Shown: in pieces, positions 1 to 64,000 of the stretch
Layout of the letters: the number at the start of each line of letters is the position of its first letter
How positions within the stretch are numbered: position 1 is the stretch's first letter
Source of the DNA: a plasmid
Sequence record: NZ_CP087960.1
Strand: one strand, 5' to 3'
DNA: 64,000 nucleotides
Made by a program: the position numbers and the translations under genes
Notes under the pieces: generated by a model
The model's input: only the letters and a program-made list of their open reading frames with translations
What the model was told of the DNA's origin: nothing
The model's database searches: none

Positions 1-19
1 ATAAAAAAGGAAAGCAAAA

Positions 20-250
20 ATGTATGATCAAGACCAAATAGTAGAAAACTATAGTAGATTACGTAATGATTTCAAATTTCAAAAATCAATGTCAATTTTG
101 ATATTAACAGAAGCAGTACTTAACAACAATCAAAACTCTACTATTATTGAGCACGCTATAAATACAATTCGAAAAGATTTTACGAAAGACTGGGTTAAAC
201 AAATGATTAAATTAATTTGTACTGATCCGGAATTAAGAATTATGTTCTAA
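20..250 (+). CDS. hypothetical protein (76 aa)
   Basis: ORF in supplied track. No recognisable motif. Confidence 0.3.
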   Translation: MYDQDQIVENYSRLRNDFKFQKSMSILILTEAVLNNNQNSTIIEHAINTIRKDFTKDWVKQMIKLICTDPELRIMF

Positions 251-280
251 ATTAATGGATTTGATTGAGGAAAAATAACT

Positions 281-502
281 ATGAATAGGTCTACAATAGA
301 AAAATCAATAAAGGAATTTGAAACATATTTTGAAGGAAGACCAAACAAGGTTGAAGTAGTAACTCGAATCGTATCAAACAAAGCGGCTGATTTTTGGAAC
401 AATACATCTAGACTAACAGTTCGAGAAAGAGAAGAAGAAATAAAAGATTTAGGATGTAATCCACTAGAACAGAAACCAATTGGAAAAGAAAGACTTAAGT
501 AG
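281..502 (+). CDS. hypothetical protein (73 aa)
   Basis: ORF in supplied track. No recognisable motif. Confidence 0.3.
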   Translation: MNRSTIEKSIKEFETYFEGRPNKVEVVTRIVSNKAADFWNNTSRLTVREREEEIKDLGCNPLEQKPIGKERLK

Positions 503-659
503 TTATGAAAAATCCAAATAGCTAAAAATCGGTATTAGATTGATTAGGTTCAATAATACCGATTTTTGTGTGATTAAAGTCAATTATTGTACCACATAGT
601 GCATATATATGGTACAATAATTGATGAAGATATAGATAAAGAAAAATAGGTGAATTCAA

Positions 660-959
660 ATGATAGAAAGAAATATATCAAGATTCCAAGTACGAATCGA
701 TTCAGATTTGGTAAGTGGTGTAAAAGCTAAGCTAGCTCAAGCAGGTATTGATCAGCAAAACATATTAAATGCTTTTTTAACTTATGTTGCATATACTCAA
801 AAAATTCCTTTTCAAAAATTAACCAAAAGAGAAGAATTACAAGCAAAAGCAGCAGCTATCTTTGCTGCTGATAATGAGGATAAAGAAATTCCTGAAATTA
901 CTAATGAAAAAGACTTAGAAGATTGGTATGCAGAAAATGGTGATAATGATGAAGAATGA
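660..959 (+). CDS. RelB/DinJ-family antitoxin-like protein
   Basis: N-terminal 'RIDSDLVSGVKAKLAQAGIDQQNILNAFL' resembles the DinJ/RelB ribbon-helix-helix fold. A 4-nt overlap with the next ORF (ATGA) is typical of TA pairs. Confidence 0.5.
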   Translation: MIERNISRFQVRIDSDLVSGVKAKLAQAGIDQQNILNAFLTYVAYTQKIPFQKLTKREELQAKAAAIFAADNEDKEIPEITNEKDLEDWYAENGDNDEE

Positions 960-1365
960 TCATTTTCAACCGTTTGATGTAGCTTCTATTTTTTGGATTT
1001 ATGAGGAAGATATAGATAGTAACAAGGATAAAAAGAGGGGGAAGCTTAGACCTGGTTTAATTACAGGTTTCACTCCAGATGGTAAGGCAGTTTTTCAGAA
1101 GATTACCACAAAGTTTAAGAATAAAAGCCCATTCATTAAGCTTAGATACTATAAAATTCAAGATTTAAAATCAGCAGGTTTAAATAGAGAATCATATATT
1201 GATATTAAAGATAGTAGAATTATTAAATTAGATAATATTGTTAAAAGAGGGAGTCTATCAGAAAAGGATATTGATGATTTAATTGATTTTAAACAAACAT
1301 ATCCAGAAAGGCTTAGAAAATTTCAATTAAAACAAATTAATAGGAATAGAGGACTAGAAAGATGA
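943..1365 (+). CDS. putative toxin partner of the upstream DinJ-like gene (family unknown)
   Basis: Translationally coupled ORF; the track gives 928..1365, the likely start is ATG at 943 overlapping the upstream stop. No recognised toxin motif, so the call rests on position only. Confidence 0.3.
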   Translation: MMMKNDHFQPFDVASIFWIYEEDIDSNKDKKRGKLRPGLITGFTPDGKAVFQKITTKFKNKSPFIKLRYYKIQDLKSAGLNRESYIDIKDSRIIKLDNIVKRGSLSEKDIDDLIDFKQTYPERLRKFQLKQINRNRGLER

Positions 1366-1532
1366 ATAAGGATTTAGTAAGAGTTCAAATGAACTCACAG
1401 ATTATTGAGGCGGCAGAAAATGTTTTTAAGAAGAATAATTTAACTGCAAGTGAAGCTGTAACATTATTGTATGAGAATATTTTATTAAAACCAGAATTTC
1501 CTTTTCCTTTGCAGGTAGAAAAACATGAGTAA
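1362..1532 (+). CDS. small DinJ/RelB-like antitoxin paralog (56 aa)
   Basis: Hand-translated: MNKDLVRVQMNSQIIEAAENVFKKNNLTASEAVTLLYENILLKPEFPFPLQVEKHE. Pattern similar to ORF 660..959. Below the 60-aa cutoff of the track. Confidence 0.35.
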   Translation: MNKDLVRVQMNSQIIEAAENVFKKNNLTASEAVTLLYENILLKPEFPFPLQVEKHE

Positions 1533-1692
1533 ACAAAGATTAGTTTTGATGGTTGATGATGACTTGAAAAAAGAGTTTAAAAGGACTGTGGAAGATATGG
1601 GACTGACTTCTACGGCTGCTGTTACTCTTTTTATGCAACAAGTAGTAAATCAAAAAAGAATACCATTTAATCCAACTTATACTAAAAAGTAG
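1525..1692 (+). CDS. small DinJ/RelB-like antitoxin paralog (55 aa)
   Basis: Hand-translated: MSKQRLVLMVDDDLKKEFKRTVEDMGLTSTAAVTLFMQQVVNQKRIPFNPTYTKK. Start overlaps the previous ORF's stop. Confidence 0.35.
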   Translation: MSKQRLVLMVDDDLKKEFKRTVEDMGLTSTAAVTLFMQQVVNQKRIPFNPTYTKK

Positions 1693-1869
1693 TACGATTT
1701 AAAAAACACAGATTTAAAGTTTTTAGATTGAAGAAAAAGTAAATAAAGATGAATAAAACTAAAGAGCTTACTATTTTTAAAAAGTAGAAAATATAGATAT
1801 TTTTTAGAGATATGCGTAGAAAAGAGAGGAGCGATTTTTATCAAAACAATTAATTATTACACGAGATTA

Positions 1870-2400
1870 ATGACCATGACCTACCAAGACGCAGTTAATT
1901 TTTTACAAAAAAAGTGTAAATGTCATTATGATTACTTTAATGAACAATCTTTTAATAATTTAAAACATAGAAATTTTAGAACAAAAAATGGTAATTACCG
2001 ATTGCCTAACCATAATCCAAAGCGGTCGAAATACAAGTCAGATGGATTAATATTACATCATGTTTATGAGAATAAGTTTTCAAATTTATCGTACTTGTCA
2101 TCTATAAGACAACATAGTGACTTTTTATATCAAAGAAAGAAGAATTTGGTCTATTGTAACTTGTTAGAACATTTGATTTTGCATGCCTTGATTTTTAAAG
2201 AAACAAAAAATGAAAAACTTGGTATAGGTGGTTATAAATCTTTGCCAACTCAGATTGAAAACTTATATTTAGTTGAGGAAAGCCAAAACGAACAAAATGA
2301 ACAAGCTAAAATTAATCATGAATTAAAATCAGCAATAGGGTTAACTTGGTCTGAAGTGAATGAAATATTAGTTGCTAGTAAGGCATTATTAAAAAAATAA
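1870..2400 (+). CDS. hypothetical protein (176 aa)
   Basis: ORF in track. The stop lies 5 bp before IS copy 1. Confidence 0.3.
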   Translation: MTMTYQDAVNFLQKKCKCHYDYFNEQSFNNLKHRNFRTKNGNYRLPNHNPKRSKYKSDGLILHHVYENKFSNLSYLSSIRQHSDFLYQRKKNLVYCNLLEHLILHALIFKETKNEKLGIGGYKSLPTQIENLYLVEESQNEQNEQAKINHELKSAIGLTWSEVNEILVASKALLKK

Positions 2401-2404
2401 TTAT

Positions 2405-3594
2405 CGTTGATTGTAAAATCAAATTGAACACTTTAGAAAAATAAAAAGTCCATTCGGACCTGTTTGATAGAATGTTAATAACCACAAAAACTTTCTATTG
2501 GAGGTCAAAATGGACTCTTTACATTCTACCATGAACCAGCACGTTAAAGGAAAGCATTTATCATTTGAAGAGCGAGTTATTATTCAATTGCGTTTGAAAG
2601 ATGGCTGCTCTTTGCGTGCAATTGCTCGTGAACTCAACTGTTCTCCTTCTACTATCAGTTATGAGATTAAACGTGGCACTGTAAAACTGTATCATGGTAA
2701 AGTCAAAAGATACAAGGCTACTCAAGGACATGATGTATATCAAGCTCATCGTAAAAATTGTGGGCGCAAATCAGACTTTCTCAAAAAAACTCAATTTATT
2801 CACTATGTCCACAAACATTTCTTTAAAGACGGTTGGTCGCTTGATGTTTGCAGTAATCGTGCCACTGCTGCTGGCGAATTCTCTAGCAGCGATGTTGTCT
2901 GCACCAAAACTCTTTATAATTACGTTGATAAGGGCTTATTAGGCATTTATAATTACGACTTGCCTGAGAAGCTTAAACGCAATACCAAGCTTCATCGTGT
3001 TCGCAAAAACAAGAAAAAGCTTGGCAGAAGTATTGAAGAACGTCCAAAAGAAATTAGTGAACGTAATGAATTCGGTCATTGGGAATGCGATTTGGTTCTT
3101 GGACATAAGACTAAAGATGATGAAGTGCTGTTAACCTTATCTGAGCGCATGAGTCGTGAATTCTTAATTATTCGTATTCCCGACAAGACTTCTATCAGTG
3201 TCATGCAAGCCTTTAAAGAACTCCAAAGACAATACAGTGAACACTGGAATGATATTTTTAAAACTATTACCACTGATAATGGTTCAGAATTTGCGGATCT
3301 GTCCAACCTAGAAGAAGCATCCAATACACTGGTTTACTATGCCCATCCTTACACTTCTTGTGATAAGGGAACAGTTGAAAGACACAATGGTCTTATTCGC
3401 AGATTCATTCCTAAAGGAGAAGCAATAGCTAACTATTCTTTACAAAATATCATTGATATTGAAACCTGGTGCAACTCATTGCCAAGAAAGATCTTAGCTT
3501 ATCATACACCAGATGAAATCTTTGAAAGAGAATTAGATCGAATCTATCAAGCAGCTTAACCAAAAGTGTTCAATTTATTATTGCAATTTACGAA
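2405..3594 (+). mobile_element. IS30-family insertion sequence, copy 1 (~1190 bp)
   Basis: Identical to the segments 9889-11078 (reverse) and 62556-63745. Identity with the other copies starts at 'cgttgattgtaaaatc' and ends at 'gcaatttacgaa'. The ends form imperfect ~30-bp inverted repeats. It carries a 353-aa transposase. Confidence 0.8.
2498..3559 (+). CDS. IS30-family DDE transposase (353 aa)
   Basis: N-terminal HTH region, catalytic core with 'TDNGSEF' and 'HPYTSCDKGTVERHNGLIRR'; size typical of IS30 transposases. Present in three identical copies. Confidence 0.9.
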   Translation: MEVKMDSLHSTMNQHVKGKHLSFEERVIIQLRLKDGCSLRAIARELNCSPSTISYEIKRGTVKLYHGKVKRYKATQGHDVYQAHRKNCGRKSDFLKKTQFIHYVHKHFFKDGWSLDVCSNRATAAGEFSSSDVVCTKTLYNYVDKGLLGIYNYDLPEKLKRNTKLHRVRKNKKKLGRSIEERPKEISERNEFGHWECDLVLGHKTKDDEVLLTLSERMSREFLIIRIPDKTSISVMQAFKELQRQYSEHWNDIFKTITTDNGSEFADLSNLEEASNTLVYYAHPYTSCDKGTVERHNGLIRRFIPKGEAIANYSLQNIIDIETWCNSLPRKILAYHTPDEIFERELDRIYQAA

Positions 3595-3774
3595 AAAATA
3601 ATTATATGTATGTTTAGATATTTATTAATTAAAATTAGACTCGAAGAAAATATTCAAAGAAAAAGAATCAAACATCTTTTTTCCAGTTGTTTGATTCTTT
3701 CTCAAAACTATTCATCTTCTACTTTAGGCTGTTTGACAAACAGCCTTTTTATTTTCTATTTAATCTACAAAAAT

Positions 3775-3808
3775 CCTGTTGATGGATATTATAATATCCA
3801 TCAACAGG
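3775..3808. terminator. bidirectional intrinsic terminator (perfect palindrome cctgttgatggatat/atatccatcaacagg)
   Basis: Seen in sequence; T-runs follow on both strands. Likely terminates the minus-strand precursor-peptide gene. Confidence 0.5.
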
Positions 3809-3832
3809 ATAAATTTTTATAATCTATAAATA

Positions 3833-3931
3833 TTATTTAGTAGAAATTTGATTGCTACAAATTCCAGTCCATTCAGCTTCTGTAGCGTTAACTTCTACAT
3901 CTAGTTCTTGTAATTCAATTAATTCTTGCAT
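3833..3931 (-). CDS. candidate class III lanthipeptide precursor (32 aa: MQELIELQELDVEVNATEAEWTGICSNQISTK)
   Basis: Hand-translated small ORF with GGAGGA RBS 8 nt upstream. The leader contains 'LIELQ', matching the (I/L)LELQ leader motif of class III lanthipeptides. The core is Ser/Thr/Cys-containing. It is divergent from the LanKC-like gene. Confidence 0.5.
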   Translation of the reverse strand: MQELIELQELDVEVNATEAEWTGICSNQISTK

Positions 3932-4094
3932 AATAATGATCCTCCTAAAAAAATATTAAAATAAAATTTTATAAAACAAATTTTATAGTGAACATATTAA
4001 TATTATATTTAATTAATGTCAATAAAAAATAATAAAAATATTGATTTTTGTTAAAAATATTGTAGAATTATGAAAAAAGGAGATATATTTTATC

Positions 4095-6395
4095 ATGAAC
4101 GATAGATTATTTTGGAACTTTAACGATAAAATATCTGGAAATTATATGTGGTATAGTACTTCAATTCTGCCGTTATCATTGAATTATGAAGATTTAAGAA
4201 AAGTAAGTAGAAATAAAGATCATTATTTTCTTCAATTTAATTTTTCAAAAAATAAAATTCAAGAACATCAAGGGTTTAAAATACATATTTCAGCAACTAT
4301 TAAGAATTATGAACAGATACTAGACATAATTTTTAATTTTTGCAAAAAAAATAATATTACATTTAAATATATTGCTAATAAATATGAACTAGAAAAGAAT
4401 TTTTCTGGACTATGTTCGTTTTGGAGTACAGGAAAGTTTATAACTATATATCCTCAGCCTGGAGATTTTAGGTCAATAGTTTCTAAACTTTATTCGCTCC
4501 ACGAATTAAAAGAACTAAAGGGTATATATATATTAACTGATCGGCGTTATAAGGACTCTAATGTAATATTTTATAGATATGGAATTCTGAATAATGATTC
4601 AAATAAATGTATTTTTGATCCAAATGGAAAATATCTATATACAGACTATTCAATTGCTAAATATCAGTTACCATATTTTGTAAATGAACCATTTCCCATA
4701 AATAAGGATGAGGTAAGTCCTCACAGTAAGTACTTATTTTTGAAGTATACACCTATTCGGAACATATATAAGAAGTCCTCGGGGTCAGTATATTGTGTAA
4801 AAAGTAATAATGGTGATACATATATTCTAAAAAATGCACGTCCAAATTTTTCAGATGGTAATAGTACTCAAATTGAGAGACTAAAGAATGAAAAAATAAA
4901 ATTAAAAAAATTAATTGATTTTAATTTCTTTCCGCATGTGGTTGAAAGTTTTATAGAAAATGATAATTATTTTTTAGTCGAAACATTAGTTACAGGTGTA
5001 ACTGTTAATAAATTTCGTGCAGAAGATTTATCAGGATATGCAACAGATACCCAAATTTTACCTAAGAGCTTTAAAGTTTTAGAAATAATAAAAGATATGT
5101 GTAGAAAGTTACTTGCATTACATAAAAAAGATATCTTCTTAGGAGATATATCCGCAAACAATATATTAGTTAATGAAAAAACATCAACAATTAATTTTGT
5201 AGATGTTGAACAGACTGAATTTAATGTTTCTAAGAAAAAGATATCTTGTTTTTTTAGAACACCGGGTTTTTTTGATAAAAAAACGGCTACTCTTCCTCCT
5301 TTGCAGCAAGATATACAGCAATTAGGATATGTAATTATGTCTCTCTTTTGTAGAGCTAATTCTTTCTTAGAAATTGATTCATCGGGTAAAACTACAATTT
5401 CATTTTTTAAGGAATTTGCAAAGATATATCATATACCTAAAGCTTTAGTTGAGATACCATTAACTCTGATTAGAAATCCTAGAGAATCTTCTTTAAAAAG
5501 TGTTTTAAATGTAAAACTAATTTTAGATTTTGAAAGTGATAAAGAGAAAATTTGTACCTTTCCTGAAGATCTTTTGCTTAAGTTAAGACATACTTATTTT
5601 TGTGGTAAGTTAGATAATATTTGCTCACAAGATATTGAACAAATATCCTTTTTTAATAAAGAAGACGTTTTGTATACAGATAAAATTCTCAATTTAAATA
5701 TGAGATATTTAGAAAACAAAAATACTAATTCAATATCGCAAGAAAGCAAAAACGCAATAAATTTAGCAAAAAAAGAATTAGTAAATTGTTTTTCCAATGC
5801 AATTAAATCAGAATTGGAGTCACGTGACTTAAGTATATTTTTAAGTGTTTTAAATTGTTACTTTTTTGCTAATAACTTTGATATAAATACACAGAAAGAA
5901 AAGGAAGATATTGAAACAATAATAGATTACTTGCTAACAAATTACAAAGTCGTTAATAATGGTCTTGTTGGATTTCGAAAATCGAAAAAATCAGTTTATA
6001 TTATGCCATATATATCGAGTGGAACAGCAGGTATTTTGATAGTTTTATTGTTTTATAAATATATAAGTGACACCGATAAATATGATGAAATAATAAAAAC
6101 AATAGCATATGGATTTAAATTAACGACGTTACCTAAATCTGGTGGCTTTGCTAATGGTCTATCTGGAATTGTTTACGCACTTCTTTTATATAGAAAAGTA
6201 ACAGATGATAGTAAGATTGATAATTTGACTAAGAAAATGATCAATGAATTACATATGTATACTATATATTTATCAAATAATTTATATGTGATTTCAGATG
6301 ATTTTAAACATGTAAGCCTAGATTTTGTGGATGGTAATTTAGGCATGATTAAAGTTCTGGAAAAGGCAAAAAAAGTTCTCAATTGGGAAAGCTGA
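4095..6395 (+). CDS. class III/IV lanthipeptide synthetase-like protein (lyase-kinase-cyclase architecture, 766 aa)
   Basis: Central Ser/Thr kinase-like catalytic loop 'GDISANNILVN' and 'FVDVEQTEF'. C-terminal LanC-like motif 'SGGFANGLSGIVYAL'. No Zn-ligand CHG/WCxG motifs, which fits class III. The cyclase part looks short. Confidence 0.6.
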   Translation: MNDRLFWNFNDKISGNYMWYSTSILPLSLNYEDLRKVSRNKDHYFLQFNFSKNKIQEHQGFKIHISATIKNYEQILDIIFNFCKKNNITFKYIANKYELEKNFSGLCSFWSTGKFITIYPQPGDFRSIVSKLYSLHELKELKGIYILTDRRYKDSNVIFYRYGILNNDSNKCIFDPNGKYLYTDYSIAKYQLPYFVNEPFPINKDEVSPHSKYLFLKYTPIRNIYKKSSGSVYCVKSNNGDTYILKNARPNFSDGNSTQIERLKNEKIKLKKLIDFNFFPHVVESFIENDNYFLVETLVTGVTVNKFRAEDLSGYATDTQILPKSFKVLEIIKDMCRKLLALHKKDIFLGDISANNILVNEKTSTINFVDVEQTEFNVSKKKISCFFRTPGFFDKKTATLPPLQQDIQQLGYVIMSLFCRANSFLEIDSSGKTTISFFKEFAKIYHIPKALVEIPLTLIRNPRESSLKSVLNVKLILDFESDKEKICTFPEDLLLKLRHTYFCGKLDNICSQDIEQISFFNKEDVLYTDKILNLNMRYLENKNTNSISQESKNAINLAKKELVNCFSNAIKSELESRDLSIFLSVLNCYFFANNFDINTQKEKEDIETIIDYLLTNYKVVNNGLVGFRKSKKSVYIMPYISSGTAGILIVLLFYKYISDTDKYDEIIKTIAYGFKLTTLPKSGGFANGLSGIVYALLLYRKVTDDSKIDNLTKKMINELHMYTIYLSNNLYVISDDFKHVSLDFVDGNLGMIKVLEKAKKVLNWES

Positions 6396-6408
6396 GGTGA
6401 ATTAGCTA

Positions 6409-7992
6409 ATGATAAAATCATTTTTTAAGTCTAATTATAAGTATACTTTTATTTTTATTGTTTCGACTGTTATTGGTGGGGCCTTAGTTGCTTATGGGAG
6501 TTACGGTTGGACGCCTGCTACTGACTCTTTAAAAAATCTTGATACTAAAAAATTTGTTTTGTGGATTATTTTGATAGTAGTGACATCAGCTGGTGGTAGA
6601 GTCATGCAATTCTTAGCTGGTTATCTCTTTACAAAACAAGAGCAAGAATATTTTCATAATCTAAGGAAAAAGCTTATAAATCATTATTATGAAAGTAAGC
6701 CTGTAGATAAGCTATCTAATATGCAAAATAGATTAACAAATGATCTAAAAATTATTAGCGATCAAGCTTTAGATCCAGTATCTAATGTAGTCCTTTGTGT
6801 AGTTGATTTAGTATTTTCTGCATATGTAGTTTTAACTTTTAATTTTTGGCTGCTTTGTTTAATTTTAGTTTTAGCAGTAATTATGCTTTATTTGCCAGAT
6901 TTGTTGTCTAAGCAATTAGAAAAAGCAACAAATGAAGTTTCCTCTAACTATAGCAAGTATATTGATACCATTGAAAAATGGTTAGCAGGGCTAGCAGTTT
7001 TACAAAGATATCGGTCAAAGACAAAATTATCTGCTGCCTTAGCTAGAAGTTCTTCAGGATTAGAGAAAGCCACAGTAATTCGAGATAAAAAATCTGTTGA
7101 ATTACGTAATCTCACTTATACTGCTAATATGGTTGCTCAAGGAGCTGTTCTTCTGGCAACTGGATTATTAGTATTGAATCATCAGTTAACTATTGGTACC
7201 CTTATGAGTATTGCGAATTTTTCTAGCTTAATTTTTTCTCAGCTTGTTAATGTTACTTCACAGATTGGTTCAATTAAGTCAACTAGATCGTTAGCAGATA
7301 GTGTAATGAAAGAAATTAAAGAGTTACCAAATTCAGAGAAAAAAGAAGACTCTCTAACAAACTTTGACACTCTTTCTACTCATGGTTTAGTTCTTCAGTA
7401 TCCTAATGGTGAAAAAATCCAGTATCCTGATATTCAGATTAAGGCGGGAGAAAAAGTACTTTTAAGTGGTGATAGTGGAACCGGAAAGTCAACGCTGTTT
7501 AAAATGATTTTAAATGAAATAAAGCCTACTCAAGGTAAAATTGTTTTTAAAGATAAACTAGGCAAGATTCTCAATCCTGATTATTCGCAAATTGGATATA
7601 TTCCGCAAGATCCAGTTGTTTTTCCAGGAACAATTGAAGATAATATTACGATGTTTAATAGTAGACTGAATAAAAAAGCAGCGAATTGGGCACAAAAGGT
7701 TCAGTTAGCAACAGACTTTGAAAAGTTCCCTGATGGTATTAAAACTGTCGTAGATCTAGATAAAAAGAATCTTTCTGGAGGACAAAGACAAAAAATAATT
7801 TTGGCTCGAACTGAAGTATATAACAGCAAGATTATCTTAATTGATGAAGGTACTTCGGCAATAGATTCGGTTGCAACAGAGCAAATTCTAAAAAATATTC
7901 TTAAAGAACCTGCAACGGTAATCTTTATTGCGCATAATCTAACTGATGAAATGGTTCAATTATTTGATCGTAGGATTAACTTAAGTAAGTAA
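6409..7992 (+). CDS. ABC transporter, fused permease/ATP-binding protein (peptide exporter-like)
   Basis: N-terminal TM domain. Walker A 'GDSGTGKST', ABC signature 'LSGGQRQKIILAR', Walker B 'ILIDEGTSAID'. Confidence 0.8.
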   Translation: MIKSFFKSNYKYTFIFIVSTVIGGALVAYGSYGWTPATDSLKNLDTKKFVLWIILIVVTSAGGRVMQFLAGYLFTKQEQEYFHNLRKKLINHYYESKPVDKLSNMQNRLTNDLKIISDQALDPVSNVVLCVVDLVFSAYVVLTFNFWLLCLILVLAVIMLYLPDLLSKQLEKATNEVSSNYSKYIDTIEKWLAGLAVLQRYRSKTKLSAALARSSSGLEKATVIRDKKSVELRNLTYTANMVAQGAVLLATGLLVLNHQLTIGTLMSIANFSSLIFSQLVNVTSQIGSIKSTRSLADSVMKEIKELPNSEKKEDSLTNFDTLSTHGLVLQYPNGEKIQYPDIQIKAGEKVLLSGDSGTGKSTLFKMILNEIKPTQGKIVFKDKLGKILNPDYSQIGYIPQDPVVFPGTIEDNITMFNSRLNKKAANWAQKVQLATDFEKFPDGIKTVVDLDKKNLSGGQRQKIILARTEVYNSKIILIDEGTSAIDSVATEQILKNILKEPATVIFIAHNLTDEMVQLFDRRINLSK

Positions 7993-8565
7993 ATTTTTAA
8001 AAGTAGAGAACATTTATTATCTAAGTGATATAACGGCATTATGTAACTTCATATAACGTATCTTATGTAAAGTAATATATAAAAAGAAAAAAAGAAACTG
8101 TCTAGCAACAATACTAGACAGTTCTCAAACAAGCTAAACCATGCTATAATTTATGCAGGTATTGAATGAAATTATATTCAAACAAATTATATTCAAACAA
8201 TTAGGCTGATAGCTTAGCGGGTTGTGCTTTTGTTCTGATGTACTTCCAATACATCACCAGCCAAGCACATTAGAGAACCCCTTCAAAAGTGATCACCTCT
8301 AAATTGTTAACTAGTGCATTGATTGTATCGTCAGTGCACTTTTTTATTATAGCAAATTTCGTTGTAAAAAAAGAACCACTCTAGAAATTGATACTTCTAA
8401 AGTGGCAAGTAGGATTTATGACGTATTCTGATCAATCCTATAAAATCAAAACACGCGCACTAAGTTCACATAGAATTCCTTAGTACTCTTGTATTTGATA
8501 GTATCATAATATCAAGTTCATTTAAAGAATATGTTTTAGAAATAATATATAGGATATAAAAAAAG

Positions 8566-8599
8566 ACCTGAGTGGCAGTTGCCACTCAGGTCTTTCTTT
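8566..8599. terminator. bidirectional intrinsic terminator (gacctgagtggcagttgccactcaggtc)
   Basis: Perfect 12-bp stem flanked by A-run and T-run. Confidence 0.5.
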
Positions 8600-8807
8600 C
8601 ACGTGATCCTTCAGAGCATTAACAATAGTAATAATAATTATTGTTACATTTCTTGAATATAAACTATTGCCAAATTTATTCAGAATACGTATCACATTAT
8701 GACTAAATACTATTATATATTTATTTAAATAGTAAGTAAAGCAAAATATGACGGCTTTTCACCATAAATAATACGCATATCGTAAATTTTTTAAAGTAGT
8801 TTTTTTG

Positions 8808-9917
8808 CTAAGCCCATTCTTTCTTTTCTACATAGAAACCCCAGAATGTTTTCCCTTTATATTCTTGTTCCTTTAAGCCACCGGTGGCATACCAAGAACC
8901 TTTTTTAGCTTTAAGTTTTATACGAATTTTTTGGCCAGCTAATAATTTGTCTTTTTCACTTTCAGTAAATTTATGAGTAGACCAGCTATTTTTAAATCTA
9001 ATTTCTTTACCATTTGGTGTATAAATACCTGTAAAATGATTATTGTCGATAAATTTTATGGTGTTCTTATCATAGGCAAAACCCCAGAACGTTTTATCTT
9101 TATATTTTTGTTGAGAAAGTTTTCCTTCGACACTTAATGGAGTACCTTTTTTAGAAGTACATTCTATTGTAATTGTTTCTCCATTTAGCAAAGTTTGGAG
9201 TTCAGAATCAGTAAATTTATGAGAGGACCAACTATTTTTAAATGTAACTTTTTGACCAGTTGGCTTAAATATTCCTGTAGTTCGTGTACCGTCATCAGGG
9301 AATTCAATTTTATTTACGTCAAAGCTAAAACCCCAGAATTTTTTATTTTGATACGTTTTCTCAGATAATTTACCAGGAACAATAATAGCAGTTCCCTTTT
9401 TAGATTTACAGTTAACCTTAATAGTTTGACCAGCAAGAAGCTGTTGAATTTCTTCATCAGTAAATCTATGACCACTAAATATTCTACTGAAGTTGATCTC
9501 TTCTCCAGTTGGACTATAGATTCCATTAACTCTTTCAGCTGGTTTTGGTAAATCAAGTGCAAGTTTTTGCAATGTTGAATTATTTTTAATTACATTAATA
9601 TTTTGACGAATTATTGGCATATCATGCTTAACAATAGTCGTCATCAAAGTTGGAATTTTTTCAAATTCAATCTTGAATAGTTTAACTTCTTTCATATATT
9701 CAAGTAGTTGTTTAGTAACATGTGGGCTAGAAATTTGACAGCCTTGTGTTAGAAGAGCACTAGCTAAGCCATTAAAGGTAAGCTCATATACATTATTTTT
9801 GACTTTAAGTAGAGCAGTTGGATCTTTAGGATTGGAAATATCTGTAATAGTAGTTAGTTGTGTAGCACCAGTTCCGATATTATTTTTCTTCGTAAATTGC
9901 AATAATAAATTGAACAC
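8808..9917 (-). pseudogene. C-terminal fragment of a type IA topoisomerase (topoisomerase C-terminal repeat region), separated from its N-terminal part by IS30 copy 2
   Basis: Three and a half copies of a ~90-aa repeat ('GIYxPTGxxIxF...WSxHxFTxxExxxLLxGxxI...SKKGT...GKLSxxxY..KxFWGF'), resembling the Toprim_C_rpt repeats found at topo III C-termini. The first ~10 codons of the ORF ('MFNLLLQFTK') are encoded by the IS end itself. Confidence 0.5.
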
Positions 9918-11078
9918 TTTTGGTTAAGCTGCTTGATAGATTCGATCTAATTCTCTTTCAAAGATTTCATCTGGTGTATGATAAGCTAAGATCTTTCTTG
10001 GCAATGAGTTGCACCAGGTTTCAATATCAATGATATTTTGTAAAGAATAGTTAGCTATTGCTTCTCCTTTAGGAATGAATCTGCGAATAAGACCATTGTG
10101 TCTTTCAACTGTTCCCTTATCACAAGAAGTGTAAGGATGGGCATAGTAAACCAGTGTATTGGATGCTTCTTCTAGGTTGGACAGATCCGCAAATTCTGAA
10201 CCATTATCAGTGGTAATAGTTTTAAAAATATCATTCCAGTGTTCACTGTATTGTCTTTGGAGTTCTTTAAAGGCTTGCATGACACTGATAGAAGTCTTGT
10301 CGGGAATACGAATAATTAAGAATTCACGACTCATGCGCTCAGATAAGGTTAACAGCACTTCATCATCTTTAGTCTTATGTCCAAGAACCAAATCGCATTC
10401 CCAATGACCGAATTCATTACGTTCACTAATTTCTTTTGGACGTTCTTCAATACTTCTGCCAAGCTTTTTCTTGTTTTTGCGAACACGATGAAGCTTGGTA
10501 TTGCGTTTAAGCTTCTCAGGCAAGTCGTAATTATAAATGCCTAATAAGCCCTTATCAACGTAATTATAAAGAGTTTTGGTGCAGACAACATCGCTGCTAG
10601 AGAATTCGCCAGCAGCAGTGGCACGATTACTGCAAACATCAAGCGACCAACCGTCTTTAAAGAAATGTTTGTGGACATAGTGAATAAATTGAGTTTTTTT
10701 GAGAAAGTCTGATTTGCGCCCACAATTTTTACGATGAGCTTGATATACATCATGTCCTTGAGTAGCCTTGTATCTTTTGACTTTACCATGATACAGTTTT
10801 ACAGTGCCACGTTTAATCTCATAACTGATAGTAGAAGGAGAACAGTTGAGTTCACGAGCAATTGCACGCAAAGAGCAGCCATCTTTCAAACGCAATTGAA
10901 TAATAACTCGCTCTTCAAATGATAAATGCTTTCCTTTAACGTGCTGGTTCATGGTAGAATGTAAAGAGTCCATTTTGACCTCCAATAGAAAGTTTTTGTG
11001 GTTATTAACATTCTATCAAACAGGTCCGAATGGACTTTTTATTTTTCTAAAGTGTTCAATTTGATTTTACAATCAACG
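9889..11078 (-). mobile_element. IS30-family insertion sequence, copy 2 (reverse orientation)
   Basis: Identical to copies 1 and 3. Flanked on both sides by 'tattatttttc' (an 11-13 bp direct repeat). Confidence 0.8.
9924..10985 (-). CDS. IS30-family transposase (identical copy)
   Basis: Protein identical to ORF 2498..3559. Confidence 0.9.
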   Translation of the reverse strand: MEVKMDSLHSTMNQHVKGKHLSFEERVIIQLRLKDGCSLRAIARELNCSPSTISYEIKRGTVKLYHGKVKRYKATQGHDVYQAHRKNCGRKSDFLKKTQFIHYVHKHFFKDGWSLDVCSNRATAAGEFSSSDVVCTKTLYNYVDKGLLGIYNYDLPEKLKRNTKLHRVRKNKKKLGRSIEERPKEISERNEFGHWECDLVLGHKTKDDEVLLTLSERMSREFLIIRIPDKTSISVMQAFKELQRQYSEHWNDIFKTITTDNGSEFADLSNLEEASNTLVYYAHPYTSCDKGTVERHNGLIRRFIPKGEAIANYSLQNIIDIETWCNSLPRKILAYHTPDEIFERELDRIYQAA

Positions 11079-12549
11079 TATTATTTTTCTTTAAAAACTT
11101 TCGTAAAAAGCTAAGAGTTGGTTTAGCCGGAGCTGGATTACTCCCCTCATAAATGTATGGAGTAACAGTAGAAAGGAATCCTTGATGATTAGACTTATTA
11201 GAATCAGAATCTAGATCTTGTTCGTTGAAGACCAATTTATAATTTAACTTCTTAGGGAGATTAGAAACAGACTTAAAGTCTGGATTATTGGCTAAATGAG
11301 CTTTTTGTTGTTCGTAGACGTAATCTTCACATAAGATTGCTAAGTAGGCTTTAGCCAAAGTTATATATATTTCCTTACCGCATTTTCCAAACTTTTTTTC
11401 TAGTTCATCTAAGCTAGTGGGTACATTAATTCCTGGACGATTGGCACCGTGATCAGCCTTTGCAGTAATGTATTTTTTACGTGCTGTTCTATGAGTTAAT
11501 AGAGAATGATCTACTCCAACAACATTGGCAATGCTGTCAACTAAAGGGAGTAACTCATCAAAGTCTTTTTGATCTACCTTGGTATCTTCTGTACGAGGAT
11601 AAGAGACGTATTCCGCTTCATACATCTTTTGATAAGTATCTTTGACTTGGCTAGTAGTAAACCCTTTTTTACTTAATAAGTCAGCTAATCCCATTAAGTT
11701 AATCAAGGAAGGCGGTTCAGTAGTTTTGGTTACATTAGAATCAATAACTACGTTATCCGGCTTATAGTTTAGTAAATCGTTATTAGCATCAGATTTATGC
11801 TCAAATCTAAATGTGTCATCATCTTGAAAGTTTCTTTTAAAAACATTCCCGTTGGCATCTTTATATCGAACTTCAAAGTAAGGTTTCTTTACATAGTTTT
11901 TTATCTTTTGCCATTGTTGATAAACAATATTAGCTAATGCTGATTTAAATCTACCTAATCTAAGTACTTTAGGATTGTATCCAGCTTGCTTAGCTGCAAG
12001 AGTTGCAATTCTACTAAGTTGCATTGAACCATAGTCAAGACGTTGTCGTGAAGTTGCTTCTAAGTATTCACCACTATGAAACTTATCACTAACATCTTTG
12101 CGATTAATGATAGCTTCTTTGATTTTGGACTCAGTTGAAAAATAGGCTCTATAAACGGTACTTCTCCACCCAATAGCTTCGATGATTTCCCAAGCGAGCA
12201 AATCACCTTCACCTGAGGGATCGCAGTCAGTAGCAATTACAATTGCATCTTTATCTTGAGCAGCCTGTTTAATTTGTTGCACATTTTTCTTCGCATCAGT
12301 ATCTAAATATGTTTTTTTCCATGCAAAATCGTTTAAATTCCAAGGAAAAACATCATAAGAATTCCATTCTGAATATCTAGCTATCTTATCAGCTGATACT
12401 TGATCTTGAGGATCTTTTAACTTTAACAAATGACCGTGGCTGTGTACTAGCTCATAAGTATCAGTACCAATATTACCTGAAATTCCACCAAGTACTTGTG
12501 CAAACTTTTGATATGCACTAGATTTTTCTGCTAAGATTAATAGTTTCAA
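11056..12549 (-). CDS. type IA DNA topoisomerase (topo III-like), N-terminal ~490 aa; 3' end runs into IS30 copy 2
   Basis: Toprim motif 'AEKSSAYQKFAQVLGG ... TDCDPSGEGDLLAWEI' at the N-terminus. The last 7 codons (TLIVKSN-stop) are read from IS sequence, so the gene is interrupted. Confidence 0.75.
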   Translation of the reverse strand: MKLLILAEKSSAYQKFAQVLGGISGNIGTDTYELVHSHGHLLKLKDPQDQVSADKIARYSEWNSYDVFPWNLNDFAWKKTYLDTDAKKNVQQIKQAAQDKDAIVIATDCDPSGEGDLLAWEIIEAIGWRSTVYRAYFSTESKIKEAIINRKDVSDKFHSGEYLEATSRQRLDYGSMQLSRIATLAAKQAGYNPKVLRLGRFKSALANIVYQQWQKIKNYVKKPYFEVRYKDANGNVFKRNFQDDDTFRFEHKSDANNDLLNYKPDNVVIDSNVTKTTEPPSLINLMGLADLLSKKGFTTSQVKDTYQKMYEAEYVSYPRTEDTKVDQKDFDELLPLVDSIANVVGVDHSLLTHRTARKKYITAKADHGANRPGINVPTSLDELEKKFGKCGKEIYITLAKAYLAILCEDYVYEQQKAHLANNPDFKSVSNLPKKLNYKLVFNEQDLDSDSNKSNHQGFLSTVTPYIYEGSNPAPAKPTLSFLRKFLKKNNTLIVKSN

Positions 12550-12617
12550 TTTTCTTTCCTTTCAAATAAAAAAAGCACTTTGAATTTCTTCAAAGTGCTT
12601 ACGCAATATATTTTGGG

Positions 12618-13067
12618 TTACGCATCTAAGTTAATAATGTTTGTTAAATCGATTTTTTCTAACTTTTTTAATTCTTGTTCCAAATATCTTTCTAGTTGTA
12701 GATTATTATTAAGATTTAAGTATTTAGAAATAAAATAGTAATCAACATTCATTTTAGCTAGATTTTTGTGAACAAAGTTATCGACCTTTTTAGAATCTAC
12801 GGAATAGTCATTTACTTTTAACCAGTTTTCTAAAATAAAAGATTTCATTCGTAAATTTTGATTTTGCTGAAAAGTAATAGGCTCATAATTAAGTTGCTTT
12901 AGTAACTTATTTGTCTTATTAATAGGATCTGTTAGTCTAATGCCATTATCTAAAGCAATTGTTGCTAGGTATGTGTCATTATCTTGTTCCATAGCAATTC
13001 TTTTGGGTGTTGGAGTTAATAGGTTAAAATATACATCTTTGACTGTTAAATTCGTTAAGTTATTCAT
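12618..13067 (-). CDS. hypothetical protein (149 aa)
   Basis: ORF only. Confidence 0.3.
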   Translation of the reverse strand: MNNLTNLTVKDVYFNLLTPTPKRIAMEQDNDTYLATIALDNGIRLTDPINKTNKLLKQLNYEPITFQQNQNLRMKSFILENWLKVNDYSVDSKKVDNFVHKNLAKMNVDYYFISKYLNLNNNLQLERYLEQELKKLEKIDLTNIINLDA

Positions 13068-13109
13068 TTAAAATTCCTTTGCTTTTTTTAATATTATTCT
13101 CGGTCTAAA

Positions 13110-14168
13110 TTACGGAAGTTGAAGTTCTCTCCGTTGGATATGTTGTTTAGCTAAGCGTGTTTTAAGCGTACTAGCTTGGACTTGACTTACATGTTTGAGT
13201 ACATCGTTCCAATCCTTACCATACTTAGTATTAGGTTGGGCGCTTAAAATTTGAAGAACATTTCCGTCAATATCGCGTGCTTGGTATTTCTGCATTTTTT
13301 CAACAAATTTATTGCCCGCATCATCGTTATCTACGCCTAATGCTATAGACTTTAGTCTGCTCCCAGATTTAGTAAGTTGCTTGGCTGTTAAGTTAATATA
13401 ACTTGCAACAACCTCTTTCTTTAGACCATCCATGGAAACGAACCGCGTGTTAGTTAGCTTGGTAGGATTTAAATTATAGTAGCTTAAAGCATCAATGCTT
13501 GATTCAAAGAATCTGATGTTTTCTGGCTTTCCTTTTCCTTGTGTTATATCTATTGAATCAAAGCTAAAGCCATAGCCGTATGTAGAATTAGGTTCAATTC
13601 GTTTAAGCGTACCTCGTTTACCAAATTTCTCATGGTTAATCCATGTTCCTTGTTTTGTCGCACCTTTAATTTCTCTGGTTTCTGGATCACGCCATAAAAA
13701 AAGAGCATTACCGAACTTATCTTGTTCGATTATGCCCTGAGTATGAAGCATTTGTACTAAATCAGCATTTAATCCTCTTCTTTTAGTTAAATATGCTGTT
13801 ACTTTATTAAACCTTTTATCAATCTCTTTTGGATTAAATTTAAACGGTTCACGTTTGATTTCTTTAGTTTTTGCCTCGTTAATACCAGCCTTAGTTACAA
13901 TATCCATTGCCTTTAGGAAACGATTTTTTTTATCTAGATTTTCTTCCGATAGAAGATATTCTTTTGCAAAACTTAGAGCACCAACACCGCCGACATTGCG
14001 TGAGTTCCAAAACCAAGCATTCCGCGATGGTGTTACAACTAAACTATCATGCTCAACACCTTTGTATTCATTATGACCAGTGTGAGCTAATTCAACGCCA
14101 ACTTTATCAGCGAATTCTAAAATATCTCCCTTTTCCGCTTGCTTTACTTGCTCATCTGTGTATTTCAT
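13110..14168 (-). CDS. Toprim-domain protein (primase/TraC-like, conjugative-element type)
   Basis: Toprim DxD motif 'IALGVDNDDAGNKF'. The N-terminal region resembles the DUF3991-type domain common in Firmicutes ICE primases. Confidence 0.55.
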   Translation of the reverse strand: MKYTDEQVKQAEKGDILEFADKVGVELAHTGHNEYKGVEHDSLVVTPSRNAWFWNSRNVGGVGALSFAKEYLLSEENLDKKNRFLKAMDIVTKAGINEAKTKEIKREPFKFNPKEIDKRFNKVTAYLTKRRGLNADLVQMLHTQGIIEQDKFGNALFLWRDPETREIKGATKQGTWINHEKFGKRGTLKRIEPNSTYGYGFSFDSIDITQGKGKPENIRFFESSIDALSYYNLNPTKLTNTRFVSMDGLKKEVVASYINLTAKQLTKSGSRLKSIALGVDNDDAGNKFVEKMQKYQARDIDGNVLQILSAQPNTKYGKDWNDVLKHVSQVQASTLKTRLAKQHIQRRELQLP

Positions 14169-14183
14169 AAAAATTTCTTCTTT

Positions 14184-14669
14184 CTATCTGAGTAAGAAAC
14201 GTTCTTTACATAAAGCATGTGCTTTAGCTTTTTCACGTTTCATGTAATTTGGATTTAGTTTTCTCATATTTTCTTTAGTCCTCTTTCTTAAGGCTTCAGG
14301 TTGTTCTGAGTCTATAGATAACTGCTTTTGTTGCTTAAAAAGTATGTTAGCCACTCTTCTTTCTACCTCGGACAATCCAGCATATTTTGGAATATGAGAA
14401 TTGGCTTCATCAATGAATAAAGCAACATGATAACCTGAATGATTTTGTGCTGCTTTAGTAGTTGTATATTGAGAAAAATGCAAGATACTATTATCCTGAT
14501 CTTCATGGATATCACTAATACCTAATTTATGTTTATGACTTAATCGCCACACAGAAAATTCAATGTTTGCTTTATGTGATTGTGTAGCCTTTTCTGTAAG
14601 ATCCTTCTTCAAGTAAGCTTTTGACCATACTCGTGGACTAATACCATAATCATCTTCGTATTTTGTCAT
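14184..14669 (-). CDS. hypothetical protein (161 aa)
   Basis: ORF only. Confidence 0.3.
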   Translation of the reverse strand: MTKYEDDYGISPRVWSKAYLKKDLTEKATQSHKANIEFSVWRLSHKHKLGISDIHEDQDNSILHFSQYTTTKAAQNHSGYHVALFIDEANSHIPKYAGLSEVERRVANILFKQQKQLSIDSEQPEALRKRTKENMRKLNPNYMKREKAKAHALCKERFLLR

Positions 14670-14682
14670 TATATTAATCTCC

Positions 14683-17169
14683 TTATCTTTCTAAATTCCG
14701 TGATTGCATAGCGTGTTTTCTTGCAAGTTGTTTTTTATTAATTTCTCCGCGTCTTGTTGCCCACTTTTCCTTAAATTTTTGGGACAATTCCATAGTTTTA
14801 GAGTCCTGAGTTGGTTGCATTCTTCCACGGCTAATCAAAAAGGCTTGTCTATGCATTTCTGCTTTAGACAAACCTTTTTCTTTTTGTGTTCTTGATTGTT
14901 GATCAGGTATATTTTGCAATTTATTAATATTTGACTTAATTGCCACTATAAATTTTGAATCGTAGAATTTGCTTTTACTTAACGCATTTTGTTGAGAAAG
15001 TAAAGTTTTTTGAGTGTTTTTAATAATAGAGCTTTCATTAGTATCATCAATCTCTTTAGTATTAATATTTAAAGTTGCAAAAAGCCCTTTATGTTTATTG
15101 GCAGATTCAGCGTTTCCCCAGACTGTGTATTCTACTTGGCTTGGATTAGATGAATTAACCGATACATCAGTTAAATTTAGTCGTTTCTTTTGATTAAGTT
15201 CCTGGATAGCTTGAGCAACTTTAATTGGCTTCTCATTGATTAGGTCATAGTTTTGTTGCTCTTCTAAACTTAGTTTGTTTAGATACTCAACATAACCCCA
15301 TGCTTTGACGTTTCCACCTACATCTTTACGCTCATCAAAGTTTTCGACCTTTAGCGGCTTAAAATTTTTCATTGGATAAGTGCCAGGATTAATAGGTCGA
15401 AATAAGGAGTAGTAGCGGTAAATTTTTGGTTTTTCATTTTCTACTACTTTTTCATTTTCTTGCGATAATTGACGGATTTTTTGTTTTATAGTTGGAAATT
15501 GTTTATCGAAATATGAGGAAATCTTCTTTTTGATATCTGGAGTAAAAGTAGAATATTTGATATCAATTTTACTGTTATAAATTTCTTTATCTTTAATTAC
15601 CGAGTTATTTAATCCAAGATTTGAAGCATAAGTTTCAAAGGCTCGTGCAAACACTTCGCTAGGTGTCTTTAAATAAGTACTCTCTTTAGGAGTGAGCGCC
15701 GTTGAGCTGTTTCCGATTTCTGCTTGAATAGATTGCAAAGAGTCGGAAAAGTTTTTGTTAATAGATAGAGGTAAGTTAGATCTACCATTGTAGTTATAGT
15801 CTAAGAAATGACCGTATTCATGTACAAAACTTTGTAAGCCCGTTTCTTTAGTTTTCTTATCATATCTAAAGTCGACTGCTAAAGTATTGTTGATTGGTGT
15901 AAACATGCCTAGTGCTCTATGATTTTTGAGCTTTCTAAATCGCAAAATAGGTTTAATTCCATTCTTTGCATGAGGTAAAGCAGAAACAGTTTGTTTTAAT
16001 TCGGGAATAAATTTTTTCAATTCTTCCAAGTCTACATCATTATCAATTTCGACTTTTTTAAAATGTTTAGATAAATCATTAGTGAGACGTTCCATTTCTG
16101 TTTGAGTTGTTTTATCAATATTCTTTTTAGTTTGAAAGAATGTTGCATGACTTGATCTAGCTTGCTCAGCATCATATTGTTGTTGTAGCGTTAAGTTGTA
16201 TGTATCTTTTAAGTATCGATTAACAAAGTTTAACGTTTGATTTTTGGATAAAACGTTTGAAACTGTTGTTTTAGGAATTATTTGATCTTTATTAATAAGG
16301 TATTCCGATAGTTCTTTTTCAATTGCAGATTTCGGTTTTTGGTTTTTCTCAGTATCTTCTTTATTAATTCTTATCTTTAATAAGCTTTCTTCTGGTGTAT
16401 TTTGCCATTCTTCATAAGTTGGCATATGAGCTTGTTTTGCAAATATTTCATAGTAAGCATCAGGGGAAAACAAATATTCATTGCTACTCCCGCTATTTTT
16501 AGGATCAGTTAAGTTATCAATAAGTTCGTTGAGTGGCTCTAATGATTTTTCTTTAAAGTTTCGTTTTAAGTCAATATTTAGTTTGTCGTATCCAATCAAT
16601 AGATCACGACTGTATGCTGTAAAGTATACTTTTTCATTTCTATTATTTGCTCTAGTTATCCAAGGAGTGGTATCTGTGTCTGGCAAACCATTATAGTAAG
16701 TATTTAATGAGGCTCGTTGCTTAATAGTTTCGTTCGTATCAGTCCAGTATCTTCTTTGACCATAGTAAGTGGAAGGTATTGAACCGTTGGGTTTGATAAA
16801 TATAAAAGTTTTTTCACCATCTTTTTGATACTGATAGATATGATCTTCCCATTTATCTTTTTGAGTGTTTTTAAATTTGAATTTCTTTTTGAACTCTATT
16901 TTTTCTTCAGGAGCCAGTTTAGAACTATCAACTTTTTTTATCTCATTTTCTTTAATATCTAGCTTATGAGATAAGGCTAAGACTTCGTCTTTATCTGTAT
17001 AGTCGCCATTTTCAACTCCATTTTTGTACAGATATCGTGCAGTTTTTCGATAAAGCGTATATAGTGTATCGTTAGACGTAACAGTTATTGTTTTGCTGAT
17101 GTGAGTTAAACCATATTTTTGTTTCATTAAATCAACAATTTTATTTGGTGTATTAATTTGATCAGTCAT
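14683..17169 (-). CDS. large conjugative-element protein with zincin-like metallopeptidase motif (polyvalent / ArdC-like candidate)
   Basis: 828 aa. 'FVHEYGHFLDY' is an HExxH zincin motif. Size and context (leading region) resemble large polyvalent proteins and the ArdC C-terminal peptidase. Confidence 0.45.
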   Translation of the reverse strand: MTDQINTPNKIVDLMKQKYGLTHISKTITVTSNDTLYTLYRKTARYLYKNGVENGDYTDKDEVLALSHKLDIKENEIKKVDSSKLAPEEKIEFKKKFKFKNTQKDKWEDHIYQYQKDGEKTFIFIKPNGSIPSTYYGQRRYWTDTNETIKQRASLNTYYNGLPDTDTTPWITRANNRNEKVYFTAYSRDLLIGYDKLNIDLKRNFKEKSLEPLNELIDNLTDPKNSGSSNEYLFSPDAYYEIFAKQAHMPTYEEWQNTPEESLLKIRINKEDTEKNQKPKSAIEKELSEYLINKDQIIPKTTVSNVLSKNQTLNFVNRYLKDTYNLTLQQQYDAEQARSSHATFFQTKKNIDKTTQTEMERLTNDLSKHFKKVEIDNDVDLEELKKFIPELKQTVSALPHAKNGIKPILRFRKLKNHRALGMFTPINNTLAVDFRYDKKTKETGLQSFVHEYGHFLDYNYNGRSNLPLSINKNFSDSLQSIQAEIGNSSTALTPKESTYLKTPSEVFARAFETYASNLGLNNSVIKDKEIYNSKIDIKYSTFTPDIKKKISSYFDKQFPTIKQKIRQLSQENEKVVENEKPKIYRYYSLFRPINPGTYPMKNFKPLKVENFDERKDVGGNVKAWGYVEYLNKLSLEEQQNYDLINEKPIKVAQAIQELNQKKRLNLTDVSVNSSNPSQVEYTVWGNAESANKHKGLFATLNINTKEIDDTNESSIIKNTQKTLLSQQNALSKSKFYDSKFIVAIKSNINKLQNIPDQQSRTQKEKGLSKAEMHRQAFLISRGRMQPTQDSKTMELSQKFKEKWATRRGEINKKQLARKHAMQSRNLER

Positions 17170-17192
17170 TTTTATTCCTTCCTGATTTGTTC

Positions 17193-17355
17193 TTAGTTTT
17201 TGATATCTTCTTCGTAATGATCAACTTTAAACTCTTTACAAATACGAGTTAGAGTGTCATAAGCTCCTTCATCGTAATCACTTGTCGGATTTTTAAAATT
17301 TTCAACTAGATTGAATAAATATTCAGCAAATTTTTCTTCATTAAATTTTTTCATG
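17193..17355 (-). CDS. small hypothetical protein (53 aa)
   Basis: Hand-translated: MKKFNEEKFAEYLFNLVENFKNPTSDYDEGAYDTLTRICKEFKVDHYEEDIKN. Preceded by the conserved hairpin/RBS module. Confidence 0.25.
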
Positions 17356-17470
17356 GTCAATTTTCCTTTCAAATAAAAAAGCTCCTAATCAATTTGGATT
17401 AGAAGCTAAAGATTATAAGTATTAGTTGTTTTCGGTGGACTACGTGCATAGTAAGGCATAGGCTTAGTCT
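17350..17470. repeat. ~115-bp conserved intergenic module, copy B (hairpin + T-run + RBS; ~85% identical to 22486-22600)
   Basis: Direct alignment by eye: 'ttttcctttcaaataaaaaagctcctaatc...gattag(g/a)agctaaa...agtattagtt(a/g)tttt(a/c)ggtggact(t/a)cgtg'. Confidence 0.6.
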
Positions 17471-17723
17471 CCTTTTCTTTTTCTGTAACTCTGTAAATTT
17501 GTTTTTACTTAATTACAAAAAAGCCAATTAAGTGAAAGAATATTCCTTAATTGGTTTTAATTTTGACTTAAATTTGCTTGAGTAACATCTACTTTATTCC
17601 CATTTGTAGGATCTTCTGTGAAAATCTTAAAGTCTTGTTTTTGACTAGTATTAAAGCGAGCTACAGTATAACTTTGACCGTTGGGGAAGAAGAACTCTAC
17701 TGAATTTTTATCAGTTAGAACTT

Positions 17724-19376
17724 TCAAATCAACTGAATGCTGATTTTTAACCCCCGAGTCAGCAATATATCCATTCCCATTACCAAGTAGTCCATCATAC
17801 TTGAAGCAGCTTGACCATTTCTTCCTCTATCTAATTCTCCAGAACGCGTTTTAACGTTGTATAAGCCATTGGACGGATCATAGTTAAGGCGCACATAGTC
17901 GTTACCTTGCCAGATATCGATGTATATACGACCTCGGTAGCTACTTTTGGTGTTGTAGAAATGTAAGTTATAAAGCTTATTCACTGATAAGGAAGGAACA
18001 TCAAGTAAATTATAAATCGTACCATTAGTATCTCTACCATTAGTGAATGGTCGATTGGAAGAGGCATTGATGCCGTTTATAGGATGATCTTTTGATACAG
18101 AGTTATAGTGTTTAACTTCTTTACCTTGACCCACAATAGGAGTCGATTTAATACTCATATCGTTACCAAGTTCAAGATTTCTAGCAACAGAATAAGAACC
18201 TAAGTGTTTCGTAAAAGCAGAATTTGCAGATTCGTCATTGTGAATCCCATTGGCTGTATAGGACCAGTTACCAACCCAGCCCATTGATTTGATGGCTCTT
18301 GAAGCTTCAGCAAGATTTGAGCTACCAGAGAAGTTAGCTCCATAATAGTCAGAACCTTGATCTAGTCTTTTAGCATCAGTTTCGGGGGCAAAAAGTCCAT
18401 TTTGATCAAGATGACCAACAATGTAATATGTTCCAGTAGTTTGACCAGCATGTGGGGCTTTGGCACCAAAGAAAAGAACTTGTTTAGTTTTCCCATTAGG
18501 CATCTTCATTGTACGAAGTGCTGGACATTCTACTGGCGTTGAATCCTGTGTATTGATACCACGCAGATAAGTTCCCATACCTACTTTACTTGCTCCATGA
18601 GGATCAGCTTTTGAACAGTGAATGCCATCATGTGATTGATATACTCCAATTTCATTGCCTTCAGCAACATACATCAGCATTTTTCCGTGCCAATATACGA
18701 CTGAAGGATCTCGTTCGTCCACTTTGTTGTGACTGGTGAAGTTCCAAGAGTGATCAATGACTGGAGAAGCACCATTTAAGACGTGGCTAAAGGTCTTACC
18801 GTTGTCACTAGACCAAGCACCCCAGATATTCTGACTACCACCATCATGTTTTTCAAGACCTGAAAAGTAAGCAACTTGCGCTCCTTTAGGCACACCTGCA
18901 ATTTGACCATTATTGACTAGAACAGTTCCTGTCCATGCACTAGTCCATGTATATGGTGCTTCTGGACCATCTGCTTTAATTGCCTCGTTTTGGGGAGTGA
19001 AGTGTACGAAGTCTTTTGTGGTTGTATGATACCAGTTCTGATCGCCTGCTTCGTTAGGATCGTCAGATGTTTTAGAATGCAGGAAGTATAGATCATAGTA
19101 GTTGCCCTTACTATTCCAAGCAATTGTCTGCAGATCATTTGACCAGCCATCTTTGGTCGTCAAGTGGTAAATACTTTCGTGAGCAGTGGAAGTTACACTG
19201 TCAGCATGTACTGTGGTAGTGGTTAGTGTCATTCCTAATCCTAAGGCCACTAAAGCCCCTGTTGATAATAGTGTATTTGTTAGTTTCATATAACTCTCCT
19301 TATTTAGTTCATCATAATTGTTTTTATATTTAACAAATTTTGTATTAGGGGGGGGAGATTTATTTTTATATTTCAT
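17724..19376 (-). CDS. secreted glycoside hydrolase family 32 (beta-fructofuranosidase / fructan hydrolase-like)
   Basis: Signal peptide after an internal Met. GH32 blocks: 'YHLTTKDGWSNDLQ...YYDLYFLHS' (WMNDPNG-like), 'WYHTTTKDFVHF', 'RDP' in 'ERDPSVVY', and 'EC' in 'VECPALR'. Confidence 0.75.
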   Translation of the reverse strand: MKYKNKSPPPNTKFVKYKNNYDELNKESYMKLTNTLLSTGALVALGLGMTLTTTTVHADSVTSTAHESIYHLTTKDGWSNDLQTIAWNSKGNYYDLYFLHSKTSDDPNEAGDQNWYHTTTKDFVHFTPQNEAIKADGPEAPYTWTSAWTGTVLVNNGQIAGVPKGAQVAYFSGLEKHDGGSQNIWGAWSSDNGKTFSHVLNGASPVIDHSWNFTSHNKVDERDPSVVYWHGKMLMYVAEGNEIGVYQSHDGIHCSKADPHGASKVGMGTYLRGINTQDSTPVECPALRTMKMPNGKTKQVLFFGAKAPHAGQTTGTYYIVGHLDQNGLFAPETDAKRLDQGSDYYGANFSGSSNLAEASRAIKSMGWVGNWSYTANGIHNDESANSAFTKHLGSYSVARNLELGNDMSIKSTPIVGQGKEVKHYNSVSKDHPINGINASSNRPFTNGRDTNGTIYNLLDVPSLSVNKLYNLHFYNTKSSYRGRIYIDIWQGNDYVRLNYDPSNGLYNVKTRSGELDRGRNGQAASSMMDYLVMGMDILLTRGLKISIQLI

Positions 19377-19412
19377 TGCAAAATAAAAACACTTAACTTT
19401 TATCGTTAAGTG

Positions 19413-21461
19413 CTACCTTTCTAATTTCTTATTTCTACTTGCTTTTTTGGCGTGTTCCAGAGCTAGATATTTTTTACTATTTTTTTCGATTTTTGCTTTA
19501 GTAGTTTTGGAAACTAAGCTAATATTTTTAACTTCAGAAGTTTTGTCATCGAAGTAAATATCTCTTGTTGCTACATAGGCATTCTCTAGTTTTCTAATTG
19601 TATGAACGGGGATCTTTTGTGATAGTTTCTCGAATTTTTGCTTTTCTTCCCCTTGATAGAAACTAGGAAAGCCTAATCTTTCAAGATCTTCATATTCTTT
19701 TTCTTCACGATCACGTTGCATGAACCATTGTGAATAGATTGGTTTTTCCAGAAATACCTGTTCTGTTTTTTTATCTATTTCCGTTTTCTTTCCGTATGTT
19801 TCAGCATAATTTTTTCGAATTTCAGGATCTGCAAGTTCTAATTTTACTGATTCTAATCCAGATTTCTTAATTTTAAGTTGCTTGTTAAACTTATCCTCAT
19901 TTTCAATATTTTTCGCCATCTTTTCAATATTCTCTTCTGTTGCATCAAAGCCATATTCTTCTAAAAGTCGCTTGGCATTTTCTCTTCTTGCGAGATTAGG
20001 TGTTGCTTTATCTTTTTTAGAATTAGCTTTAATATAGCCAATTGCTTTTTCCTGCTTAGGTTTTTCCATTTTTTCAACTACTTTATTTAAGTTGGTATCT
20101 TTTGAAAGTCCCAAAAGAACGTTGGCATCTTCAAAGTCTTTCTTTGATGGATTTATGTAAACATCATATTTTCTTAAATATTTTTTGAAAAGATCTTCGT
20201 TAGCATTCTTATCTCGGCCAATATACAAATTACGTTGAATATTTTTAACTTGATCCTGGTGAGTCTTAGCAAAATGTTCTCGATTGATATCTACTAGAGT
20301 AGTAGATAATCCATCAATTTTTGCTGGTTCATTTAAGTAGTCTGCAAAACTTTCTAGGTCTTTTCCTATTAATTGAGGTTCTTTTTTATTTTTAGGATTG
20401 TAGTAATAAATATCTTGTTTTTGATTCCATTCTAGCCCTTTGACAATTGAAGTTGGTTTTAAAACGATGTTTGCCTTTGCACGGTCATCATCGATAGTTT
20501 TATCTGGTGTATAGTAATCATTTTCAATGACACTAAGATCTAAAGGCATGGGATCTCCAAGATCAATTGAAAAATCAGGGGCATTAGGAGCAACTTTAGC
20601 TAAATCTTTCGACACTTTTTTATATTCAGGATCAAACTCGTAATCTTCCAAATTGCTAATCGTGGTAAGTTCTTTTTTTGAAAGATTGTGAATTGCGACT
20701 TCCCCATCTTCAATGAAAATGACCCCGTATTTGGAGCCATTGTATACATGATTGAACAAATCGTATCTATCCGATGACACCCATGGATTTTCAAAAAAAT
20801 CACCATTTTTTAATAGCTTTTCTAAGTTAACGAATTTCATACCGTTAGGTAGTTGGTGGGTGCTTGCATATTTATCAATAGCTTCTTTTTGTTGAAAAGC
20901 AATCGAATCATTTGAGTGAGTTTCGTGATAAGATAATTCACTATTGACTGAACTAGTGCTTAGATTGGCCCTCTCAACATCACGATCTTTAGTTGGTTGA
21001 GAAAATCTACTTATGTCAGGTCTTTTGTAAAAATCTTTAGCATATGAGATAGCATCTTCATCAGTTGGCAATTCATCAAATTCCTCATGTGCATATATAG
21101 CCGTAGTACGACCAACTTTTTTATTTGTAAGAATTCCGGAGCCATATTGTTGCATATATCTGGGTCCGTAATCTTCAGCTTCTCCATCAGCCATAATTTC
21201 TTGTTTAACTTCTTCAAGAGAATTTCCTAAATAGAAAGGTTTTTGAAGTTGCTTGCCAATTAAATATAAAGAGTCATTGTGGATATTTTTATACTTGCTG
21301 TGTGATAAGTCAGAACCAAAGATGAGATTAAGATCTAAGTCTTTGACTCTATCTTTGAAATGCAACAGTTGTGCTTTACCATCAATAGAATTTTCTCTAT
21401 TAATAATTACGGGATACTGCTCCACTTTTTGTTTAAATATTTCTCTTTCTTTTTTATTCAT
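19413..21461 (-). CDS. hypothetical conjugative-element protein (682 aa)
   Basis: Large ORF co-directional with the leading-region genes. No motif recognised. Confidence 0.4.
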   Translation of the reverse strand: MNKKEREIFKQKVEQYPVIINRENSIDGKAQLLHFKDRVKDLDLNLIFGSDLSHSKYKNIHNDSLYLIGKQLQKPFYLGNSLEEVKQEIMADGEAEDYGPRYMQQYGSGILTNKKVGRTTAIYAHEEFDELPTDEDAISYAKDFYKRPDISRFSQPTKDRDVERANLSTSSVNSELSYHETHSNDSIAFQQKEAIDKYASTHQLPNGMKFVNLEKLLKNGDFFENPWVSSDRYDLFNHVYNGSKYGVIFIEDGEVAIHNLSKKELTTISNLEDYEFDPEYKKVSKDLAKVAPNAPDFSIDLGDPMPLDLSVIENDYYTPDKTIDDDRAKANIVLKPTSIVKGLEWNQKQDIYYYNPKNKKEPQLIGKDLESFADYLNEPAKIDGLSTTLVDINREHFAKTHQDQVKNIQRNLYIGRDKNANEDLFKKYLRKYDVYINPSKKDFEDANVLLGLSKDTNLNKVVEKMEKPKQEKAIGYIKANSKKDKATPNLARRENAKRLLEEYGFDATEENIEKMAKNIENEDKFNKQLKIKKSGLESVKLELADPEIRKNYAETYGKKTEIDKKTEQVFLEKPIYSQWFMQRDREEKEYEDLERLGFPSFYQGEEKQKFEKLSQKIPVHTIRKLENAYVATRDIYFDDKTSEVKNISLVSKTTKAKIEKNSKKYLALEHAKKASRNKKLER

Positions 21462-22485
21462 TAATATTTCCTTTCAACTTATATCCTATTGTTTCGATTA
21501 CTGGAACAGTTACTGAATTACCAGCCTGTTTGTATAGCTGGTTATCGCTTAGCCCAGCATTTTTTGCTTTAAAAAATTGTTCATCTGTAAACCCTTGTAG
21601 GCGCCAGCATTCTAATGGTGTTAATTTTCTAATTGATAATTCCTTATCTTTTTTTATTAGAACTCCATGCTTGTCAGTTGCTGTTACTGTAAATGCAGGT
21701 TCTCCAGCATTTTTAAATCTTCTTCCATTTTGTCTCTTAGCTAGACGATCAGGAGTAAGTACCGCTTCAACTAAGATCTTAGGTTGCCTGTCGCCACCTT
21801 GCATTGTGTTTAGTGTAGGAGATAGTCCGTGAACAGAGTAAACTCTTCCAGTTTGTGGATTATTGCCGAATGACTTATTCGAGCGATAATTACCTACCTG
21901 CTTAATTTTTGATTGCTTAATAGAGTTTTGACTTTGTCTTTGGATAGGAAATACTTTATTGGAACATTTACCTCTAAGATGTCCGATAAGGTAGACTCTT
22001 TCTCTGTTTTGAGGGACGACTTCTTTAGAGTTGATAAGTGACCATTCGACATCGTACCCGACTGAGTCCATTTCAATGAGAACGCGGGCGAAGTCCCTAC
22101 CGTTTCTACTTGATAAAAGTCCCTTAACGTTTTCCATGAAGAGATAGGTAGGAATCTCTTGTTGGTTTTTAGTTCTTTCTTTAAGCAGTCTGATAATCTC
22201 AAAGAACAAGGAGCTTCTTTTTCCGCTAATGAGTCCGTCTTGTTGACCAGCGATTGAAACATCTTGACAGGGACTTCCGAAGGTCCAGATGTCGGCTGTT
22301 GGTAAATCTTTTCCTCTAACTTGTCTAATGTCATATCCTGTAAATTCTCCTTTTGTATCGTACATAGCCTGGTAGCTTTTTCTTGCAAATTTATCGAATT
22401 CTACAAATCCAACGCATTTATGACCGGCTTTTTCTAGTCCAGATCTAAAGCCACCGATTCCAGCAAAAAAATCAATAAAATTCAT
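21454..22485 (-). CDS. DNA (cytosine-5)-methyltransferase, orphan (no adjacent restriction endonuclease)
   Basis: Motif I 'FIDFFAGIGGF', motif IV 'GSPCQDVSIAG', motif VI 'FMENVKGLLS'. Confidence 0.85.
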   Translation of the reverse strand: MNFIDFFAGIGGFRSGLEKAGHKCVGFVEFDKFARKSYQAMYDTKGEFTGYDIRQVRGKDLPTADIWTFGSPCQDVSIAGQQDGLISGKRSSLFFEIIRLLKERTKNQQEIPTYLFMENVKGLLSSRNGRDFARVLIEMDSVGYDVEWSLINSKEVVPQNRERVYLIGHLRGKCSNKVFPIQRQSQNSIKQSKIKQVGNYRSNKSFGNNPQTGRVYSVHGLSPTLNTMQGGDRQPKILVEAVLTPDRLAKRQNGRRFKNAGEPAFTVTATDKHGVLIKKDKELSIRKLTPLECWRLQGFTDEQFFKAKNAGLSDNQLYKQAGNSVTVPVIETIGYKLKGNINE

Positions 22486-22600
22486 GGTATTTTCCTTTCA
22501 AATAAAAAAGCTCCTAATCTAAATTGATTAGGAGCTAAAAGCAAAAGTATTAGTTATTTTAGGTGGACTTCGTGTGTGATAAGTCATAGAGCTACTCTCT
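22486..22600. repeat. ~115-bp conserved intergenic module, copy A (see 17350-17470)
   Basis: Seen in sequence. Hairpin 'agctcctaatc(taaat)gattaggagct' followed on the minus strand by T-run, RBS GAAAGGAAA and the ATG of the methyltransferase. Confidence 0.6.
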
Positions 22601-23485
22601 TTCTCGATCAAATCGTTTTCTAAGTGCCGCTTTCTTTGTAGCTTCTTTATGATTCGGTGCTGCTTTTTCGTGAGTAAGCTGTCGACCTAAATCGTCAGTA
22701 TTTATGGTTTGTTTTTCTGCATAGGCTGAAATACTTTTATTTAGCACTGAAGCTAAGGACAGAGCATCTTGGGGTGTTTTAATATATTCGTGATTAAGAT
22801 CTATAGCACTGGCGCTACGTCCTAAAACAACGTTTCTTTTTTTATTATTTTCATCTAAATATGTTACTTGATCATTGCTTTCTTGAAATATTCCTAAGAT
22901 TGTATTTTGTGGGACTCTTTTTAATTGTTCTGAAAGGGTTCGAACATTTAAGTTCATTAATGACGCAGGTACAATACCATCATTTTTACTAGTTCTGAGT
23001 AATATCATTAAATTTTTATCGGAACTTTTAATGCCTTTATTTAGGTTCAATTTATGAATCTGTTCAATTTTTGAAAGATCGGATAATATTAAGCCATCTG
23101 TATGTAAGATTTCCTTCGCTGAAGATAATACTTGTAGCTTTAAAAAAGTAGTCCTATCATTTTTGATAAGTATTGCATTAGGAGTTTTGTTATCTAGAAT
23201 ATCTGTTAAAACTTGATTTGGCTTTCGTCTGTCAAATCTTAATCCTAGTAAATGAGCAAAATTTTCTTTTCCAAAGTTAACAGATAATAGTTTTAGTTGA
23301 TTCTCCGATTTGAAAACATAGTCTATTGTCTTATTAGCTAAATTCTTATCATAAAATTTCGAAAATCTATTTATATTTTTTATGTATAAATCATTAATTA
23401 TCTGTAACTCGTTATCTGTGGCAATATGATATCCATGTGGAATATATTTAACTGGTTTATTTAATGATTGTGAAAGATTTTGCAT
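22592..23485 (-). CDS. hypothetical protein (297 aa)
   Basis: ORF only. Confidence 0.35.
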   Translation of the reverse strand: MQNLSQSLNKPVKYIPHGYHIATDNELQIINDLYIKNINRFSKFYDKNLANKTIDYVFKSENQLKLLSVNFGKENFAHLLGLRFDRRKPNQVLTDILDNKTPNAILIKNDRTTFLKLQVLSSAKEILHTDGLILSDLSKIEQIHKLNLNKGIKSSDKNLMILLRTSKNDGIVPASLMNLNVRTLSEQLKRVPQNTILGIFQESNDQVTYLDENNKKRNVVLGRSASAIDLNHEYIKTPQDALSLASVLNKSISAYAEKQTINTDDLGRQLTHEKAAPNHKEATKKAALRKRFDRERE

Positions 23486-23611
23486 CTTTTTCTTCCTTAT
23501 GATATAGTTAACTTAATAGAAGAAGCAATTTTTAAATTAAGGATCATAACTTGATCGGGTGGCTCACTGCCTAGCTTTAATAGCTAAAAAAAGCGTAGTG
23601 TATTGCTTTTC

Positions 23612-23639
23612 AAAGGCCCTTCTTAAGGGCTTTTCTTTT
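23612..23639 (+). terminator. intrinsic terminator, plus strand (ggccct-tcttaa-gggcc + T-run)
   Basis: Seen in sequence. No plus-strand CDS upstream, which suggests a small non-coding transcript. Confidence 0.4.
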
Positions 23640-23842
23640 GTGCTTTTTTTGACACTAATAATTGATGTCCCTGTGTTATACTATTTATAAGATCACGGTG
23701 TAAATTAGTGGATTGTTAATGTTTTTAACGTTAACAGTCGGGTAAGCTCACTGCCTTGTCGATATGCTAGACTAAAGAAAGCCCGTAACCAATCAGTGAG
23801 ACTCGTAAGAACGGTATGCACGGAAAGCGGTGTGTACTTCTA

Positions 23843-23886
23843 AAAAGAAAGGTTCTGTAAAAATTTACAGAACCTTTCTTTTTTTA
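23843..23886. terminator. bidirectional intrinsic terminator (aaagaaaggttctgtaaa / tttacagaacctttcttt)
   Basis: Perfect 18-bp inverted repeat with T-runs on both strands. Lies at the 3' end of the relaxase operon. Confidence 0.55.
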
Positions 23887-23887
23887 G

Positions 23888-24292
23888 TTAGAAATTGGCT
23901 AAATATAATGCTTGTTCTAAACTTTCAGTTATAACTGTTTTATCTGACTTATTTTTACTTAAAATTTTTAATACTTTTGAATATTTTAGTAATTGTTTAC
24001 CGTTGATATTGTAGGGCAAGAAAACATCGAATACCTTACCCTGAAAATCAGTTATAATGTGTATCGTTTCGTCATTATTTGAACAAGTGTAAATGGGTAA
24101 TTCAATTTCATGTTCGGGTTCCGAAGAAGCAGGAGTATAAGTTATGGTGTCGATATCGATTGATTCTACATTTAATATCTTTTTTAATTGATTAATATAA
24201 TTTGGAATTTTTTGATTCATAATAAAACCTTCTTTCAAAAATAAGCAGACGTTATTCTTGTGAACGTTCGGCTGCTTTTTGTATCTTTTCAT
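23888..24292 (-). CDS. hypothetical protein (134 aa), overlaps the relaxase 3' end
   Basis: ORF only. Confidence 0.35.
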   Translation of the reverse strand: MKRYKKQPNVHKNNVCLFLKEGFIMNQKIPNYINQLKKILNVESIDIDTITYTPASSEPEHEIELPIYTCSNNDETIHIITDFQGKVFDVFLPYNINGKQLLKYSKVLKILSKNKSDKTVITESLEQALYLANF

Positions 24293-25871
24293 ATTCAGTT
24301 AATGCTTTTCTCTTATCTAGACTTACATGTCCTTTTTCTAGAATCATTTCCTTTCTAGTCTGATGACTTATTTCTTTTTTCAATTTTTCAATTCTTTTTT
24401 TACTTAAAGTGAATAAATATAAATTTCTTTTTCTTGGAACATTCCGCCGAGCCGGAGCCACCCGGCCACCTGCCCCTGAAGAACTTTTTTGAGTTTTTGC
24501 TTTATTAAGTAAGGTTTGAAAATACATTTCAGGATTAACCCTTAATTTTAAAGGAGTTTTTTTGTGCATCTTATTAGCTTGTTTATCTAAAGTAGCTAAA
24601 GATTTTAAAACTGCATTTCCATTTCGTCGGCGAATATCTTTAAGTTTATTAACTTTATAATTTTTATTTTCACGTTTTGAAATACCGTATAAAGCTTGTC
24701 GCGTATCTTGATAATCAGAAATATCTTTTTTATATGTACGATAATCTTGATCATCTTTTAGTAAGGTTTCAGTAATTATATCCAGGAGCGCTTTACCATT
24801 GGCATCATTTTTTTCAAGCCATTTGTAGTTCCAGTTTCTTCGATCAGCTGGTAGGTGCTCCATGAGTTGATTAATCATTGCTTGAAAATCAGGATTTTCT
24901 TTTTGCTTTTCAAAATGCTGAAAAACATTGGCTCTAACTTGATCACGATTACGGGAGATTTCTTTCGTTAGATCACTGGTATTGATCAACGTATTTGTAA
25001 AAACAGATTTCATTTGATCGATTACTTTTTGAGGCCTACGTCCCTTGGGCTGTTTAACAAGATTTCCAAACTTATCTTCACGCTCAATAATTGGTCGCTG
25101 ATTTATTGCTTCAACAGTTGCAAAATGGATATGAACATTATCAGTGTTACGATGAATTGACGCCATCCAATAAGGCTGATACAAAGGTGGATTCATTTTT
25201 GCTTGAAAAGTTTTCATCATTTCTTGACTTGCGTGTCGCATAGCTTGTTCATCTAGCATTCCAGTTTCTTTATTTAAAATTCCTTTTTTTACTAAGAAAT
25301 CATTATCGAAAGAAATTACGTCTTGCCATAGCACGCTATGATTAGCTTGTGCTTTAGTTAATTGATCTCGAATGTGTTGAAAGTCTTTAAGATGAACTTG
25401 ATCCATATCTGAAGTAAAAAAGCCAACTGCTAATTTATCTTTTGTCACTTTTAGGTCTGTTAATTTATTAGCTGCTTCATTAACTCGTTTTAGTTCTTGA
25501 GTTTCTTGGGGAGTTAATTCGCGTTTACCTTGGATTGTAGCTAATGCGCTTGATCTAGCCATGTAGCCCAAGTATTTTGAAAATTGGTCATCGTTTAATT
25601 CGCTCAATACTTTATTGTTTAAAAGTTTTTTTGCTTGTTTATTAACTAGCTCATCTTTTGATTGATCAAAAACTTTTCTAAACTTTCCATGTATATCAAG
25701 TTCACGAGCTTTGATAGTAACGCGATTAATCTCTTTTCTTTCTTGCTCGGTTAAATATTCCTTAGATTCGAGAGCTTCTTTACGAGCCATGTAGCCCAAG
25801 TATTTACCGAAAGATTTTCCGTTTGTTTCTGTTGAAAATTTTGAAGTTAAAATTATAGCTGGTCTTTTCAT
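24252..25871 (-). CDS. conjugative relaxase (MOBP/MOBQ-type, 539 aa)
   Basis: Motif III 'HRNTDNVHIHFATVEAIN' parallels RP4 TraI 'HTDTDNLHIHIAIN'. N-terminal Tyr motif 'GKYLGYMARKEA' appears twice, at aa ~24 and ~99. Confidence 0.7.
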   Translation of the reverse strand: MKRPAIILTSKFSTETNGKSFGKYLGYMARKEALESKEYLTEQERKEINRVTIKARELDIHGKFRKVFDQSKDELVNKQAKKLLNNKVLSELNDDQFSKYLGYMARSSALATIQGKRELTPQETQELKRVNEAANKLTDLKVTKDKLAVGFFTSDMDQVHLKDFQHIRDQLTKAQANHSVLWQDVISFDNDFLVKKGILNKETGMLDEQAMRHASQEMMKTFQAKMNPPLYQPYWMASIHRNTDNVHIHFATVEAINQRPIIEREDKFGNLVKQPKGRRPQKVIDQMKSVFTNTLINTSDLTKEISRNRDQVRANVFQHFEKQKENPDFQAMINQLMEHLPADRRNWNYKWLEKNDANGKALLDIITETLLKDDQDYRTYKKDISDYQDTRQALYGISKRENKNYKVNKLKDIRRRNGNAVLKSLATLDKQANKMHKKTPLKLRVNPEMYFQTLLNKAKTQKSSSGAGGRVAPARRNVPRKRNLYLFTLSKKRIEKLKKEISHQTRKEMILEKGHVSLDKRKALTEYEKIQKAAERSQE

Positions 25872-25952
25872 GTATCACTCCAAAAGCTTTATTTGCTTGA
25901 ATAGTCATCAACATATGGATTATATTTTGGACGTTTTATTGCTTTTTCTTTT

Positions 25953-26240
25953 TCAGTTTCCACTAATTTTTTGATTTCTTTTTTTAGCTTGTTCATTTTT
26001 CTTTAGCTCCCTTCTTAAATTTACAAATTCAAATATTGGTGTTGCTAATATGATTATTCCTAAGTATTCAAATAATTTACCGGCTACTAACAATAACCAA
26101 TACCAAGCATAAAAATTATATTGATTAAAAAATTCCGCATGAAGAAAATAAAAGCTACATGCAATTAATAAAAAAAGAATGGAAAGCCTAACGTGTTTAA
26201 CAATCATTGCTTCCATTCTTTTTAAAATATATTTATTCAT
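25953..26240 (-). CDS. small membrane protein (95 aa)
   Basis: Two hydrophobic helices, basic C-terminus. Confidence 0.35.
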   Translation of the reverse strand: MNKYILKRMEAMIVKHVRLSILFLLIACSFYFLHAEFFNQYNFYAWYWLLLVAGKLFEYLGIIILATPIFEFVNLRRELKKNEQAKKRNQKISGN

Positions 26241-26625
26241 TAACTACTGCCTTGTGCCAATGTTTATTAATTTGACCTGCTGCAATTTCTTTTTTAACTT
26301 TTTGCTTAGCAGATTTAATACTGATGTATTGTGATCCAACTTGCACATTCGTAATGGGAAGACCATTGTCATCTTGAAAGCCACGCCCTTTAACCATTAA
26401 CTCACCTGTAACTTCCATTAAAGTTTGTAAATTAAAATTAATATTCTTTAAGTCTTTCAATTCGGTTTGCAAATTTTTACAAGCCAAGTGATCGTGTACA
26501 AATAAAACTAGTACATCGTGTGCAGTTTTTATTGCGGGATTTTTTTCTCGAATTTCATTAATGAGTTTCCACTCTTCATCACTAAGTTGAGTTCTAAATT
26601 CCTTCTTCCGTGTCATAATTTTCAT
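26233..26625 (-). CDS. hypothetical protein (130 aa), mob-operon accessory candidate
   Basis: ORF, translationally coupled in the relaxase operon. Confidence 0.35.
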   Translation of the reverse strand: MKIMTRKKEFRTQLSDEEWKLINEIREKNPAIKTAHDVLVLFVHDHLACKNLQTELKDLKNINFNLQTLMEVTGELMVKGRGFQDDNGLPITNVQVGSQYISIKSAKQKVKKEIAAGQINKHWHKAVVNE

Positions 26626-27037
26626 TCCTTTCTTTTAGTTCATTGTTTAAATTTTTTGCTTTTGTTTTATCTTCTTGAATTATTGCATCTAAAATTTTGG
26701 AGATAAGATTAATTTTTCTACGAACATTTTTATCTGTTTTAAGACTAAGATCTTCGGAAAGATTTAATGCTTCTTCTGTGTCACCGGTGATTAATAAGAA
26801 AAATAATTTATCTACTGCATCTTGATATGCTTCCATATTTTCAACCATTGCTTTTAATTGCACGGCTGTCTCACTATCAATTTTTTTATAAAGATCTTCT
26901 TCTGGAATTTTTTCAATTCTATCTCTTAAAAATTTTGATCGTGAAATTTTAGTTTTATTTTGATGATTATATTGTTCAATCATTTTATCGATTGAATATA
27001 TAACTTTGGGGTCAATATTTCGAATTATTAAATCCAT
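26594..27037 (-). CDS. ribbon-helix-helix-like relaxosome accessory protein candidate (147 aa)
   Basis: The N-terminus 'MDLIIRNIDPKVIYSIDKMIEQYNHQNKTKISRSKFLRDRIEKI' is paralogous to ORF 27184..27378. Confidence 0.35.
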   Translation of the reverse strand: MDLIIRNIDPKVIYSIDKMIEQYNHQNKTKISRSKFLRDRIEKIPEEDLYKKIDSETAVQLKAMVENMEAYQDAVDKLFFLLITGDTEEALNLSEDLSLKTDKNVRRKINLISKILDAIIQEDKTKAKNLNNELKERNENYDTEEGI

Positions 27038-27183
27038 TTCTTATTCTCCTTTATTTTTGTCATTAAAATTATCGAGTTCTTTTCCTAACTTAACTGCTAA
27101 ATTAGTTGCACTATTTTTATTGTTTGCGATTAAAGCAAACAATAATTCTGTATTTAATTTTTGACTCGTAATTAAATACTTTT

Positions 27184-27378
27184 TTATTGCTTGAAGTTCT
27201 CTCCGTTGGATATGTTGTTTAGTTTATTTTTGATTTTTTGTTCGGAGTATTTTTTAATAAGATCTCTTAAAAATTTACTTCTTGAAATTTTTGTATGATT
27301 CTTTTTGTTAATTTGTTCTATTTCTTTATCAATAACGTAGATATCTTTTGGATCTACGTTTTTAATTTTTAAATCCAT
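27184..27378 (-). CDS. short ribbon-helix-helix-like protein (64 aa), paralog of the N-terminus of ORF 26594..27037
   Basis: 'MDLKIKNVDPKDIYVIDKEIEQINKKNHTKISRSKFLRDLIKKY' is ~60% identical over 44 aa to the neighbouring gene. Confidence 0.35.
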   Translation of the reverse strand: MDLKIKNVDPKDIYVIDKEIEQINKKNHTKISRSKFLRDLIKKYSEQKIKNKLNNISNGENFKQ

Positions 27379-27399
27379 TTTCTATTGTCTCCTTTTATT

Positions 27400-27625
27400 A
27401 ATTATATTGGTAGCTCCTACGTCGCTCTTGGAGTAAAGAGCATAAGGGAAATCTGATATCAACCTCGTGCCTCGGTTGCTACTTTGGCTGTGCCAAAGGG
27501 ATTTCCAAAGGGTTAGAGATTATATCGTATTTTTCGATTATTTCCGCACAAACGGACGTTTTCCAACCTAAAAAAAATAGGCATTCCGCTTAAACGGACA
27601 CCTATTTAGCTACGTTTCTATAAAA
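27400..27625 (-). promoter_or_regulatory. candidate oriT / promoter region upstream of the mobilisation operon
   Basis: Non-coding 225 bp with GC above surroundings. Hairpins gctctt..aagagc and ctttgg..ccaaag; direct repeats 'ccgc(a/t)(c/t)aaacggac' x2 and 'ccaaaggg' x2. Lies between the T4SS operon end and the mob genes. Confidence 0.3.
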
Positions 27626-27627
27626 TT

Positions 27628-28506
27628 TTAGAAGTTTATAGCGCCATTTTGGGTTGCCTTAATGTTTTCTTTTTGCTCTTTAATTGTCTTTTTAGCTTCC
27701 TTAATGATCTGAGTTTGATTATCAATATCTTGTTTGTAATCACTAATTTGACTTTCGATATCTTCTTTTTGTGAGGATGAAGCAATTGCTTTTTTACGAT
27801 TCATCTTTCTAATTAATTCTTGATCTCGGTCAATTGTTGCCTGAGCATTTGCAATTTTCTTTTGAGATGATGAAATCTTTTTAGTGTAGGTCTTAATAAG
27901 CATTGCTAAATAGTTTTTAGCATATGCAGATTTTGCTTTAGGTTTTAAGTTTGTATCCAACTTGATTTTATTTTCGCGAGCGTACATTTTGATCAGAGTA
28001 TTTTTCGTAAATCCATCAGTTTCAACTTTAGAATTAATTAATTCAGGAACAACATCGTAACGAATTACGTTAAAACCAGGTTGAATGTCTTTGGCCTCAA
28101 TTACAAAGTAATGGTCATTAATTTTTTGAAAACGTGTTGAAACAAATCTTGCTTGGTTTCCCATAGTACCGTGTTGAATTTGAGCACGAGTTGCATATTT
28201 AATATTACTTAGTGCTTTTTCTGCTGAAAGATCATTTACATCTTCTTTATTTCCAACATAAAATTCTGAGACTAGATAACCAGTTTTAGGATTAAAAGTT
28301 GAACTCATTCGATAGAGCTTAGCATTGGTGGCAACATCTGTAGTATCATTTCTAGTTAAACTAACTTTACCTGCTCCCATGTAAAATGGACTAAGTAAAA
28401 TCCCGATAAAAGCTACTAAAATGATTGTAGCTGCACTTAAAAATGCTTTTCGCTTTCGGAATTTTTCGTGACGCTTTAATTCTTTTTGTTTATTTGTTTT
28501 AGGCAT
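27628..28506 (-). CDS. membrane-anchored coiled-coil protein (292 aa), T4SS-associated
   Basis: N-terminal TM helix and C-terminal heptad-rich region. Last gene of the T4SS block. Confidence 0.4.
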   Translation of the reverse strand: MPKTNKQKELKRHEKFRKRKAFLSAATIILVAFIGILLSPFYMGAGKVSLTRNDTTDVATNAKLYRMSSTFNPKTGYLVSEFYVGNKEDVNDLSAEKALSNIKYATRAQIQHGTMGNQARFVSTRFQKINDHYFVIEAKDIQPGFNVIRYDVVPELINSKVETDGFTKNTLIKMYARENKIKLDTNLKPKAKSAYAKNYLAMLIKTYTKKISSSQKKIANAQATIDRDQELIRKMNRKKAIASSSQKEDIESQISDYKQDIDNQTQIIKEAKKTIKEQKENIKATQNGAINF

Positions 28507-28524
28507 TCTATTTTCATCTCCATT

Positions 28525-28794
28525 CTATTCGCCATAACCGTACTGACTTTCTAGACCTAATTTTTTATATTGGGACTTATTAAATTTGATTTCAGATTCT
28601 AAATCATGAATTTTAGAATCTTTTTTATGAATAACTTTTTCATATTTTGAAATTTGACTTTGATTTGGGGCTTGGACAAAAGTATAAACAACTTGACCGA
28701 CATTAAGTAAAAGAAGGAAAACAACTAAATACTTTAGCCAAGAATTTTCTTTTTTTAAACTATAACTCTTGGACGCGTGTTTATATCTGGCCAT
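28525..28794 (-). CDS. small membrane protein (89 aa)
   Basis: Single TM helix. Confidence 0.3.
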   Translation of the reverse strand: MARYKHASKSYSLKKENSWLKYLVVFLLLLNVGQVVYTFVQAPNQSQISKYEKVIHKKDSKIHDLESEIKFNKSQYKKLGLESQYGYGE

Positions 28795-29207
28795 TTCATT
28801 GCTCCTTTAAATAAATCATTTATTTTTCTTTTATCGATACCAGTGTATCTGTCAACTTCTTTTCCATGATGTAACACAATTAAAGTTGGTACATAATGCA
28901 AGTTATATTCACCGATGTAATGTTTATTTTTTACATTATTTAAATTAATTGGTTTTATATTTGTTCCACCAAAATCTTTTTCCACCATAACTCTGTCAAA
29001 AATTGCTTTACAGTCTGAACAATCATCTTTATAAAATAAAACAACCGCGTTTTCGTTTTTCTTTAGAGAAACTTGAACGCGGTTGTTTTCAATAGCTGTA
29101 TTTCTTAAATGATATCCTTCAATACTAAGACCAAAAGCTAATAGAGTGAAGAAAAATATCATTGCAATTTTGGTGCTTGTCTTTAATTTGTTTTTATTCT
29201 TTTTCAT
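28755..29207 (-). CDS. thioredoxin-like membrane-anchored protein (CxxC)
   Basis: 'YKDDCSDCKAIFDRV' is a CxxC motif in thioredoxin-fold context, with an N-terminal TM anchor. Common accessory in Gram-positive T4SS loci. Confidence 0.55.
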   Translation of the reverse strand: MKKNKNKLKTSTKIAMIFFFTLLAFGLSIEGYHLRNTAIENNRVQVSLKKNENAVVLFYKDDCSDCKAIFDRVMVEKDFGGTNIKPINLNNVKNKHYIGEYNLHYVPTLIVLHHGKEVDRYTGIDKRKINDLFKGAMKWPDINTRPRVIV

Positions 29208-29209
29208 TT

Positions 29210-29854
29210 CTAATCATTCTTTTCTGTATTTTCAGCAAATTTTCCCACAGATTTTAGACTAGTAAATTGTCCTGAATGAGTATTGTAAGTTAAATTAAAT
29301 CCTTCAGTAGGTGAAGCAATTAATTTGTCATTCAAGTAAGTTCCGTAATGTACTTTTAAAAATACTGGAACATTACCATCAGAATCTTCTAGTCCATTGG
29401 TAATTGAACTTGAGTAATAGTCGCCAGCAATTTTTTGACCTTTAATTTGCTCTAGGTCATGTTTTGGAAATAGGGCTGGATCAACAGTTGCTTTTTTAGA
29501 AAGTAAAACGCTGACTTTGTTTTGTCGTTTTAAATAATCTTTAGAGCCAGAGTAATTAAACAAAGCTTTGGCTACTTTGATAGCTCTAGTGTTAATTGCA
29601 CGATTAAGCATAACTTGTCTTACTGAGTCTGAAGTTGATTGATTACTAGAATTTTGTTTTTGGTCTAATAATATTGATTCATTATCACTTTGAATTGTGG
29701 AGAGCTGTCTCTTTTTTTGATTTAAGGCTACCTGCGCTTTGTTTAAGTCTGCATCATATTTTGCCTGCTTAGATTTAAAAGCAGTACCGGTTCCTATGCT
29801 TAATACTATTAATGATGTTGCTACTCCAATTTGAATTCTTTGCCAAGCTTCCAT
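29210..29854 (-). CDS. T4SS membrane protein (VirB8/PrgL-like candidate, 214 aa)
   Basis: N-terminal TM plus extracytoplasmic domain. Called on position after the cell-wall hydrolase gene. Confidence 0.35.
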   Translation of the reverse strand: MEAWQRIQIGVATSLIVLSIGTGTAFKSKQAKYDADLNKAQVALNQKKRQLSTIQSDNESILLDQKQNSSNQSTSDSVRQVMLNRAINTRAIKVAKALFNYSGSKDYLKRQNKVSVLLSKKATVDPALFPKHDLEQIKGQKIAGDYYSSSITNGLEDSDGNVPVFLKVHYGTYLNDKLIASPTEGFNLTYNTHSGQFTSLKSVGKFAENTEKND

Positions 29855-30474
29855 TATTGATTGCTCCCTTCATTCTTTAGAACATCTGATGTAGAAAAGG
29901 TTACTAACTTATAGCTATTAACTTTTTGAGTTGTGAGATCATAGTCAAAATTAAATGCAATGGATAATGGTTCAGAACCAGTTCCTTTTTTAACTTCATA
30001 TTGTGTGTAAGCAAAAACTTTTGCATGATGAATGTCTTTAACGTTATTGAAGTAAACATGTACTTCATTGTTATTAAGATAAGAAGTTTCAGGATTGTAA
30101 ACGACAAAAAAGTTGGCAAACTTTTTGCCCATCAAACTTTGAATTTTACTTTTCTGAGTTTTAAAATCATTTTCTGTCTTCAAGCCACCAAAAGTTGTTT
30201 GTAGTCCTTGAGATAATCTATCAGTTGCGGTCTTTTCTTGATCGGTCAAGTTGAAATTATTAGCAGCAAACAATGGGGAATTGTTTTGAGCTTGTTGACG
30301 TGCAACCTTAATTTGCTTAGCAGTATTTCTAGTTTCTTGACGTATTTCAGATATGTTTCCTTGCTTTGGAATATTAACTAAGGCAAAGATAACCGATAGT
30401 ATAGACAAGACCCAGAGCGTTAAACGAAATGCCTTTTCATTATTGTTTTCTTTTTTCGTTTTATTAAATTCCAT
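29854..30474 (-). CDS. T4SS membrane protein (VirB8/PrgL-like candidate, 206 aa)
   Basis: N-terminal TM; size and topology as above. Confidence 0.35.
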   Translation of the reverse strand: MEFNKTKKENNNEKAFRLTLWVLSILSVIFALVNIPKQGNISEIRQETRNTAKQIKVARQQAQNNSPLFAANNFNLTDQEKTATDRLSQGLQTTFGGLKTENDFKTQKSKIQSLMGKKFANFFVVYNPETSYLNNNEVHVYFNNVKDIHHAKVFAYTQYEVKKGTGSEPLSIAFNFDYDLTTQKVNSYKLVTFSTSDVLKNEGSNQ

Positions 30475-31778
30475 TACTTATCTCCTTCAATTAATTTTGA
30501 CCAATCTATCCAAGTGCCATCATTACTAAAGGCATGAGCTTCAGCCGCCATAATTTCTTTCTTGCTGACACCAATGTGAACGTGGCTAACGTTGCTTAAG
30601 CTAGAATCTAATGTTCCAATTTTTTGACCGGCAGTTACTTTATCGCCTACTTTAACTGAAATTGCTTTATCCTTATCTCCTGGATCAAAAGCAAATTCTT
30701 GATACACTTCGTAATACCCATCGTCACTTTTTACACAAACAAACCAACCTAAGTCGCTTTGAGTTGACCCTTGGTGATCAATTTTATAAACCGTTCCATC
30801 ATGAATGGCTAAAATATCTTGCTTATTGTAAGGAATTGTTCCGAAATCAAGACCATCATGGAATCCATTTTTTCGACCGCCACCAACGTTACCAAAGAGT
30901 TGAGCGCCAGAAATTTGCGGTTTACCTTTAATTGATTTAAACGGCCAAGCCCACTTTCCATCACTTACAACAACACAATTTGTTTCATCACTATCTGCTG
31001 AGTTAGAAGAGCTATTAGTATTTTTACCACCAGTACTACCTAATTTGCTCTCATCTGCTTTTACGCTACTTCCATTAAAAAGTTTGTAGGCAGTTTCCGC
31101 ATTAGCAATTCTTTTTGTACCACTTCCATCTGGATCACTTGCGTAACCGCCCCCGGCTTCCATTTGACTGATATAAAATCGTTCGGCAGCTTCTTTGGGA
31201 TCTGTAGTAGTACCAAATGTTTTTAAACTATTGTCTTTAAATTTCCCACTGGTCCACATTGCTTGATTTTTCATATCATTCTCTAGCATTTCGATTTGAA
31301 CATCTAAGTCAGTCCAACTTTTGCCTTTCTTTTCTGCAAAGCTTTTTAAAGCAGTTGTTCTAGCAAAGGTCCATTGAATTAGTCCAGCACCATTATCGCT
31401 AGCGTTTACTGCGCCAGTATTAAACTTAGATTCTTGAGCAATATTACCTAAGGCCCCAGCAGCGGCAGCTCCTGAAACACCTAAATCTTTGGTTAAGCGA
31501 TCAAAGATTGTCTTAGCTGTGTTATATTCTTTAGAGCCTTTTTGAGTCCATTCGCCAGTTGCTCCACTTACTTGACCCGCAATTGGATTCGATGTATCAG
31601 GAGCACAAGTTCCTTTAACACCAATAATTACACTATAAATAACTGCGATGAAAATAATAAAAGAGGCGATACATGCTGTAACGCCTCCTACGATTAATCC
31701 AATCGTGAGTGAATGTCGACACAACCTTCGTCGGATCATTCTCATGAATGGATCTTTATTTTTTTTATTGTTTATCAT
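30474..31778 (-). CDS. T4SS cell-wall hydrolase (lysozyme-like/transglycosylase N-domain + M23 peptidase C-domain; PrgK/TcpG-like)
   Basis: N-terminal TM. 'GAGLIQWT' lysozyme-like block. M23 motifs 'FHDGLDFG' and 'SHVHIG'. Confidence 0.7.
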   Translation of the reverse strand: MINNKKNKDPFMRMIRRRLCRHSLTIGLIVGGVTACIASFIIFIAVIYSVIIGVKGTCAPDTSNPIAGQVSGATGEWTQKGSKEYNTAKTIFDRLTKDLGVSGAAAAGALGNIAQESKFNTGAVNASDNGAGLIQWTFARTTALKSFAEKKGKSWTDLDVQIEMLENDMKNQAMWTSGKFKDNSLKTFGTTTDPKEAAERFYISQMEAGGGYASDPDGSGTKRIANAETAYKLFNGSSVKADESKLGSTGGKNTNSSSNSADSDETNCVVVSDGKWAWPFKSIKGKPQISGAQLFGNVGGGRKNGFHDGLDFGTIPYNKQDILAIHDGTVYKIDHQGSTQSDLGWFVCVKSDDGYYEVYQEFAFDPGDKDKAISVKVGDKVTAGQKIGTLDSSLSNVSHVHIGVSKKEIMAAEAHAFSNDGTWIDWSKLIEGDK

Positions 31779-33805
31779 TATTGACCACCATCGAATAACT
31801 TCAGTTGTTCTGGGTCAGGATTATTAGTAACTTTATATCTTTGTCCGCTACCTAAAGTCCATATAGCGTTTCCTGTTGTTAATGACGGAATTTCGCTATA
31901 GTCACTTGGCATTAAGCTATCTCCTAGTAGCTTTTTGATTTTTGCAAGTTGCGAATTCTCCATTGCCATCATAACTTTGATTGCACATAAATCGAAAACA
32001 ACTTTCAAGTCGGATTGTTCTACGCTGTTAACTTTATCTGGGACCATTTCTTCTGGTGATTGTGTTGCAAAAATAATTCCTGCATTGAATTTACGCATTT
32101 CTCTTTCAAAGTCTTTAATGTAAGTTACCGCATTCATATTTTTGTAATTGACAATGTTGTGGCATTCATCTAGTACAACATCAAAGTAACTAATTTCATC
32201 ATTAGTAATCACGCCATTATCTAGTAAATAATTCTGACGTCGTCCGTTTTGTAGAGCCTGATTCCAAATCAATGATAATGTAGAAAATATTTGAGCTTGA
32301 TAAACGCTCCCCTGGTTAGCAACAGTAGAAGTGTCAAATAGAACAACCTTTTCTCGCGATAAGTCCTTCATACTACTATGACCATCAAACATTTGACCGT
32401 AGTTATCGATCATTGCTTCAACACCAATTTTGATTTTTTCAAAAGTTCTACGACGTTGGGGACTAGCATGAATTGCGCTTAAATATTCTTCGCTATTGCA
32501 TTTATCAACATATCTACTAAATTCCGAAAAGGTAGGATAATCTTGAGGATCTTTTCCCGTAAGTCGAACTTTTCCTGGATTTCGTTGCCAATCTTTAGGT
32601 AATAATCCGTAGTAAATATAGAAACTACGTAGAATGTTTTTAAAATCTTGGATTTCAATTTCTGCAAAATCTCGGTTAACCATTTTAAAAAGCACGCTAA
32701 CTTTGTCTAAGTGCTGCATGAAGGAAGCTACTTCGTCTACTACCTTTCCTTCCTTATCAGTAACCGTAGCCATAACTTCTAGCGGATTAATCATACCTTC
32801 ACTTCCGTCTAAATTAACGACAACCCCACCAAGTGCTCTTACTAAGCGAACATATTCACCACTCTTATCAATCCCGCGCCAGTACATGTTTCTTGCAAAA
32901 CTACCTTCAGTTAACATTTTAAGCAGCGTTGATTTACCAGCTCCCATTTTTCCTAAAACCATCATATTGAAGGATCTACGAGTATTAGTTGATCTGAACT
33001 GGTCAAAAATAAATGCACCGCCAGCGCTTGTTGTGCCAAGAGGAATACCCCGAGGATCTTTTAAGCTTTGAAAGCTAAAAGGATTTCCAAAGCCTAAAGT
33101 TCTAGCTGGCATGATCTGTTCTGGTACAGCTGCAAAACTTCGCTCTTGTTTGGTAAGTTTTTGTGTCATAGATTTGTACTGGTCAGCTTGCGTAAAGTTA
33201 TAGACAGTTGCTCTGAAATCATTACCTTTTAGGCTCTTAATGAGGTCTCTGATTTTTTCTTGCAAGCTTTCAATTGTTGGCGCATAAACGAAAATTCTAG
33301 AAACAATTTTCTTAGGAATTTCACCTTGACGAGAAATAGAAGATGATAAATCCATTAAATCCTGGTAATTGTCTTGAGCATCACTCATAGACGTTGCTTT
33401 ACGACCATTAGTCGCTTGATCTCCTAATTCTTGTAAACTTCGATTAATTTCACTCTTTAATCGTTCACTGGAAGCAGTCTTAACGTCCATAATTGCCACT
33501 GTTGAGTCATTTAGCATTACTTGAGTAGCCCATAAAATATTAGGATCAGTAGGATATTGTAAAATGTTAACGCATGCCGAGTATCCATCACCAATTGCAT
33601 GATCGTCATCAAAAGTAATGCCACCTTGTGGCTGAGTCTTTGCCAAAAATTCTACATCATAACCATCGCGTAAGAGTCGTTTGATTCCAGCATCATTGAT
33701 AACTTGTGTTGGATCAATTTGTGGTTCTTTAATTTGAGTATTTACGGTACTTTCTCTGTGTAGTATCTTGTCTCCTAAATTTTGCAAACTTTCTAATACA
33801 CTCAT
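31778..33805 (-). CDS. T4SS ATPase VirB4/TrsE/PrgJ family
   Basis: 675 aa. Walker A 'VLGKMGAGKSTLLK'. Size and position typical of Gram-positive VirB4. Confidence 0.85.
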   Translation of the reverse strand: MSVLESLQNLGDKILHRESTVNTQIKEPQIDPTQVINDAGIKRLLRDGYDVEFLAKTQPQGGITFDDDHAIGDGYSACVNILQYPTDPNILWATQVMLNDSTVAIMDVKTASSERLKSEINRSLQELGDQATNGRKATSMSDAQDNYQDLMDLSSSISRQGEIPKKIVSRIFVYAPTIESLQEKIRDLIKSLKGNDFRATVYNFTQADQYKSMTQKLTKQERSFAAVPEQIMPARTLGFGNPFSFQSLKDPRGIPLGTTSAGGAFIFDQFRSTNTRRSFNMMVLGKMGAGKSTLLKMLTEGSFARNMYWRGIDKSGEYVRLVRALGGVVVNLDGSEGMINPLEVMATVTDKEGKVVDEVASFMQHLDKVSVLFKMVNRDFAEIEIQDFKNILRSFYIYYGLLPKDWQRNPGKVRLTGKDPQDYPTFSEFSRYVDKCNSEEYLSAIHASPQRRRTFEKIKIGVEAMIDNYGQMFDGHSSMKDLSREKVVLFDTSTVANQGSVYQAQIFSTLSLIWNQALQNGRRQNYLLDNGVITNDEISYFDVVLDECHNIVNYKNMNAVTYIKDFEREMRKFNAGIIFATQSPEEMVPDKVNSVEQSDLKVVFDLCAIKVMMAMENSQLAKIKKLLGDSLMPSDYSEIPSLTTGNAIWTLGSGQRYKVTNNPDPEQLKLFDGGQ

Positions 33806-33818
33806 GCAATAGCCCTCC

Positions 33819-34439
33819 TTATTTACTGTTTAAATTATTTAACCGGTAAAGAACTTCTCCAGTTTCTTTTTTATTTATTTCTCTTAAATGTAAGTAGCCT
33901 TGATCTGCAAATTTGGCAGATTTAACTACTGATTTTAGTTCTTTTTTGTTATCTGCAAACACTTGAATGTAAAAGTTAATATCACTGTAACTATCTGCTT
34001 CTCTTTCAAGATTAATGACTTTACTTAAGTAATATCTTTGCAATTGCTTTCTTGTATCTGATTGAGCAGTATTGTCAGACATACTCTTCATGCGTAGTTT
34101 TCGCCAATATACTTGTTGCTGACTAGTATCAATACGAGTTGAAAGAATGACGATCTTGTAATCTGGTGTAAAAACGCGATTAAACATAGTAAATGCAGTC
34201 AAGTATTTGAGTCTAGTATCATCGTCTAAACTAAAAAGATCTGTAGGTTCTACTTTTAAGTAGCGCGATACAGATCCATCTTTTAAATATAAACGACCAT
34301 TTTTGGTACAAGCTCTATACCCAAGAAAATCAAGCATAGATTTAATATCTTTTTGAGATAGCCCCGAAGGGCTTGCTCTTTTTGTTTTGAAGATTTTTTC
34401 AAATAAAGATTGCTTCTTTTTAATTATCTTTTTTCCCAT
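33819..34439 (-). CDS. T4SS-associated hypothetical protein (206 aa)
   Basis: ORF between the VirB3-like and VirB4 genes. Confidence 0.35.
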   Translation of the reverse strand: MGKKIIKKKQSLFEKIFKTKRASPSGLSQKDIKSMLDFLGYRACTKNGRLYLKDGSVSRYLKVEPTDLFSLDDDTRLKYLTAFTMFNRVFTPDYKIVILSTRIDTSQQQVYWRKLRMKSMSDNTAQSDTRKQLQRYYLSKVINLEREADSYSDINFYIQVFADNKKELKSVVKSAKFADQGYLHLREINKKETGEVLYRLNNLNSK

Positions 34440-34743
34440 TTTCTTCTCCTCTCACAAATAATGGATAATATTTATTTCTGTCTTGTTTAAGAACTAGAAG
34501 TAAGACCTTCCAATTTGGCACGCCGTAACATAAAGTTGTGGAAGCTACAGCTGCAATTCCCGTTAATGCTGAAAATCCTAGTAAAACAAATTGCATAATT
34601 GCTGGTAAGTTGCTTATTTTAGCTATATGTAAGCCAAGAGCAATAAAACCTAAGACGGTCAAAATATCAATTAATGGTACATAGACAACTGTTAAACGAT
34701 ATTTCGTCTTTTTAGGCATAACTAGTTTTTGATAACTATCCAT
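34420..34743 (-). CDS. VirB3/PrgI-like small membrane protein (107 aa)
   Basis: Two TM helices. Lies immediately upstream of the VirB4 region. Confidence 0.4.
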   Translation of the reverse strand: MDSYQKLVMPKKTKYRLTVVYVPLIDILTVLGFIALGLHIAKISNLPAIMQFVLLGFSALTGIAAVASTTLCYGVPNWKVLLLVLKQDRNKYYPLFVRGEENGKKDN

Positions 34744-34745
34744 TT

Positions 34746-37700
34746 CTACTTATCCTTTCTAGGTTTTGGAGCTATTGGTTTTGTTTCTTTGAAGTTGCTC
34801 TTAAAATCATTTCTTTTAGTTACATCTTCAATAGTATGGTTAATTTGATCTTTATTAATCTCAGTTGTTACATCTTGTCTGAACTTCTTTATATAGTGTT
34901 TTTTACTATGCAGAAAACTTTCAATTGTTGGTGCATTAGGATTAGTTGAAGAAATATTTGAAGCAGGTATGTATTCTGCTGAAGTTTCTTTAACAGTGGA
35001 AGTTATATTAGACGGAGTAGTAGAGATTTCAATACTTTGTCCTGGTCCTTCTTGAGTAACGTGTACTTGTTGCTTTTGATCAGGAACAAGCTGCTCATAA
35101 TTGCTTGTTGTGTTTTCAGCTACAGAAGGTTGAGTTGTTGTAACAGAATTGATTGGTTTTTCAGAGGATTTCAAAACTTGATTAGTACCACCTTGCTCTT
35201 TAATATTTGTCTTTGTATCTGATCCTTGAATAGTTTGAGTTGAGCTATTTTGAGGTTCATGAGTAAGGTTTTCAGAAATCTTGTCTGGACTAGATGGAGT
35301 GTTAGGATCTATTTGTACATGTTTACCTTCTTCTTTAATAGTCTTAAGTTGTTCAGTTCCACCTTGTGTGATAACGTCCTTCTTACTATCTTTTCCTGGA
35401 ATAACTTTATGGCCATTTTCAGTTGCACGCATTGCATCAGTAATAGTAGGCTTTGTACCATTATCTGGTTGAGTAGTTGGATCAATCTTTTGAGCCTTGC
35501 CTTCCTCTTTAACGGTCTTAAGTTGTTCAGTTCCACCTTGTGTAACAACATCTTTCTTAGTATCTCTACCAGGTATAATTTCCTGACTGACTTTAGGTAA
35601 ATCATTTGAGCTAATAGGATTGCTCTTCTTACTTTCAGCTGGTTTGGAATTAGGATCAATCTTTTGAATCTTGCCTTCTTCTTTAGCAGTCTTAAGTTGT
35701 TCAGTTCCACCTTGTGTAACAACATCTTTCTTAGTATCTCCACCAGGTATAATTTCCTGATTGACTTTAGGTAAATCATTGTGCTCGCTAATGTTTTCGT
35801 TTGATTCAGTAGACTTATTTTGGGTAGTTGCTTCTGGTTTAGCTTTATCAAAAGGCTTTTCAACTTGTTGATTTGCAGGATTAATCTTATTTGCATCATT
35901 GTCATTAATGTCATCAACATTAGCAGCCTTCTTAAGATTACTTGTTGCAATGGTAAGTCGCTGTGCAGCATCCTTTTGCTGTTCCCCACTAGCATTTGGA
36001 TCGTTCATAATATGCTTACCACTTCTGAGTGCATCATTGAGTTCTCTTCTAGCATCAATAGTTTTACCTTTGGTGTCGCTGTCTGGCATTGACAAATGTT
36101 TTAGCTGTTCAGCATTATCAATTGCTGAGCGTAGACCACTCTTTTTAAGAGCTTCTGCATGTTCATCTGCATGTTCATTGGCAAATTGAGTATATGGTTT
36201 TCCTGTACTTGCCTGGCGGAGTGAATTATATTCGTTGTCAGTTAATCCATTATTGCTTGCCATTTTATCAGCCATTTCGCTAACAGTAGTTGGTACCAAT
36301 CCACTTCGAGAAGCTTTATTCCACTGATGACGACTTCCGCCACTAGCCATAAAGCCTTTTTTGAGTTGAGAGTTAGCATGAGCAGCATTTGCGCCGTTAC
36401 GTAAGCTTTGCCCCCAGGTTTTACCATTCTCACGAGCCTTATGTGCTGCATCTAAACCCGTTAAAGCACTCTCTGTCGTATCGAATCCTTTACGAGCAAG
36501 ATGACCAGTTCCGCGAGCCAAGCCTGCGCCCTTCTTAACAAGGCCAGCAGTTTGGTTGGCAACAATCGCACCCATTGCCCAACCTTTTTGTGCACCTGTA
36601 TCGACACCAAAGAATTTAGCTGTCTTTTGTGATCCAGTCCAAAGCATAGCTGTAGCAGCTATCATTGCTACACAATATAGGAGAGGACCCATATCAGCAT
36701 TGGTCAAAAAGTTGACTACAATTCTGTAGAAGGCTAATTCAAATCCTTGTAAGGCAATAGTTAAAGCTGCAGTAAACATATCATTAATAGCTGCTTTTGT
36801 TTTAGCTCCTGAGTCTAAGTCTGTTGAGAAAATTAATAGAGCGAGAACTTGCATAATAGCTAAATCTAAGAAAGATTTAACTACTACATAAGTGATAAAT
36901 GCAAAAGCTAATGACAAAGCAAATAATGAAACTACAACTGGTAAAAAGGCTACAGTATAACGCTGATACCCACCAGAATAAGAATTGGAGAATGGAACGC
37001 TTGACTTGCTGATTTTAACTGCAGCTGGTTTATCTCCACCATCAATCAATTGATATTTAAGATATTTTGGTTTAAATTTTAAAGATTTCCAGTGATGATC
37101 TTTTTGTAATTTCTCAGCAGTTTTTTCCATTGAATCAACTGTATCTGGAGTGATTGCACTTGCTAAGTTAGTAGCAGATAATAGATCAAACGATTTTTTA
37201 CCGTTTTTGTTATCCCAACCGTTGTGACCATAGTCTTCATCGCTTTGAGTTTTAATCTTACCGGATCCTTTCGTTTTAAAATCCGGCCAATTGTTATAAA
37301 CCAGGTAGGCGATATCGTTGGTATTTCCTTTGATAATATCAAATGGAATGCTAGATGTATTACCATCAGTGACTTCGGCTTTATAGATGTTACTTGATTG
37401 ATCTACTACCCAATTAGTTAAAGGTTGCAGATTAAACATCAAAAACGTTGCAATAATAGCTTGCAAGATGATGTTTTGTACAGGAGTTTTCTCCTTGCCT
37501 AACATCATTTTTATTCCGATCCAAACTAAGACCGCAATCATTACTGCTGCGGCAGCTCCTAAAATATACCCTTGAATCCAGTCCTTAAGTCCCGCATCAC
37601 TTAATAGTTTGCTAAAATCCAAACTATGAGTAGCAAGATCTTCTACACCATTAGCTAGATTATAGAAAGCTTTTATAATTCCCCACTTAATCCAATTAAA

Positions 37701-37904
37701 AACTTGTCCTACTGCATCTTGAAAGTGAAGATACGGCCGGATGTTGTCTAAACTGTTTGCGGCATTGGTTAGATCTTCTTTAGAATCACCGCCACCACCA
37801 AACATATCAGAAATAGCTTTTCCTAGATCAATCCACCCTGTAAAAATATAGGATTGCGCTAGTATTAGCAATTTTGTTCCCATATATTTTTCCTTTCTGT
37901 ACAA
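34746..37904 (-). CDS. VirB6/TrsL/PrgH-like polytopic membrane protein with C-terminal tandem-repeat extension (1052 aa)
   Basis: Multiple TM segments in the N-terminal 450 aa. Three ~55-aa tandem repeats 'KKDVVTQGGTEQLKT(A/V/I)KEEGK.QKIDP' in a hydrophilic tail. Confidence 0.5.
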   Translation of the reverse strand: MYRKEKYMGTKLLILAQSYIFTGWIDLGKAISDMFGGGGDSKEDLTNAANSLDNIRPYLHFQDAVGQVFNWIKWGIIKAFYNLANGVEDLATHSLDFSKLLSDAGLKDWIQGYILGAAAAVMIAVLVWIGIKMMLGKEKTPVQNIILQAIIATFLMFNLQPLTNWVVDQSSNIYKAEVTDGNTSSIPFDIIKGNTNDIAYLVYNNWPDFKTKGSGKIKTQSDEDYGHNGWDNKNGKKSFDLLSATNLASAITPDTVDSMEKTAEKLQKDHHWKSLKFKPKYLKYQLIDGGDKPAAVKISKSSVPFSNSYSGGYQRYTVAFLPVVVSLFALSLAFAFITYVVVKSFLDLAIMQVLALLIFSTDLDSGAKTKAAINDMFTAALTIALQGFELAFYRIVVNFLTNADMGPLLYCVAMIAATAMLWTGSQKTAKFFGVDTGAQKGWAMGAIVANQTAGLVKKGAGLARGTGHLARKGFDTTESALTGLDAAHKARENGKTWGQSLRNGANAAHANSQLKKGFMASGGSRHQWNKASRSGLVPTTVSEMADKMASNNGLTDNEYNSLRQASTGKPYTQFANEHADEHAEALKKSGLRSAIDNAEQLKHLSMPDSDTKGKTIDARRELNDALRSGKHIMNDPNASGEQQKDAAQRLTIATSNLKKAANVDDINDNDANKINPANQQVEKPFDKAKPEATTQNKSTESNENISEHNDLPKVNQEIIPGGDTKKDVVTQGGTEQLKTAKEEGKIQKIDPNSKPAESKKSNPISSNDLPKVSQEIIPGRDTKKDVVTQGGTEQLKTVKEEGKAQKIDPTTQPDNGTKPTITDAMRATENGHKVIPGKDSKKDVITQGGTEQLKTIKEEGKHVQIDPNTPSSPDKISENLTHEPQNSSTQTIQGSDTKTNIKEQGGTNQVLKSSEKPINSVTTTQPSVAENTTSNYEQLVPDQKQQVHVTQEGPGQSIEISTTPSNITSTVKETSAEYIPASNISSTNPNAPTIESFLHSKKHYIKKFRQDVTTEINKDQINHTIEDVTKRNDFKSNFKETKPIAPKPRKDK
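35260..35810 (-). repeat. in-frame tandem repeats (~165 bp x3) inside the VirB6-like gene
   Basis: Protein-level repeats seen in the translation. Many spurious overlapping ORFs in the track over this interval are consistent with repeats. Confidence 0.5.
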
Positions 37905-37930
37905 AAAAGGACAAGCTTTTAATGCTTGTC

Positions 37931-40183
37931 CTACTCGCTATTTACTTTTTGCCATAATTCCATAAATTCATTTAGTAAATCAGGTTTGTTTACTAAAAAT
38001 TGCATATAGTCACTTCGTCCACCATGATGATCAATAATTAATCTGAATCTTTCAGCATCTTCTCCTAATTCGTCTTTATGCTCTTGCCAAAATTCACGTA
38101 GTGCTTCTGTTTGATTCATTTGTCTTTGAGCAGCCATTTCTGCAAAAATTGCATCGGTTTCAGCACCATTTGGTAAGTCATCAACTTCATTTTCATGTTT
38201 AGCTTTGGCTCCACTAGCCGTGTCATCGCTTCCCATACTATCTTGCTTATTTGCATCTGCTTGTTGATGTGCATCATATGCACTTAAGGCATCCTTTGAC
38301 CAGGTAATCCAGTCTCGCCAATCAACCGCCAAACTAGCTAAATCGAGCTGTGCATGTGGCGCATCAATTTGTAATAAATCTGGACTTGTTCCAGGATTAA
38401 ATTCATCAGTTAAGAATGTATAAGCAAGTGGCATCTTAGTTTTACCCGTATTAAAGATTGGATACGGTCGAACAGATCGACCTTTCAAATCGGTTCGATA
38501 AAGTGGCCGTAATACTACGCTCTCTCCAATCATGAAATCTTTAATTCTTTCCGGCAAAAGTAGAGGAACTGAATCAGCGGACACATTAATGGATTGAGCC
38601 ATATTCATCACAGACTTATTAACGTTATTGCCTTCAACAGTCTTATTTCCAATTAAAGTACAAAATTCCTTGTTAGTATCCATATCAGTAGATTTAATCA
38701 AAATCTGATTTTGACCGTTTTCTTTAATTGTATTTCCCTTATCTTTCCCATATTTTGCGTAAATTTGTTTATACGATTGAATAATGAGTGTAAATAACAT
38801 ATTACGTCCGGCTGAAACTGTCATCAATTGGTCCATATCCTTGATTGGTAACATATTACCAAACTCATCAAAGATAAAATGGACTCTTCTAATAGTTTTA
38901 CCGCCAGCAACGTATGAACATTGCTTTGCCAGTTCTGAGTACAGCTGTGAAATGAAAATTGAAGCAAGAGCATTGTTAGAACTGTCGTAGTCAGGAATTT
39001 TCATAAATACGGCAGTTGGACGATCGGAATAATGCATGCGAAGATTGCCAATAGGCATTTTAGATTGCAATGGCTGCAATTCTGTCTTCTCTGTTCTTGC
39101 ATCAATTTTGATCTTATATGAACTAAATTGCTGACGATGTTTAACGATCATATAGCAACCATCAGTCAACTTATCATCAAAGTTGTATTGTACAAAGCCT
39201 CCAAATGCAACCTTAACCGTATACTTATTGATGAGCTCTTTCTTCTTATTAAGAAAGAGAATCTGGATTCTCTTATTGGCAAGCTTCTTGTCAACTTCAA
39301 AGTCAAGGTATTTTGGAAAACCAATTGATTTAAGCTCTAGAGAATTCATTGAAGTCATTCGGGCCATTTTAGGCATTGAGAAAACGCTCAACTTTTGAAC
39401 GATTGTTGAATAAATTGACCCTTTAGCTTTATCTCCTGAAAAACTTGTAGATCCAAATTCTCGCTTTGCAATAGATCCTTGCTTTAAGTGCTTAAAGTAC
39501 TCATCAAGGACGTTAGATTTATCATATGGATCGTCAGGATCAGTTGCGTAATCAACCGTTCCTAGTTCGTTAACCATATCAATAACATTGTTAAGCGTAA
39601 TTTTTTCCGTCATATTATGCTTAATACAATATTCAATTAAAGCAATAATCATACCGTTAACGGCTTTTTGTGCACCTTCGTAAACCCAGCTATTAGCTCC
39701 GGCATTTTCTTCATGATATAAGGTATAAGTCAGAGAGTTAACTAGTTGCATAGCACCTTCAATATCGCCACGTTTCCAGGATTGAATAATGAGCTGCAAC
39801 GGATTATAAGCCATCGATTGAGATCCATCTGCTAAATTAAGCAGGTAAACATTGTAGCCTCTTCTACGTAGTGTTTCAGAAGAGGCTGCGTATAGTTCTC
39901 CTTTAGGATCGTTGACAACAATCGATGACTGTTTGCTTGCTCGGGAAAGATTATCGATCATTGGAATAACGATTGCTTGGGTTTTAGCAGACCTTGATGT
40001 TCCAACAATAATATTGTGACTGGTACTTCGATCAATAAAATAGAACCCTTTTTTCCTTATAAAAGGAAATTTTTTAGCTCTTACCCACTTATTTACGTGA
40101 GAGATGGGTATACCGCCGTATCCTTCAAATGATGGTTTATAGGTGTAAGATGTATAATTTCTACTTATTGCAGCAGGCATCAT
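37931..40183 (-). CDS. type IV coupling protein (VirD4/TraG-like, 750 aa)
   Basis: Degenerate P-loop 'VGTSRSAKTQ', Walker-B-like 'VHFIFDEFGNM', acidic C-terminal tail. Adjacent to the T4SS genes. Confidence 0.55.
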   Translation of the reverse strand: MMPAAISRNYTSYTYKPSFEGYGGIPISHVNKWVRAKKFPFIRKKGFYFIDRSTSHNIIVGTSRSAKTQAIVIPMIDNLSRASKQSSIVVNDPKGELYAASSETLRRRGYNVYLLNLADGSQSMAYNPLQLIIQSWKRGDIEGAMQLVNSLTYTLYHEENAGANSWVYEGAQKAVNGMIIALIEYCIKHNMTEKITLNNVIDMVNELGTVDYATDPDDPYDKSNVLDEYFKHLKQGSIAKREFGSTSFSGDKAKGSIYSTIVQKLSVFSMPKMARMTSMNSLELKSIGFPKYLDFEVDKKLANKRIQILFLNKKKELINKYTVKVAFGGFVQYNFDDKLTDGCYMIVKHRQQFSSYKIKIDARTEKTELQPLQSKMPIGNLRMHYSDRPTAVFMKIPDYDSSNNALASIFISQLYSELAKQCSYVAGGKTIRRVHFIFDEFGNMLPIKDMDQLMTVSAGRNMLFTLIIQSYKQIYAKYGKDKGNTIKENGQNQILIKSTDMDTNKEFCTLIGNKTVEGNNVNKSVMNMAQSINVSADSVPLLLPERIKDFMIGESVVLRPLYRTDLKGRSVRPYPIFNTGKTKMPLAYTFLTDEFNPGTSPDLLQIDAPHAQLDLASLAVDWRDWITWSKDALSAYDAHQQADANKQDSMGSDDTASGAKAKHENEVDDLPNGAETDAIFAEMAAQRQMNQTEALREFWQEHKDELGEDAERFRLIIDHHGGRSDYMQFLVNKPDLLNEFMELWQKVNSE

Positions 40184-40695
40184 TCATCACCCCTCTCATC
40201 ATGATCAGGAATAATTGGATATTGCTTTTCAAGTTCTTTTTCAGTGGTAAAACGCTCATCACCTTTTTGACCGTATGCAACATCTTTTGTCGCAAATTTT
40301 AGACGTTTTGATAATCCGAAACCGCCGAAAAAGCTAATGGCCAAAATTGCTATCAGCCATTTGAACGGCAAAGGATATTTAGCGATATTTATAGCTTGGG
40401 CAAATATTTTTTCATCATCAATCTTTTGAGTAAAGAAGTTAAAGCCAGGTCTACTTATTGTTTGAAATGTGAGTCGACCAGCATTAACAAATATTACCAA
40501 AACTATGAAAAGTGCCACACTTGAAATAACTGCTACAAATAACCGAATATCCTTTTGGTGTTCTTCCCGATTATCAGGAAGATTGGCACCATCTATTGTT
40601 TCTTTTCTTAAACTTAAAAATACTTGTTTAAAAAAAGAACCTGTTCTTTTAATAAGACTGGTCCTTTTTACCTTTTTTACTTTTCTAACTTTCAT
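40180..40695 (-). CDS. membrane protein (171 aa), T4SS-associated
   Basis: Two or three TM helices. Confidence 0.35.
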   Translation of the reverse strand: MKVRKVKKVKRTSLIKRTGSFFKQVFLSLRKETIDGANLPDNREEHQKDIRLFVAVISSVALFIVLVIFVNAGRLTFQTISRPGFNFFTQKIDDEKIFAQAINIAKYPLPFKWLIAILAISFFGGFGLSKRLKFATKDVAYGQKGDERFTTEKELEKQYPIIPDHDERGDE

Positions 40696-43144
40696 TCTTA
40701 GCTAACCACCCGTTCTGCCAATCATGTACTGCGTAAAAAGCCAAAATAACTGAGTCTCTTGCAGAATCAGAAACACTTTTTCTTTCGTCAGCATTCATTT
40801 TGAGCCAAGAGTCGCGAATATCTTTTTGATTATTTTGAGCGATTGCTAAATATAATTTGCTAAGAGTAGTAGGATCATTTCGATTGATCACTTCAAGAGA
40901 GCGAACATCTTTTTGCCCCACTAGTCCATTTAGATAATCAACTTTTTCACTCCAATTATTTAAAGAGTTATATTTCTGTTCAGGTGTTTCAGGTTTTGGA
41001 GTTGAGGGCTGTTCTAGCTTCTTCTTTGAAGAAGAAGTATCTTGCTTTTTAGGTGAACTAGTCTTTTTATTGCTCTTCTCAGCACTTGAATTTTTAACTA
41101 AAACGACTGAAGGCTTAGTTGACGAAACTGAGTGATTATTTCGATTATATCCAAACAAAAGTACTGAACTTAAAGTAGCCACAGCCAAGAATGAAATGAT
41201 ACCTATTTGCCAATGCTTTTTAGAATTCTTAGTTGTTAGTTCTTTTTTTGCGTCTTCAATTTCCTTATCTTTAGCGGTAATTTGTACTTCAGTCAGCTTT
41301 TTTTCTAAAGCGTCATATTGATCCTTCAATTTCTGAAATTCAGTGTTATCGACTGGAGGAGTCGAATTGTTTGGAATCTGTGGCGCTCCTGCAGGCTGAG
41401 CATAATAATAATTACCTGGAACTTGATAGAACGGCATTAATTGAGAATTAGGTGATTGTTGTTGTGTCTTATTAATTGCAGCTGCAATTGCATCTGGTAA
41501 TCCTTCAATTTGTTTCTTAGTTAATGCAAGTTCTTGATCTTTTTGATCTAACTCGCGAGCCTTCAATTCATTTTCTTTTTGCTTTTGAGCAAGTTTCGCT
41601 TGGGCAAATTGATATTTTTCACGTTTTTGATTAATTTCATCCCGTTTTTCTTGAATAGAACTAATGGCTCCATCAAGACCTACACGGAAGTTTTCTTCTG
41701 ATTTAGTAAACTCATTCTTCAAGCCTTGGTTGAAACGGTTTGAAAGTTCAACGCGTGTATCAGATAAGTTTCTGTTAATTTCATTAACTACCTTGTCATG
41801 TTCCCGTTGTTTCAAATCATTTTTGCTATCAGCTAGTCGAGTATCGATTTTTTCATTTAAAGTATCTAGTTCTTTTTGTTGGTTAATCTTAAATGAACGC
41901 ATGCTTTCCTGATGCTCATTTTGCAATTGAACTTTAAATTGATCTAGCTTATCTACATCTTGAGCTGTAAGGCGGGCTTCTTCATTATTGCACGCTTGCT
42001 CCATATTAGATTGATTCTTTTGCTTGTTATTCTGAGCATCTTGTTCTAATTGATTAATCTCATCTTTAAGCCGAACTGCTACGATATTTTCAACCGTGTT
42101 CTTAGTTAGCTCATTATACTTGGTAGTTAAAGCATCAATTAAACTATTTTCTAAATTTGATTTAGTAATATCAAATTCGCTTTGAAGAGAGGATAAACCT
42201 GTATCTTTCAATACTTCATCAATTGTTCTATTCAGTTCTTCATCAAACTTATCAGTAGGATTGTTCTTATAACCAAGTTGTGCTTTAATGACACTCAAAT
42301 CAAATGATTCTGCATTATATTTATCCGGAATTTTACTTAAGATATCCTCTGGATTTTCAAATTTACTACTTGGCGTAACTACTAATTCAGTTGGTACTGG
42401 TGCCGGCTGAGCCGGCGTAGCACGTTCTTGATTCTGTGCTGCAAATTCACTGGTTGGATCTGGAAGATCAAGATCATCAGTTGGCTGAATATCATTGTTT
42501 TCATTGGAAACAGACTCCGGCTCTGGAAGGCTATCCTCTAATGGTAAGCTTTCGTTATCTTCAAACGACTGACCTTCTTCATTAGAATTATTAGCTTTAG
42601 GTTGAGTCTGTTTAGGAGTATCTACCATAGAAAACTGTTTAACAATGTTACCATCTACACCTTCTACACCTTTAATGTCACCAACTACACCACTTGCTCG
42701 TTGTGATTGGAATACAGGTTGATTGTCTGTATTTTCTTCTACAGCAGTTTTATCTGTTTCCTCTGGTTCAAGTTCATCTGCATAATTAGTTTTAGCAGCA
42801 CCTAATTCAGACTGAATCTGATCTTGTAAATCTTCTAAATCCTCATTTTCTTCATCACTAAGTTCTTCATCTGCATAATCGCGACTAATTAAGCTAACAA
42901 TTCCAAATTGAGCATCTCCGGCTTCAATTTGAGTATCAAAAGTATACTCGTCTGCTACATCTCCACCGTCATCTTTGATAACAGTAAACGCAAATTCTTT
43001 CGTTTCGTGTGCCGATAAAGTCTTAGCATACTCCTTAACCCTATCATTTGCTTCTTTTAGTGGAAGTGGCTTTTGCTTAAAGATACCAGTCTTGAATAAC
43101 TTTTTGCCATCTTTAGGATAAGAAGTAAAAGTAACTTCTATCAT
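40685..43144 (-). CDS. large acidic coiled-coil membrane protein (819 aa), T4SS component candidate
   Basis: Long Q/E/K-rich coiled-coil, one TM near aa 615, ~180-aa C-terminal extracytoplasmic domain. Confidence 0.4.
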   Translation of the reverse strand: MIEVTFTSYPKDGKKLFKTGIFKQKPLPLKEANDRVKEYAKTLSAHETKEFAFTVIKDDGGDVADEYTFDTQIEAGDAQFGIVSLISRDYADEELSDEENEDLEDLQDQIQSELGAAKTNYADELEPEETDKTAVEENTDNQPVFQSQRASGVVGDIKGVEGVDGNIVKQFSMVDTPKQTQPKANNSNEEGQSFEDNESLPLEDSLPEPESVSNENNDIQPTDDLDLPDPTSEFAAQNQERATPAQPAPVPTELVVTPSSKFENPEDILSKIPDKYNAESFDLSVIKAQLGYKNNPTDKFDEELNRTIDEVLKDTGLSSLQSEFDITKSNLENSLIDALTTKYNELTKNTVENIVAVRLKDEINQLEQDAQNNKQKNQSNMEQACNNEEARLTAQDVDKLDQFKVQLQNEHQESMRSFKINQQKELDTLNEKIDTRLADSKNDLKQREHDKVVNEINRNLSDTRVELSNRFNQGLKNEFTKSEENFRVGLDGAISSIQEKRDEINQKREKYQFAQAKLAQKQKENELKARELDQKDQELALTKKQIEGLPDAIAAAINKTQQQSPNSQLMPFYQVPGNYYYAQPAGAPQIPNNSTPPVDNTEFQKLKDQYDALEKKLTEVQITAKDKEIEDAKKELTTKNSKKHWQIGIISFLAVATLSSVLLFGYNRNNHSVSSTKPSVVLVKNSSAEKSNKKTSSPKKQDTSSSKKKLEQPSTPKPETPEQKYNSLNNWSEKVDYLNGLVGQKDVRSLEVINRNDPTTLSKLYLAIAQNNQKDIRDSWLKMNADERKSVSDSARDSVILAFYAVHDWQNGWLAKNES

Positions 43145-43188
43145 TGAATAACTCCTTACTTTTTATTACGTTTAACCAGAATATTTAA

Positions 43189-43482
43189 CTAGAAAGTTGC
43201 CCCTCCGAACATTTGCCAGATCGTAGGTACTAATTGTGGAGCTAGTAATAGGACAGCACCACCAATTAAAGCTGCAACTAACATAGCTTTAGCTTTTTGA
43301 GCTGCTTGGCCACCAAACATCCAAAATAGACCAGCTGCAACAATTACAGCAACACCAATAAATCGTGCAGTATTTGTCATATTAGTAGATGCGTAACTTG
43401 CACCATTGTTAACTTGGCTCCAAACATTAGCACCAGTCATAAGTTTTAATTTTAAAAAGTTCATAATAAATACCTCGTTCAA
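43189..43482 (-). CDS. small hydrophobic protein (97 aa), VirB2/pilin-like candidate
   Basis: Two hydrophobic segments separated by a short loop. First gene after the pilus block. Confidence 0.3.
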   Translation of the reverse strand: MNEVFIMNFLKLKLMTGANVWSQVNNGASYASTNMTNTARFIGVAVIVAAGLFWMFGGQAAQKAKAMLVAALIGGAVLLLAPQLVPTIWQMFGGATF

Positions 43483-43645
43483 ATATCATCAAAATTTTCA
43501 ATAAAAAAAGAGCACCGAATCATATGAATGATTCGATGCTCAACAACATCTGTTAGTAACATTTTTAATCCTTTATTTATTTCAATAATTTTTGCTTATT
43601 ATAAAAAGCTGGTTCAGCTCTAATAACTTTCATTTTTATCACCAA

Positions 43646-43921
43646 CTATTTATCATTTGGTTTAAAGTCCTTATTAAATGGCTGGTTATTAGTACGATCT
43701 TTATGATAAAGCTTATTTGCTTCTGCTGTTGCACTGAACAAATCTTCTAAATCAAGCTGCTCTTGTGCCCAATCTAAAGCTGGTCCTTTTTCTTGCTTAA
43801 TTAAAGAAGTGCCTAGCTCTGTACACTTTTGTGTAAGCCTAGCTTTTTCATCGATATTATGCTTTTTTCGCCAGTCAGAAATAATCTTCTTTTGTTCTTT
43901 CGTTAAATTAGTAATTGTCAA
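43646..43921 (-). CDS. hypothetical protein (91 aa)
   Basis: ORF only. Confidence 0.3.
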   Translation of the reverse strand: MTITNLTKEQKKIISDWRKKHNIDEKARLTQKCTELGTSLIKQEKGPALDWAQEQLDLEDLFSATAEANKLYHKDRTNNQPFNKDFKPNDK

Positions 43922-44009
43922 ACTTTCTCACCTTCATATTCCCACCAACACACCCGATTAAAAGGAGTAAGAAAATCTCACCATTCTTCTTGCTCATAAT
44001 ATTTACCTT

Positions 44010-45353
44010 TTAATTAAAGAAACTCTCAATTTGCTCAACTAAATTATTTAAAAAGCCATGAATTCTTGCTTTACCAGTCTGATACATCTTGGCATCAGTA
44101 ACAGTTGGCTTTTGTCCTTCGGTTCCCTTAGCTTGATCTTGCCCAGGTTGATTTTGCTCTGAAGTTTTTCCATTTTCAGGTTTATTCTCTGGAGTTTTTT
44201 CAGGCAAAACCTTTTCTGATTTTGGATAAATAGTAAATTCTGGACTATATTTTCCATCTTTATCAGTGATAGGTGTCAAGATAACAATTGGATCGGAATT
44301 CTTAGCCATTGCTTCTTTTGGAGTCTCAGTATTTACAACATAGTAAGCATGATACTTACCATCAATTGGAACTTTAACTCTTGCAACGCCGTCCTTATTG
44401 CTTGTCTTGTCATGCTCAGTTGTCACTTGAGCAAAAGTTTTCATTGACTTCGGGTCAAGTTTAGCTGCACGACTAGCAACTTCTTTGCGAATCGTATCGT
44501 CTTTACGCATTTGTTCGACTTTCGCAACAAGCTTCTCTTCCTCTTCTGATTTCTTATCTGACTCTGATTTATCATCCGCATTCTTGCTCTTTTCTACAGA
44601 AGACTTAGATTGGTCATCTACTGTAGTACTTGAACTTGACTTTGAAGATGAAGTTTCAGAATTTGAAGACTTTGGTTCAGTTTGATCTAAATCAGCTTCA
44701 GGAGCTTGAGTTGATGCTTTTTCTGTTTTAGCATCACTAGAAGATGATTTCACTGATTTATAGGCGGAAGGAATTTTGGATTTGTTATTCGTACTGTTTG
44801 AGATAGTCTTATTAGCATTATCTTCAGTACTATTCTCATCAAATTCTTCGGAATCAGATTTATCTGCTTCTGATTTTTCTTCTTGTGAATTGGAATTATC
44901 AGCTTCTTTTAGGGCTTGATCAACTTGTTTGTCGCTTGGACTAGAATCATCTACCTTAAGCTTTTCTTTGATAATCGTATTCATTAAGTCAGTAACATCA
45001 TAAACAGTAAATTTTGAACCATTTACTCCCTCAAGACTATCTGAGTTAAGATCCTTTTCATTGGTAGCAATTACTTTTCGAATAACCATAGTTTGTTCTT
45101 TCAAACTTTGTGGGTTATCTGGATCTGCTTTTTTATCCTCAGCTTTAACATCTACGGAAGAGTTGTCTGTACTCTTTTCTGTCTTGGTATCATCTGTCTT
45201 CTTATTCTCATCTTCTTTTTTGTTTTGAACGATAGAAGATTGAGTAGAAGCAGATGGTTGTTCGGCCGCATGTACAATTGCTGGTGCAGCTAATGTAAGT
45301 ACATTAGCTGATAGCATAGCCGCAGACATAATTTTACTTCTTGCGTTTTTCAT
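44010..45353 (-). CDS. secreted pilin-like protein lacking a cell-wall sorting signal (447 aa)
   Basis: Signal peptide. Long acidic S/K/D/E low-complexity region. C-terminal domain with the pilin-like motif 'FTIYPKSEKV'. No LPxTG or hydrophobic tail. Confidence 0.45.
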   Translation of the reverse strand: MKNARSKIMSAAMLSANVLTLAAPAIVHAAEQPSASTQSSIVQNKKEDENKKTDDTKTEKSTDNSSVDVKAEDKKADPDNPQSLKEQTMVIRKVIATNEKDLNSDSLEGVNGSKFTVYDVTDLMNTIIKEKLKVDDSSPSDKQVDQALKEADNSNSQEEKSEADKSDSEEFDENSTEDNANKTISNSTNNKSKIPSAYKSVKSSSSDAKTEKASTQAPEADLDQTEPKSSNSETSSSKSSSSTTVDDQSKSSVEKSKNADDKSESDKKSEEEEKLVAKVEQMRKDDTIRKEVASRAAKLDPKSMKTFAQVTTEHDKTSNKDGVARVKVPIDGKYHAYYVVNTETPKEAMAKNSDPIVILTPITDKDGKYSPEFTIYPKSEKVLPEKTPENKPENGKTSEQNQPGQDQAKGTEGQKPTVTDAKMYQTGKARIHGFLNNLVEQIESFFN

Positions 45354-46170
45354 GTAGATATACCTTCTTTACTTTTTTCTTCTTTCTATTTTTTCGATGG
45401 GTGAACCAGTAGAATAAAGCCATTGCAGAAGTTACAACAATTGCTACAATAGCAGCTTTCCCTAATGAAGTTAGTCCACCATCAGCATTAATATTCTCAG
45501 CATGGTAAGGAACACGGTGCCCTCTAACTAGCAACCTATGAGTATTTTGGAAAAGCGGAGTACAAGTAACCAAAGTTACATAATCTTGATTAGGATCAAC
45601 CTTAAAATATTTCAAATTATTAGGCAAAACCTTTTTAATTTGATCTACCTGATAAGCGTGAATTTCCTTGTTCACTTTGATATAAAACTTGTCGCCTTTC
45701 TTTAACTTAGGCAAATCGGTAAAAAGACGATTAAGACTTAATCCACTATGCCCAGTAAGTACGGAGTGCTTACCTTTACCGCCTGTTGGCAGGCTGGTAT
45801 TTTCTAACACTCCAATACCGTTATCAAGTGCGGTTTGCGATGTTCCCATGTAAACCGGCAAAACTTCTTTAATCTTAGGAATACTTAAGGCTGCAACAGG
45901 CTTTAATTCAGCTTCAGCAACATCAACCGAATTTTTATTTTTCTTCTTAGTTGCAGAATTAGCAAATGGATCTACAGGTTTCTCAGTTTTAGGTGCCTTA
46001 TAAAAAGACTCCAGATAGCTACTACCGTGTCTCTCCGATCTTGCAACTTCAGCCTCTTGCTTTTGTGCCAAAAAGTAATCATTAAGAAAAGGATAAGTTG
46101 AAAGCCCTAAAATTGTTAGGCACAATAACCCCCAGATTACTAGCGTTAAAGGTTTTTTACCTTTTTTCAT
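45334..46170 (-). CDS. class C (pilus-specific) sortase
   Basis: N-terminal signal/TM. 'LTGHSG' His motif, 'VTLVTCTP' TLxTC catalytic Cys, conserved Arg, C-terminal TM plus basic tail. Confidence 0.8.
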   Translation of the reverse strand: MKKGKKPLTLVIWGLLCLTILGLSTYPFLNDYFLAQKQEAEVARSERHGSSYLESFYKAPKTEKPVDPFANSATKKKNKNSVDVAEAELKPVAALSIPKIKEVLPVYMGTSQTALDNGIGVLENTSLPTGGKGKHSVLTGHSGLSLNRLFTDLPKLKKGDKFYIKVNKEIHAYQVDQIKKVLPNNLKYFKVDPNQDYVTLVTCTPLFQNTHRLLVRGHRVPYHAENINADGGLTSLGKAAIVAIVVTSAMALFYWFTHRKNRKKKKVKKVYLHEKRKK

Positions 46171-48398
46171 TACTTGTCAGCTTTCTTTTTCTTTTGAGAA
46201 ACGTAAATGTATGTACCACCGCCAACAACAACTACCGCAACAAGAATTCCACCTAATTGAAGAAGTCCTTGGCTACCAGTAAATGGCATGCTGGTCTTTT
46301 CGTCGTTCTTGATTTCGATTGGGTTGCTCAAAGTTTGATCATTAGTATGAGGTCCAATCTTAAAGTTGACAGTTTCATTCATCAATTGGTATCCCTTAGG
46401 TGCCTTAACTTCTCGAAGCTTATAGTCACCTTCTGAGAAACCTTGTAAAGCAAATTTACCTTCCTTATCGGAAGTTAAAATACCAGCCTTAACGTCTGAA
46501 TAATTATCTACCCAGTCAATATCTTTTTCGCCCTTCTTACCATTTTCTTTGAAGCCGTTAAACCACTTACCAGTCTTCAAATCTTGAACGGCAAATTGAG
46601 CACCTTCCAGCTTCTGCTTAGCAATTCCCCAGCCCATGAAACCGGAAGATTCCTTAACGAAGTTAACACCATAGGTTACAGTATCATCGTGACGATGAAT
46701 TTCTTTATAGCCTGAACCATCATTCCAGCCTAAAGTAATGGTGTTAACGATTCGCTTATCTAATGGCGTATCATCAGTCAAAATTTCATCATATTCATAG
46801 TTAAGCTTCTTACCAGCTTGAGCGGCAACTAAGTCACTTACACTACCAGTAGTTAAGCCTTTAACAGCATCTTCGATTTTCTTATTATCATGAGAGTTAG
46901 CTGCATCTTGAAGTTTCTTAGCATCTGCTTCACTTAAGCCCTTAACAACATAGTTGACCCACCATTTACTATCTGAACCGTTTAAAATTTGGTAATCTTT
47001 ACCTTCTTCAAGCTTTTTACCATCAGGAGTTGTAATTACTAAGTGTCTTTCAGCAGGAACATCTTTTAAGTTCTTTTCTGGTTCATCACGAGTAAAGAAG
47101 GTATGGTAAGGTTCAGTCATTGCATTAGTACCAGTAGCATCAATTTGCCATGCAGAACCCATAATATTTTGTGGAATTACGGTCTTTGAATTAAAGTGCG
47201 CAAAATCACCACGGTGCAATGATTGATTTGGTCCAATACCATTAGTTAACTTCTTTTCTTCATTAGTCGGACCATAGTTGACAAGTGAACCTTGTAATTT
47301 AGTTGGATCAATACCATCTTCACCAATTTCAAAAGTTAGCTTGTTACGAACATCATTCTTGGCAATTGGTGAAATTGCTGCTCTTGCTTGGTCGTCTGCT
47401 TCGTCACCAGCCACCTCACTTGGCTCTTCAACGAAGTAGTACTTACCCATAATTAGATTATTAGCAGTTACTTTACCCTTACTATCAGTAGTTAAGACTC
47501 CACCAACCTTTTCACCTTTTCCTGGTTCACCACGATATAATTGGAACTTAGCGCCAGCAAGCGGTACTTTCTTTCCGCCATCCTTGTCAGCATTCCAAAG
47601 AACATATTTAGTTAGATCAAAGTTTAATTTTTGCGTCTTGTTCTTTGGATACAAGTGTGTGGTTGACAAGAATCCTGTACCATCTGGATTGGTATAAGGG
47701 TTTACGAAAATAATAGGTTCAGATGGTGGAGTTACAAATCCACGTGGTGTCTTAGTTTCAACTGCTGCATAGTAGTGATATTTTTGTGGCTTAGAAGCAT
47801 CATAGGCTTTAACGTTTTCAAAAGTTATGTCACCATTGCTATCAATTGCCTTAGTTGCTACCTTTTGAGCTTTAGCCAAGTATTCGTTTTTGCTCATCTC
47901 TTGAGTAAGCTTAGCTGGATCTACACCGTGCGTAGCATCAAAAGCGTTATTGAAAGACTTTTGAATTGATTCACTAATGTACTTAACGCGTCCATTCATA
48001 GCTTGTTGGTCAGCTGCACTGTTAGTCCAACCAGTTAAGCCCTTACCATCATTGAATTTTTCGTTTACCACATCGGTAATGTCATACAAAGTAAATTCGA
48101 CTTTACCCATTGTATTAGGATTGTAGTGTGTAATTTGGTCTGGTAATTCCTTAGACTTATCAGTACCATCGTTCTTGATCTTGTTTTGTTCAAAGAATTT
48201 GGCATCTTTAGTGTCATACATCATCTTATGAACAGTAATGTTAGTAGTACTTGGTGCTACTTGATCTGCTTTAACAATTGACGGATGTTGAATCATAACC
48301 GCCGCTTGAACACCTACTAAAGCAGTACCACATAAACTCAAAACAACTCCTCCGGTTGCAAGAGACTTTCGAAATCCTTTTTTCATAGAATTATTCAT
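46170..48398 (-). CDS. sortase-dependent major pilin-like protein (742 aa)
   Basis: Signal peptide. Pilin motif 'HLYPKNKTQK' (YPKN). E-box 'YKLREVKAPKGY'. Sorting signal 'MPFTG' followed by a hydrophobic stretch and 'KKKKADK'. Confidence 0.75.
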   Translation of the reverse strand: MNNSMKKGFRKSLATGGVVLSLCGTALVGVQAAVMIQHPSIVKADQVAPSTTNITVHKMMYDTKDAKFFEQNKIKNDGTDKSKELPDQITHYNPNTMGKVEFTLYDITDVVNEKFNDGKGLTGWTNSAADQQAMNGRVKYISESIQKSFNNAFDATHGVDPAKLTQEMSKNEYLAKAQKVATKAIDSNGDITFENVKAYDASKPQKYHYYAAVETKTPRGFVTPPSEPIIFVNPYTNPDGTGFLSTTHLYPKNKTQKLNFDLTKYVLWNADKDGGKKVPLAGAKFQLYRGEPGKGEKVGGVLTTDSKGKVTANNLIMGKYYFVEEPSEVAGDEADDQARAAISPIAKNDVRNKLTFEIGEDGIDPTKLQGSLVNYGPTNEEKKLTNGIGPNQSLHRGDFAHFNSKTVIPQNIMGSAWQIDATGTNAMTEPYHTFFTRDEPEKNLKDVPAERHLVITTPDGKKLEEGKDYQILNGSDSKWWVNYVVKGLSEADAKKLQDAANSHDNKKIEDAVKGLTTGSVSDLVAAQAGKKLNYEYDEILTDDTPLDKRIVNTITLGWNDGSGYKEIHRHDDTVTYGVNFVKESSGFMGWGIAKQKLEGAQFAVQDLKTGKWFNGFKENGKKGEKDIDWVDNYSDVKAGILTSDKEGKFALQGFSEGDYKLREVKAPKGYQLMNETVNFKIGPHTNDQTLSNPIEIKNDEKTSMPFTGSQGLLQLGGILVAVVVVGGGTYIYVSQKKKKADK

Positions 48399-48417
48399 TG
48401 AATTATCCCCAGTTCTT

Positions 48418-49086
48418 CTAAATTAGTTCGCCTTGAACTACAAGACGATTCACTCCGCCATTAGCACATGTATAGACTGTAACTATTGGCTTTTCCTGAT
48501 CTTTAGGCATATAAAAAGCGCTACCCTGAACTGGTTTGCCGTCAACAATTTTGACTGTTGGTGGCACTACCTTCTTGCTGGTAACGCGATATTTATATCG
48601 TTGGCCATTATAGCCGGTTAGAATTATTTGGTCTCCCAAATTAATTCTGTGTAAATCACTTAAAAGAATGCCTGGTTGTTCCATATCATGACCAGCCACG
48701 CAAAAGTTGCCTTTACCAAATTCACTATCGAGATAGTATGACTTACCAACTCCTAATGCTAACGTATAGTTATTGGCACGATTATAGATCGGAAGGCGAA
48801 TACCAATTGAAGGAATAATCAGATATCCGTTAGGATACTTATCAACCCCGAGTTGCAATGCCTTCTTTTTATTTCTAATCAACTCATTTTTAGTAGAAGG
48901 CTTAATATCTTTTTCTTCTTTTAAGGCCGCTCTATTTGTTTTCATCGTTACGGCGCTATTCACTTTATGATCTAAAATCTGGTCATTTTGATAAGTTTGA
49001 TGCCAACAAAAAGCCGCAATCAGTAATACAAGAAATGTACCGATTGCGACTAATTTTCCAGATTTAGTTTTAAAAAAAGCTTTCAT
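48418..49086 (-). CDS. sortase (class A/C, 222 aa)
   Basis: N-terminal TM. 'CVAGHDM' His, 'TVYTCANGG' catalytic Cys, Arg present. Confidence 0.75.
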   Translation of the reverse strand: MKAFFKTKSGKLVAIGTFLVLLIAAFCWHQTYQNDQILDHKVNSAVTMKTNRAALKEEKDIKPSTKNELIRNKKKALQLGVDKYPNGYLIIPSIGIRLPIYNRANNYTLALGVGKSYYLDSEFGKGNFCVAGHDMEQPGILLSDLHRINLGDQIILTGYNGQRYKYRVTSKKVVPPTVKIVDGKPVQGSAFYMPKDQEKPIVTVYTCANGGVNRLVVQGELI

Positions 49087-49097
49087 GCTAATTTACT

Positions 49098-50918
49098 TTA
49101 TCTTTCTTTATTCTTCTTAGATTCATACAATGCGTAACCACCTACAGCACAAGTAATAGTGATTGCGGCAGTTGCTTCGATTAACAAGTAATCACTACCA
49201 GTCGTTGGAATTGGCTGAGTATTATCTGTCATCTCACCTGTAACAACATCGGGCGCAGTTGGCCCAACGTTTGGAAGTTTAACAGGAGTAGTACCTAAGG
49301 CATATCCATTAGGTGATTTAATTTCAACTGCATAGTAATCACGTCTTGTCGAGTCAAGTAAAACATTATCAAATCTTGCATGACCGTCCTTATCAGTAGT
49401 TGCAATATATGGCTGTCGGTCATTGTGACCTGTTACAAGCTCACCATTAACTTGACGTAAAGCTTGTTTTTTTGCATCTTCTACTGATATTTGATTAAAG
49501 GGTTCACCTAAATCTCTAATAAGTACAAATTGAGCACCTTCAATTCCAGCGCCACTAATATTTTTCTTAGTAATTTCAAAAGGTTGATGCTTTTTATCAT
49601 TAACAACCTTTCCTAAATCAACCTGACGTTGAGGATTATCACCAGTTAACTGATCAATGTCTCTTTCATAAGAAGCATTATATTGACCATCGGGTTGTTT
49701 TATCTCTTTCAAATGATACTTCTTACCAAGTGGTAAGTTATCGAAAGTTACACGACCATTATTGTCAGCTGTTTTTCTTTCCATGAAGCCATCAGAAGTT
49801 AATACAAATTCAGTACCTGGCAAGATTTTAGTGTTATTATTGCCTGAGCCTCTTTTGACAAAAGTCAAACTACCAAATGATGGCTTAACATGAACGGTCA
49901 TATCAGATGAGCCTTTCATATCTACAGTTGTTGCTTTAATGCCTAATTTAGCAACATTCTGAATGCCCGGATCTTTAACTCCATAAATCCATGCTACTTT
50001 TGCCTTTTTATTCCAGTGACCGGTAGCTTTTACTTTAAATGAAAAATCGGAAGTATTTGTCATGTCATTATATGGTACAGATACTTTTAAATTGTCATCT
50101 GCATTGACATTATTGAAGTCGACCTTGCTACCATTTTTTCTAGTTCCAGATAAATACTTCTCGTTTTTTGAATCAACTGCATGAACTTGAACATCATGCA
50201 TGTTACTAGATGGGACTTTAAAATTCTTTTCGTATTTATTGCCGTGGAAATCACCACTACCAATATTTAATGTCGTTGGATCAAAGCCTAATTTGGCAGG
50301 GTTTAAAACAATTTCTGATTGACTAGCATTACTATGTTTTTTTGCCTCTGCAACTAAACGATTAACTTTATCCCTAATTTGCGGTGCAAAATGAGCTACA
50401 CTATCACCAGTTATTTTACCATCATATGGTGATCTGTCATTTGGACAAGCAACTAAGTGGACGGCAGTTTGATATAACCAATAATCTGCTAAATCATAAT
50501 CAGCACCGGCACCATCAATACTCTCAAATGATTTATCATGGCCCTTACTAAAATCAGTGATTAGCCATTGAACTGCGGGATTAGCTTGATATTGCTTAAC
50601 AAGCTGTTTATTACTTGGAGAATCTTTATTGAAGTTAATACAAAAGATATAAGAATCACGACCACTTTTACCTTTTTCCTTAATAATGTTGATTCTGTGA
50701 TAACCATTACCAGCTACCCACTGGCCATCATATTGAGCATGTAATTTTCCATCTGAAGCGGAAACCCAAGTCTTCTGGGCATTATTAGTTGTAATCGTCT
50801 GAGGACCATTATCATCTGCAAATGCCACATAAGTGTTTCCCATTGATGAGGCAAGTCCACAAAGAGTTAGTCCTGTTGCAAAAAGCAAGACAAGTCTTTT
50901 CTTTTTTCTAACTCTCAT
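49098..50918 (-). CDS. LPxTG-anchored adhesin / minor (tip) pilin with Cna-B-type domains (606 aa)
   Basis: Signal peptide. Two E-box motifs 'YHLKEIKQPDGY' and 'YYAVEIKSPNGY'. Sorting signal 'IPTTG' + hydrophobic stretch + 'KKNKER'. Confidence 0.7.
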   Translation of the reverse strand: MRVRKKKRLVLLFATGLTLCGLASSMGNTYVAFADDNGPQTITTNNAQKTWVSASDGKLHAQYDGQWVAGNGYHRINIIKEKGKSGRDSYIFCINFNKDSPSNKQLVKQYQANPAVQWLITDFSKGHDKSFESIDGAGADYDLADYWLYQTAVHLVACPNDRSPYDGKITGDSVAHFAPQIRDKVNRLVAEAKKHSNASQSEIVLNPAKLGFDPTTLNIGSGDFHGNKYEKNFKVPSSNMHDVQVHAVDSKNEKYLSGTRKNGSKVDFNNVNADDNLKVSVPYNDMTNTSDFSFKVKATGHWNKKAKVAWIYGVKDPGIQNVAKLGIKATTVDMKGSSDMTVHVKPSFGSLTFVKRGSGNNNTKILPGTEFVLTSDGFMERKTADNNGRVTFDNLPLGKKYHLKEIKQPDGQYNASYERDIDQLTGDNPQRQVDLGKVVNDKKHQPFEITKKNISGAGIEGAQFVLIRDLGEPFNQISVEDAKKQALRQVNGELVTGHNDRQPYIATTDKDGHARFDNVLLDSTRRDYYAVEIKSPNGYALGTTPVKLPNVGPTAPDVVTGEMTDNTQPIPTTGSDYLLIEATAAITITCAVGGYALYESKKNKER

Positions 50919-51024
50919 ATAAAATCCTTTCTTAAAACAAAAAAACGCCCAGCTCTAAAACTTGTATTTTATACATTGTTTTAAAACTAGGCGTTTTAAA
51001 TACTATTTAATTTTTAACCAAATA

Positions 51025-53502
51025 TTAACGTAGGTCTTTCTTCTTTGAAGTAGCAAGACCTAACAAGCTACCAACGCTTGCAAGTGCTAAACCAATTAAT
51101 CCAGCAAGGTTAGTGTCACGACTGCCGGTAGTTGGTAATACACTACTTGCTTTCACTGTGTGATCCTTTGCATGCTTTGAAGCATAAGATGAAAATGCGT
51201 TTGAATTTAAAGTAGTACTTTCTTTAGCTTCTACCTTAGCAATTGCATGTGCAACTACTCTACTTTCAACCTTAGATGATACTACACCAACAAATTCACC
51301 TTTAGCATTATAAACTTTGTTTTCCTTTACAGTGTAATCAGATGGCATGACTTGACCTTTTGAGTCAATTAACTTATCATTGCCAGCCTTGTAAAAGTTA
51401 GTATGTTCTGCTTTTTCTTCTGCTACCTTTTTAGCTTCTTCTTGAGCTTTCTTAACTGCTTCTTTAGCTGCTTCTTCTTTCTCAATTTTAGCTAATACAA
51501 ACTTAGCAGTAGTTAAAGCAGTTTCTTTTTCTGCTAATGTAGCCTTTACTTCAACAAGTTTAGCAGTTAAATCATCAGCAGATTTCTTAGCTTGGTCAAG
51601 TTCAGCAGTTGCATCAGTCAATGCTTGAGCAGTTTCAGCTACATTTTCCTCAGCATTTTGAAGAGCTGATAAATTGCTCTTTAAGCTGTTTAACTTATCT
51701 TGAGCTTGTTTAGCATCAGCCTTAGCTTGACTTAATTTTGCAAAGGCTTGATCGTAATCAGCTTTTACTTTATCAAACTCTTTTTGCATGTTAGCAGCAT
51801 CGGATTTTGCACCGTCTAAGTCTTTCTTAGTTGCCTCGTAAAAATCGCTAGCCTTCCATAAATCGAAATCCTTATCTGATTTAGACTCAGTCAATTTATT
51901 TAATTTTTCTTGAGCTGACTTTAAGGAAGATTGTAGGTTGGCGAGATCGTTATTAAGCTTAGTTACATTCGCATTAGCTACTTCATAAGCATTCTTTGCA
52001 GATGATTGTTTTTGCCGTGCTTGTGCAAGTTTAGTTGCAACAACATTGTATGCTTTTTCAGCATTGTTTACAGTGTTAGTAGCTTCACCGTATGAAGTTT
52101 GCTTAACTGCTAATTCGTGTTTAGCATCTTTTAAACTTGCCTTTAATCCGTCATAGTTAGGAATTTCAAACTTTTGCTCCTTAGGATCAACTGCCCACTT
52201 AGTATAAGAATCAAATTGAATGAATCCCTTATCTTTTCTAAAGGAAACGCCAAAATATTCTGGATTAGGGTTACCAGGTGTATTTGCTAGCATAGAGGTT
52301 TCATCACCTGTTAACTGAAAGGCGTGACCCCAATTTGCATCGGCATCTCCAAAAATCATACTTAACATATGATAGTAAACTCCACGTTTAACATCATTCA
52401 TATTTTCAGCATACCATGGAGTACCAATTGATTCACTTGACATACTTAAGTCTGGAATCAATTTATCTGCAGCGTCAATTGCATTAGTATCATGATCAAA
52501 AGTAGGTACAGTAGAATGAGTTGCAATATAGTTGGTATGAGCAAGTGAAGCAGGAGTTACAACCAAATTTGGTTTTAGTCCAACTTGTTGACGCACATCA
52601 TTTAAAATACCAGCTACCCAAAGAGTTAATTCCTTTTGTTGAGCATCGGTTAATTGAGTAACTCCATCTTTATTATGCGCAACTGCTTCCTTTTTAGCCT
52701 CTTGATCATCTTTATACGAATTTGCATTGTATGCCGCGTCAACAACTGCAGTATTGACGCGATCGGGCATACCATACTTGTTGTATAAGAAGTAATTCTT
52801 AGGCATAGTTATTACATTAATAGAATCAACTTTTGTTTGTAAACCATTAACTGTACTTTGTGCAGCATCAAGTTCAGCTTTTGCTGAATCAGCTTGTTGA
52901 CGAGCTTGGGATAAAGAAGATTGTTTATCGTTAACTTCGTTAGTAGCTTCAGAAACTGCATTATTAGCATTATTAACTTGTTCTGCTAATTGATCTTTTT
53001 GAGCATTAGCATTTTGAACAGCCTTTTGTGCTTCTGCAACTTTATTTTGATCATTATTAACTTCTTGTTGTGCTTGGTTAACTTGATCTTGAGTTGCATT
53101 CAAGTTAGCTTTAGCATCATCAATTGCTTTTTGATTTTGAGCTAGTTTATTTGAGTATTCATTTACCCAATAGTTAGCCCCATCAACATCTTTTTGAGCG
53201 TCAGCAAGATTTGATGATTGCTTGTTAGCTTCCTTTTGTGCAGCTTCTTGAGCTTTAGCTTTGTTAGCAACTTCTTGTTCTTGTTGAACAATATTAGCTT
53301 TTACTTCATTAATATGTTCTGGAGTAGCTTCCTTTTGTATTTCCTTAGCAGAATTATTAGCCTTAGTAGCTTCTTCTACTTGCTTTTGAGTGGAAGTTAC
53401 ACTGTCAGCATGTACAGTACTTGGCTTGTTTACTGCAAGGAGCATAGCTCCTGATACTAATGTAGCTGTAGCTAATTTTTTAACAATCTTCTTTTCTTCC
53501 AT
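51025..53502 (-). CDS. LPxTG-anchored coiled-coil surface protein, PrgA/Sec10 surface-exclusion-like (825 aa)
   Basis: Signal peptide. Long A/Q/K/E/N coiled-coil halves flanking a central globular domain. C-terminal 'LPTTG' + hydrophobic stretch + 'KKKDLR'. First gene of the minus-strand block. Confidence 0.6.
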   Translation of the reverse strand: MEEKKIVKKLATATLVSGAMLLAVNKPSTVHADSVTSTQKQVEEATKANNSAKEIQKEATPEHINEVKANIVQQEQEVANKAKAQEAAQKEANKQSSNLADAQKDVDGANYWVNEYSNKLAQNQKAIDDAKANLNATQDQVNQAQQEVNNDQNKVAEAQKAVQNANAQKDQLAEQVNNANNAVSEATNEVNDKQSSLSQARQQADSAKAELDAAQSTVNGLQTKVDSINVITMPKNYFLYNKYGMPDRVNTAVVDAAYNANSYKDDQEAKKEAVAHNKDGVTQLTDAQQKELTLWVAGILNDVRQQVGLKPNLVVTPASLAHTNYIATHSTVPTFDHDTNAIDAADKLIPDLSMSSESIGTPWYAENMNDVKRGVYYHMLSMIFGDADANWGHAFQLTGDETSMLANTPGNPNPEYFGVSFRKDKGFIQFDSYTKWAVDPKEQKFEIPNYDGLKASLKDAKHELAVKQTSYGEATNTVNNAEKAYNVVATKLAQARQKQSSAKNAYEVANANVTKLNNDLANLQSSLKSAQEKLNKLTESKSDKDFDLWKASDFYEATKKDLDGAKSDAANMQKEFDKVKADYDQAFAKLSQAKADAKQAQDKLNSLKSNLSALQNAEENVAETAQALTDATAELDQAKKSADDLTAKLVEVKATLAEKETALTTAKFVLAKIEKEEAAKEAVKKAQEEAKKVAEEKAEHTNFYKAGNDKLIDSKGQVMPSDYTVKENKVYNAKGEFVGVVSSKVESRVVAHAIAKVEAKESTTLNSNAFSSYASKHAKDHTVKASSVLPTTGSRDTNLAGLIGLALASVGSLLGLATSKKKDLR

Positions 53503-53767
53503 TTTTACGACCTCTTAAATTCCTATACTTTTAAAGTTTTGTTATTCTTTATGACTCAATATTAACATCAATGCTGCTACGTCGCGGCCCCCTACGTTAA
53601 CTTTTTTTATTTTTTATCAAATCATTTTAAAAACCACCTTACTATTAACAAATATAGGAACAGTTAGGTGTAGAGAAAAGCGTATTACTTAGATTTGTGC
53701 ATCAAAAATACAGCAATTCTTTACAACTTTAACTGTCCTAGAACTACTAAATTTGCACACAAAGCTA

Positions 53768-54016
53768 CTATCGAATGTAATAAACTCGATCTACTTCACC
53801 AAACTTATTTCTTTCATAGGTTAAACCTAGTTTCGGAAAAAAACGAGCTTGGCTAATAAGGGCTAACCGTTCATCTTTGGTTAGCTCCGGATTTTTACGA
53901 GGTTTTCGGATATGAAGAGCGTGCCTTCGTCGAGCGTACTCTCCGAGAGACATTCTCTTCACATTACCATTCCTCAGTGCTTTATAAAATTCTTGACATG
54001 CGTTTTGATATAACAT
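53768..54016 (-). CDS. hypothetical protein (82 aa), possibly a gene remnant
   Basis: ORF only. Confidence 0.2.
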   Translation of the reverse strand: MLYQNACQEFYKALRNGNVKRMSLGEYARRRHALHIRKPRKNPELTKDERLALISQARFFPKLGLTYERNKFGEVDRVYYIR

Positions 54017-54533
54017 ACATGTTCTCCTTATTTCTCTAATAATTAATTATTTTTTATATTCTTTTTCTTTACAAAGCGTGCGACCATATTTTTATTTTAC
54101 CGACGGTTTTTCGTTTCCGACCGACAACGAGAAGTGTTTTTAGAGTTGACACATAACTCCACCCGACGGGCAAATTACATAGCCTGAGATCACTCAACTG
54201 GCTAGACACAAGACATTGTCGACTCAAATCGATCCAATGCCTAATTTTGCCTAGCAACTACAATCAAAAGATTTCTTATGCCCCGATGATGTCGCTTGCG
54301 AAGCCTAAGAGCAAGAAGGTTTGCTCCTTCACGCAATAGGGTCCACCATCCACCACAATTGGTTAAGGTCTTATGGGTCACCTTACCCGAATCGATGTAT
54401 ACTTACGATCCAGTTATCGCAAGGTGCAATGCTAGCATCTCCGCATTTATGCTGCTCCCACGTTAATATTCAGTTGTCAAAGAACTACGTGGGCTTTCTT
54501 TTTTATAAAGTCGTTAAGCCGTAACCGACAAAT

Positions 54534-54713
54534 GGAGTTACCAGGATTCGAACCTGGATCATCAATTTCTATACTGTTCTCGTATCCACCATGGAAGTGG
54601 ATAAATTTTGATAAGTATTTAGAACAATTAAAAGACGAGTTAATTAAACACGACATTGAAAAAAGTAATTCAGTCTTCTCAATTGATTGTTTAACAATTA
54701 ACTTATAACTCCA
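54534..54713 (-). ncRNA. tRNA-like element A (acceptor halves 54534-54540 / 54707-54713 separated by ~165 nt)
   Basis: Canonical T arm (CCAGG-TTCGAAT-CCTGG). 3' acceptor TAACTCC + A is complementary to 5' GGAGTTA, which is followed by a TA + D-arm-like AGTTAATTGTT. The long intervening segment may alternatively mean two tRNA fragments. Confidence 0.35.
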
Positions 54714-54785
54714 AATTCAGTGAAGACATCACTGAATCAAGTGTATGTAAACTAAATATTTTATTTTGTTGATGTAATCAACAAT

Positions 54786-54909
54786 AGAGCCACCAAGATT
54801 CGAACTTGGATTATCAATCCATTAAAGTAAAGCAATAATCACGTTAGTCAGTTAACCAATAGATTACAGGAAGCTTTCGTAATGATCGTTACCAATTAAC
54901 TTATAGCCC
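54786..54909 (-). ncRNA. tRNA-like element B (124 nt; 5' D-arm block + T arm/acceptor)
   Basis: 5' 'GGGCTATAAGTTAATTGGTAACG' (D loop with GG). 3' T arm CCAAG-TTCGAAT-CTTGG + TGGCTCT. The acceptor halves are only partly complementary. Preceded on the minus strand by TTGTAA-N17-TATATA. Confidence 0.35.
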
Positions 54910-55125
54910 TATATAGGAAAGCTCGCCAGCTTTTACAATTGCTACTACAGATAAAGATGGAAATACTTATTTTCCAAATGTTTTAATACCCAAAAATGAA
55001 AAACATGATCGGGATCATCTCCACATGCGTGGAGAATACACTAAATGTAGCAATTAACCTAATGTAATTTCATAAATTTAAAAGGAGATTTTTTCTTATG
55101 AAATAGCTAGGACTTACCTAGCAAC

Positions 55126-55205
55126 GACCCGTACAAGAATTGAACTTGTATTTCCACTCTTGAAAGGGTAGAAGAGTGGCGTCTTAACCATTAGACTAAC
55201 GAACC
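55126..55205 (-). ncRNA. tRNA-like element E (80 nt) with a 7-bp/12-nt 'anticodon' stem-loop
   Basis: GGTTCGT-TA-GTCT-AATGGTTA-AGAC (canonical D arm). CCACTCT-[TCTACCCTTTCA]-AGAGTGG. T arm ACAAG-TTCAATT-CTTGT. Acceptor pairs via 4 WC + 3 GU. Confidence 0.45.
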
Positions 55206-55376
55206 AAAAAGGGAAGTTGCTTGTATTAAGCTTCACTTTTATAGCTAGCTGGGCTTTAACAATTCTCTGCATTGTGACGGAATGATGTACAGTACACCGT
55301 CTTCCTAAACTAGCAACCTAAAAATAAAAAAATTAATTGGTTTCTAAAAAATGGAGCTGATTTTCCAATCAGCAAT

Positions 55377-55462
55377 AGAGCTACCAGGATTCGAACCTGG
55401 ATCATCATTTTTTGAACTTGCAGGAGTTAAAAATAAACGTTTACCAATTAATTTATAGCTCT
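55377..55462 (-). ncRNA. tRNA-like element C (86 nt)
   Basis: Perfect 7-bp acceptor AGAGCTA/TAGCTCT. D region AATT-AATTGGTA. T arm CCAGG-TTCGAAT-CCTGG. The anticodon position holds a ~9-bp hairpin with a 6-nt loop (TTTTTAACT[CCTGCA]AGTTcAAAAA). Confidence 0.5.
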
Positions 55463-55604
55463 AAAATTAGGAAAGCCTTTTGGCTTTTACAATTATCGCA
55501 TTGCTAGTTTTACCGCTAGCAACAAAAAATAATCAACCTATCGGAATAATAATACTTGGAGTGAAAAACAAAAAATGTTATATGCTGATCTAACAACCAG
55601 CAAT

Positions 55605-55684
55605 AGAGTTGCTAGGATTCGAACCTAGATAGCTAGTACTGAAGGTTAATAAAGAGTAGCTGTTTGCCATTAACGTACAACTCT
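55605..55684 (-). ncRNA. tRNA-like element D (80 nt)
   Basis: Perfect acceptor AGAGTTG/CAACTCT. D region CGTT-AATGGCAA. T arm CTAGG-TTCGAAT-CCTAG. The central region folds as AGCTA...TAGCT with an oversized loop. Confidence 0.5.
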
Positions 55685-55828
55685 AAAATAGGAAAGCTGT
55701 TAAACTTTTACAATTGCTTTGAAATATGAACGTTCTACAGTGAATGAATAGTAAATAGTAAGTAGTATGATCAAAATAATATAAAACATAAGAAAGGATC
55801 TAAAATATAAAAGCAATCAACCTAGTAT

Positions 55829-56254
55829 TTAAGAAATATATAAATCATTTTTATTTTTGACCCACTTAAGTAATTGTTTGCGTGCTTCAGGAGTACTCAT
55901 TTGACCATTGGTATTCTTATACAGATCTTGAAGTTTAATGTAATCATCTTTGACTTCATTAACTTCAGCTAAGCTTTTTCCTAAAGACTTAATATCTCTT
56001 TGAATCTGTCGTCTCTTTCTTTTATCTTGAAAAGAATCAGCCGGAAAATCCTTTTCACTATTTTCAAGATCAGAAATAGCTAAAGTAAGAAATTCAATTT
56101 TACGATTTAAGTTTTTAATTACTCTCGTTGGATTCTTAAAACTGTTCTTTAAAATTAACTCAGCCTTCGCTCGACTTTTTATTTCAAAGAACAAGTAGAC
56201 CGATAGAACAAGCAACAGTATTCCTAGAAAACCAACATTCATGGGTGCTTTCAT
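55829..56254 (-). CDS. membrane-anchored hypothetical protein (141 aa)
   Basis: N-terminal TM helix. Confidence 0.35.
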   Translation of the reverse strand: MKAPMNVGFLGILLLVLSVYLFFEIKSRAKAELILKNSFKNPTRVIKNLNRKIEFLTLAISDLENSEKDFPADSFQDKRKRRQIQRDIKSLGKSLAEVNEVKDDYIKLQDLYKNTNGQMSTPEARKQLLKWVKNKNDLYIS

Positions 56255-56282
56255 TGTTGTTCCCTTTCTATTTAGTTTTTAA

Positions 56283-56428
56283 TATTGTCGATTGGATTCG
56301 AACCAATATCTCATCTTTCATCTTTTTGAGGAATAATGAAAAGCATTTTAATTACTTTCATGAGGCCTGAAACTAATTAAATGAAGAAAAGAAGTTAAGA
56401 TGTGTCCTGCCAGTTAAACTACGACAAT
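56283..56428 (-). ncRNA. tRNA-like element F (146 nt)
   Basis: Perfect acceptor ATTGTCG/CGACAAT. T arm ATTGG-TTCGAAT-CCAAT. 5' TA-GTTTAACTGGCA D-like block. ~95-nt internal insertion. Confidence 0.4.
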
Positions 56429-56443
56429 CTGATAAAGAGTTAT

Positions 56444-56680
56444 TCATTTAAACTCTCTGATTAGCGTATATGACACAATTATGATCTCAATCCAGAAAGC
56501 CCCTAAAGCAATCCAGCATAATTTAATCCAGATTCTATCTAGTTTTTGTGCTAATTTTTGCCATTTTGAGGACTCCCTACTTTTAAAATAAATTGTACTT
56601 ACAGTAATTATTAGGATTAGAAGAATGAATTCTATTATCCAAATATTTTTGAAAAAATAGTTCATTCTTGAAGTCTCCAA
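56444..56680 (-). CDS. small membrane protein (78 aa)
   Basis: Two TM helices. Confidence 0.3.
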   Translation of the reverse strand: METSRMNYFFKNIWIIEFILLILIITVSTIYFKSRESSKWQKLAQKLDRIWIKLCWIALGAFWIEIIIVSYTLIREFK

Positions 56681-57253
56681 CTTATTTGTTTCAAGGGACG
56701 TAATTTGGCTTTAGGAGACCATTTCCTACTGCACACAATACGCTGACTTCCCTTGGAGTTTGGGGCCATTCCCCGCCAAATTTGGCGATAAATGTATTTA
56801 ACATTTTGCTGATTTCCTGTAACTTTTTCCTGAAAGTTGCCATCCTGCAAATTGATCCAAATGGAGCGATCAAAGAGTTGAACTGTTGATACTCGGTTGC
56901 AAACATCAATTTCGTTGAGGCACCTTCCATAGGCTTTCTTCAACTTCTTACCCACTTCATTTACTCCCTTACTTCTATTAAATTAAATTTATTAGCATAG
57001 TATTATATTGCTTTAAAAAAGTGCTCTTAGCCGAGTACATCTATATATTATCACTAATATTGTCCGTGTCAACGTATTTTTTAAAAATGTTTATTTATAT
57101 AGTAAATTTATTTAAATAGTTATACATAAAAATGACGAACTATCGCCCAAAAAGAGTCAAAAAATATGCCATTTAGTGCACTTAAAATGCTGTTTTGAGT
57201 CAAATCATGACACTAAAGTAGACAATTATTTAAATAAATTGTATAATCACAAA

Positions 57254-57344
57254 AGAAAAGGAGCTAGTGACCGCAATTCACTAACTCCAATCGTAACTTA
57301 AGATGACTGTTTGGTTAGCTAATCCTTGTGATTAGCTTTTTTTA
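57254..57344 (+). ncRNA. candidate antisense sRNA (type I antitoxin-like) converging on the 3' end of the small hydrophobic peptide gene
   Basis: Extended -10 'TGTATAAT' at 57240-57247. Intrinsic terminator gctaatc-cttgt-gattagc + T7 at 57317-57343, overlapping the last 9 codons of the minus-strand ORF. Confidence 0.3.
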
Positions 57345-57513
57345 TTATCGCATAGGCAATAGCTACACGAATAACAAAAATGCCTAGCGCACCTAAGAAA
57401 ATACTTAGTGCTACAGCAACTACTATCACTTGGCAGTCTAACTCTCCAGTCCACCCAATTTTGCATAGGCTTCCACCTCCGTAACTTAAATTGTTTGAAG
57501 GGTGTGTAGCCAT
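57319..57513 (-). CDS. small hydrophobic peptide (64 aa from ATG; 37 aa if GTG-initiated) with C-terminal TM helix and KKANHKD tail; type I toxin-like or bacteriocin-like
   Basis: Translation '...DCQVIVVAVALSIFLGALGIFVIRVAIAYAIIKKANHKD'. No SD before the ATG at 57513. An out-of-frame ATG with strong SD lies inside. Confidence 0.4.
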   Translation of the reverse strand: MATHPSNNLSYGGGSLCKIGWTGELDCQVIVVAVALSIFLGALGIFVIRVAIAYAIIKKANHKD

Positions 57514-57611
57514 GCTAAAGTTACTAAGTTCTAACAGGAGCTACCTGTTGTTTTGAACCTAATATTATTCTACTAAAATCTACTCATGCTTAAAACCGTA
57601 AATATGCATAA

Positions 57612-57647
57612 AAGGAGATTGCTTTACGAAGCAATCTCCTTTTTTAG
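57612..57647. terminator. bidirectional intrinsic terminator (ggagattgc-tttacgaa-gcaatctcc)
   Basis: 9-bp perfect stem with T/A runs on both sides. Confidence 0.5.
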
Positions 57648-58187
57648 TTGATCCATACCGTCTTTATTTTTCAAATACCGCAGAATTAAAACAACTATTG
57701 CGCAATAAAGTTAACCAAATAGCATCTTTTCCATAACATAACCAACAATCAAAGACAAAATTATGAAAATACTCAACAAACAAAAAATTATAAAGTCCGT
57801 ATTCATTTTCTTCATTTCTTAACTATTTAATATTTATAATTTTCTAAGATCTACAAATATATTCTTTAAATTCCGACTATCCATTTTGCGTTTTCCTTTT
57901 GATAATATCCTCTAAGATTAACACCTTCATTTGTTTATATATCGGTTGATGAAAAATTATAAAGATTTAATCTTCATGTCCATGCTAAGCTTTATAACTA
58001 TAAAGATACTATTTACTTATGACAAAAAATGATAAGAACATATTATGATCGCAGCATATAAATAATATTATAATCATATTTGAATCTGATTGGATTTTTA
58101 AAAGCATGCTATTGCAATAATATAGTTATATTATATTTATCTAGATATTAATATTATATAAAAGGTATAAGGATAGGATTTTTGTGC

Positions 58188-58330
58188 AAAGAAAAAGCCT
58201 AAAAAGCTTGATACTATGCAGCTTTTTAGGCTTTATTCTGTTATAGGTATCCTTTATGGAAACTTTTGGTAAGTGTGCTAAATTAGCTATTTGATAAAGC
58301 AGTCCATCTAGGCTGTTTTTTGATGCTATT
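58188..58330. repeat. repeated non-coding element, copy 1 (15-bp-stem hairpin aaagcctaaaaagct/agctttttaggcttt plus a conserved ~80-bp tail)
   Basis: Near-identical to 59408-59470, with a more diverged tail at 59515-59710. Confidence 0.55.
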
Positions 58331-58632
58331 CAACGTAGTTAGAATTATAATACTTTTTATATTACGTTAAGCAAGATAATTGTAATAGTTTAGTATTATT
58401 TTAATAATATCAAAGCAATATAACATATAGAATGAAATATATATTTATTGATTAACATCAAAATAATTTAAAGGTTTACCAAATTTGTCAAGGCGTGGAG
58501 TAATAGATATGCTCGGACCATAGGATAGAACAATATATTCTACGCCAGTCTCTTCATCGTAAGCAACATTATAGTCTATAGTCGGGTTGTACAGATCATT
58601 TAATTTTTTCATGTATCAATGCAATCCTTTCC

Positions 58633-58911
58633 TTAATATTTTTTTCTTTTTAAGTCGTCATGATTACCGGTATCAATCAAGATCAAGATCAATTCTCCAG
58701 TATTTTTATCAAAAGTATATTCTAGAAGCCAGTCATTTTGAATATGTAGTTCATAATAGTTAGTTAACTTATGTGCTTTATGCTTTTTTAATAATTTTTT
58801 ATCTCTAGTTACTATTGCAGTTACGCATTCGTCTAATAATTGAAGGTTATAGTGCTTCTTTTTTAATTTTTTTAGGGATTTTTTGTATAAAGGCGTAAAT
58901 TTAATTCTCAT
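58633..58911 (-). CDS. yafQ: type II toxin, YafQ/RelE family
   Basis: 'HKLTNYYELHIQNDWLLEYTFDKNTGELILILIDTGNHDDL' matches the YafQ consensus, including the 'dimer-less' HxLxG...H.Q.DWLL.Y pattern. 92 aa. 11-nt overlap with the upstream antitoxin. Confidence 0.75.
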   Translation of the reverse strand: MRIKFTPLYKKSLKKLKKKHYNLQLLDECVTAIVTRDKKLLKKHKAHKLTNYYELHIQNDWLLEYTFDKNTGELILILIDTGNHDDLKRKKY

Positions 58912-59161
58912 CCAGTGAATAGAGATCCTTTCTAAAATCTTCTAAAGAATCATATTCACCTGCATATTCATGATTTTTAACTTGTTCTAATGCTTTATCC
59001 AATTCACTTCTACCAACACTTGGAGTAAAAGGTAATTTTCCGTGTTGATTTATATATATAAAATACATCTTAGTAGCTGTAGTCATGTCTAATCCCATTT
59101 TTTCCAAATTAGACTTGGTTTCCTCTTTTAACTTGTTATCAATACCTAAAGTTACTGGCAT
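58901..59161 (-). CDS. dinJ: type II antitoxin, DinJ/RelB family
   Basis: 'MPVTLGIDNKLKEETKSNLEKMGLDMTTATKMYF' is a RelB/DinJ RHH N-terminus. Acidic C-terminus. Coupled to yafQ. Confidence 0.7.
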   Translation of the reverse strand: MPVTLGIDNKLKEETKSNLEKMGLDMTTATKMYFIYINQHGKLPFTPSVGRSELDKALEQVKNHEYAGEYDSLEDFRKDLYSLDEN

Positions 59162-59407
59162 TTTACATCATCCTCCTTTATGTCTTACGTACATTATATA
59201 TTAAATATACTAATAAAGCAATATAATATAATAAAATCATATGTATGATATAAAGTCTACAGAGCGTAATTTTTTTGCATTAAGTCAGGTCACAATAATA
59301 TTTTAATATTATTTATTAAGTTCAAATATATTGTCATAAAATTACGGCAATCGCATTCAAAATAATATTATTATATTGTAATTATCATGCTATGGTCTGA
59401 TTATAAG

Positions 59408-59710
59408 ATAAAGAAAAAGCCTAAAAAGCTTGATACTATGCAGCTTTCTAGGCTTTATTCTGTTATAATTTAAATAGTGCAGGTCAGAAATTTCGCGAAC
59501 CTAATTCATAACAAAGAGGTGTCCTTTACGGAAACTTTTTGTAAGTGTGCTGGTTGGCAACGCATTGGCCTGCGTTGGGATAGTAGCACTAAGCTGATTT
59601 ACCAACCTGACTATTGAAGTAATTACCTCAATCTTCAGAAGTAATTATAGCATGAATTAGCTATCTAATAAAGCAGTCAAGATTTTCTTGGCTGTTTTTT
59701 TGATGCTGTT
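59408..59710. repeat. repeated non-coding element, copy 2 (contains an extra ~110-bp insertion with hairpin caacgca-ttggcc-tgcgttg)
   Basis: Seen in sequence; aligns with 58188-58330. Confidence 0.55.
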
Positions 59711-59914
59711 AAAAGTAATCAGCTTTTTAGCACTATTTTTATGCTATGTTAAACTACATAATTATATTTTTTAAATATCATCATAATAATATAAAAAGAG
59801 TAAACTTATAATACTTTTTATATTACTATTATATTATAGTAAATAGCATTACTCATAATATCTGATGAGCACAAAAAAAGCAGAATCTAAAGCAATAATT
59901 TTAGGTTCTGCGTA

Positions 59915-60277
59915 TTATTTATGCTTATTTTTGTTTTGTCTGATTCGTTCATTTATCAAATCTAATATTTCTTGACCTGTAATCTTTTTACCGTCAGCAG
60001 TAAAGATGTCTTTACTAGTAATTTTGTGAACTTTTTCATCTTCCTCATTCTTTTCTTCTGGTAGCATTTCTGTACCAGGATATCCTAGGAGCCAAGTTGG
60101 ATTAACATTTAGCGCTTTTGCAATCTTGTAAACCTTATCTTGTTTGGGATTTGCTTTATTGTTTATGTATTGGCTTAATATGCTTCGTGAAAATCCGGTT
60201 TGTCTACTTAACTCTGCAGCAGTCATTTTTCTATAGTCTAACGCTTTTCTTATGCGTGCAGAAAAATTATCATTCAT
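59915..60277 (-). CDS. XRE-family HTH transcriptional regulator (cI-like repressor, 120 aa)
   Basis: 'RIRKALDYRKMTAAELSRQTGFSRSILSQYINNKANP' is an HTH_XRE motif. Confidence 0.75.
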   Translation of the reverse strand: MNDNFSARIRKALDYRKMTAAELSRQTGFSRSILSQYINNKANPKQDKVYKIAKALNVNPTWLLGYPGTEMLPEEKNEEDEKVHKITSKDIFTADGKKITGQEILDLINERIRQNKNKHK

Positions 60278-60382
60278 TTTTATCGCCTCAATATAAAAAT
60301 AAATAAAAAAATAAAAATATATTTCTATTTTATCATTTATTGAGGGAAAAAAGACGTTGCAAAAAGGAATAATCGAGAGTAT

Positions 60383-60520
60383 ATTTTAAATTGAGTTAAA
60401 AAAGTTTAACAAAATAGGTTCCTTATTTTTTTAGATTTGTTGTTAAAAAAACTTAACAAAATAGGTACAAAAGAAGAGCCTTTTATTTTTTTGAATATAA
60501 GTTAAAAAAATTAAACATAA
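60383..60520. repeat. three ~24-bp direct repeats 'gttaaaaaa(g/a)tttaacaaaataggt' in the divergent promoter region
   Basis: Seen in sequence between the XRE gene and ORF 60542. Operator or centromere-like iterons. Confidence 0.5.
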
Positions 60521-60541
60521 ATTTAAGAGGAGAGGATTTAA

Positions 60542-60889
60542 ATGAAAATCAAAGGTAATGCAATTAAATTCGAGGATTTTAAAAGCAAGTTTAACCAAGC
60601 AAGCAAAGACTTTGGAAAAATCTTTGAATCACGGAAATTAGCAAATAAGACGCTAACGCAGTCAATTAATGACTTGTGCAATAAGTATGGCTTTAAAGCA
60701 GAAAGTACAGTCCATTATTTATTTAAAAATGGTAAGTATACCATCACAACTAAGCTTTTCGATTTAGAAACAGGTTTTGAAATTGAAACCATGAATACAA
60801 CTGATATTGATGTTCGTGAGGCATCGATTCAAAATTTAATCCTATTATTTGATGAAAAATTACCAGATTACTATGTTGGCGTGCGTTGA
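60542..60889 (+). CDS. hypothetical protein (115 aa)
   Basis: ORF with GGAGAGGA RBS. Precedes the rep gene. Confidence 0.35.
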   Translation: MKIKGNAIKFEDFKSKFNQASKDFGKIFESRKLANKTLTQSINDLCNKYGFKAESTVHYLFKNGKYTITTKLFDLETGFEIETMNTTDIDVREASIQNLILLFDEKLPDYYVGVR

Positions 60890-60916
60890 GTATGTGTTTG
60901 AAAGGGAGAATACGTC

Positions 60917-62089
60917 ATGACTATTACTAGTTCAAGCAGATTATTAATTAATGAGAATCCATTGCAGGTATTGCCATCGCTTGCTGTCGCTTTAAAGAAC
61001 GTCAATGAAGCTATCATGCTTCAGCAAGTTCAATATTGGCTTTCACGTTCAACTAAGGCGTTTGAAGGTCGAAAATGGGTCTATAACACCATTGATGATT
61101 GGAAAATGCAATTTCCTTGGATGACAGAAAAAACCATTCGGAATCGTTTTAGTTCACTAATTGAAAAGAAAGTAATTATTACTTCCAATTTCAATCGTGC
61201 AGGATTTGATCGAACTAAGTGGTACACAATTGATTACGATAAACTAAATTCTCTCGTAAATGATCAAGATAATATTGAAAATAGTGCTGAAAAGCCTGAT
61301 ATGACGCATTCGGAAAAAAGTTCCGAATCGAACCGGAAAAAAGTTCCGGATCGATCCGGTAAAAAGTTCCAGATCGAAGTGGAAGAAAGTTCCGAATGCA
61401 ACCGGAAAAAAGTTCCGAATGCATTCGGTAAAAGTTACCAAATGGAACCGGAAAAAGTTACCGGACCTATACCAGAGACTACCAGAGACTACTCAGAGAT
61501 TACACAAGAGAATATTCGTTCATCTGCTAAAGCCGATGAACCTGTTTCTCAATCTAAAAAATTAACCCCAACTCAAATTATTGAGCAAGAGTTCGAACAA
61601 CTATGGACTATTTATCCTAGAAAAGTTGCTAAGAAAAAAGCGTTATCTCATTACAAAGCTTGGCGCAAAGAAAGTAAGGACCATACTTACGCTGTTATGC
61701 GGAATAAGCTAGAAACTTACTTGAAATATATTAAAATTAATGACTTGCCAATGCGGTTTATTCAAATAGGCTCTACATGGTTTAATGGTCGATTCGATGA
61801 TGAACTTGATTTAACGCCTCAAAAATCAAGTAATCAACGCTACAAGCAAATTAAGCCTGTACGTAAGGCGATGGACTGGGAAGCCTATGCTGCTGAACAT
61901 GATGCGGTTGAATCAGAACCAAAGATGAGTGACGAAGAAATGAATGCTATTTTTAAAGAATTTAGTAGTAATGCCGACACTAATACTTTGAACGATGCTG
62001 AACACGGCAATTCTATGTCTGCTAACGTAGAAGACTCTAAATTGAGTGAAGATATGCAGCAACTTTACCACGAATGGGGAATTGATTAG
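60917..62089 (+). CDS. RepA_N-family plasmid replication initiator (390 aa) with internal iteron origin
   Basis: The N-terminal domain resembles the RepA_N (pAD1 RepA / pCF10 PrgW type). Six to seven 22-bp tandem repeats lie inside the central coding region. Confidence 0.6.
   Translation: MTITSSSRLLINENPLQVLPSLAVALKNVNEAIMLQQVQYWLSRSTKAFEGRKWVYNTIDDWKMQFPWMTEKTIRNRFSSLIEKKVIITSNFNRAGFDRTKWYTIDYDKLNSLVNDQDNIENSAEKPDMTHSEKSSESNRKKVPDRSGKKFQIEVEESSECNRKKVPNAFGKSYQMEPEKVTGPIPETTRDYSEITQENIRSSAKADEPVSQSKKLTPTQIIEQEFEQLWTIYPRKVAKKKALSHYKAWRKESKDHTYAVMRNKLETYLKYIKINDLPMRFIQIGSTWFNGRFDDELDLTPQKSSNQRYKQIKPVRKAMDWEAYAAEHDAVESEPKMSDEEMNAIFKEFSSNADTNTLNDAEHGNSMSANVEDSKLSEDMQQLYHEWGID
61300..61500 (+). 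repeat. 22-bp iterons 'ggaaaaaagttccgaat(c/g)(g/c)a(a/t)(c/t)c' x6-7 plus 10-bp 'accagagact' x2 inside repA_N
   Basis: Seen directly. Corresponds to the repeated peptide 'SESNRKKVPDRSGKKFQIEVEESSECNRKKVPNAFGKSY'. Confidence 0.65.
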
Positions 62090-62350
62090 GTGGTGAGAAG
62101 TTTGAAAAGACTAAGAAAATTAAGGCAAGAAAAAAAGCTGACTTTGAAAGAAGTCAGTCAGAAATTGAACAATTATGGGTTGGATCTTTCTCCTGATGCA
62201 CTAGCCAAATATGAGCGAGGCGATAGAGAACCAAAGCTGGAAACATGGCAAAAATTAGCTGATTTTTTTGAAGTCTCAGTACCATATCTGCATTTGCAAG
62301 GGTTTGTTGTAAATATTGTTAAATTATATAAAGGAGAATGTTATGCCTAA
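62090..62350 (+). CDS. XRE-family HTH regulator (86 aa)
   Basis: 'LRQEKKLTLKEVSQKLNNYGLDLSPDALAKYERGDREP' is HTH_XRE. Confidence 0.6.
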   Translation: MVRSLKRLRKLRQEKKLTLKEVSQKLNNYGLDLSPDALAKYERGDREPKLETWQKLADFFEVSVPYLHLQGFVVNIVKLYKGECYA

Positions 62351-62561
62351 TTGGACTTCAAATACAGTAACTTTTAATGCAAATAAAAAAGACTATCAAC
62401 GTGTAATTGACCGTTTAACTAAAGAAAATACTGATACTAAAGTTAACGAAGCAAGAATGCTAAAGCTAGTTAAAATTAGAAATATCAAAAATCCAATTTT
62501 TGGTTTTGAACAATTGCTATTTGATACAAAAATGGGATGGCATACTAATAAAATTCGTTGA
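62316..62561 (+). CDS. hypothetical protein (81 aa); stop codon supplied by IS30 copy 3
   Basis: The ORF ends 'NKIR-stop' where TGA lies within the first 6 bp of the IS, so its C-terminus may be truncated by the insertion. Confidence 0.3.
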   Translation: MLNYIKENVMPNWTSNTVTFNANKKDYQRVIDRLTKENTDTKVNEARMLKLVKIRNIKNPIFGFEQLLFDTKMGWHTNKIR

Positions 62562-63745
62562 TTGTAAAATCAAATTGAACACTTTAGAAAAATAAAAAGT
62601 CCATTCGGACCTGTTTGATAGAATGTTAATAACCACAAAAACTTTCTATTGGAGGTCAAAATGGACTCTTTACATTCTACCATGAACCAGCACGTTAAAG
62701 GAAAGCATTTATCATTTGAAGAGCGAGTTATTATTCAATTGCGTTTGAAAGATGGCTGCTCTTTGCGTGCAATTGCTCGTGAACTCAACTGTTCTCCTTC
62801 TACTATCAGTTATGAGATTAAACGTGGCACTGTAAAACTGTATCATGGTAAAGTCAAAAGATACAAGGCTACTCAAGGACATGATGTATATCAAGCTCAT
62901 CGTAAAAATTGTGGGCGCAAATCAGACTTTCTCAAAAAAACTCAATTTATTCACTATGTCCACAAACATTTCTTTAAAGACGGTTGGTCGCTTGATGTTT
63001 GCAGTAATCGTGCCACTGCTGCTGGCGAATTCTCTAGCAGCGATGTTGTCTGCACCAAAACTCTTTATAATTACGTTGATAAGGGCTTATTAGGCATTTA
63101 TAATTACGACTTGCCTGAGAAGCTTAAACGCAATACCAAGCTTCATCGTGTTCGCAAAAACAAGAAAAAGCTTGGCAGAAGTATTGAAGAACGTCCAAAA
63201 GAAATTAGTGAACGTAATGAATTCGGTCATTGGGAATGCGATTTGGTTCTTGGACATAAGACTAAAGATGATGAAGTGCTGTTAACCTTATCTGAGCGCA
63301 TGAGTCGTGAATTCTTAATTATTCGTATTCCCGACAAGACTTCTATCAGTGTCATGCAAGCCTTTAAAGAACTCCAAAGACAATACAGTGAACACTGGAA
63401 TGATATTTTTAAAACTATTACCACTGATAATGGTTCAGAATTTGCGGATCTGTCCAACCTAGAAGAAGCATCCAATACACTGGTTTACTATGCCCATCCT
63501 TACACTTCTTGTGATAAGGGAACAGTTGAAAGACACAATGGTCTTATTCGCAGATTCATTCCTAAAGGAGAAGCAATAGCTAACTATTCTTTACAAAATA
63601 TCATTGATATTGAAACCTGGTGCAACTCATTGCCAAGAAAGATCTTAGCTTATCATACACCAGATGAAATCTTTGAAAGAGAATTAGATCGAATCTATCA
63701 AGCAGCTTAACCAAAAGTGTTCAATTTATTATTGCAATTTACGAA
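62556..63745 (+). mobile_element. IS30-family insertion sequence, copy 3
   Basis: Identical to copies 1 and 2. No flanking direct repeat detectable ('ctaataaaatt' on the left, 'tagaatttaaa' on the right). Confidence 0.8.
62649..63710 (+). CDS. IS30-family transposase (identical copy)
   Basis: Identical to 2498..3559. Confidence 0.9.
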   Translation: MEVKMDSLHSTMNQHVKGKHLSFEERVIIQLRLKDGCSLRAIARELNCSPSTISYEIKRGTVKLYHGKVKRYKATQGHDVYQAHRKNCGRKSDFLKKTQFIHYVHKHFFKDGWSLDVCSNRATAAGEFSSSDVVCTKTLYNYVDKGLLGIYNYDLPEKLKRNTKLHRVRKNKKKLGRSIEERPKEISERNEFGHWECDLVLGHKTKDDEVLLTLSERMSREFLIIRIPDKTSISVMQAFKELQRQYSEHWNDIFKTITTDNGSEFADLSNLEEASNTLVYYAHPYTSCDKGTVERHNGLIRRFIPKGEAIANYSLQNIIDIETWCNSLPRKILAYHTPDEIFERELDRIYQAA

Positions 63746-64000
63746 TAGAATTTAAATACAATAATTATACTTTAAGGATATTATTATTCTATTATTTATA
63801 GTGCGATAGCTATGCTATAAAAAGATTAGGTTTATATTATTTGTCATTAACGTAGCTTTATAATAATGTTTCAAAATACTATATTGAATTTTCAACTATT
63901 TTACAAAAACAAACAAAGCTTATTTACTTGTGTTAAAGGTTAACAAGTATATAAGCTTTGTTATTGTCCGTTGTCACTAGTTCTTGTCACTATTGACTTT

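What the first reader, a model, noticed from the sequence alone, without database searches (positions are those of the whole stretch)
43189..53502. Sortase-assembled pilus operon embedded at the head of a Gram-positive conjugative T4SS operon
The first ~10 kb of the long minus-strand conjugation block encodes, in order:
- a PrgA/Sec10-like LPxTG coiled-coil protein (51025-53502);
- a Cna-B/E-box adhesin with an IPTTG signal (49098-50918);
- a sortase (48418-49086);
- a YPKN + E-box major-pilin-like protein with an MPFTG signal (46170-48398);
- a class C sortase with TLVTC and a C-terminal anchor (45334-46170);
- a third pilin-like secreted protein (44010-45353).

These are immediately followed by T4SS genes (VirD4, VirB6, VirB3, VirB4, hydrolase). 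In the pCF10/pIP501 paradigm, this upstream position holds surface-exclusion and aggregation adhesins anchored by the housekeeping sortase. Here the adhesin function appears to be supplied by a dedicated class-C-sortase pilus, which would act as the mating-pair formation or stabilisation organelle of this element. Plasmid-borne pili are known in enterococci (for example the bee locus), but a pilus operon transcriptionally fused to the T4SS genes is not a standard architecture.
Basis: partly seen in the sequence, partly recalled or inferred. Interest (0 to 1): 0.55.

Follow-up and report, generated by a model that had tools for sequence, protein, structure and literature searches.

The report
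Sortase pilus cassette beside conjugation genes
A Lactobacillus conjugative plasmid carries a complete sortase-built pilus gene set just upstream of its DNA-transfer machinery; the same pairing recurs in hundreds of Enterococcus faecium plasmids, so the pilus may be how these Gram-positive donors grab recipient cells, but nobody has tested that.

Summary

What the tools added:
- The 742-aa shaft pilin is a homologue of E. faecium PilA/Fms21.
- The core of class A-like sortase, shaft pilin, class C sortase and single-domain pilin recurs in about 380 PLSDB plasmids. 355 of 382 are typed conjugative and 373 are Enterococcus.
- In all 12 loci with enough flank, T4SS genes lie within about 10 kb, and two unrelated T4SS families are involved.
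- The 606-aa tip protein probably carries a thioester adhesin domain, like the adhesin that pLS20 needs for mating in liquid.
- The third protein has a basal-pilin fold but no membrane anchor. It ends in a conserved M-Y-Q-T-G motif and a short amphipathic tail.
- A strong, positionally conserved terminator hairpin separates the pilus block from the T4SS block, so "transcriptionally fused" is unproven.

A 2024 paper already noted that the E. faecium pilA cluster adjoins a T4SS, is co-induced with it, and might belong to the conjugation apparatus.

Verdict: a real pilus module linked to conjugation. The mating role is plausible but inferred, and this is a new member of a known kind.

The parts
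51025..53502 (-). SEC10/PgrA-type surface-exclusion protein, coiled coil, LPTTG wall anchor
   Evidence: TIGR04320 at 255 bits (cut-off 70). LPTTG at residue 789 followed by a membrane helix. Homologues sit next to the cassette in L. johnsonii, L. jensenii, L. salivarius and L. murinus.
49098..50918 (-). Probable tip adhesin: N-terminal candidate thioester domain, two SpaA-type stalk domains, IPTTG sorting signal
   Evidence: PF17802 twice. Invariant Cys93 in FCIN fits the [YFL]C-hydrophobic-hydrophilic thioester motif. Weak NF012162 hit, 21.5 bits against a cut-off of 40. The N-terminal model is low-confidence (pLDDT 59), but its best fold match is the thioester domain of E. faecium TIE86 (6fwy, E 3e-7).
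48418..49086 (-). Class A-like sortase carried by the element (TVYTC); presumed wall-anchoring enzyme
   Evidence: PF04203, E 5e-19. Best solved relatives are class A sortases 7f87/7cfj, E 8e-16. No NCBIfam class model reaches its cut-off. RefSeq names its homologues class A sortase.
46170..48398 (-). Shaft (major) pilin of the PilA/Fms21 family: YPKN pilin motif, E-box, MPFTG sorting signal
   Evidence: GramPos_pilinD1 (E 2e-16) plus SpaA (E 9e-23). NF033902 at 93.8 bits, cut-off 95. 32-34% identical over 94% of its length to E. faecium Fms21/PilA. The sorting motif M-P-x-T-G-S-Q is conserved across the lactobacillus loci; E. faecium PilA reads VPMTGS.
45334..46170 (-). Class C (pilus-polymerising) sortase: TLVTC, DPF lid, C-terminal membrane anchor
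   Evidence: NF033745 at 221.6 bits, cut-off 160. Motifs and membrane helix. Its start overlaps the stop of the shaft pilin gene by 1 nt.
44010..45353 (-). Single-domain basal-pilin-like protein: signal peptide, low-complexity insert, YPKS lysine motif, C-terminal M-Y-Q-T-G plus a tail of about 20 residues, no membrane helix
   Evidence: PF16555, E 3e-7. The D1 domain is modelled at pLDDT 80-95, and the best fold matches are the basal pilins SpaE and EbpB. P-K-S of the Y/F-P-K-S lysine motif and M, Q, T, G of the C-terminal motif are invariant in 18 homologues. The tail pattern holds in all loci examined.
43646..43921 (-). Small conserved ORF (91 aa), function unknown
   Evidence: No family hits. 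94.5% identical in pHL20_1. An ORF of similar size (88 aa) sits in the same position in L. jensenii, though its homology was not tested.
43510..43541 (-). Intrinsic-terminator-like hairpin with a T7 run, between the pilus block and the T4SS block
   Evidence: 14-bp stem with 6 GC pairs. Free energy -22.1 kcal/mol, z = -5.7, and 0 of 200 shuffles fold as well. A hairpin plus T-run in the same position occurs in pHL20_1, L. johnsonii and L. jensenii.
43189..43482 (-). TrbC/VirB2-family small membrane protein, first gene of the T4SS block
   Evidence: PF04956 at 28.4 bits, cut-off 27.9. Two membrane helices. The same family is annotated or hit in L. johnsonii and L. jensenii.
40685..43144 (-). 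819-aa coiled-coil protein with one membrane helix, function unknown, conserved upstream of VirD4
   Evidence: No family hits. Homologues at 25-26% identity lie before VirD4 in L. johnsonii.
37931..40695 (-). VirD4 coupling protein, CD1115 family, encoded as two overlapping ORFs (171-aa membrane part and 750-aa ATPase part)
   Evidence: NF045973 at 326 bits, cut-off 250. It aligns to the single 937-aa L. johnsonii protein. The junction is an ATGA overlap preceded by an AGGGG ribosome-binding site. The same split occurs in L. jensenii.
34746..37904 (-). pLS20_p028-family VirB6-like channel protein
   Evidence: NF045890 at 213.8 bits, cut-off 150. 23% identical to the pLS20 protein.
31778..34743 (-). 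VirB3-position small ORF (107 aa) and VirB4 ATPase in two ORFs (206 and 675 aa)
   Evidence: VirB4-family hits below the curated cut-offs. 30% identical to pLS20 VirB4, E 2e-102. The 107-aa ORF matches DUF5592 proteins of L. johnsonii.
30474..31778 (-). Cell-wall hydrolase (lysozyme plus M23 peptidase), VirB1-like role
   Evidence: PF18013, E 6e-30, and PF01551, E 1e-12.
24252..25871 (-). MobL/MobP2 relaxase of the same element
   Evidence: PF18555, E 2e-64. 30% identical to the pLS20 relaxase.

Best explanation
The region encodes a self-contained, sortase-assembled three-part pilus. This pilus is a conserved accessory module of conjugative elements in Lactobacillales, and it most likely serves as the donor's mating adhesin.

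**Proposed mechanism**
1. The class C sortase cleaves the shaft pilin at MPFTG and joins its threonine to the YPKN lysine of the next subunit.
2. The 606-aa protein is joined first, through its IPTTG signal, and so sits at the pilus tip.
3. Its N-terminal thioester-type domain bonds covalently to a surface molecule of the recipient cell. The thioester adhesin of pLS20 is thought to work this way.
4. The 447-aa single-domain pilin accepts the finished fibre on its YPKS lysine and ends polymerisation.
5. The class A-like sortase carried by the element fixes the base to the cell envelope. This makes assembly independent of the host's own sortase.
6. The SEC10/PgrA protein, encoded first, prevents futile donor-donor mating.
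7. The T4SS genes downstream are expressed with the pilus genes, probably by regulated read-through of the terminator at 43510-43541.

**Shown here:** gene content, motifs, folds, homology and conserved linkage to T4SS genes.

**Inferred:** polymerisation, the order of subunits, thioester chemistry, co-transcription and the role in mating.
For: **It is a pilus cassette**
- Class C sortase above its curated cut-off. The shaft pilin has a D1 domain, YPKN, an E-box and a sorting signal.
- The third protein has a basal-pilin fold.
- The cassette genes are tightly packed, with gaps of -20 to 19 nt between tip, sortase, shaft, sortase and third gene.

**It is linked to conjugation**
- The cassette lies within about 10 kb of T4SS genes in every locus with enough flank. 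These are L. gasseri, L. johnsonii, L. jensenii, the Ligilactobacillus agilis chromosome, L. salivarius, L. plantarum, a metagenomic contig and E. faecium pLG1-type plasmids.
- In E. faecium E7025 plasmid 4 the cassette precedes a different, PrgI/CD1110-type T4SS.
- The shaft pilin and the third pilin each hit about 381-382 plasmids. Of these, 353-355 are typed conjugative.

**Functional analogy**
- pLS20 has the same T4SS family. It carries a thioester adhesin gene at the equivalent place upstream of VirD4.
- That adhesin and its motif cysteine are needed for efficient mating in liquid (PMC8092201).
- The window's tip protein has the same cysteine motif, and its best fold match is a class II thioester domain.

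**Published support**
- The E. faecium pilA cluster and the adjacent T4SS are induced together (PMC11134301).
- pRUM-type vanA plasmids carrying pilA transferred, and those lacking it did not (PMC4070583).
- The sortase SrtD and the adhesin CnaC are needed for efficient transfer of pCW3.

**Transcription**
- No minus-strand promoter-like site scoring 10 of 12 or better lies in the intergenic gap before the VirB2-like gene. The only nearer site at that score (50440) is inside the tip gene.
Against: - No experiment links any member of this cassette to DNA transfer.
- A strong, positionally conserved terminator separates the pilus block from the T4SS block. Expression could therefore be independent.
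- In E. faecium an oppositely oriented gene and several small ORFs lie between the cassette and the T4SS.
- Gene order relative to VirD4 differs in L. salivarius.
- In L. plantarum pLB1-2B, tblastn with the window's T4SS proteins found only VirD4, and it lies 9 kb from an intact cassette, so the T4SS there may be incomplete. The pilus may keep a use of its own.
- PilA pili are treated in the literature as colonisation or biofilm factors.
- The plasmid counts are dominated by one E. faecium plasmid lineage and are not independent observations.
- The thioester assignment rests on a low-confidence model (pLDDT 59), a sub-threshold HMM hit and a motif. The partner glutamine was not identified.
- The third protein lacks a canonical sorting signal, so the anchoring step is unclear.
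Confidence: 0.55

Rival explanations
1. The pilus is cargo. It is a host-colonisation or biofilm pilus that binds mucus or extracellular matrix, carried on the plasmid because it benefits the host bacterium. It lies next to the T4SS only through shared ancestry of the plasmid backbone.
For: - PilA/Fms21 pili are described as putative adhesins linked to gut colonisation, biofilm and virulence. In E. faecium the cluster is induced on contact with colonic epithelium (PMC11134301).
- A conserved terminator separates the cassette from the T4SS block.
- The cassette is intact in L. plantarum pLB1-2B, where tblastn found only VirD4 among the T4SS genes.
- Thioester adhesins in pathogens generally target host molecules (PMC8092201 discussion).
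Against: - Linkage to T4SS genes survives 32-75% protein divergence, moves between plasmids and a chromosomal element, and spans two unrelated T4SS families. Shared backbone ancestry alone does not easily explain this.
- The cassette sits beside the surface-exclusion gene, which is a conjugation function.
- In E. faecium it is induced together with the T4SS.
- The two roles do not exclude each other.
Confidence: 0.3
2. The proteins are not polymerised. They act as separate wall-anchored adhesins of the MSCRAMM kind, and the sortases only anchor them.
For: - RefSeq labels one homologue of the tip protein as an MSCRAMM family protein.
- The shaft pilin scores 1.2 bits under the curated major-pilin cut-off.
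- The sorting motifs (MPFTG, IPTTG) are non-canonical.
Against: - A bona fide class C sortase with a lid motif is encoded between the pilin genes.
- The shaft protein has the D1 domain, the YPKN lysine motif and an E-box.
- The E. faecium homologue PilA is cited as forming pili (PMC11134301, citing Hendrickx 2008 and Kim 2010).
- The third protein has a basal-pilin fold with a conserved lysine motif.
Confidence: 0.05
3. The module, or the whole transfer region, is decaying and no longer functional in this plasmid.
For: - VirD4 and VirB4 are each encoded as two ORFs.
- VirD4 is not listed as a CDS in pHL20_1.
- MOB-suite types the related Lactobacillus plasmids as non-mobilizable.
- The L. apodemi copy is clearly degraded.
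Against: - All pilus ORFs are intact.
- The exact 447-aa protein is seen on 191 contigs.
- The VirD4 split has a clean ATGA overlap with a ribosome-binding site and recurs in L. jensenii. The VirB4 split recurs in L. johnsonii, L. jensenii, E. faecium and pLS20. These look like conserved gene organisation, not damage.
- A MobL relaxase is present, so the MOB-suite call is a detection failure.
Confidence: 0.07

Closest known systems
Enterococcus faecium pilus gene cluster 1 (PGC-1: fms21/pilA-fms20) on pLG1-type conjugative megaplasmids
   Same: - The shaft pilin is homologous (32-34% identity over 94% of its length).
- The core order is the same: class A-like sortase, shaft pilin, class C sortase, single-domain pilin ending in x-x-T-G plus a short tail.
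- It lies just upstream of a VirD4(CD1115)/pLS20_p028 T4SS.
- Adjacency, co-induction and the suggestion that it belongs to the conjugation apparatus are already published (PMC11134301).
   Different: - The second fimbrial protein (Fms20-like, RrgB-type domains) is encoded downstream in E. faecium. The window instead has an upstream tip protein with a candidate thioester domain that has no detectable homologue in the E. faecium locus.
- The E. faecium locus has no adjacent SEC10/PgrA gene.
- An oppositely oriented CAP-domain gene separates its cassette from the T4SS.
TIEpLS20, the thioester-domain adhesin of Bacillus subtilis plasmid pLS20 (gene 34)
   Same: - The T4SS family is the same: VirD4 CD1115, p028, VirB4 and MobL relaxase, at 23-31% identity.
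- The adhesin gene lies in the operon head, upstream of VirD4.
- It has an N-terminal thioester-type cysteine motif (YCID in pLS20, FCIN here) followed by Ig-like stalk domains.
- It is required for efficient mating in liquid (PMC8092201).
   Different: - TIEpLS20 is a monomer with no sorting signal, and pLS20 has no sortase.
- Here the adhesin has a sortase signal and is encoded with a polymerising sortase and a shaft pilin.
- Sequence similarity is limited to the cysteine motif (hhalign E 0.06).
pCF10 PrgA/PrgB/PrgC surface-protein block of Enterococcus faecalis
   Same: - Surface proteins with LPXTG-type signals are encoded at the head of the T4SS genes.
- A SEC10/PgrA surface-exclusion homologue is present.
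- The adhesin slot precedes the channel genes. In E. faecium E7025 plasmid 4 the pilus cassette occupies this slot before a Prg-type T4SS.
   Different: - No family search on the block's proteins returned a PrgB-type polymer adhesin domain.
- The adhesin here is a polymerised pilus with its own sortases, not a monomer anchored by the host sortase (general statement in PMC12857230).
Clostridium perfringens pCW3 SrtD/CnaC
   Same: A sortase carried by the element and a sortase-substrate adhesin contribute to efficient conjugative transfer.
   Different: - The sortase is class D and the adhesin is a single collagen-adhesin-type protein.
- There is no class C sortase or shaft pilin.
- The conjugation system (Tcp) is unrelated.
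SpaCBA/SpaFED pili of Lacticaseibacillus rhamnosus GG and Ebp pili of E. faecalis
   Same: - They are three-component sortase-assembled pili.
- The best fold matches of the third protein are the basal pilins SpaE and EbpB. The best sequence matches of the shaft pilin are SpaD and EbpB.
- Ebp pili are cited as aiding cell contact and gene transfer (La Rosa 2016, cited in PMC11134301).
   Different: - Those loci are chromosomal and are not described as linked to a T4SS (from my own knowledge, not tested here).
- Their basal pilins have canonical LPXTG signals with a membrane helix.
- They have no dedicated class A-like sortase and no thioester tip domain.

Membership tests
Sortase-assembled (SpaA/Ebp-type) Gram-positive pilus locus | Class C sortase with TLxTC catalytic motif and lid | tested here: met
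   NF033745 at 221.6 bits, cut-off 160. TLVTC at residues 199-203, DPF lid motif, C-terminal membrane helix.
Sortase-assembled (SpaA/Ebp-type) Gram-positive pilus locus | Shaft pilin with pilin-motif lysine (YPKN), E-box and a C-terminal sorting signal | tested here: met
   YPKN at 250, E-box at 659, MPFTG followed by a membrane helix and a basic tail, PF16555 plus PF17802. The curated major-pilin model is missed by 1.2 bits (93.8 against 95).
Sortase-assembled (SpaA/Ebp-type) Gram-positive pilus locus | Basal pilin with an acceptor lysine and a canonical LPXTG signal with membrane helix | tested here: not met
   The fold (SpaE/EbpB best matches) and the YPKS lysine are present. The C-terminus is M-Y-Q-T-G plus about 20 amphipathic residues with no membrane helix, and this holds in all homologues.
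Sortase-assembled (SpaA/Ebp-type) Gram-positive pilus locus | Covalent polymer demonstrated (ladder on gels, fibres by electron microscopy) | not testable with these tools
   Needs experiment. The E. faecium homologue PilA is cited as forming pili.
E. faecium PGC-1 (fms21/pilA-fms20) cluster | Homologous shaft pilin and the core order class A-like sortase, pilin, class C sortase, single-domain pilin | tested here: met
   Protein identities to the E. faecium locus are 34% (shaft), 36% (class A-like sortase), 48% (class C sortase) and 33% (third protein), in the same order.
E. faecium PGC-1 (fms21/pilA-fms20) cluster | Fms20-type second fimbrial protein downstream | tested here: not met
   In the window the gene after the third pilin is a 91-aa ORF with no family hits. 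The window's tip protein has no hit in the E. faecium locus, and its N-terminal domain hits only lactobacillus plasmids. Fms20 itself was not searched against the window.
pLS20-type Gram-positive conjugation system | VirD4 of the CD1115 family and a pLS20_p028 channel protein, with VirB4 and a MobL/MobP2 relaxase | tested here: met
   NF045973 at 326 bits (cut-off 250) and NF045890 at 214 bits (cut-off 150). VirB4 is 30% and the relaxase 30% identical to pLS20. PF18555 MobL, E 2e-64.
pLS20-type Gram-positive conjugation system | conAn processive antitermination genes at the operon start | tested here: inconclusive
   BLASTP of pLS20 ORFs against window ORFs found no homologue of the first operon genes. 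These genes may be too divergent to detect, and the RNA component was not searched.
Thioester-domain (TIE) adhesins | Conserved cysteine in a [YFL]C-hydrophobic-hydrophilic motif | tested here: met
   FCIN with Cys93, invariant in 10 homologues down to 35% identity. Motif definition from PMC8092201.
Thioester-domain (TIE) adhesins | Thioester-domain fold and a partner glutamine | tested here: inconclusive
   The best Foldseek matches are the E. faecium TIE86 thioester domain (E 3e-7, probability 1.0). However, the model has pLDDT 59 and TM-scores of 0.34-0.40. Invariant Gln150 and Gln320 are candidates, and neither could be assigned. NF012162 scores 21.5 bits against a cut-off of 40.
pCF10-type Prg surface-protein block | SEC10/PgrA surface-exclusion domain protein | tested here: met
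   TIGR04320 at 255 bits, cut-off 70.
pCF10-type Prg surface-protein block | PrgB-type aggregation substance with a polymer adhesin domain | tested here: not met
   None of the Pfam or NCBIfam hits for the ten proteins of the block is such a domain.
Conjugative (mating) pilus, defined by function | Required for mating-pair formation or DNA transfer | not testable with these tools
   The only support is comparative linkage and published co-induction.

The most novel reading that the evidence does not exclude
The sortase pilus is physically coupled to the type IV secretion channel instead of being wall-anchored like ordinary Gram-positive pili. The idea has three steps:
- The conserved single-domain third pilin receives the fibre on its YPKS lysine.
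- It has no membrane-spanning sorting signal, so its invariant M-Y-Q-T-G motif and amphipathic tail dock it to a T4SS component. The adjacent TrbC/VirB2-like membrane protein is one candidate. Alternatively, the dedicated class A-like sortase joins it to such a component.
- This would be a true T4SS-associated conjugative pilus in Gram-positive bacteria, built with sortase chemistry.
Probability: 0.08. Interest if true: 0.85.

Novelty: new member of a known kind. Interest (0 to 1): 0.45.

Why it matters
Current reviews state that Gram-positive conjugation systems do not encode conjugative pili and rely on monomeric wall-anchored adhesins (PMC12857230). How donors that lack a PrgB-type adhesin find recipients is largely unknown.

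This cassette travels with conjugation genes across Lactobacillus, Ligilactobacillus, Lactiplantibacillus and Enterococcus, and with two T4SS families. Its Enterococcus version sits on the pLG1-type megaplasmids of hospital E. faecium.

If it is the mating adhesin, three things follow:
- The pilA/fms21 marker, long scored as a virulence gene, would really be a transfer function.
- Sortase inhibitors or anti-pilin antibodies could reduce plasmid spread.
- The tip-adhesin domain would help set which recipients a plasmid can reach in the gut.

The question is directly testable with simple deletions and mating assays.

Tried and rejected
- **Sequence link between the tip protein and pLS20 TIE.** The profile comparison aligned only the 15-residue cysteine motif (E 0.06). 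tblastn of the N-terminal domain against plasmids hit only five lactobacillus plasmids. Homology is therefore not shown, only analogy and a shared motif.
- **PDB sequence searches for the tip N-terminal domain.** Single-sequence and profile searches found only the C-terminal stalk domains.
- **Structure prediction of the tip domain.** The model was poor (pLDDT 59) because only 17 homologues exist in the word-indexed search. The fold match is treated as suggestive only.
- **Sortase class of the 222-aa enzyme.** No NCBIfam class model reached its cut-off. Class C scored 56.8 and class E 51.8. It is called class A-like only from PDB relatives and RefSeq naming.
- **Genome-contig scan with the third-pilin alignment.** It returned only 6 loci, several on short contigs. 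L008, L009 and L010 could not be judged for T4SS linkage.
- **Search for conAn antitermination homologues.** BLAST found none.
- **Promoter scan.** It found fewer promoter-like sites than shuffled sequence gives (48 against 60), so it is not informative.
- **Literature searches.** None found a direct experimental test of PilA-family pili in conjugation.
- **Decay or pseudogene reading of split VirD4 and VirB4.** Considered and largely rejected, because the splits are conserved in other species.

Full report
**1.

- The 825-aa protein has a SEC10/PgrA surface-exclusion domain (TIGR04320, 255 bits, cut-off 70) and an LPTTG anchor.
- The 606-aa protein has two SpaA-type Ig-like domains and an IPTTG signal.
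- The 222-aa and 278-aa proteins are sortases.
- The 742-aa protein has a Gram-positive pilin D1 domain and SpaA domains.
- The 447-aa protein has a partial pilin D1 domain.

A motif scan confirmed YPKN at residue 250, the E-box YKLREVKAPKGY and MPFTG in the 742-aa protein. It also confirmed TLVTC and a C-terminal membrane helix in the 278-aa sortase, and TVYTC in the 222-aa sortase.

The 278-aa enzyme is class C by the curated model (221.6 bits against 160). The 222-aa enzyme reaches no class cut-off. Its best solved relatives are class A sortases (E 8e-16), and RefSeq names its homologues class A.

The downstream genes are as described, with some additions. In order they are:
- a 91-aa ORF;
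- a TrbC/VirB2-family gene;
- an 819-aa coiled-coil protein;
- VirD4 of the CD1115 family;
- a pLS20_p028 VirB6-like protein;
- a small VirB3-position ORF;
- VirB4;
- a lysozyme/M23 hydrolase;
- a thioredoxin;
- further on, a MobL relaxase.

**2. Where the window comes from**

The window is a Lactobacillus gasseri-group plasmid. It is 89-93% identical to pHL20_1 over the pilus and transfer regions. The exact 447-aa protein is recorded as a plasmid protein of L. gasseri and occurs on 191 contigs.

The transfer genes are distant relatives of those of Bacillus subtilis pLS20:

| Gene | Identity to pLS20 |
|---|---|
| VirD4 | 31% |
| VirB4 | 30% |
| p028 | 23% |
| Relaxase | 30% |
| Primase | 33% |

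They lie in the same order as in pLS20.

**3. The cassette is a conserved unit and is not rare**

The shaft pilin is a homologue of E. faecium Fms21/PilA, at 32-34% identity over 94% of its length. tblastn finds it in 381 PLSDB plasmids, of which 373 are Enterococcus and 353 are typed conjugative. The third pilin gives nearly the same set: 382 plasmids, 355 typed conjugative.

In an E. faecium pLG1-type megaplasmid the gene order is as follows:
- class A sortase, PilA, class C sortase, single-domain pilin, a small ORF and an Fms20-like fimbrial protein;
- then one oppositely oriented gene and several small ORFs;
- then VirD4 (CD1115), a pLS20_p028 protein and VirB4.

In lactobacilli the five-gene set is tip, class A-like sortase, shaft, class C sortase and third pilin. 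It occurs in:
- L. johnsonii plasmids and contigs;
- L. jensenii;
- a chromosomal element of Ligilactobacillus agilis;
- L. salivarius;
- L. murinus;
- Lactiplantibacillus plantarum.

An unassigned metagenomic contig carries the four core genes, but its tip position is cut off by the contig end.

Wherever enough flanking sequence exists, T4SS genes lie within about 10 kb.

In E. faecium E7025 plasmid 4 the same cassette precedes a different T4SS type, with a PrgI-family protein, VirB4 of the CD1110 family and PrgN. Linkage to two unrelated T4SS families is the strongest comparative argument here. It suggests the association is functional and not just inherited from one backbone.

**4. What each part looks like**

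*Tip protein.* The N-terminal 345 residues have no Pfam match. Among homologues down to 35% identity, Cys93 in Y-x-F-C-[IV] and the stretch D-Y-W-L-Y-Q are invariant. FCIN fits the thioester-domain motif [YFL]C-hydrophobic-hydrophilic. The pLS20 adhesin has YCID, and its cysteine is essential for mating (PMC8092201).

A predicted structure of this region was of low confidence (pLDDT 59). Its only significant fold matches were the thioester domain of E. faecium TIE86 (E 3e-7). A sub-threshold NCBIfam hit to thioester-forming surface proteins points the same way. I therefore call the thioester domain probable. The partner glutamine is unassigned.

*Third protein.* A model gives a confident single D1 domain (pLDDT 80-95). 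A disordered low-complexity insert interrupts it, and a disordered linker and short terminal helix follow it. The best fold matches are the basal pilins SpaE and EbpB.

P-K-S of its Y/F-P-K-S lysine motif and M, Q, T, G of its C-terminal M-x-Q-T-G motif are invariant in 18 homologues. No homologue has a membrane helix after this motif. There is only a tail of about 20 residues, rich in aromatic residues.

*Sorting motifs.* These are family-wide:
- the shaft pilin signal is M-P-x-T-G-S-Q in the lactobacillus loci (E. faecium PilA reads VPMTGS);
- the tip signal is [IL]-P-x-T-G-S;
- SEC10 has a canonical LP[TQ]TG.

**5. Is it transcriptionally fused to the T4SS?**

Gene spacing is tight:
- within the cassette, gaps run from -20 to 19 nt;
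- within the T4SS block, they run from -20 to 44 nt;
- the larger gaps are 106 nt (SEC10 to tip), 88 nt (third pilin to the 91-aa ORF) and 163 nt (91-aa ORF to the VirB2-like gene).

That last gap holds a strong terminator-like hairpin at 43510-43541. It has a 14-bp stem, a T7 run, a free energy of -22.1 kcal/mol and z = -5.7. A hairpin plus T-run occupies the same position in pHL20_1, L. johnsonii and L. jensenii, although the sequences differ.

This argues against a simple fused operon, but it does not prove separation.
- pLS20-type and other Gram-positive conjugation operons contain internal terminators that are read through by processive antitermination (PMC8191782, PMC8955417).
- No convincing promoter-like site lies between the hairpin and the VirB2-like gene.
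- I found no conAn homologue by BLAST.
- In E. faecium, the pilA cluster and the adjacent T4SS genes rise together in RNA-seq (PMC11134301).

Co-regulation with attenuation is my preferred reading. It is inferred, not shown.

**6. Most likely function**

The best-supported explanation is a three-part sortase pilus that acts as the donor's mating adhesin. The reasons are:
- the conserved linkage described in section 3;
- the neighbouring surface-exclusion gene;
- the positional and domain analogy with the pLS20 thioester adhesin, which is needed for efficient conjugation in liquid;
- the precedent of pCW3, where the element's own sortase SrtD and the adhesin CnaC are needed for efficient transfer;
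- the field observation that pRUM-type vanA plasmids with pilA transferred while those without it did not.

The main rival is that the pilus is a colonisation or biofilm factor carried as cargo, which is how PilA is usually described. The conserved terminator fits that view. So does the intact cassette in L. plantarum pLB1-2B, where tblastn with the window's T4SS proteins found only VirD4. The two roles could coexist. No experiment yet decides between them.

**7. Novelty**

The gene cluster type is known and annotated many times. The E. faecium homologue is a classic pilus locus. [quoted passage not shown]

New here:
- the Lactobacillus members, with a SEC10 gene and a probable thioester tip;
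- the cross-genus and cross-T4SS-family conservation;
- the family-wide atypical basal pilin;
- the conserved internal terminator.

A 2025 review still states that Gram-positive systems do not encode conjugative pili, so a positive experimental result would matter.

I rate this a new member of a known kind with moderate interest.

Noticed in passing
window 37931-40695 (-): VirD4 is encoded as two ORFs: a 171-aa membrane part and a 750-aa ATPase part. They join at an ATGA overlap preceded by an AGGGG ribosome-binding site. L. johnsonii has a single 937-aa protein, L. jensenii has the same split (141 + 742 aa), and pHL20_1 lists no VirD4 CDS. This looks like a conserved split coupling protein, not damage.
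   Followed up: partly
window 31778-34439 (-): VirB4 is also in two ORFs (206 and 675 aa). The same arrangement occurs in L. johnsonii, L. jensenii, E. faecium and pLS20 itself.
   Followed up: partly
window 43189-43482 (-): A TrbC/VirB2-family small membrane protein (PF04956, just above the gathering score) is the first gene of the T4SS block in a Gram-positive element. It is conserved in L. johnsonii and L. jensenii. VirB2-like pilins in Gram-positive T4SS loci are treated as remarkable in a 2025 review.
   Followed up: no
window 54533-55684 (-): Four tandem tRNA-like elements pass the Rfam tRNA gathering score (35-52 bits). They have oversized anticodon-loop regions, with inserts of 11, 14, 18 and 114 nt. 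ARAGORN calls none of them a tRNA. They lie in the ORF-poor 2.3 kb upstream of the SEC10 gene. pHL20_1 has two hits in the same place, one of normal length; none were found in L. johnsonii, L. jensenii or E. faecium loci. Their function is unknown.
   Followed up: partly
window 44010-44090 (-), C-terminus of the 447-aa protein: The motif M-[YFV]-Q-T-G, followed by an amphipathic, aromatic-rich tail of about 20 residues, replaces the usual LPXTG signal with membrane helix and basic tail. This holds in homologues from Lactobacillus, Ligilactobacillus and Lactiplantibacillus; the E. faecium homologue keeps only the T-G and the tail (V-V-S-T-G). It resembles the shaft pilin's M-P-x-T-G and may be an unusual sortase substrate or a docking signal.
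   Followed up: partly
L019 (E. faecium E7025 plasmid 4) 15234-33836: The same sortase/PilA-like/sortase/single-domain-pilin cassette precedes a Prg-type T4SS (PrgI family, VirB4 CD1110) instead of the pLS20 type. The cassette appears to move between conjugation backbones.
   Followed up: partly
L011 (Ligilactobacillus apodemi, 999-kb contig) 9992-17604: This is a degraded copy. The third pilin is split by a frameshift and its motif is changed to MYQTR. No shaft pilin or sortase is detectable nearby, and a SEC10-like fragment lies downstream.
   Followed up: no
window 2498-3559 (+), 9924-10985 (-), 62649-63710 (+): There are three copies of a 353-aa transposase ORF. The one scanned (2498-3559) has HTH_38 plus rve domains, an IS30-like architecture. 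The copy at 9924-10985 lies just beside a short (497-aa) topoisomerase ORF.
   Followed up: no
window 4095-7992 (+): A RamC/LanC-like kinase-type lanthipeptide synthetase (766 aa) is followed by an ABC transporter (527 aa). This is a likely class III/IV lanthipeptide locus carried on the plasmid.
   Followed up: no
window 14683-17169 (-), 22592-23485 (-), 58633-59161 (-): Other plasmid functions are present: a DarA-type anti-restriction polyvalent protein, a PBECR4 nuclease-domain protein and a YafQ/RelB toxin-antitoxin pair.
   Followed up: no
PLSDB typing of NZ_CP072179, NZ_CP040855 and NZ_CP040856: MOB-suite types these Lactobacillus plasmids as non-mobilizable, although they encode a MobP2/MobL relaxase, VirD4, VirB4 and a VirB6-like protein. 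Automated typing seems to miss this conjugation family in lactobacilli.
   Followed up: no
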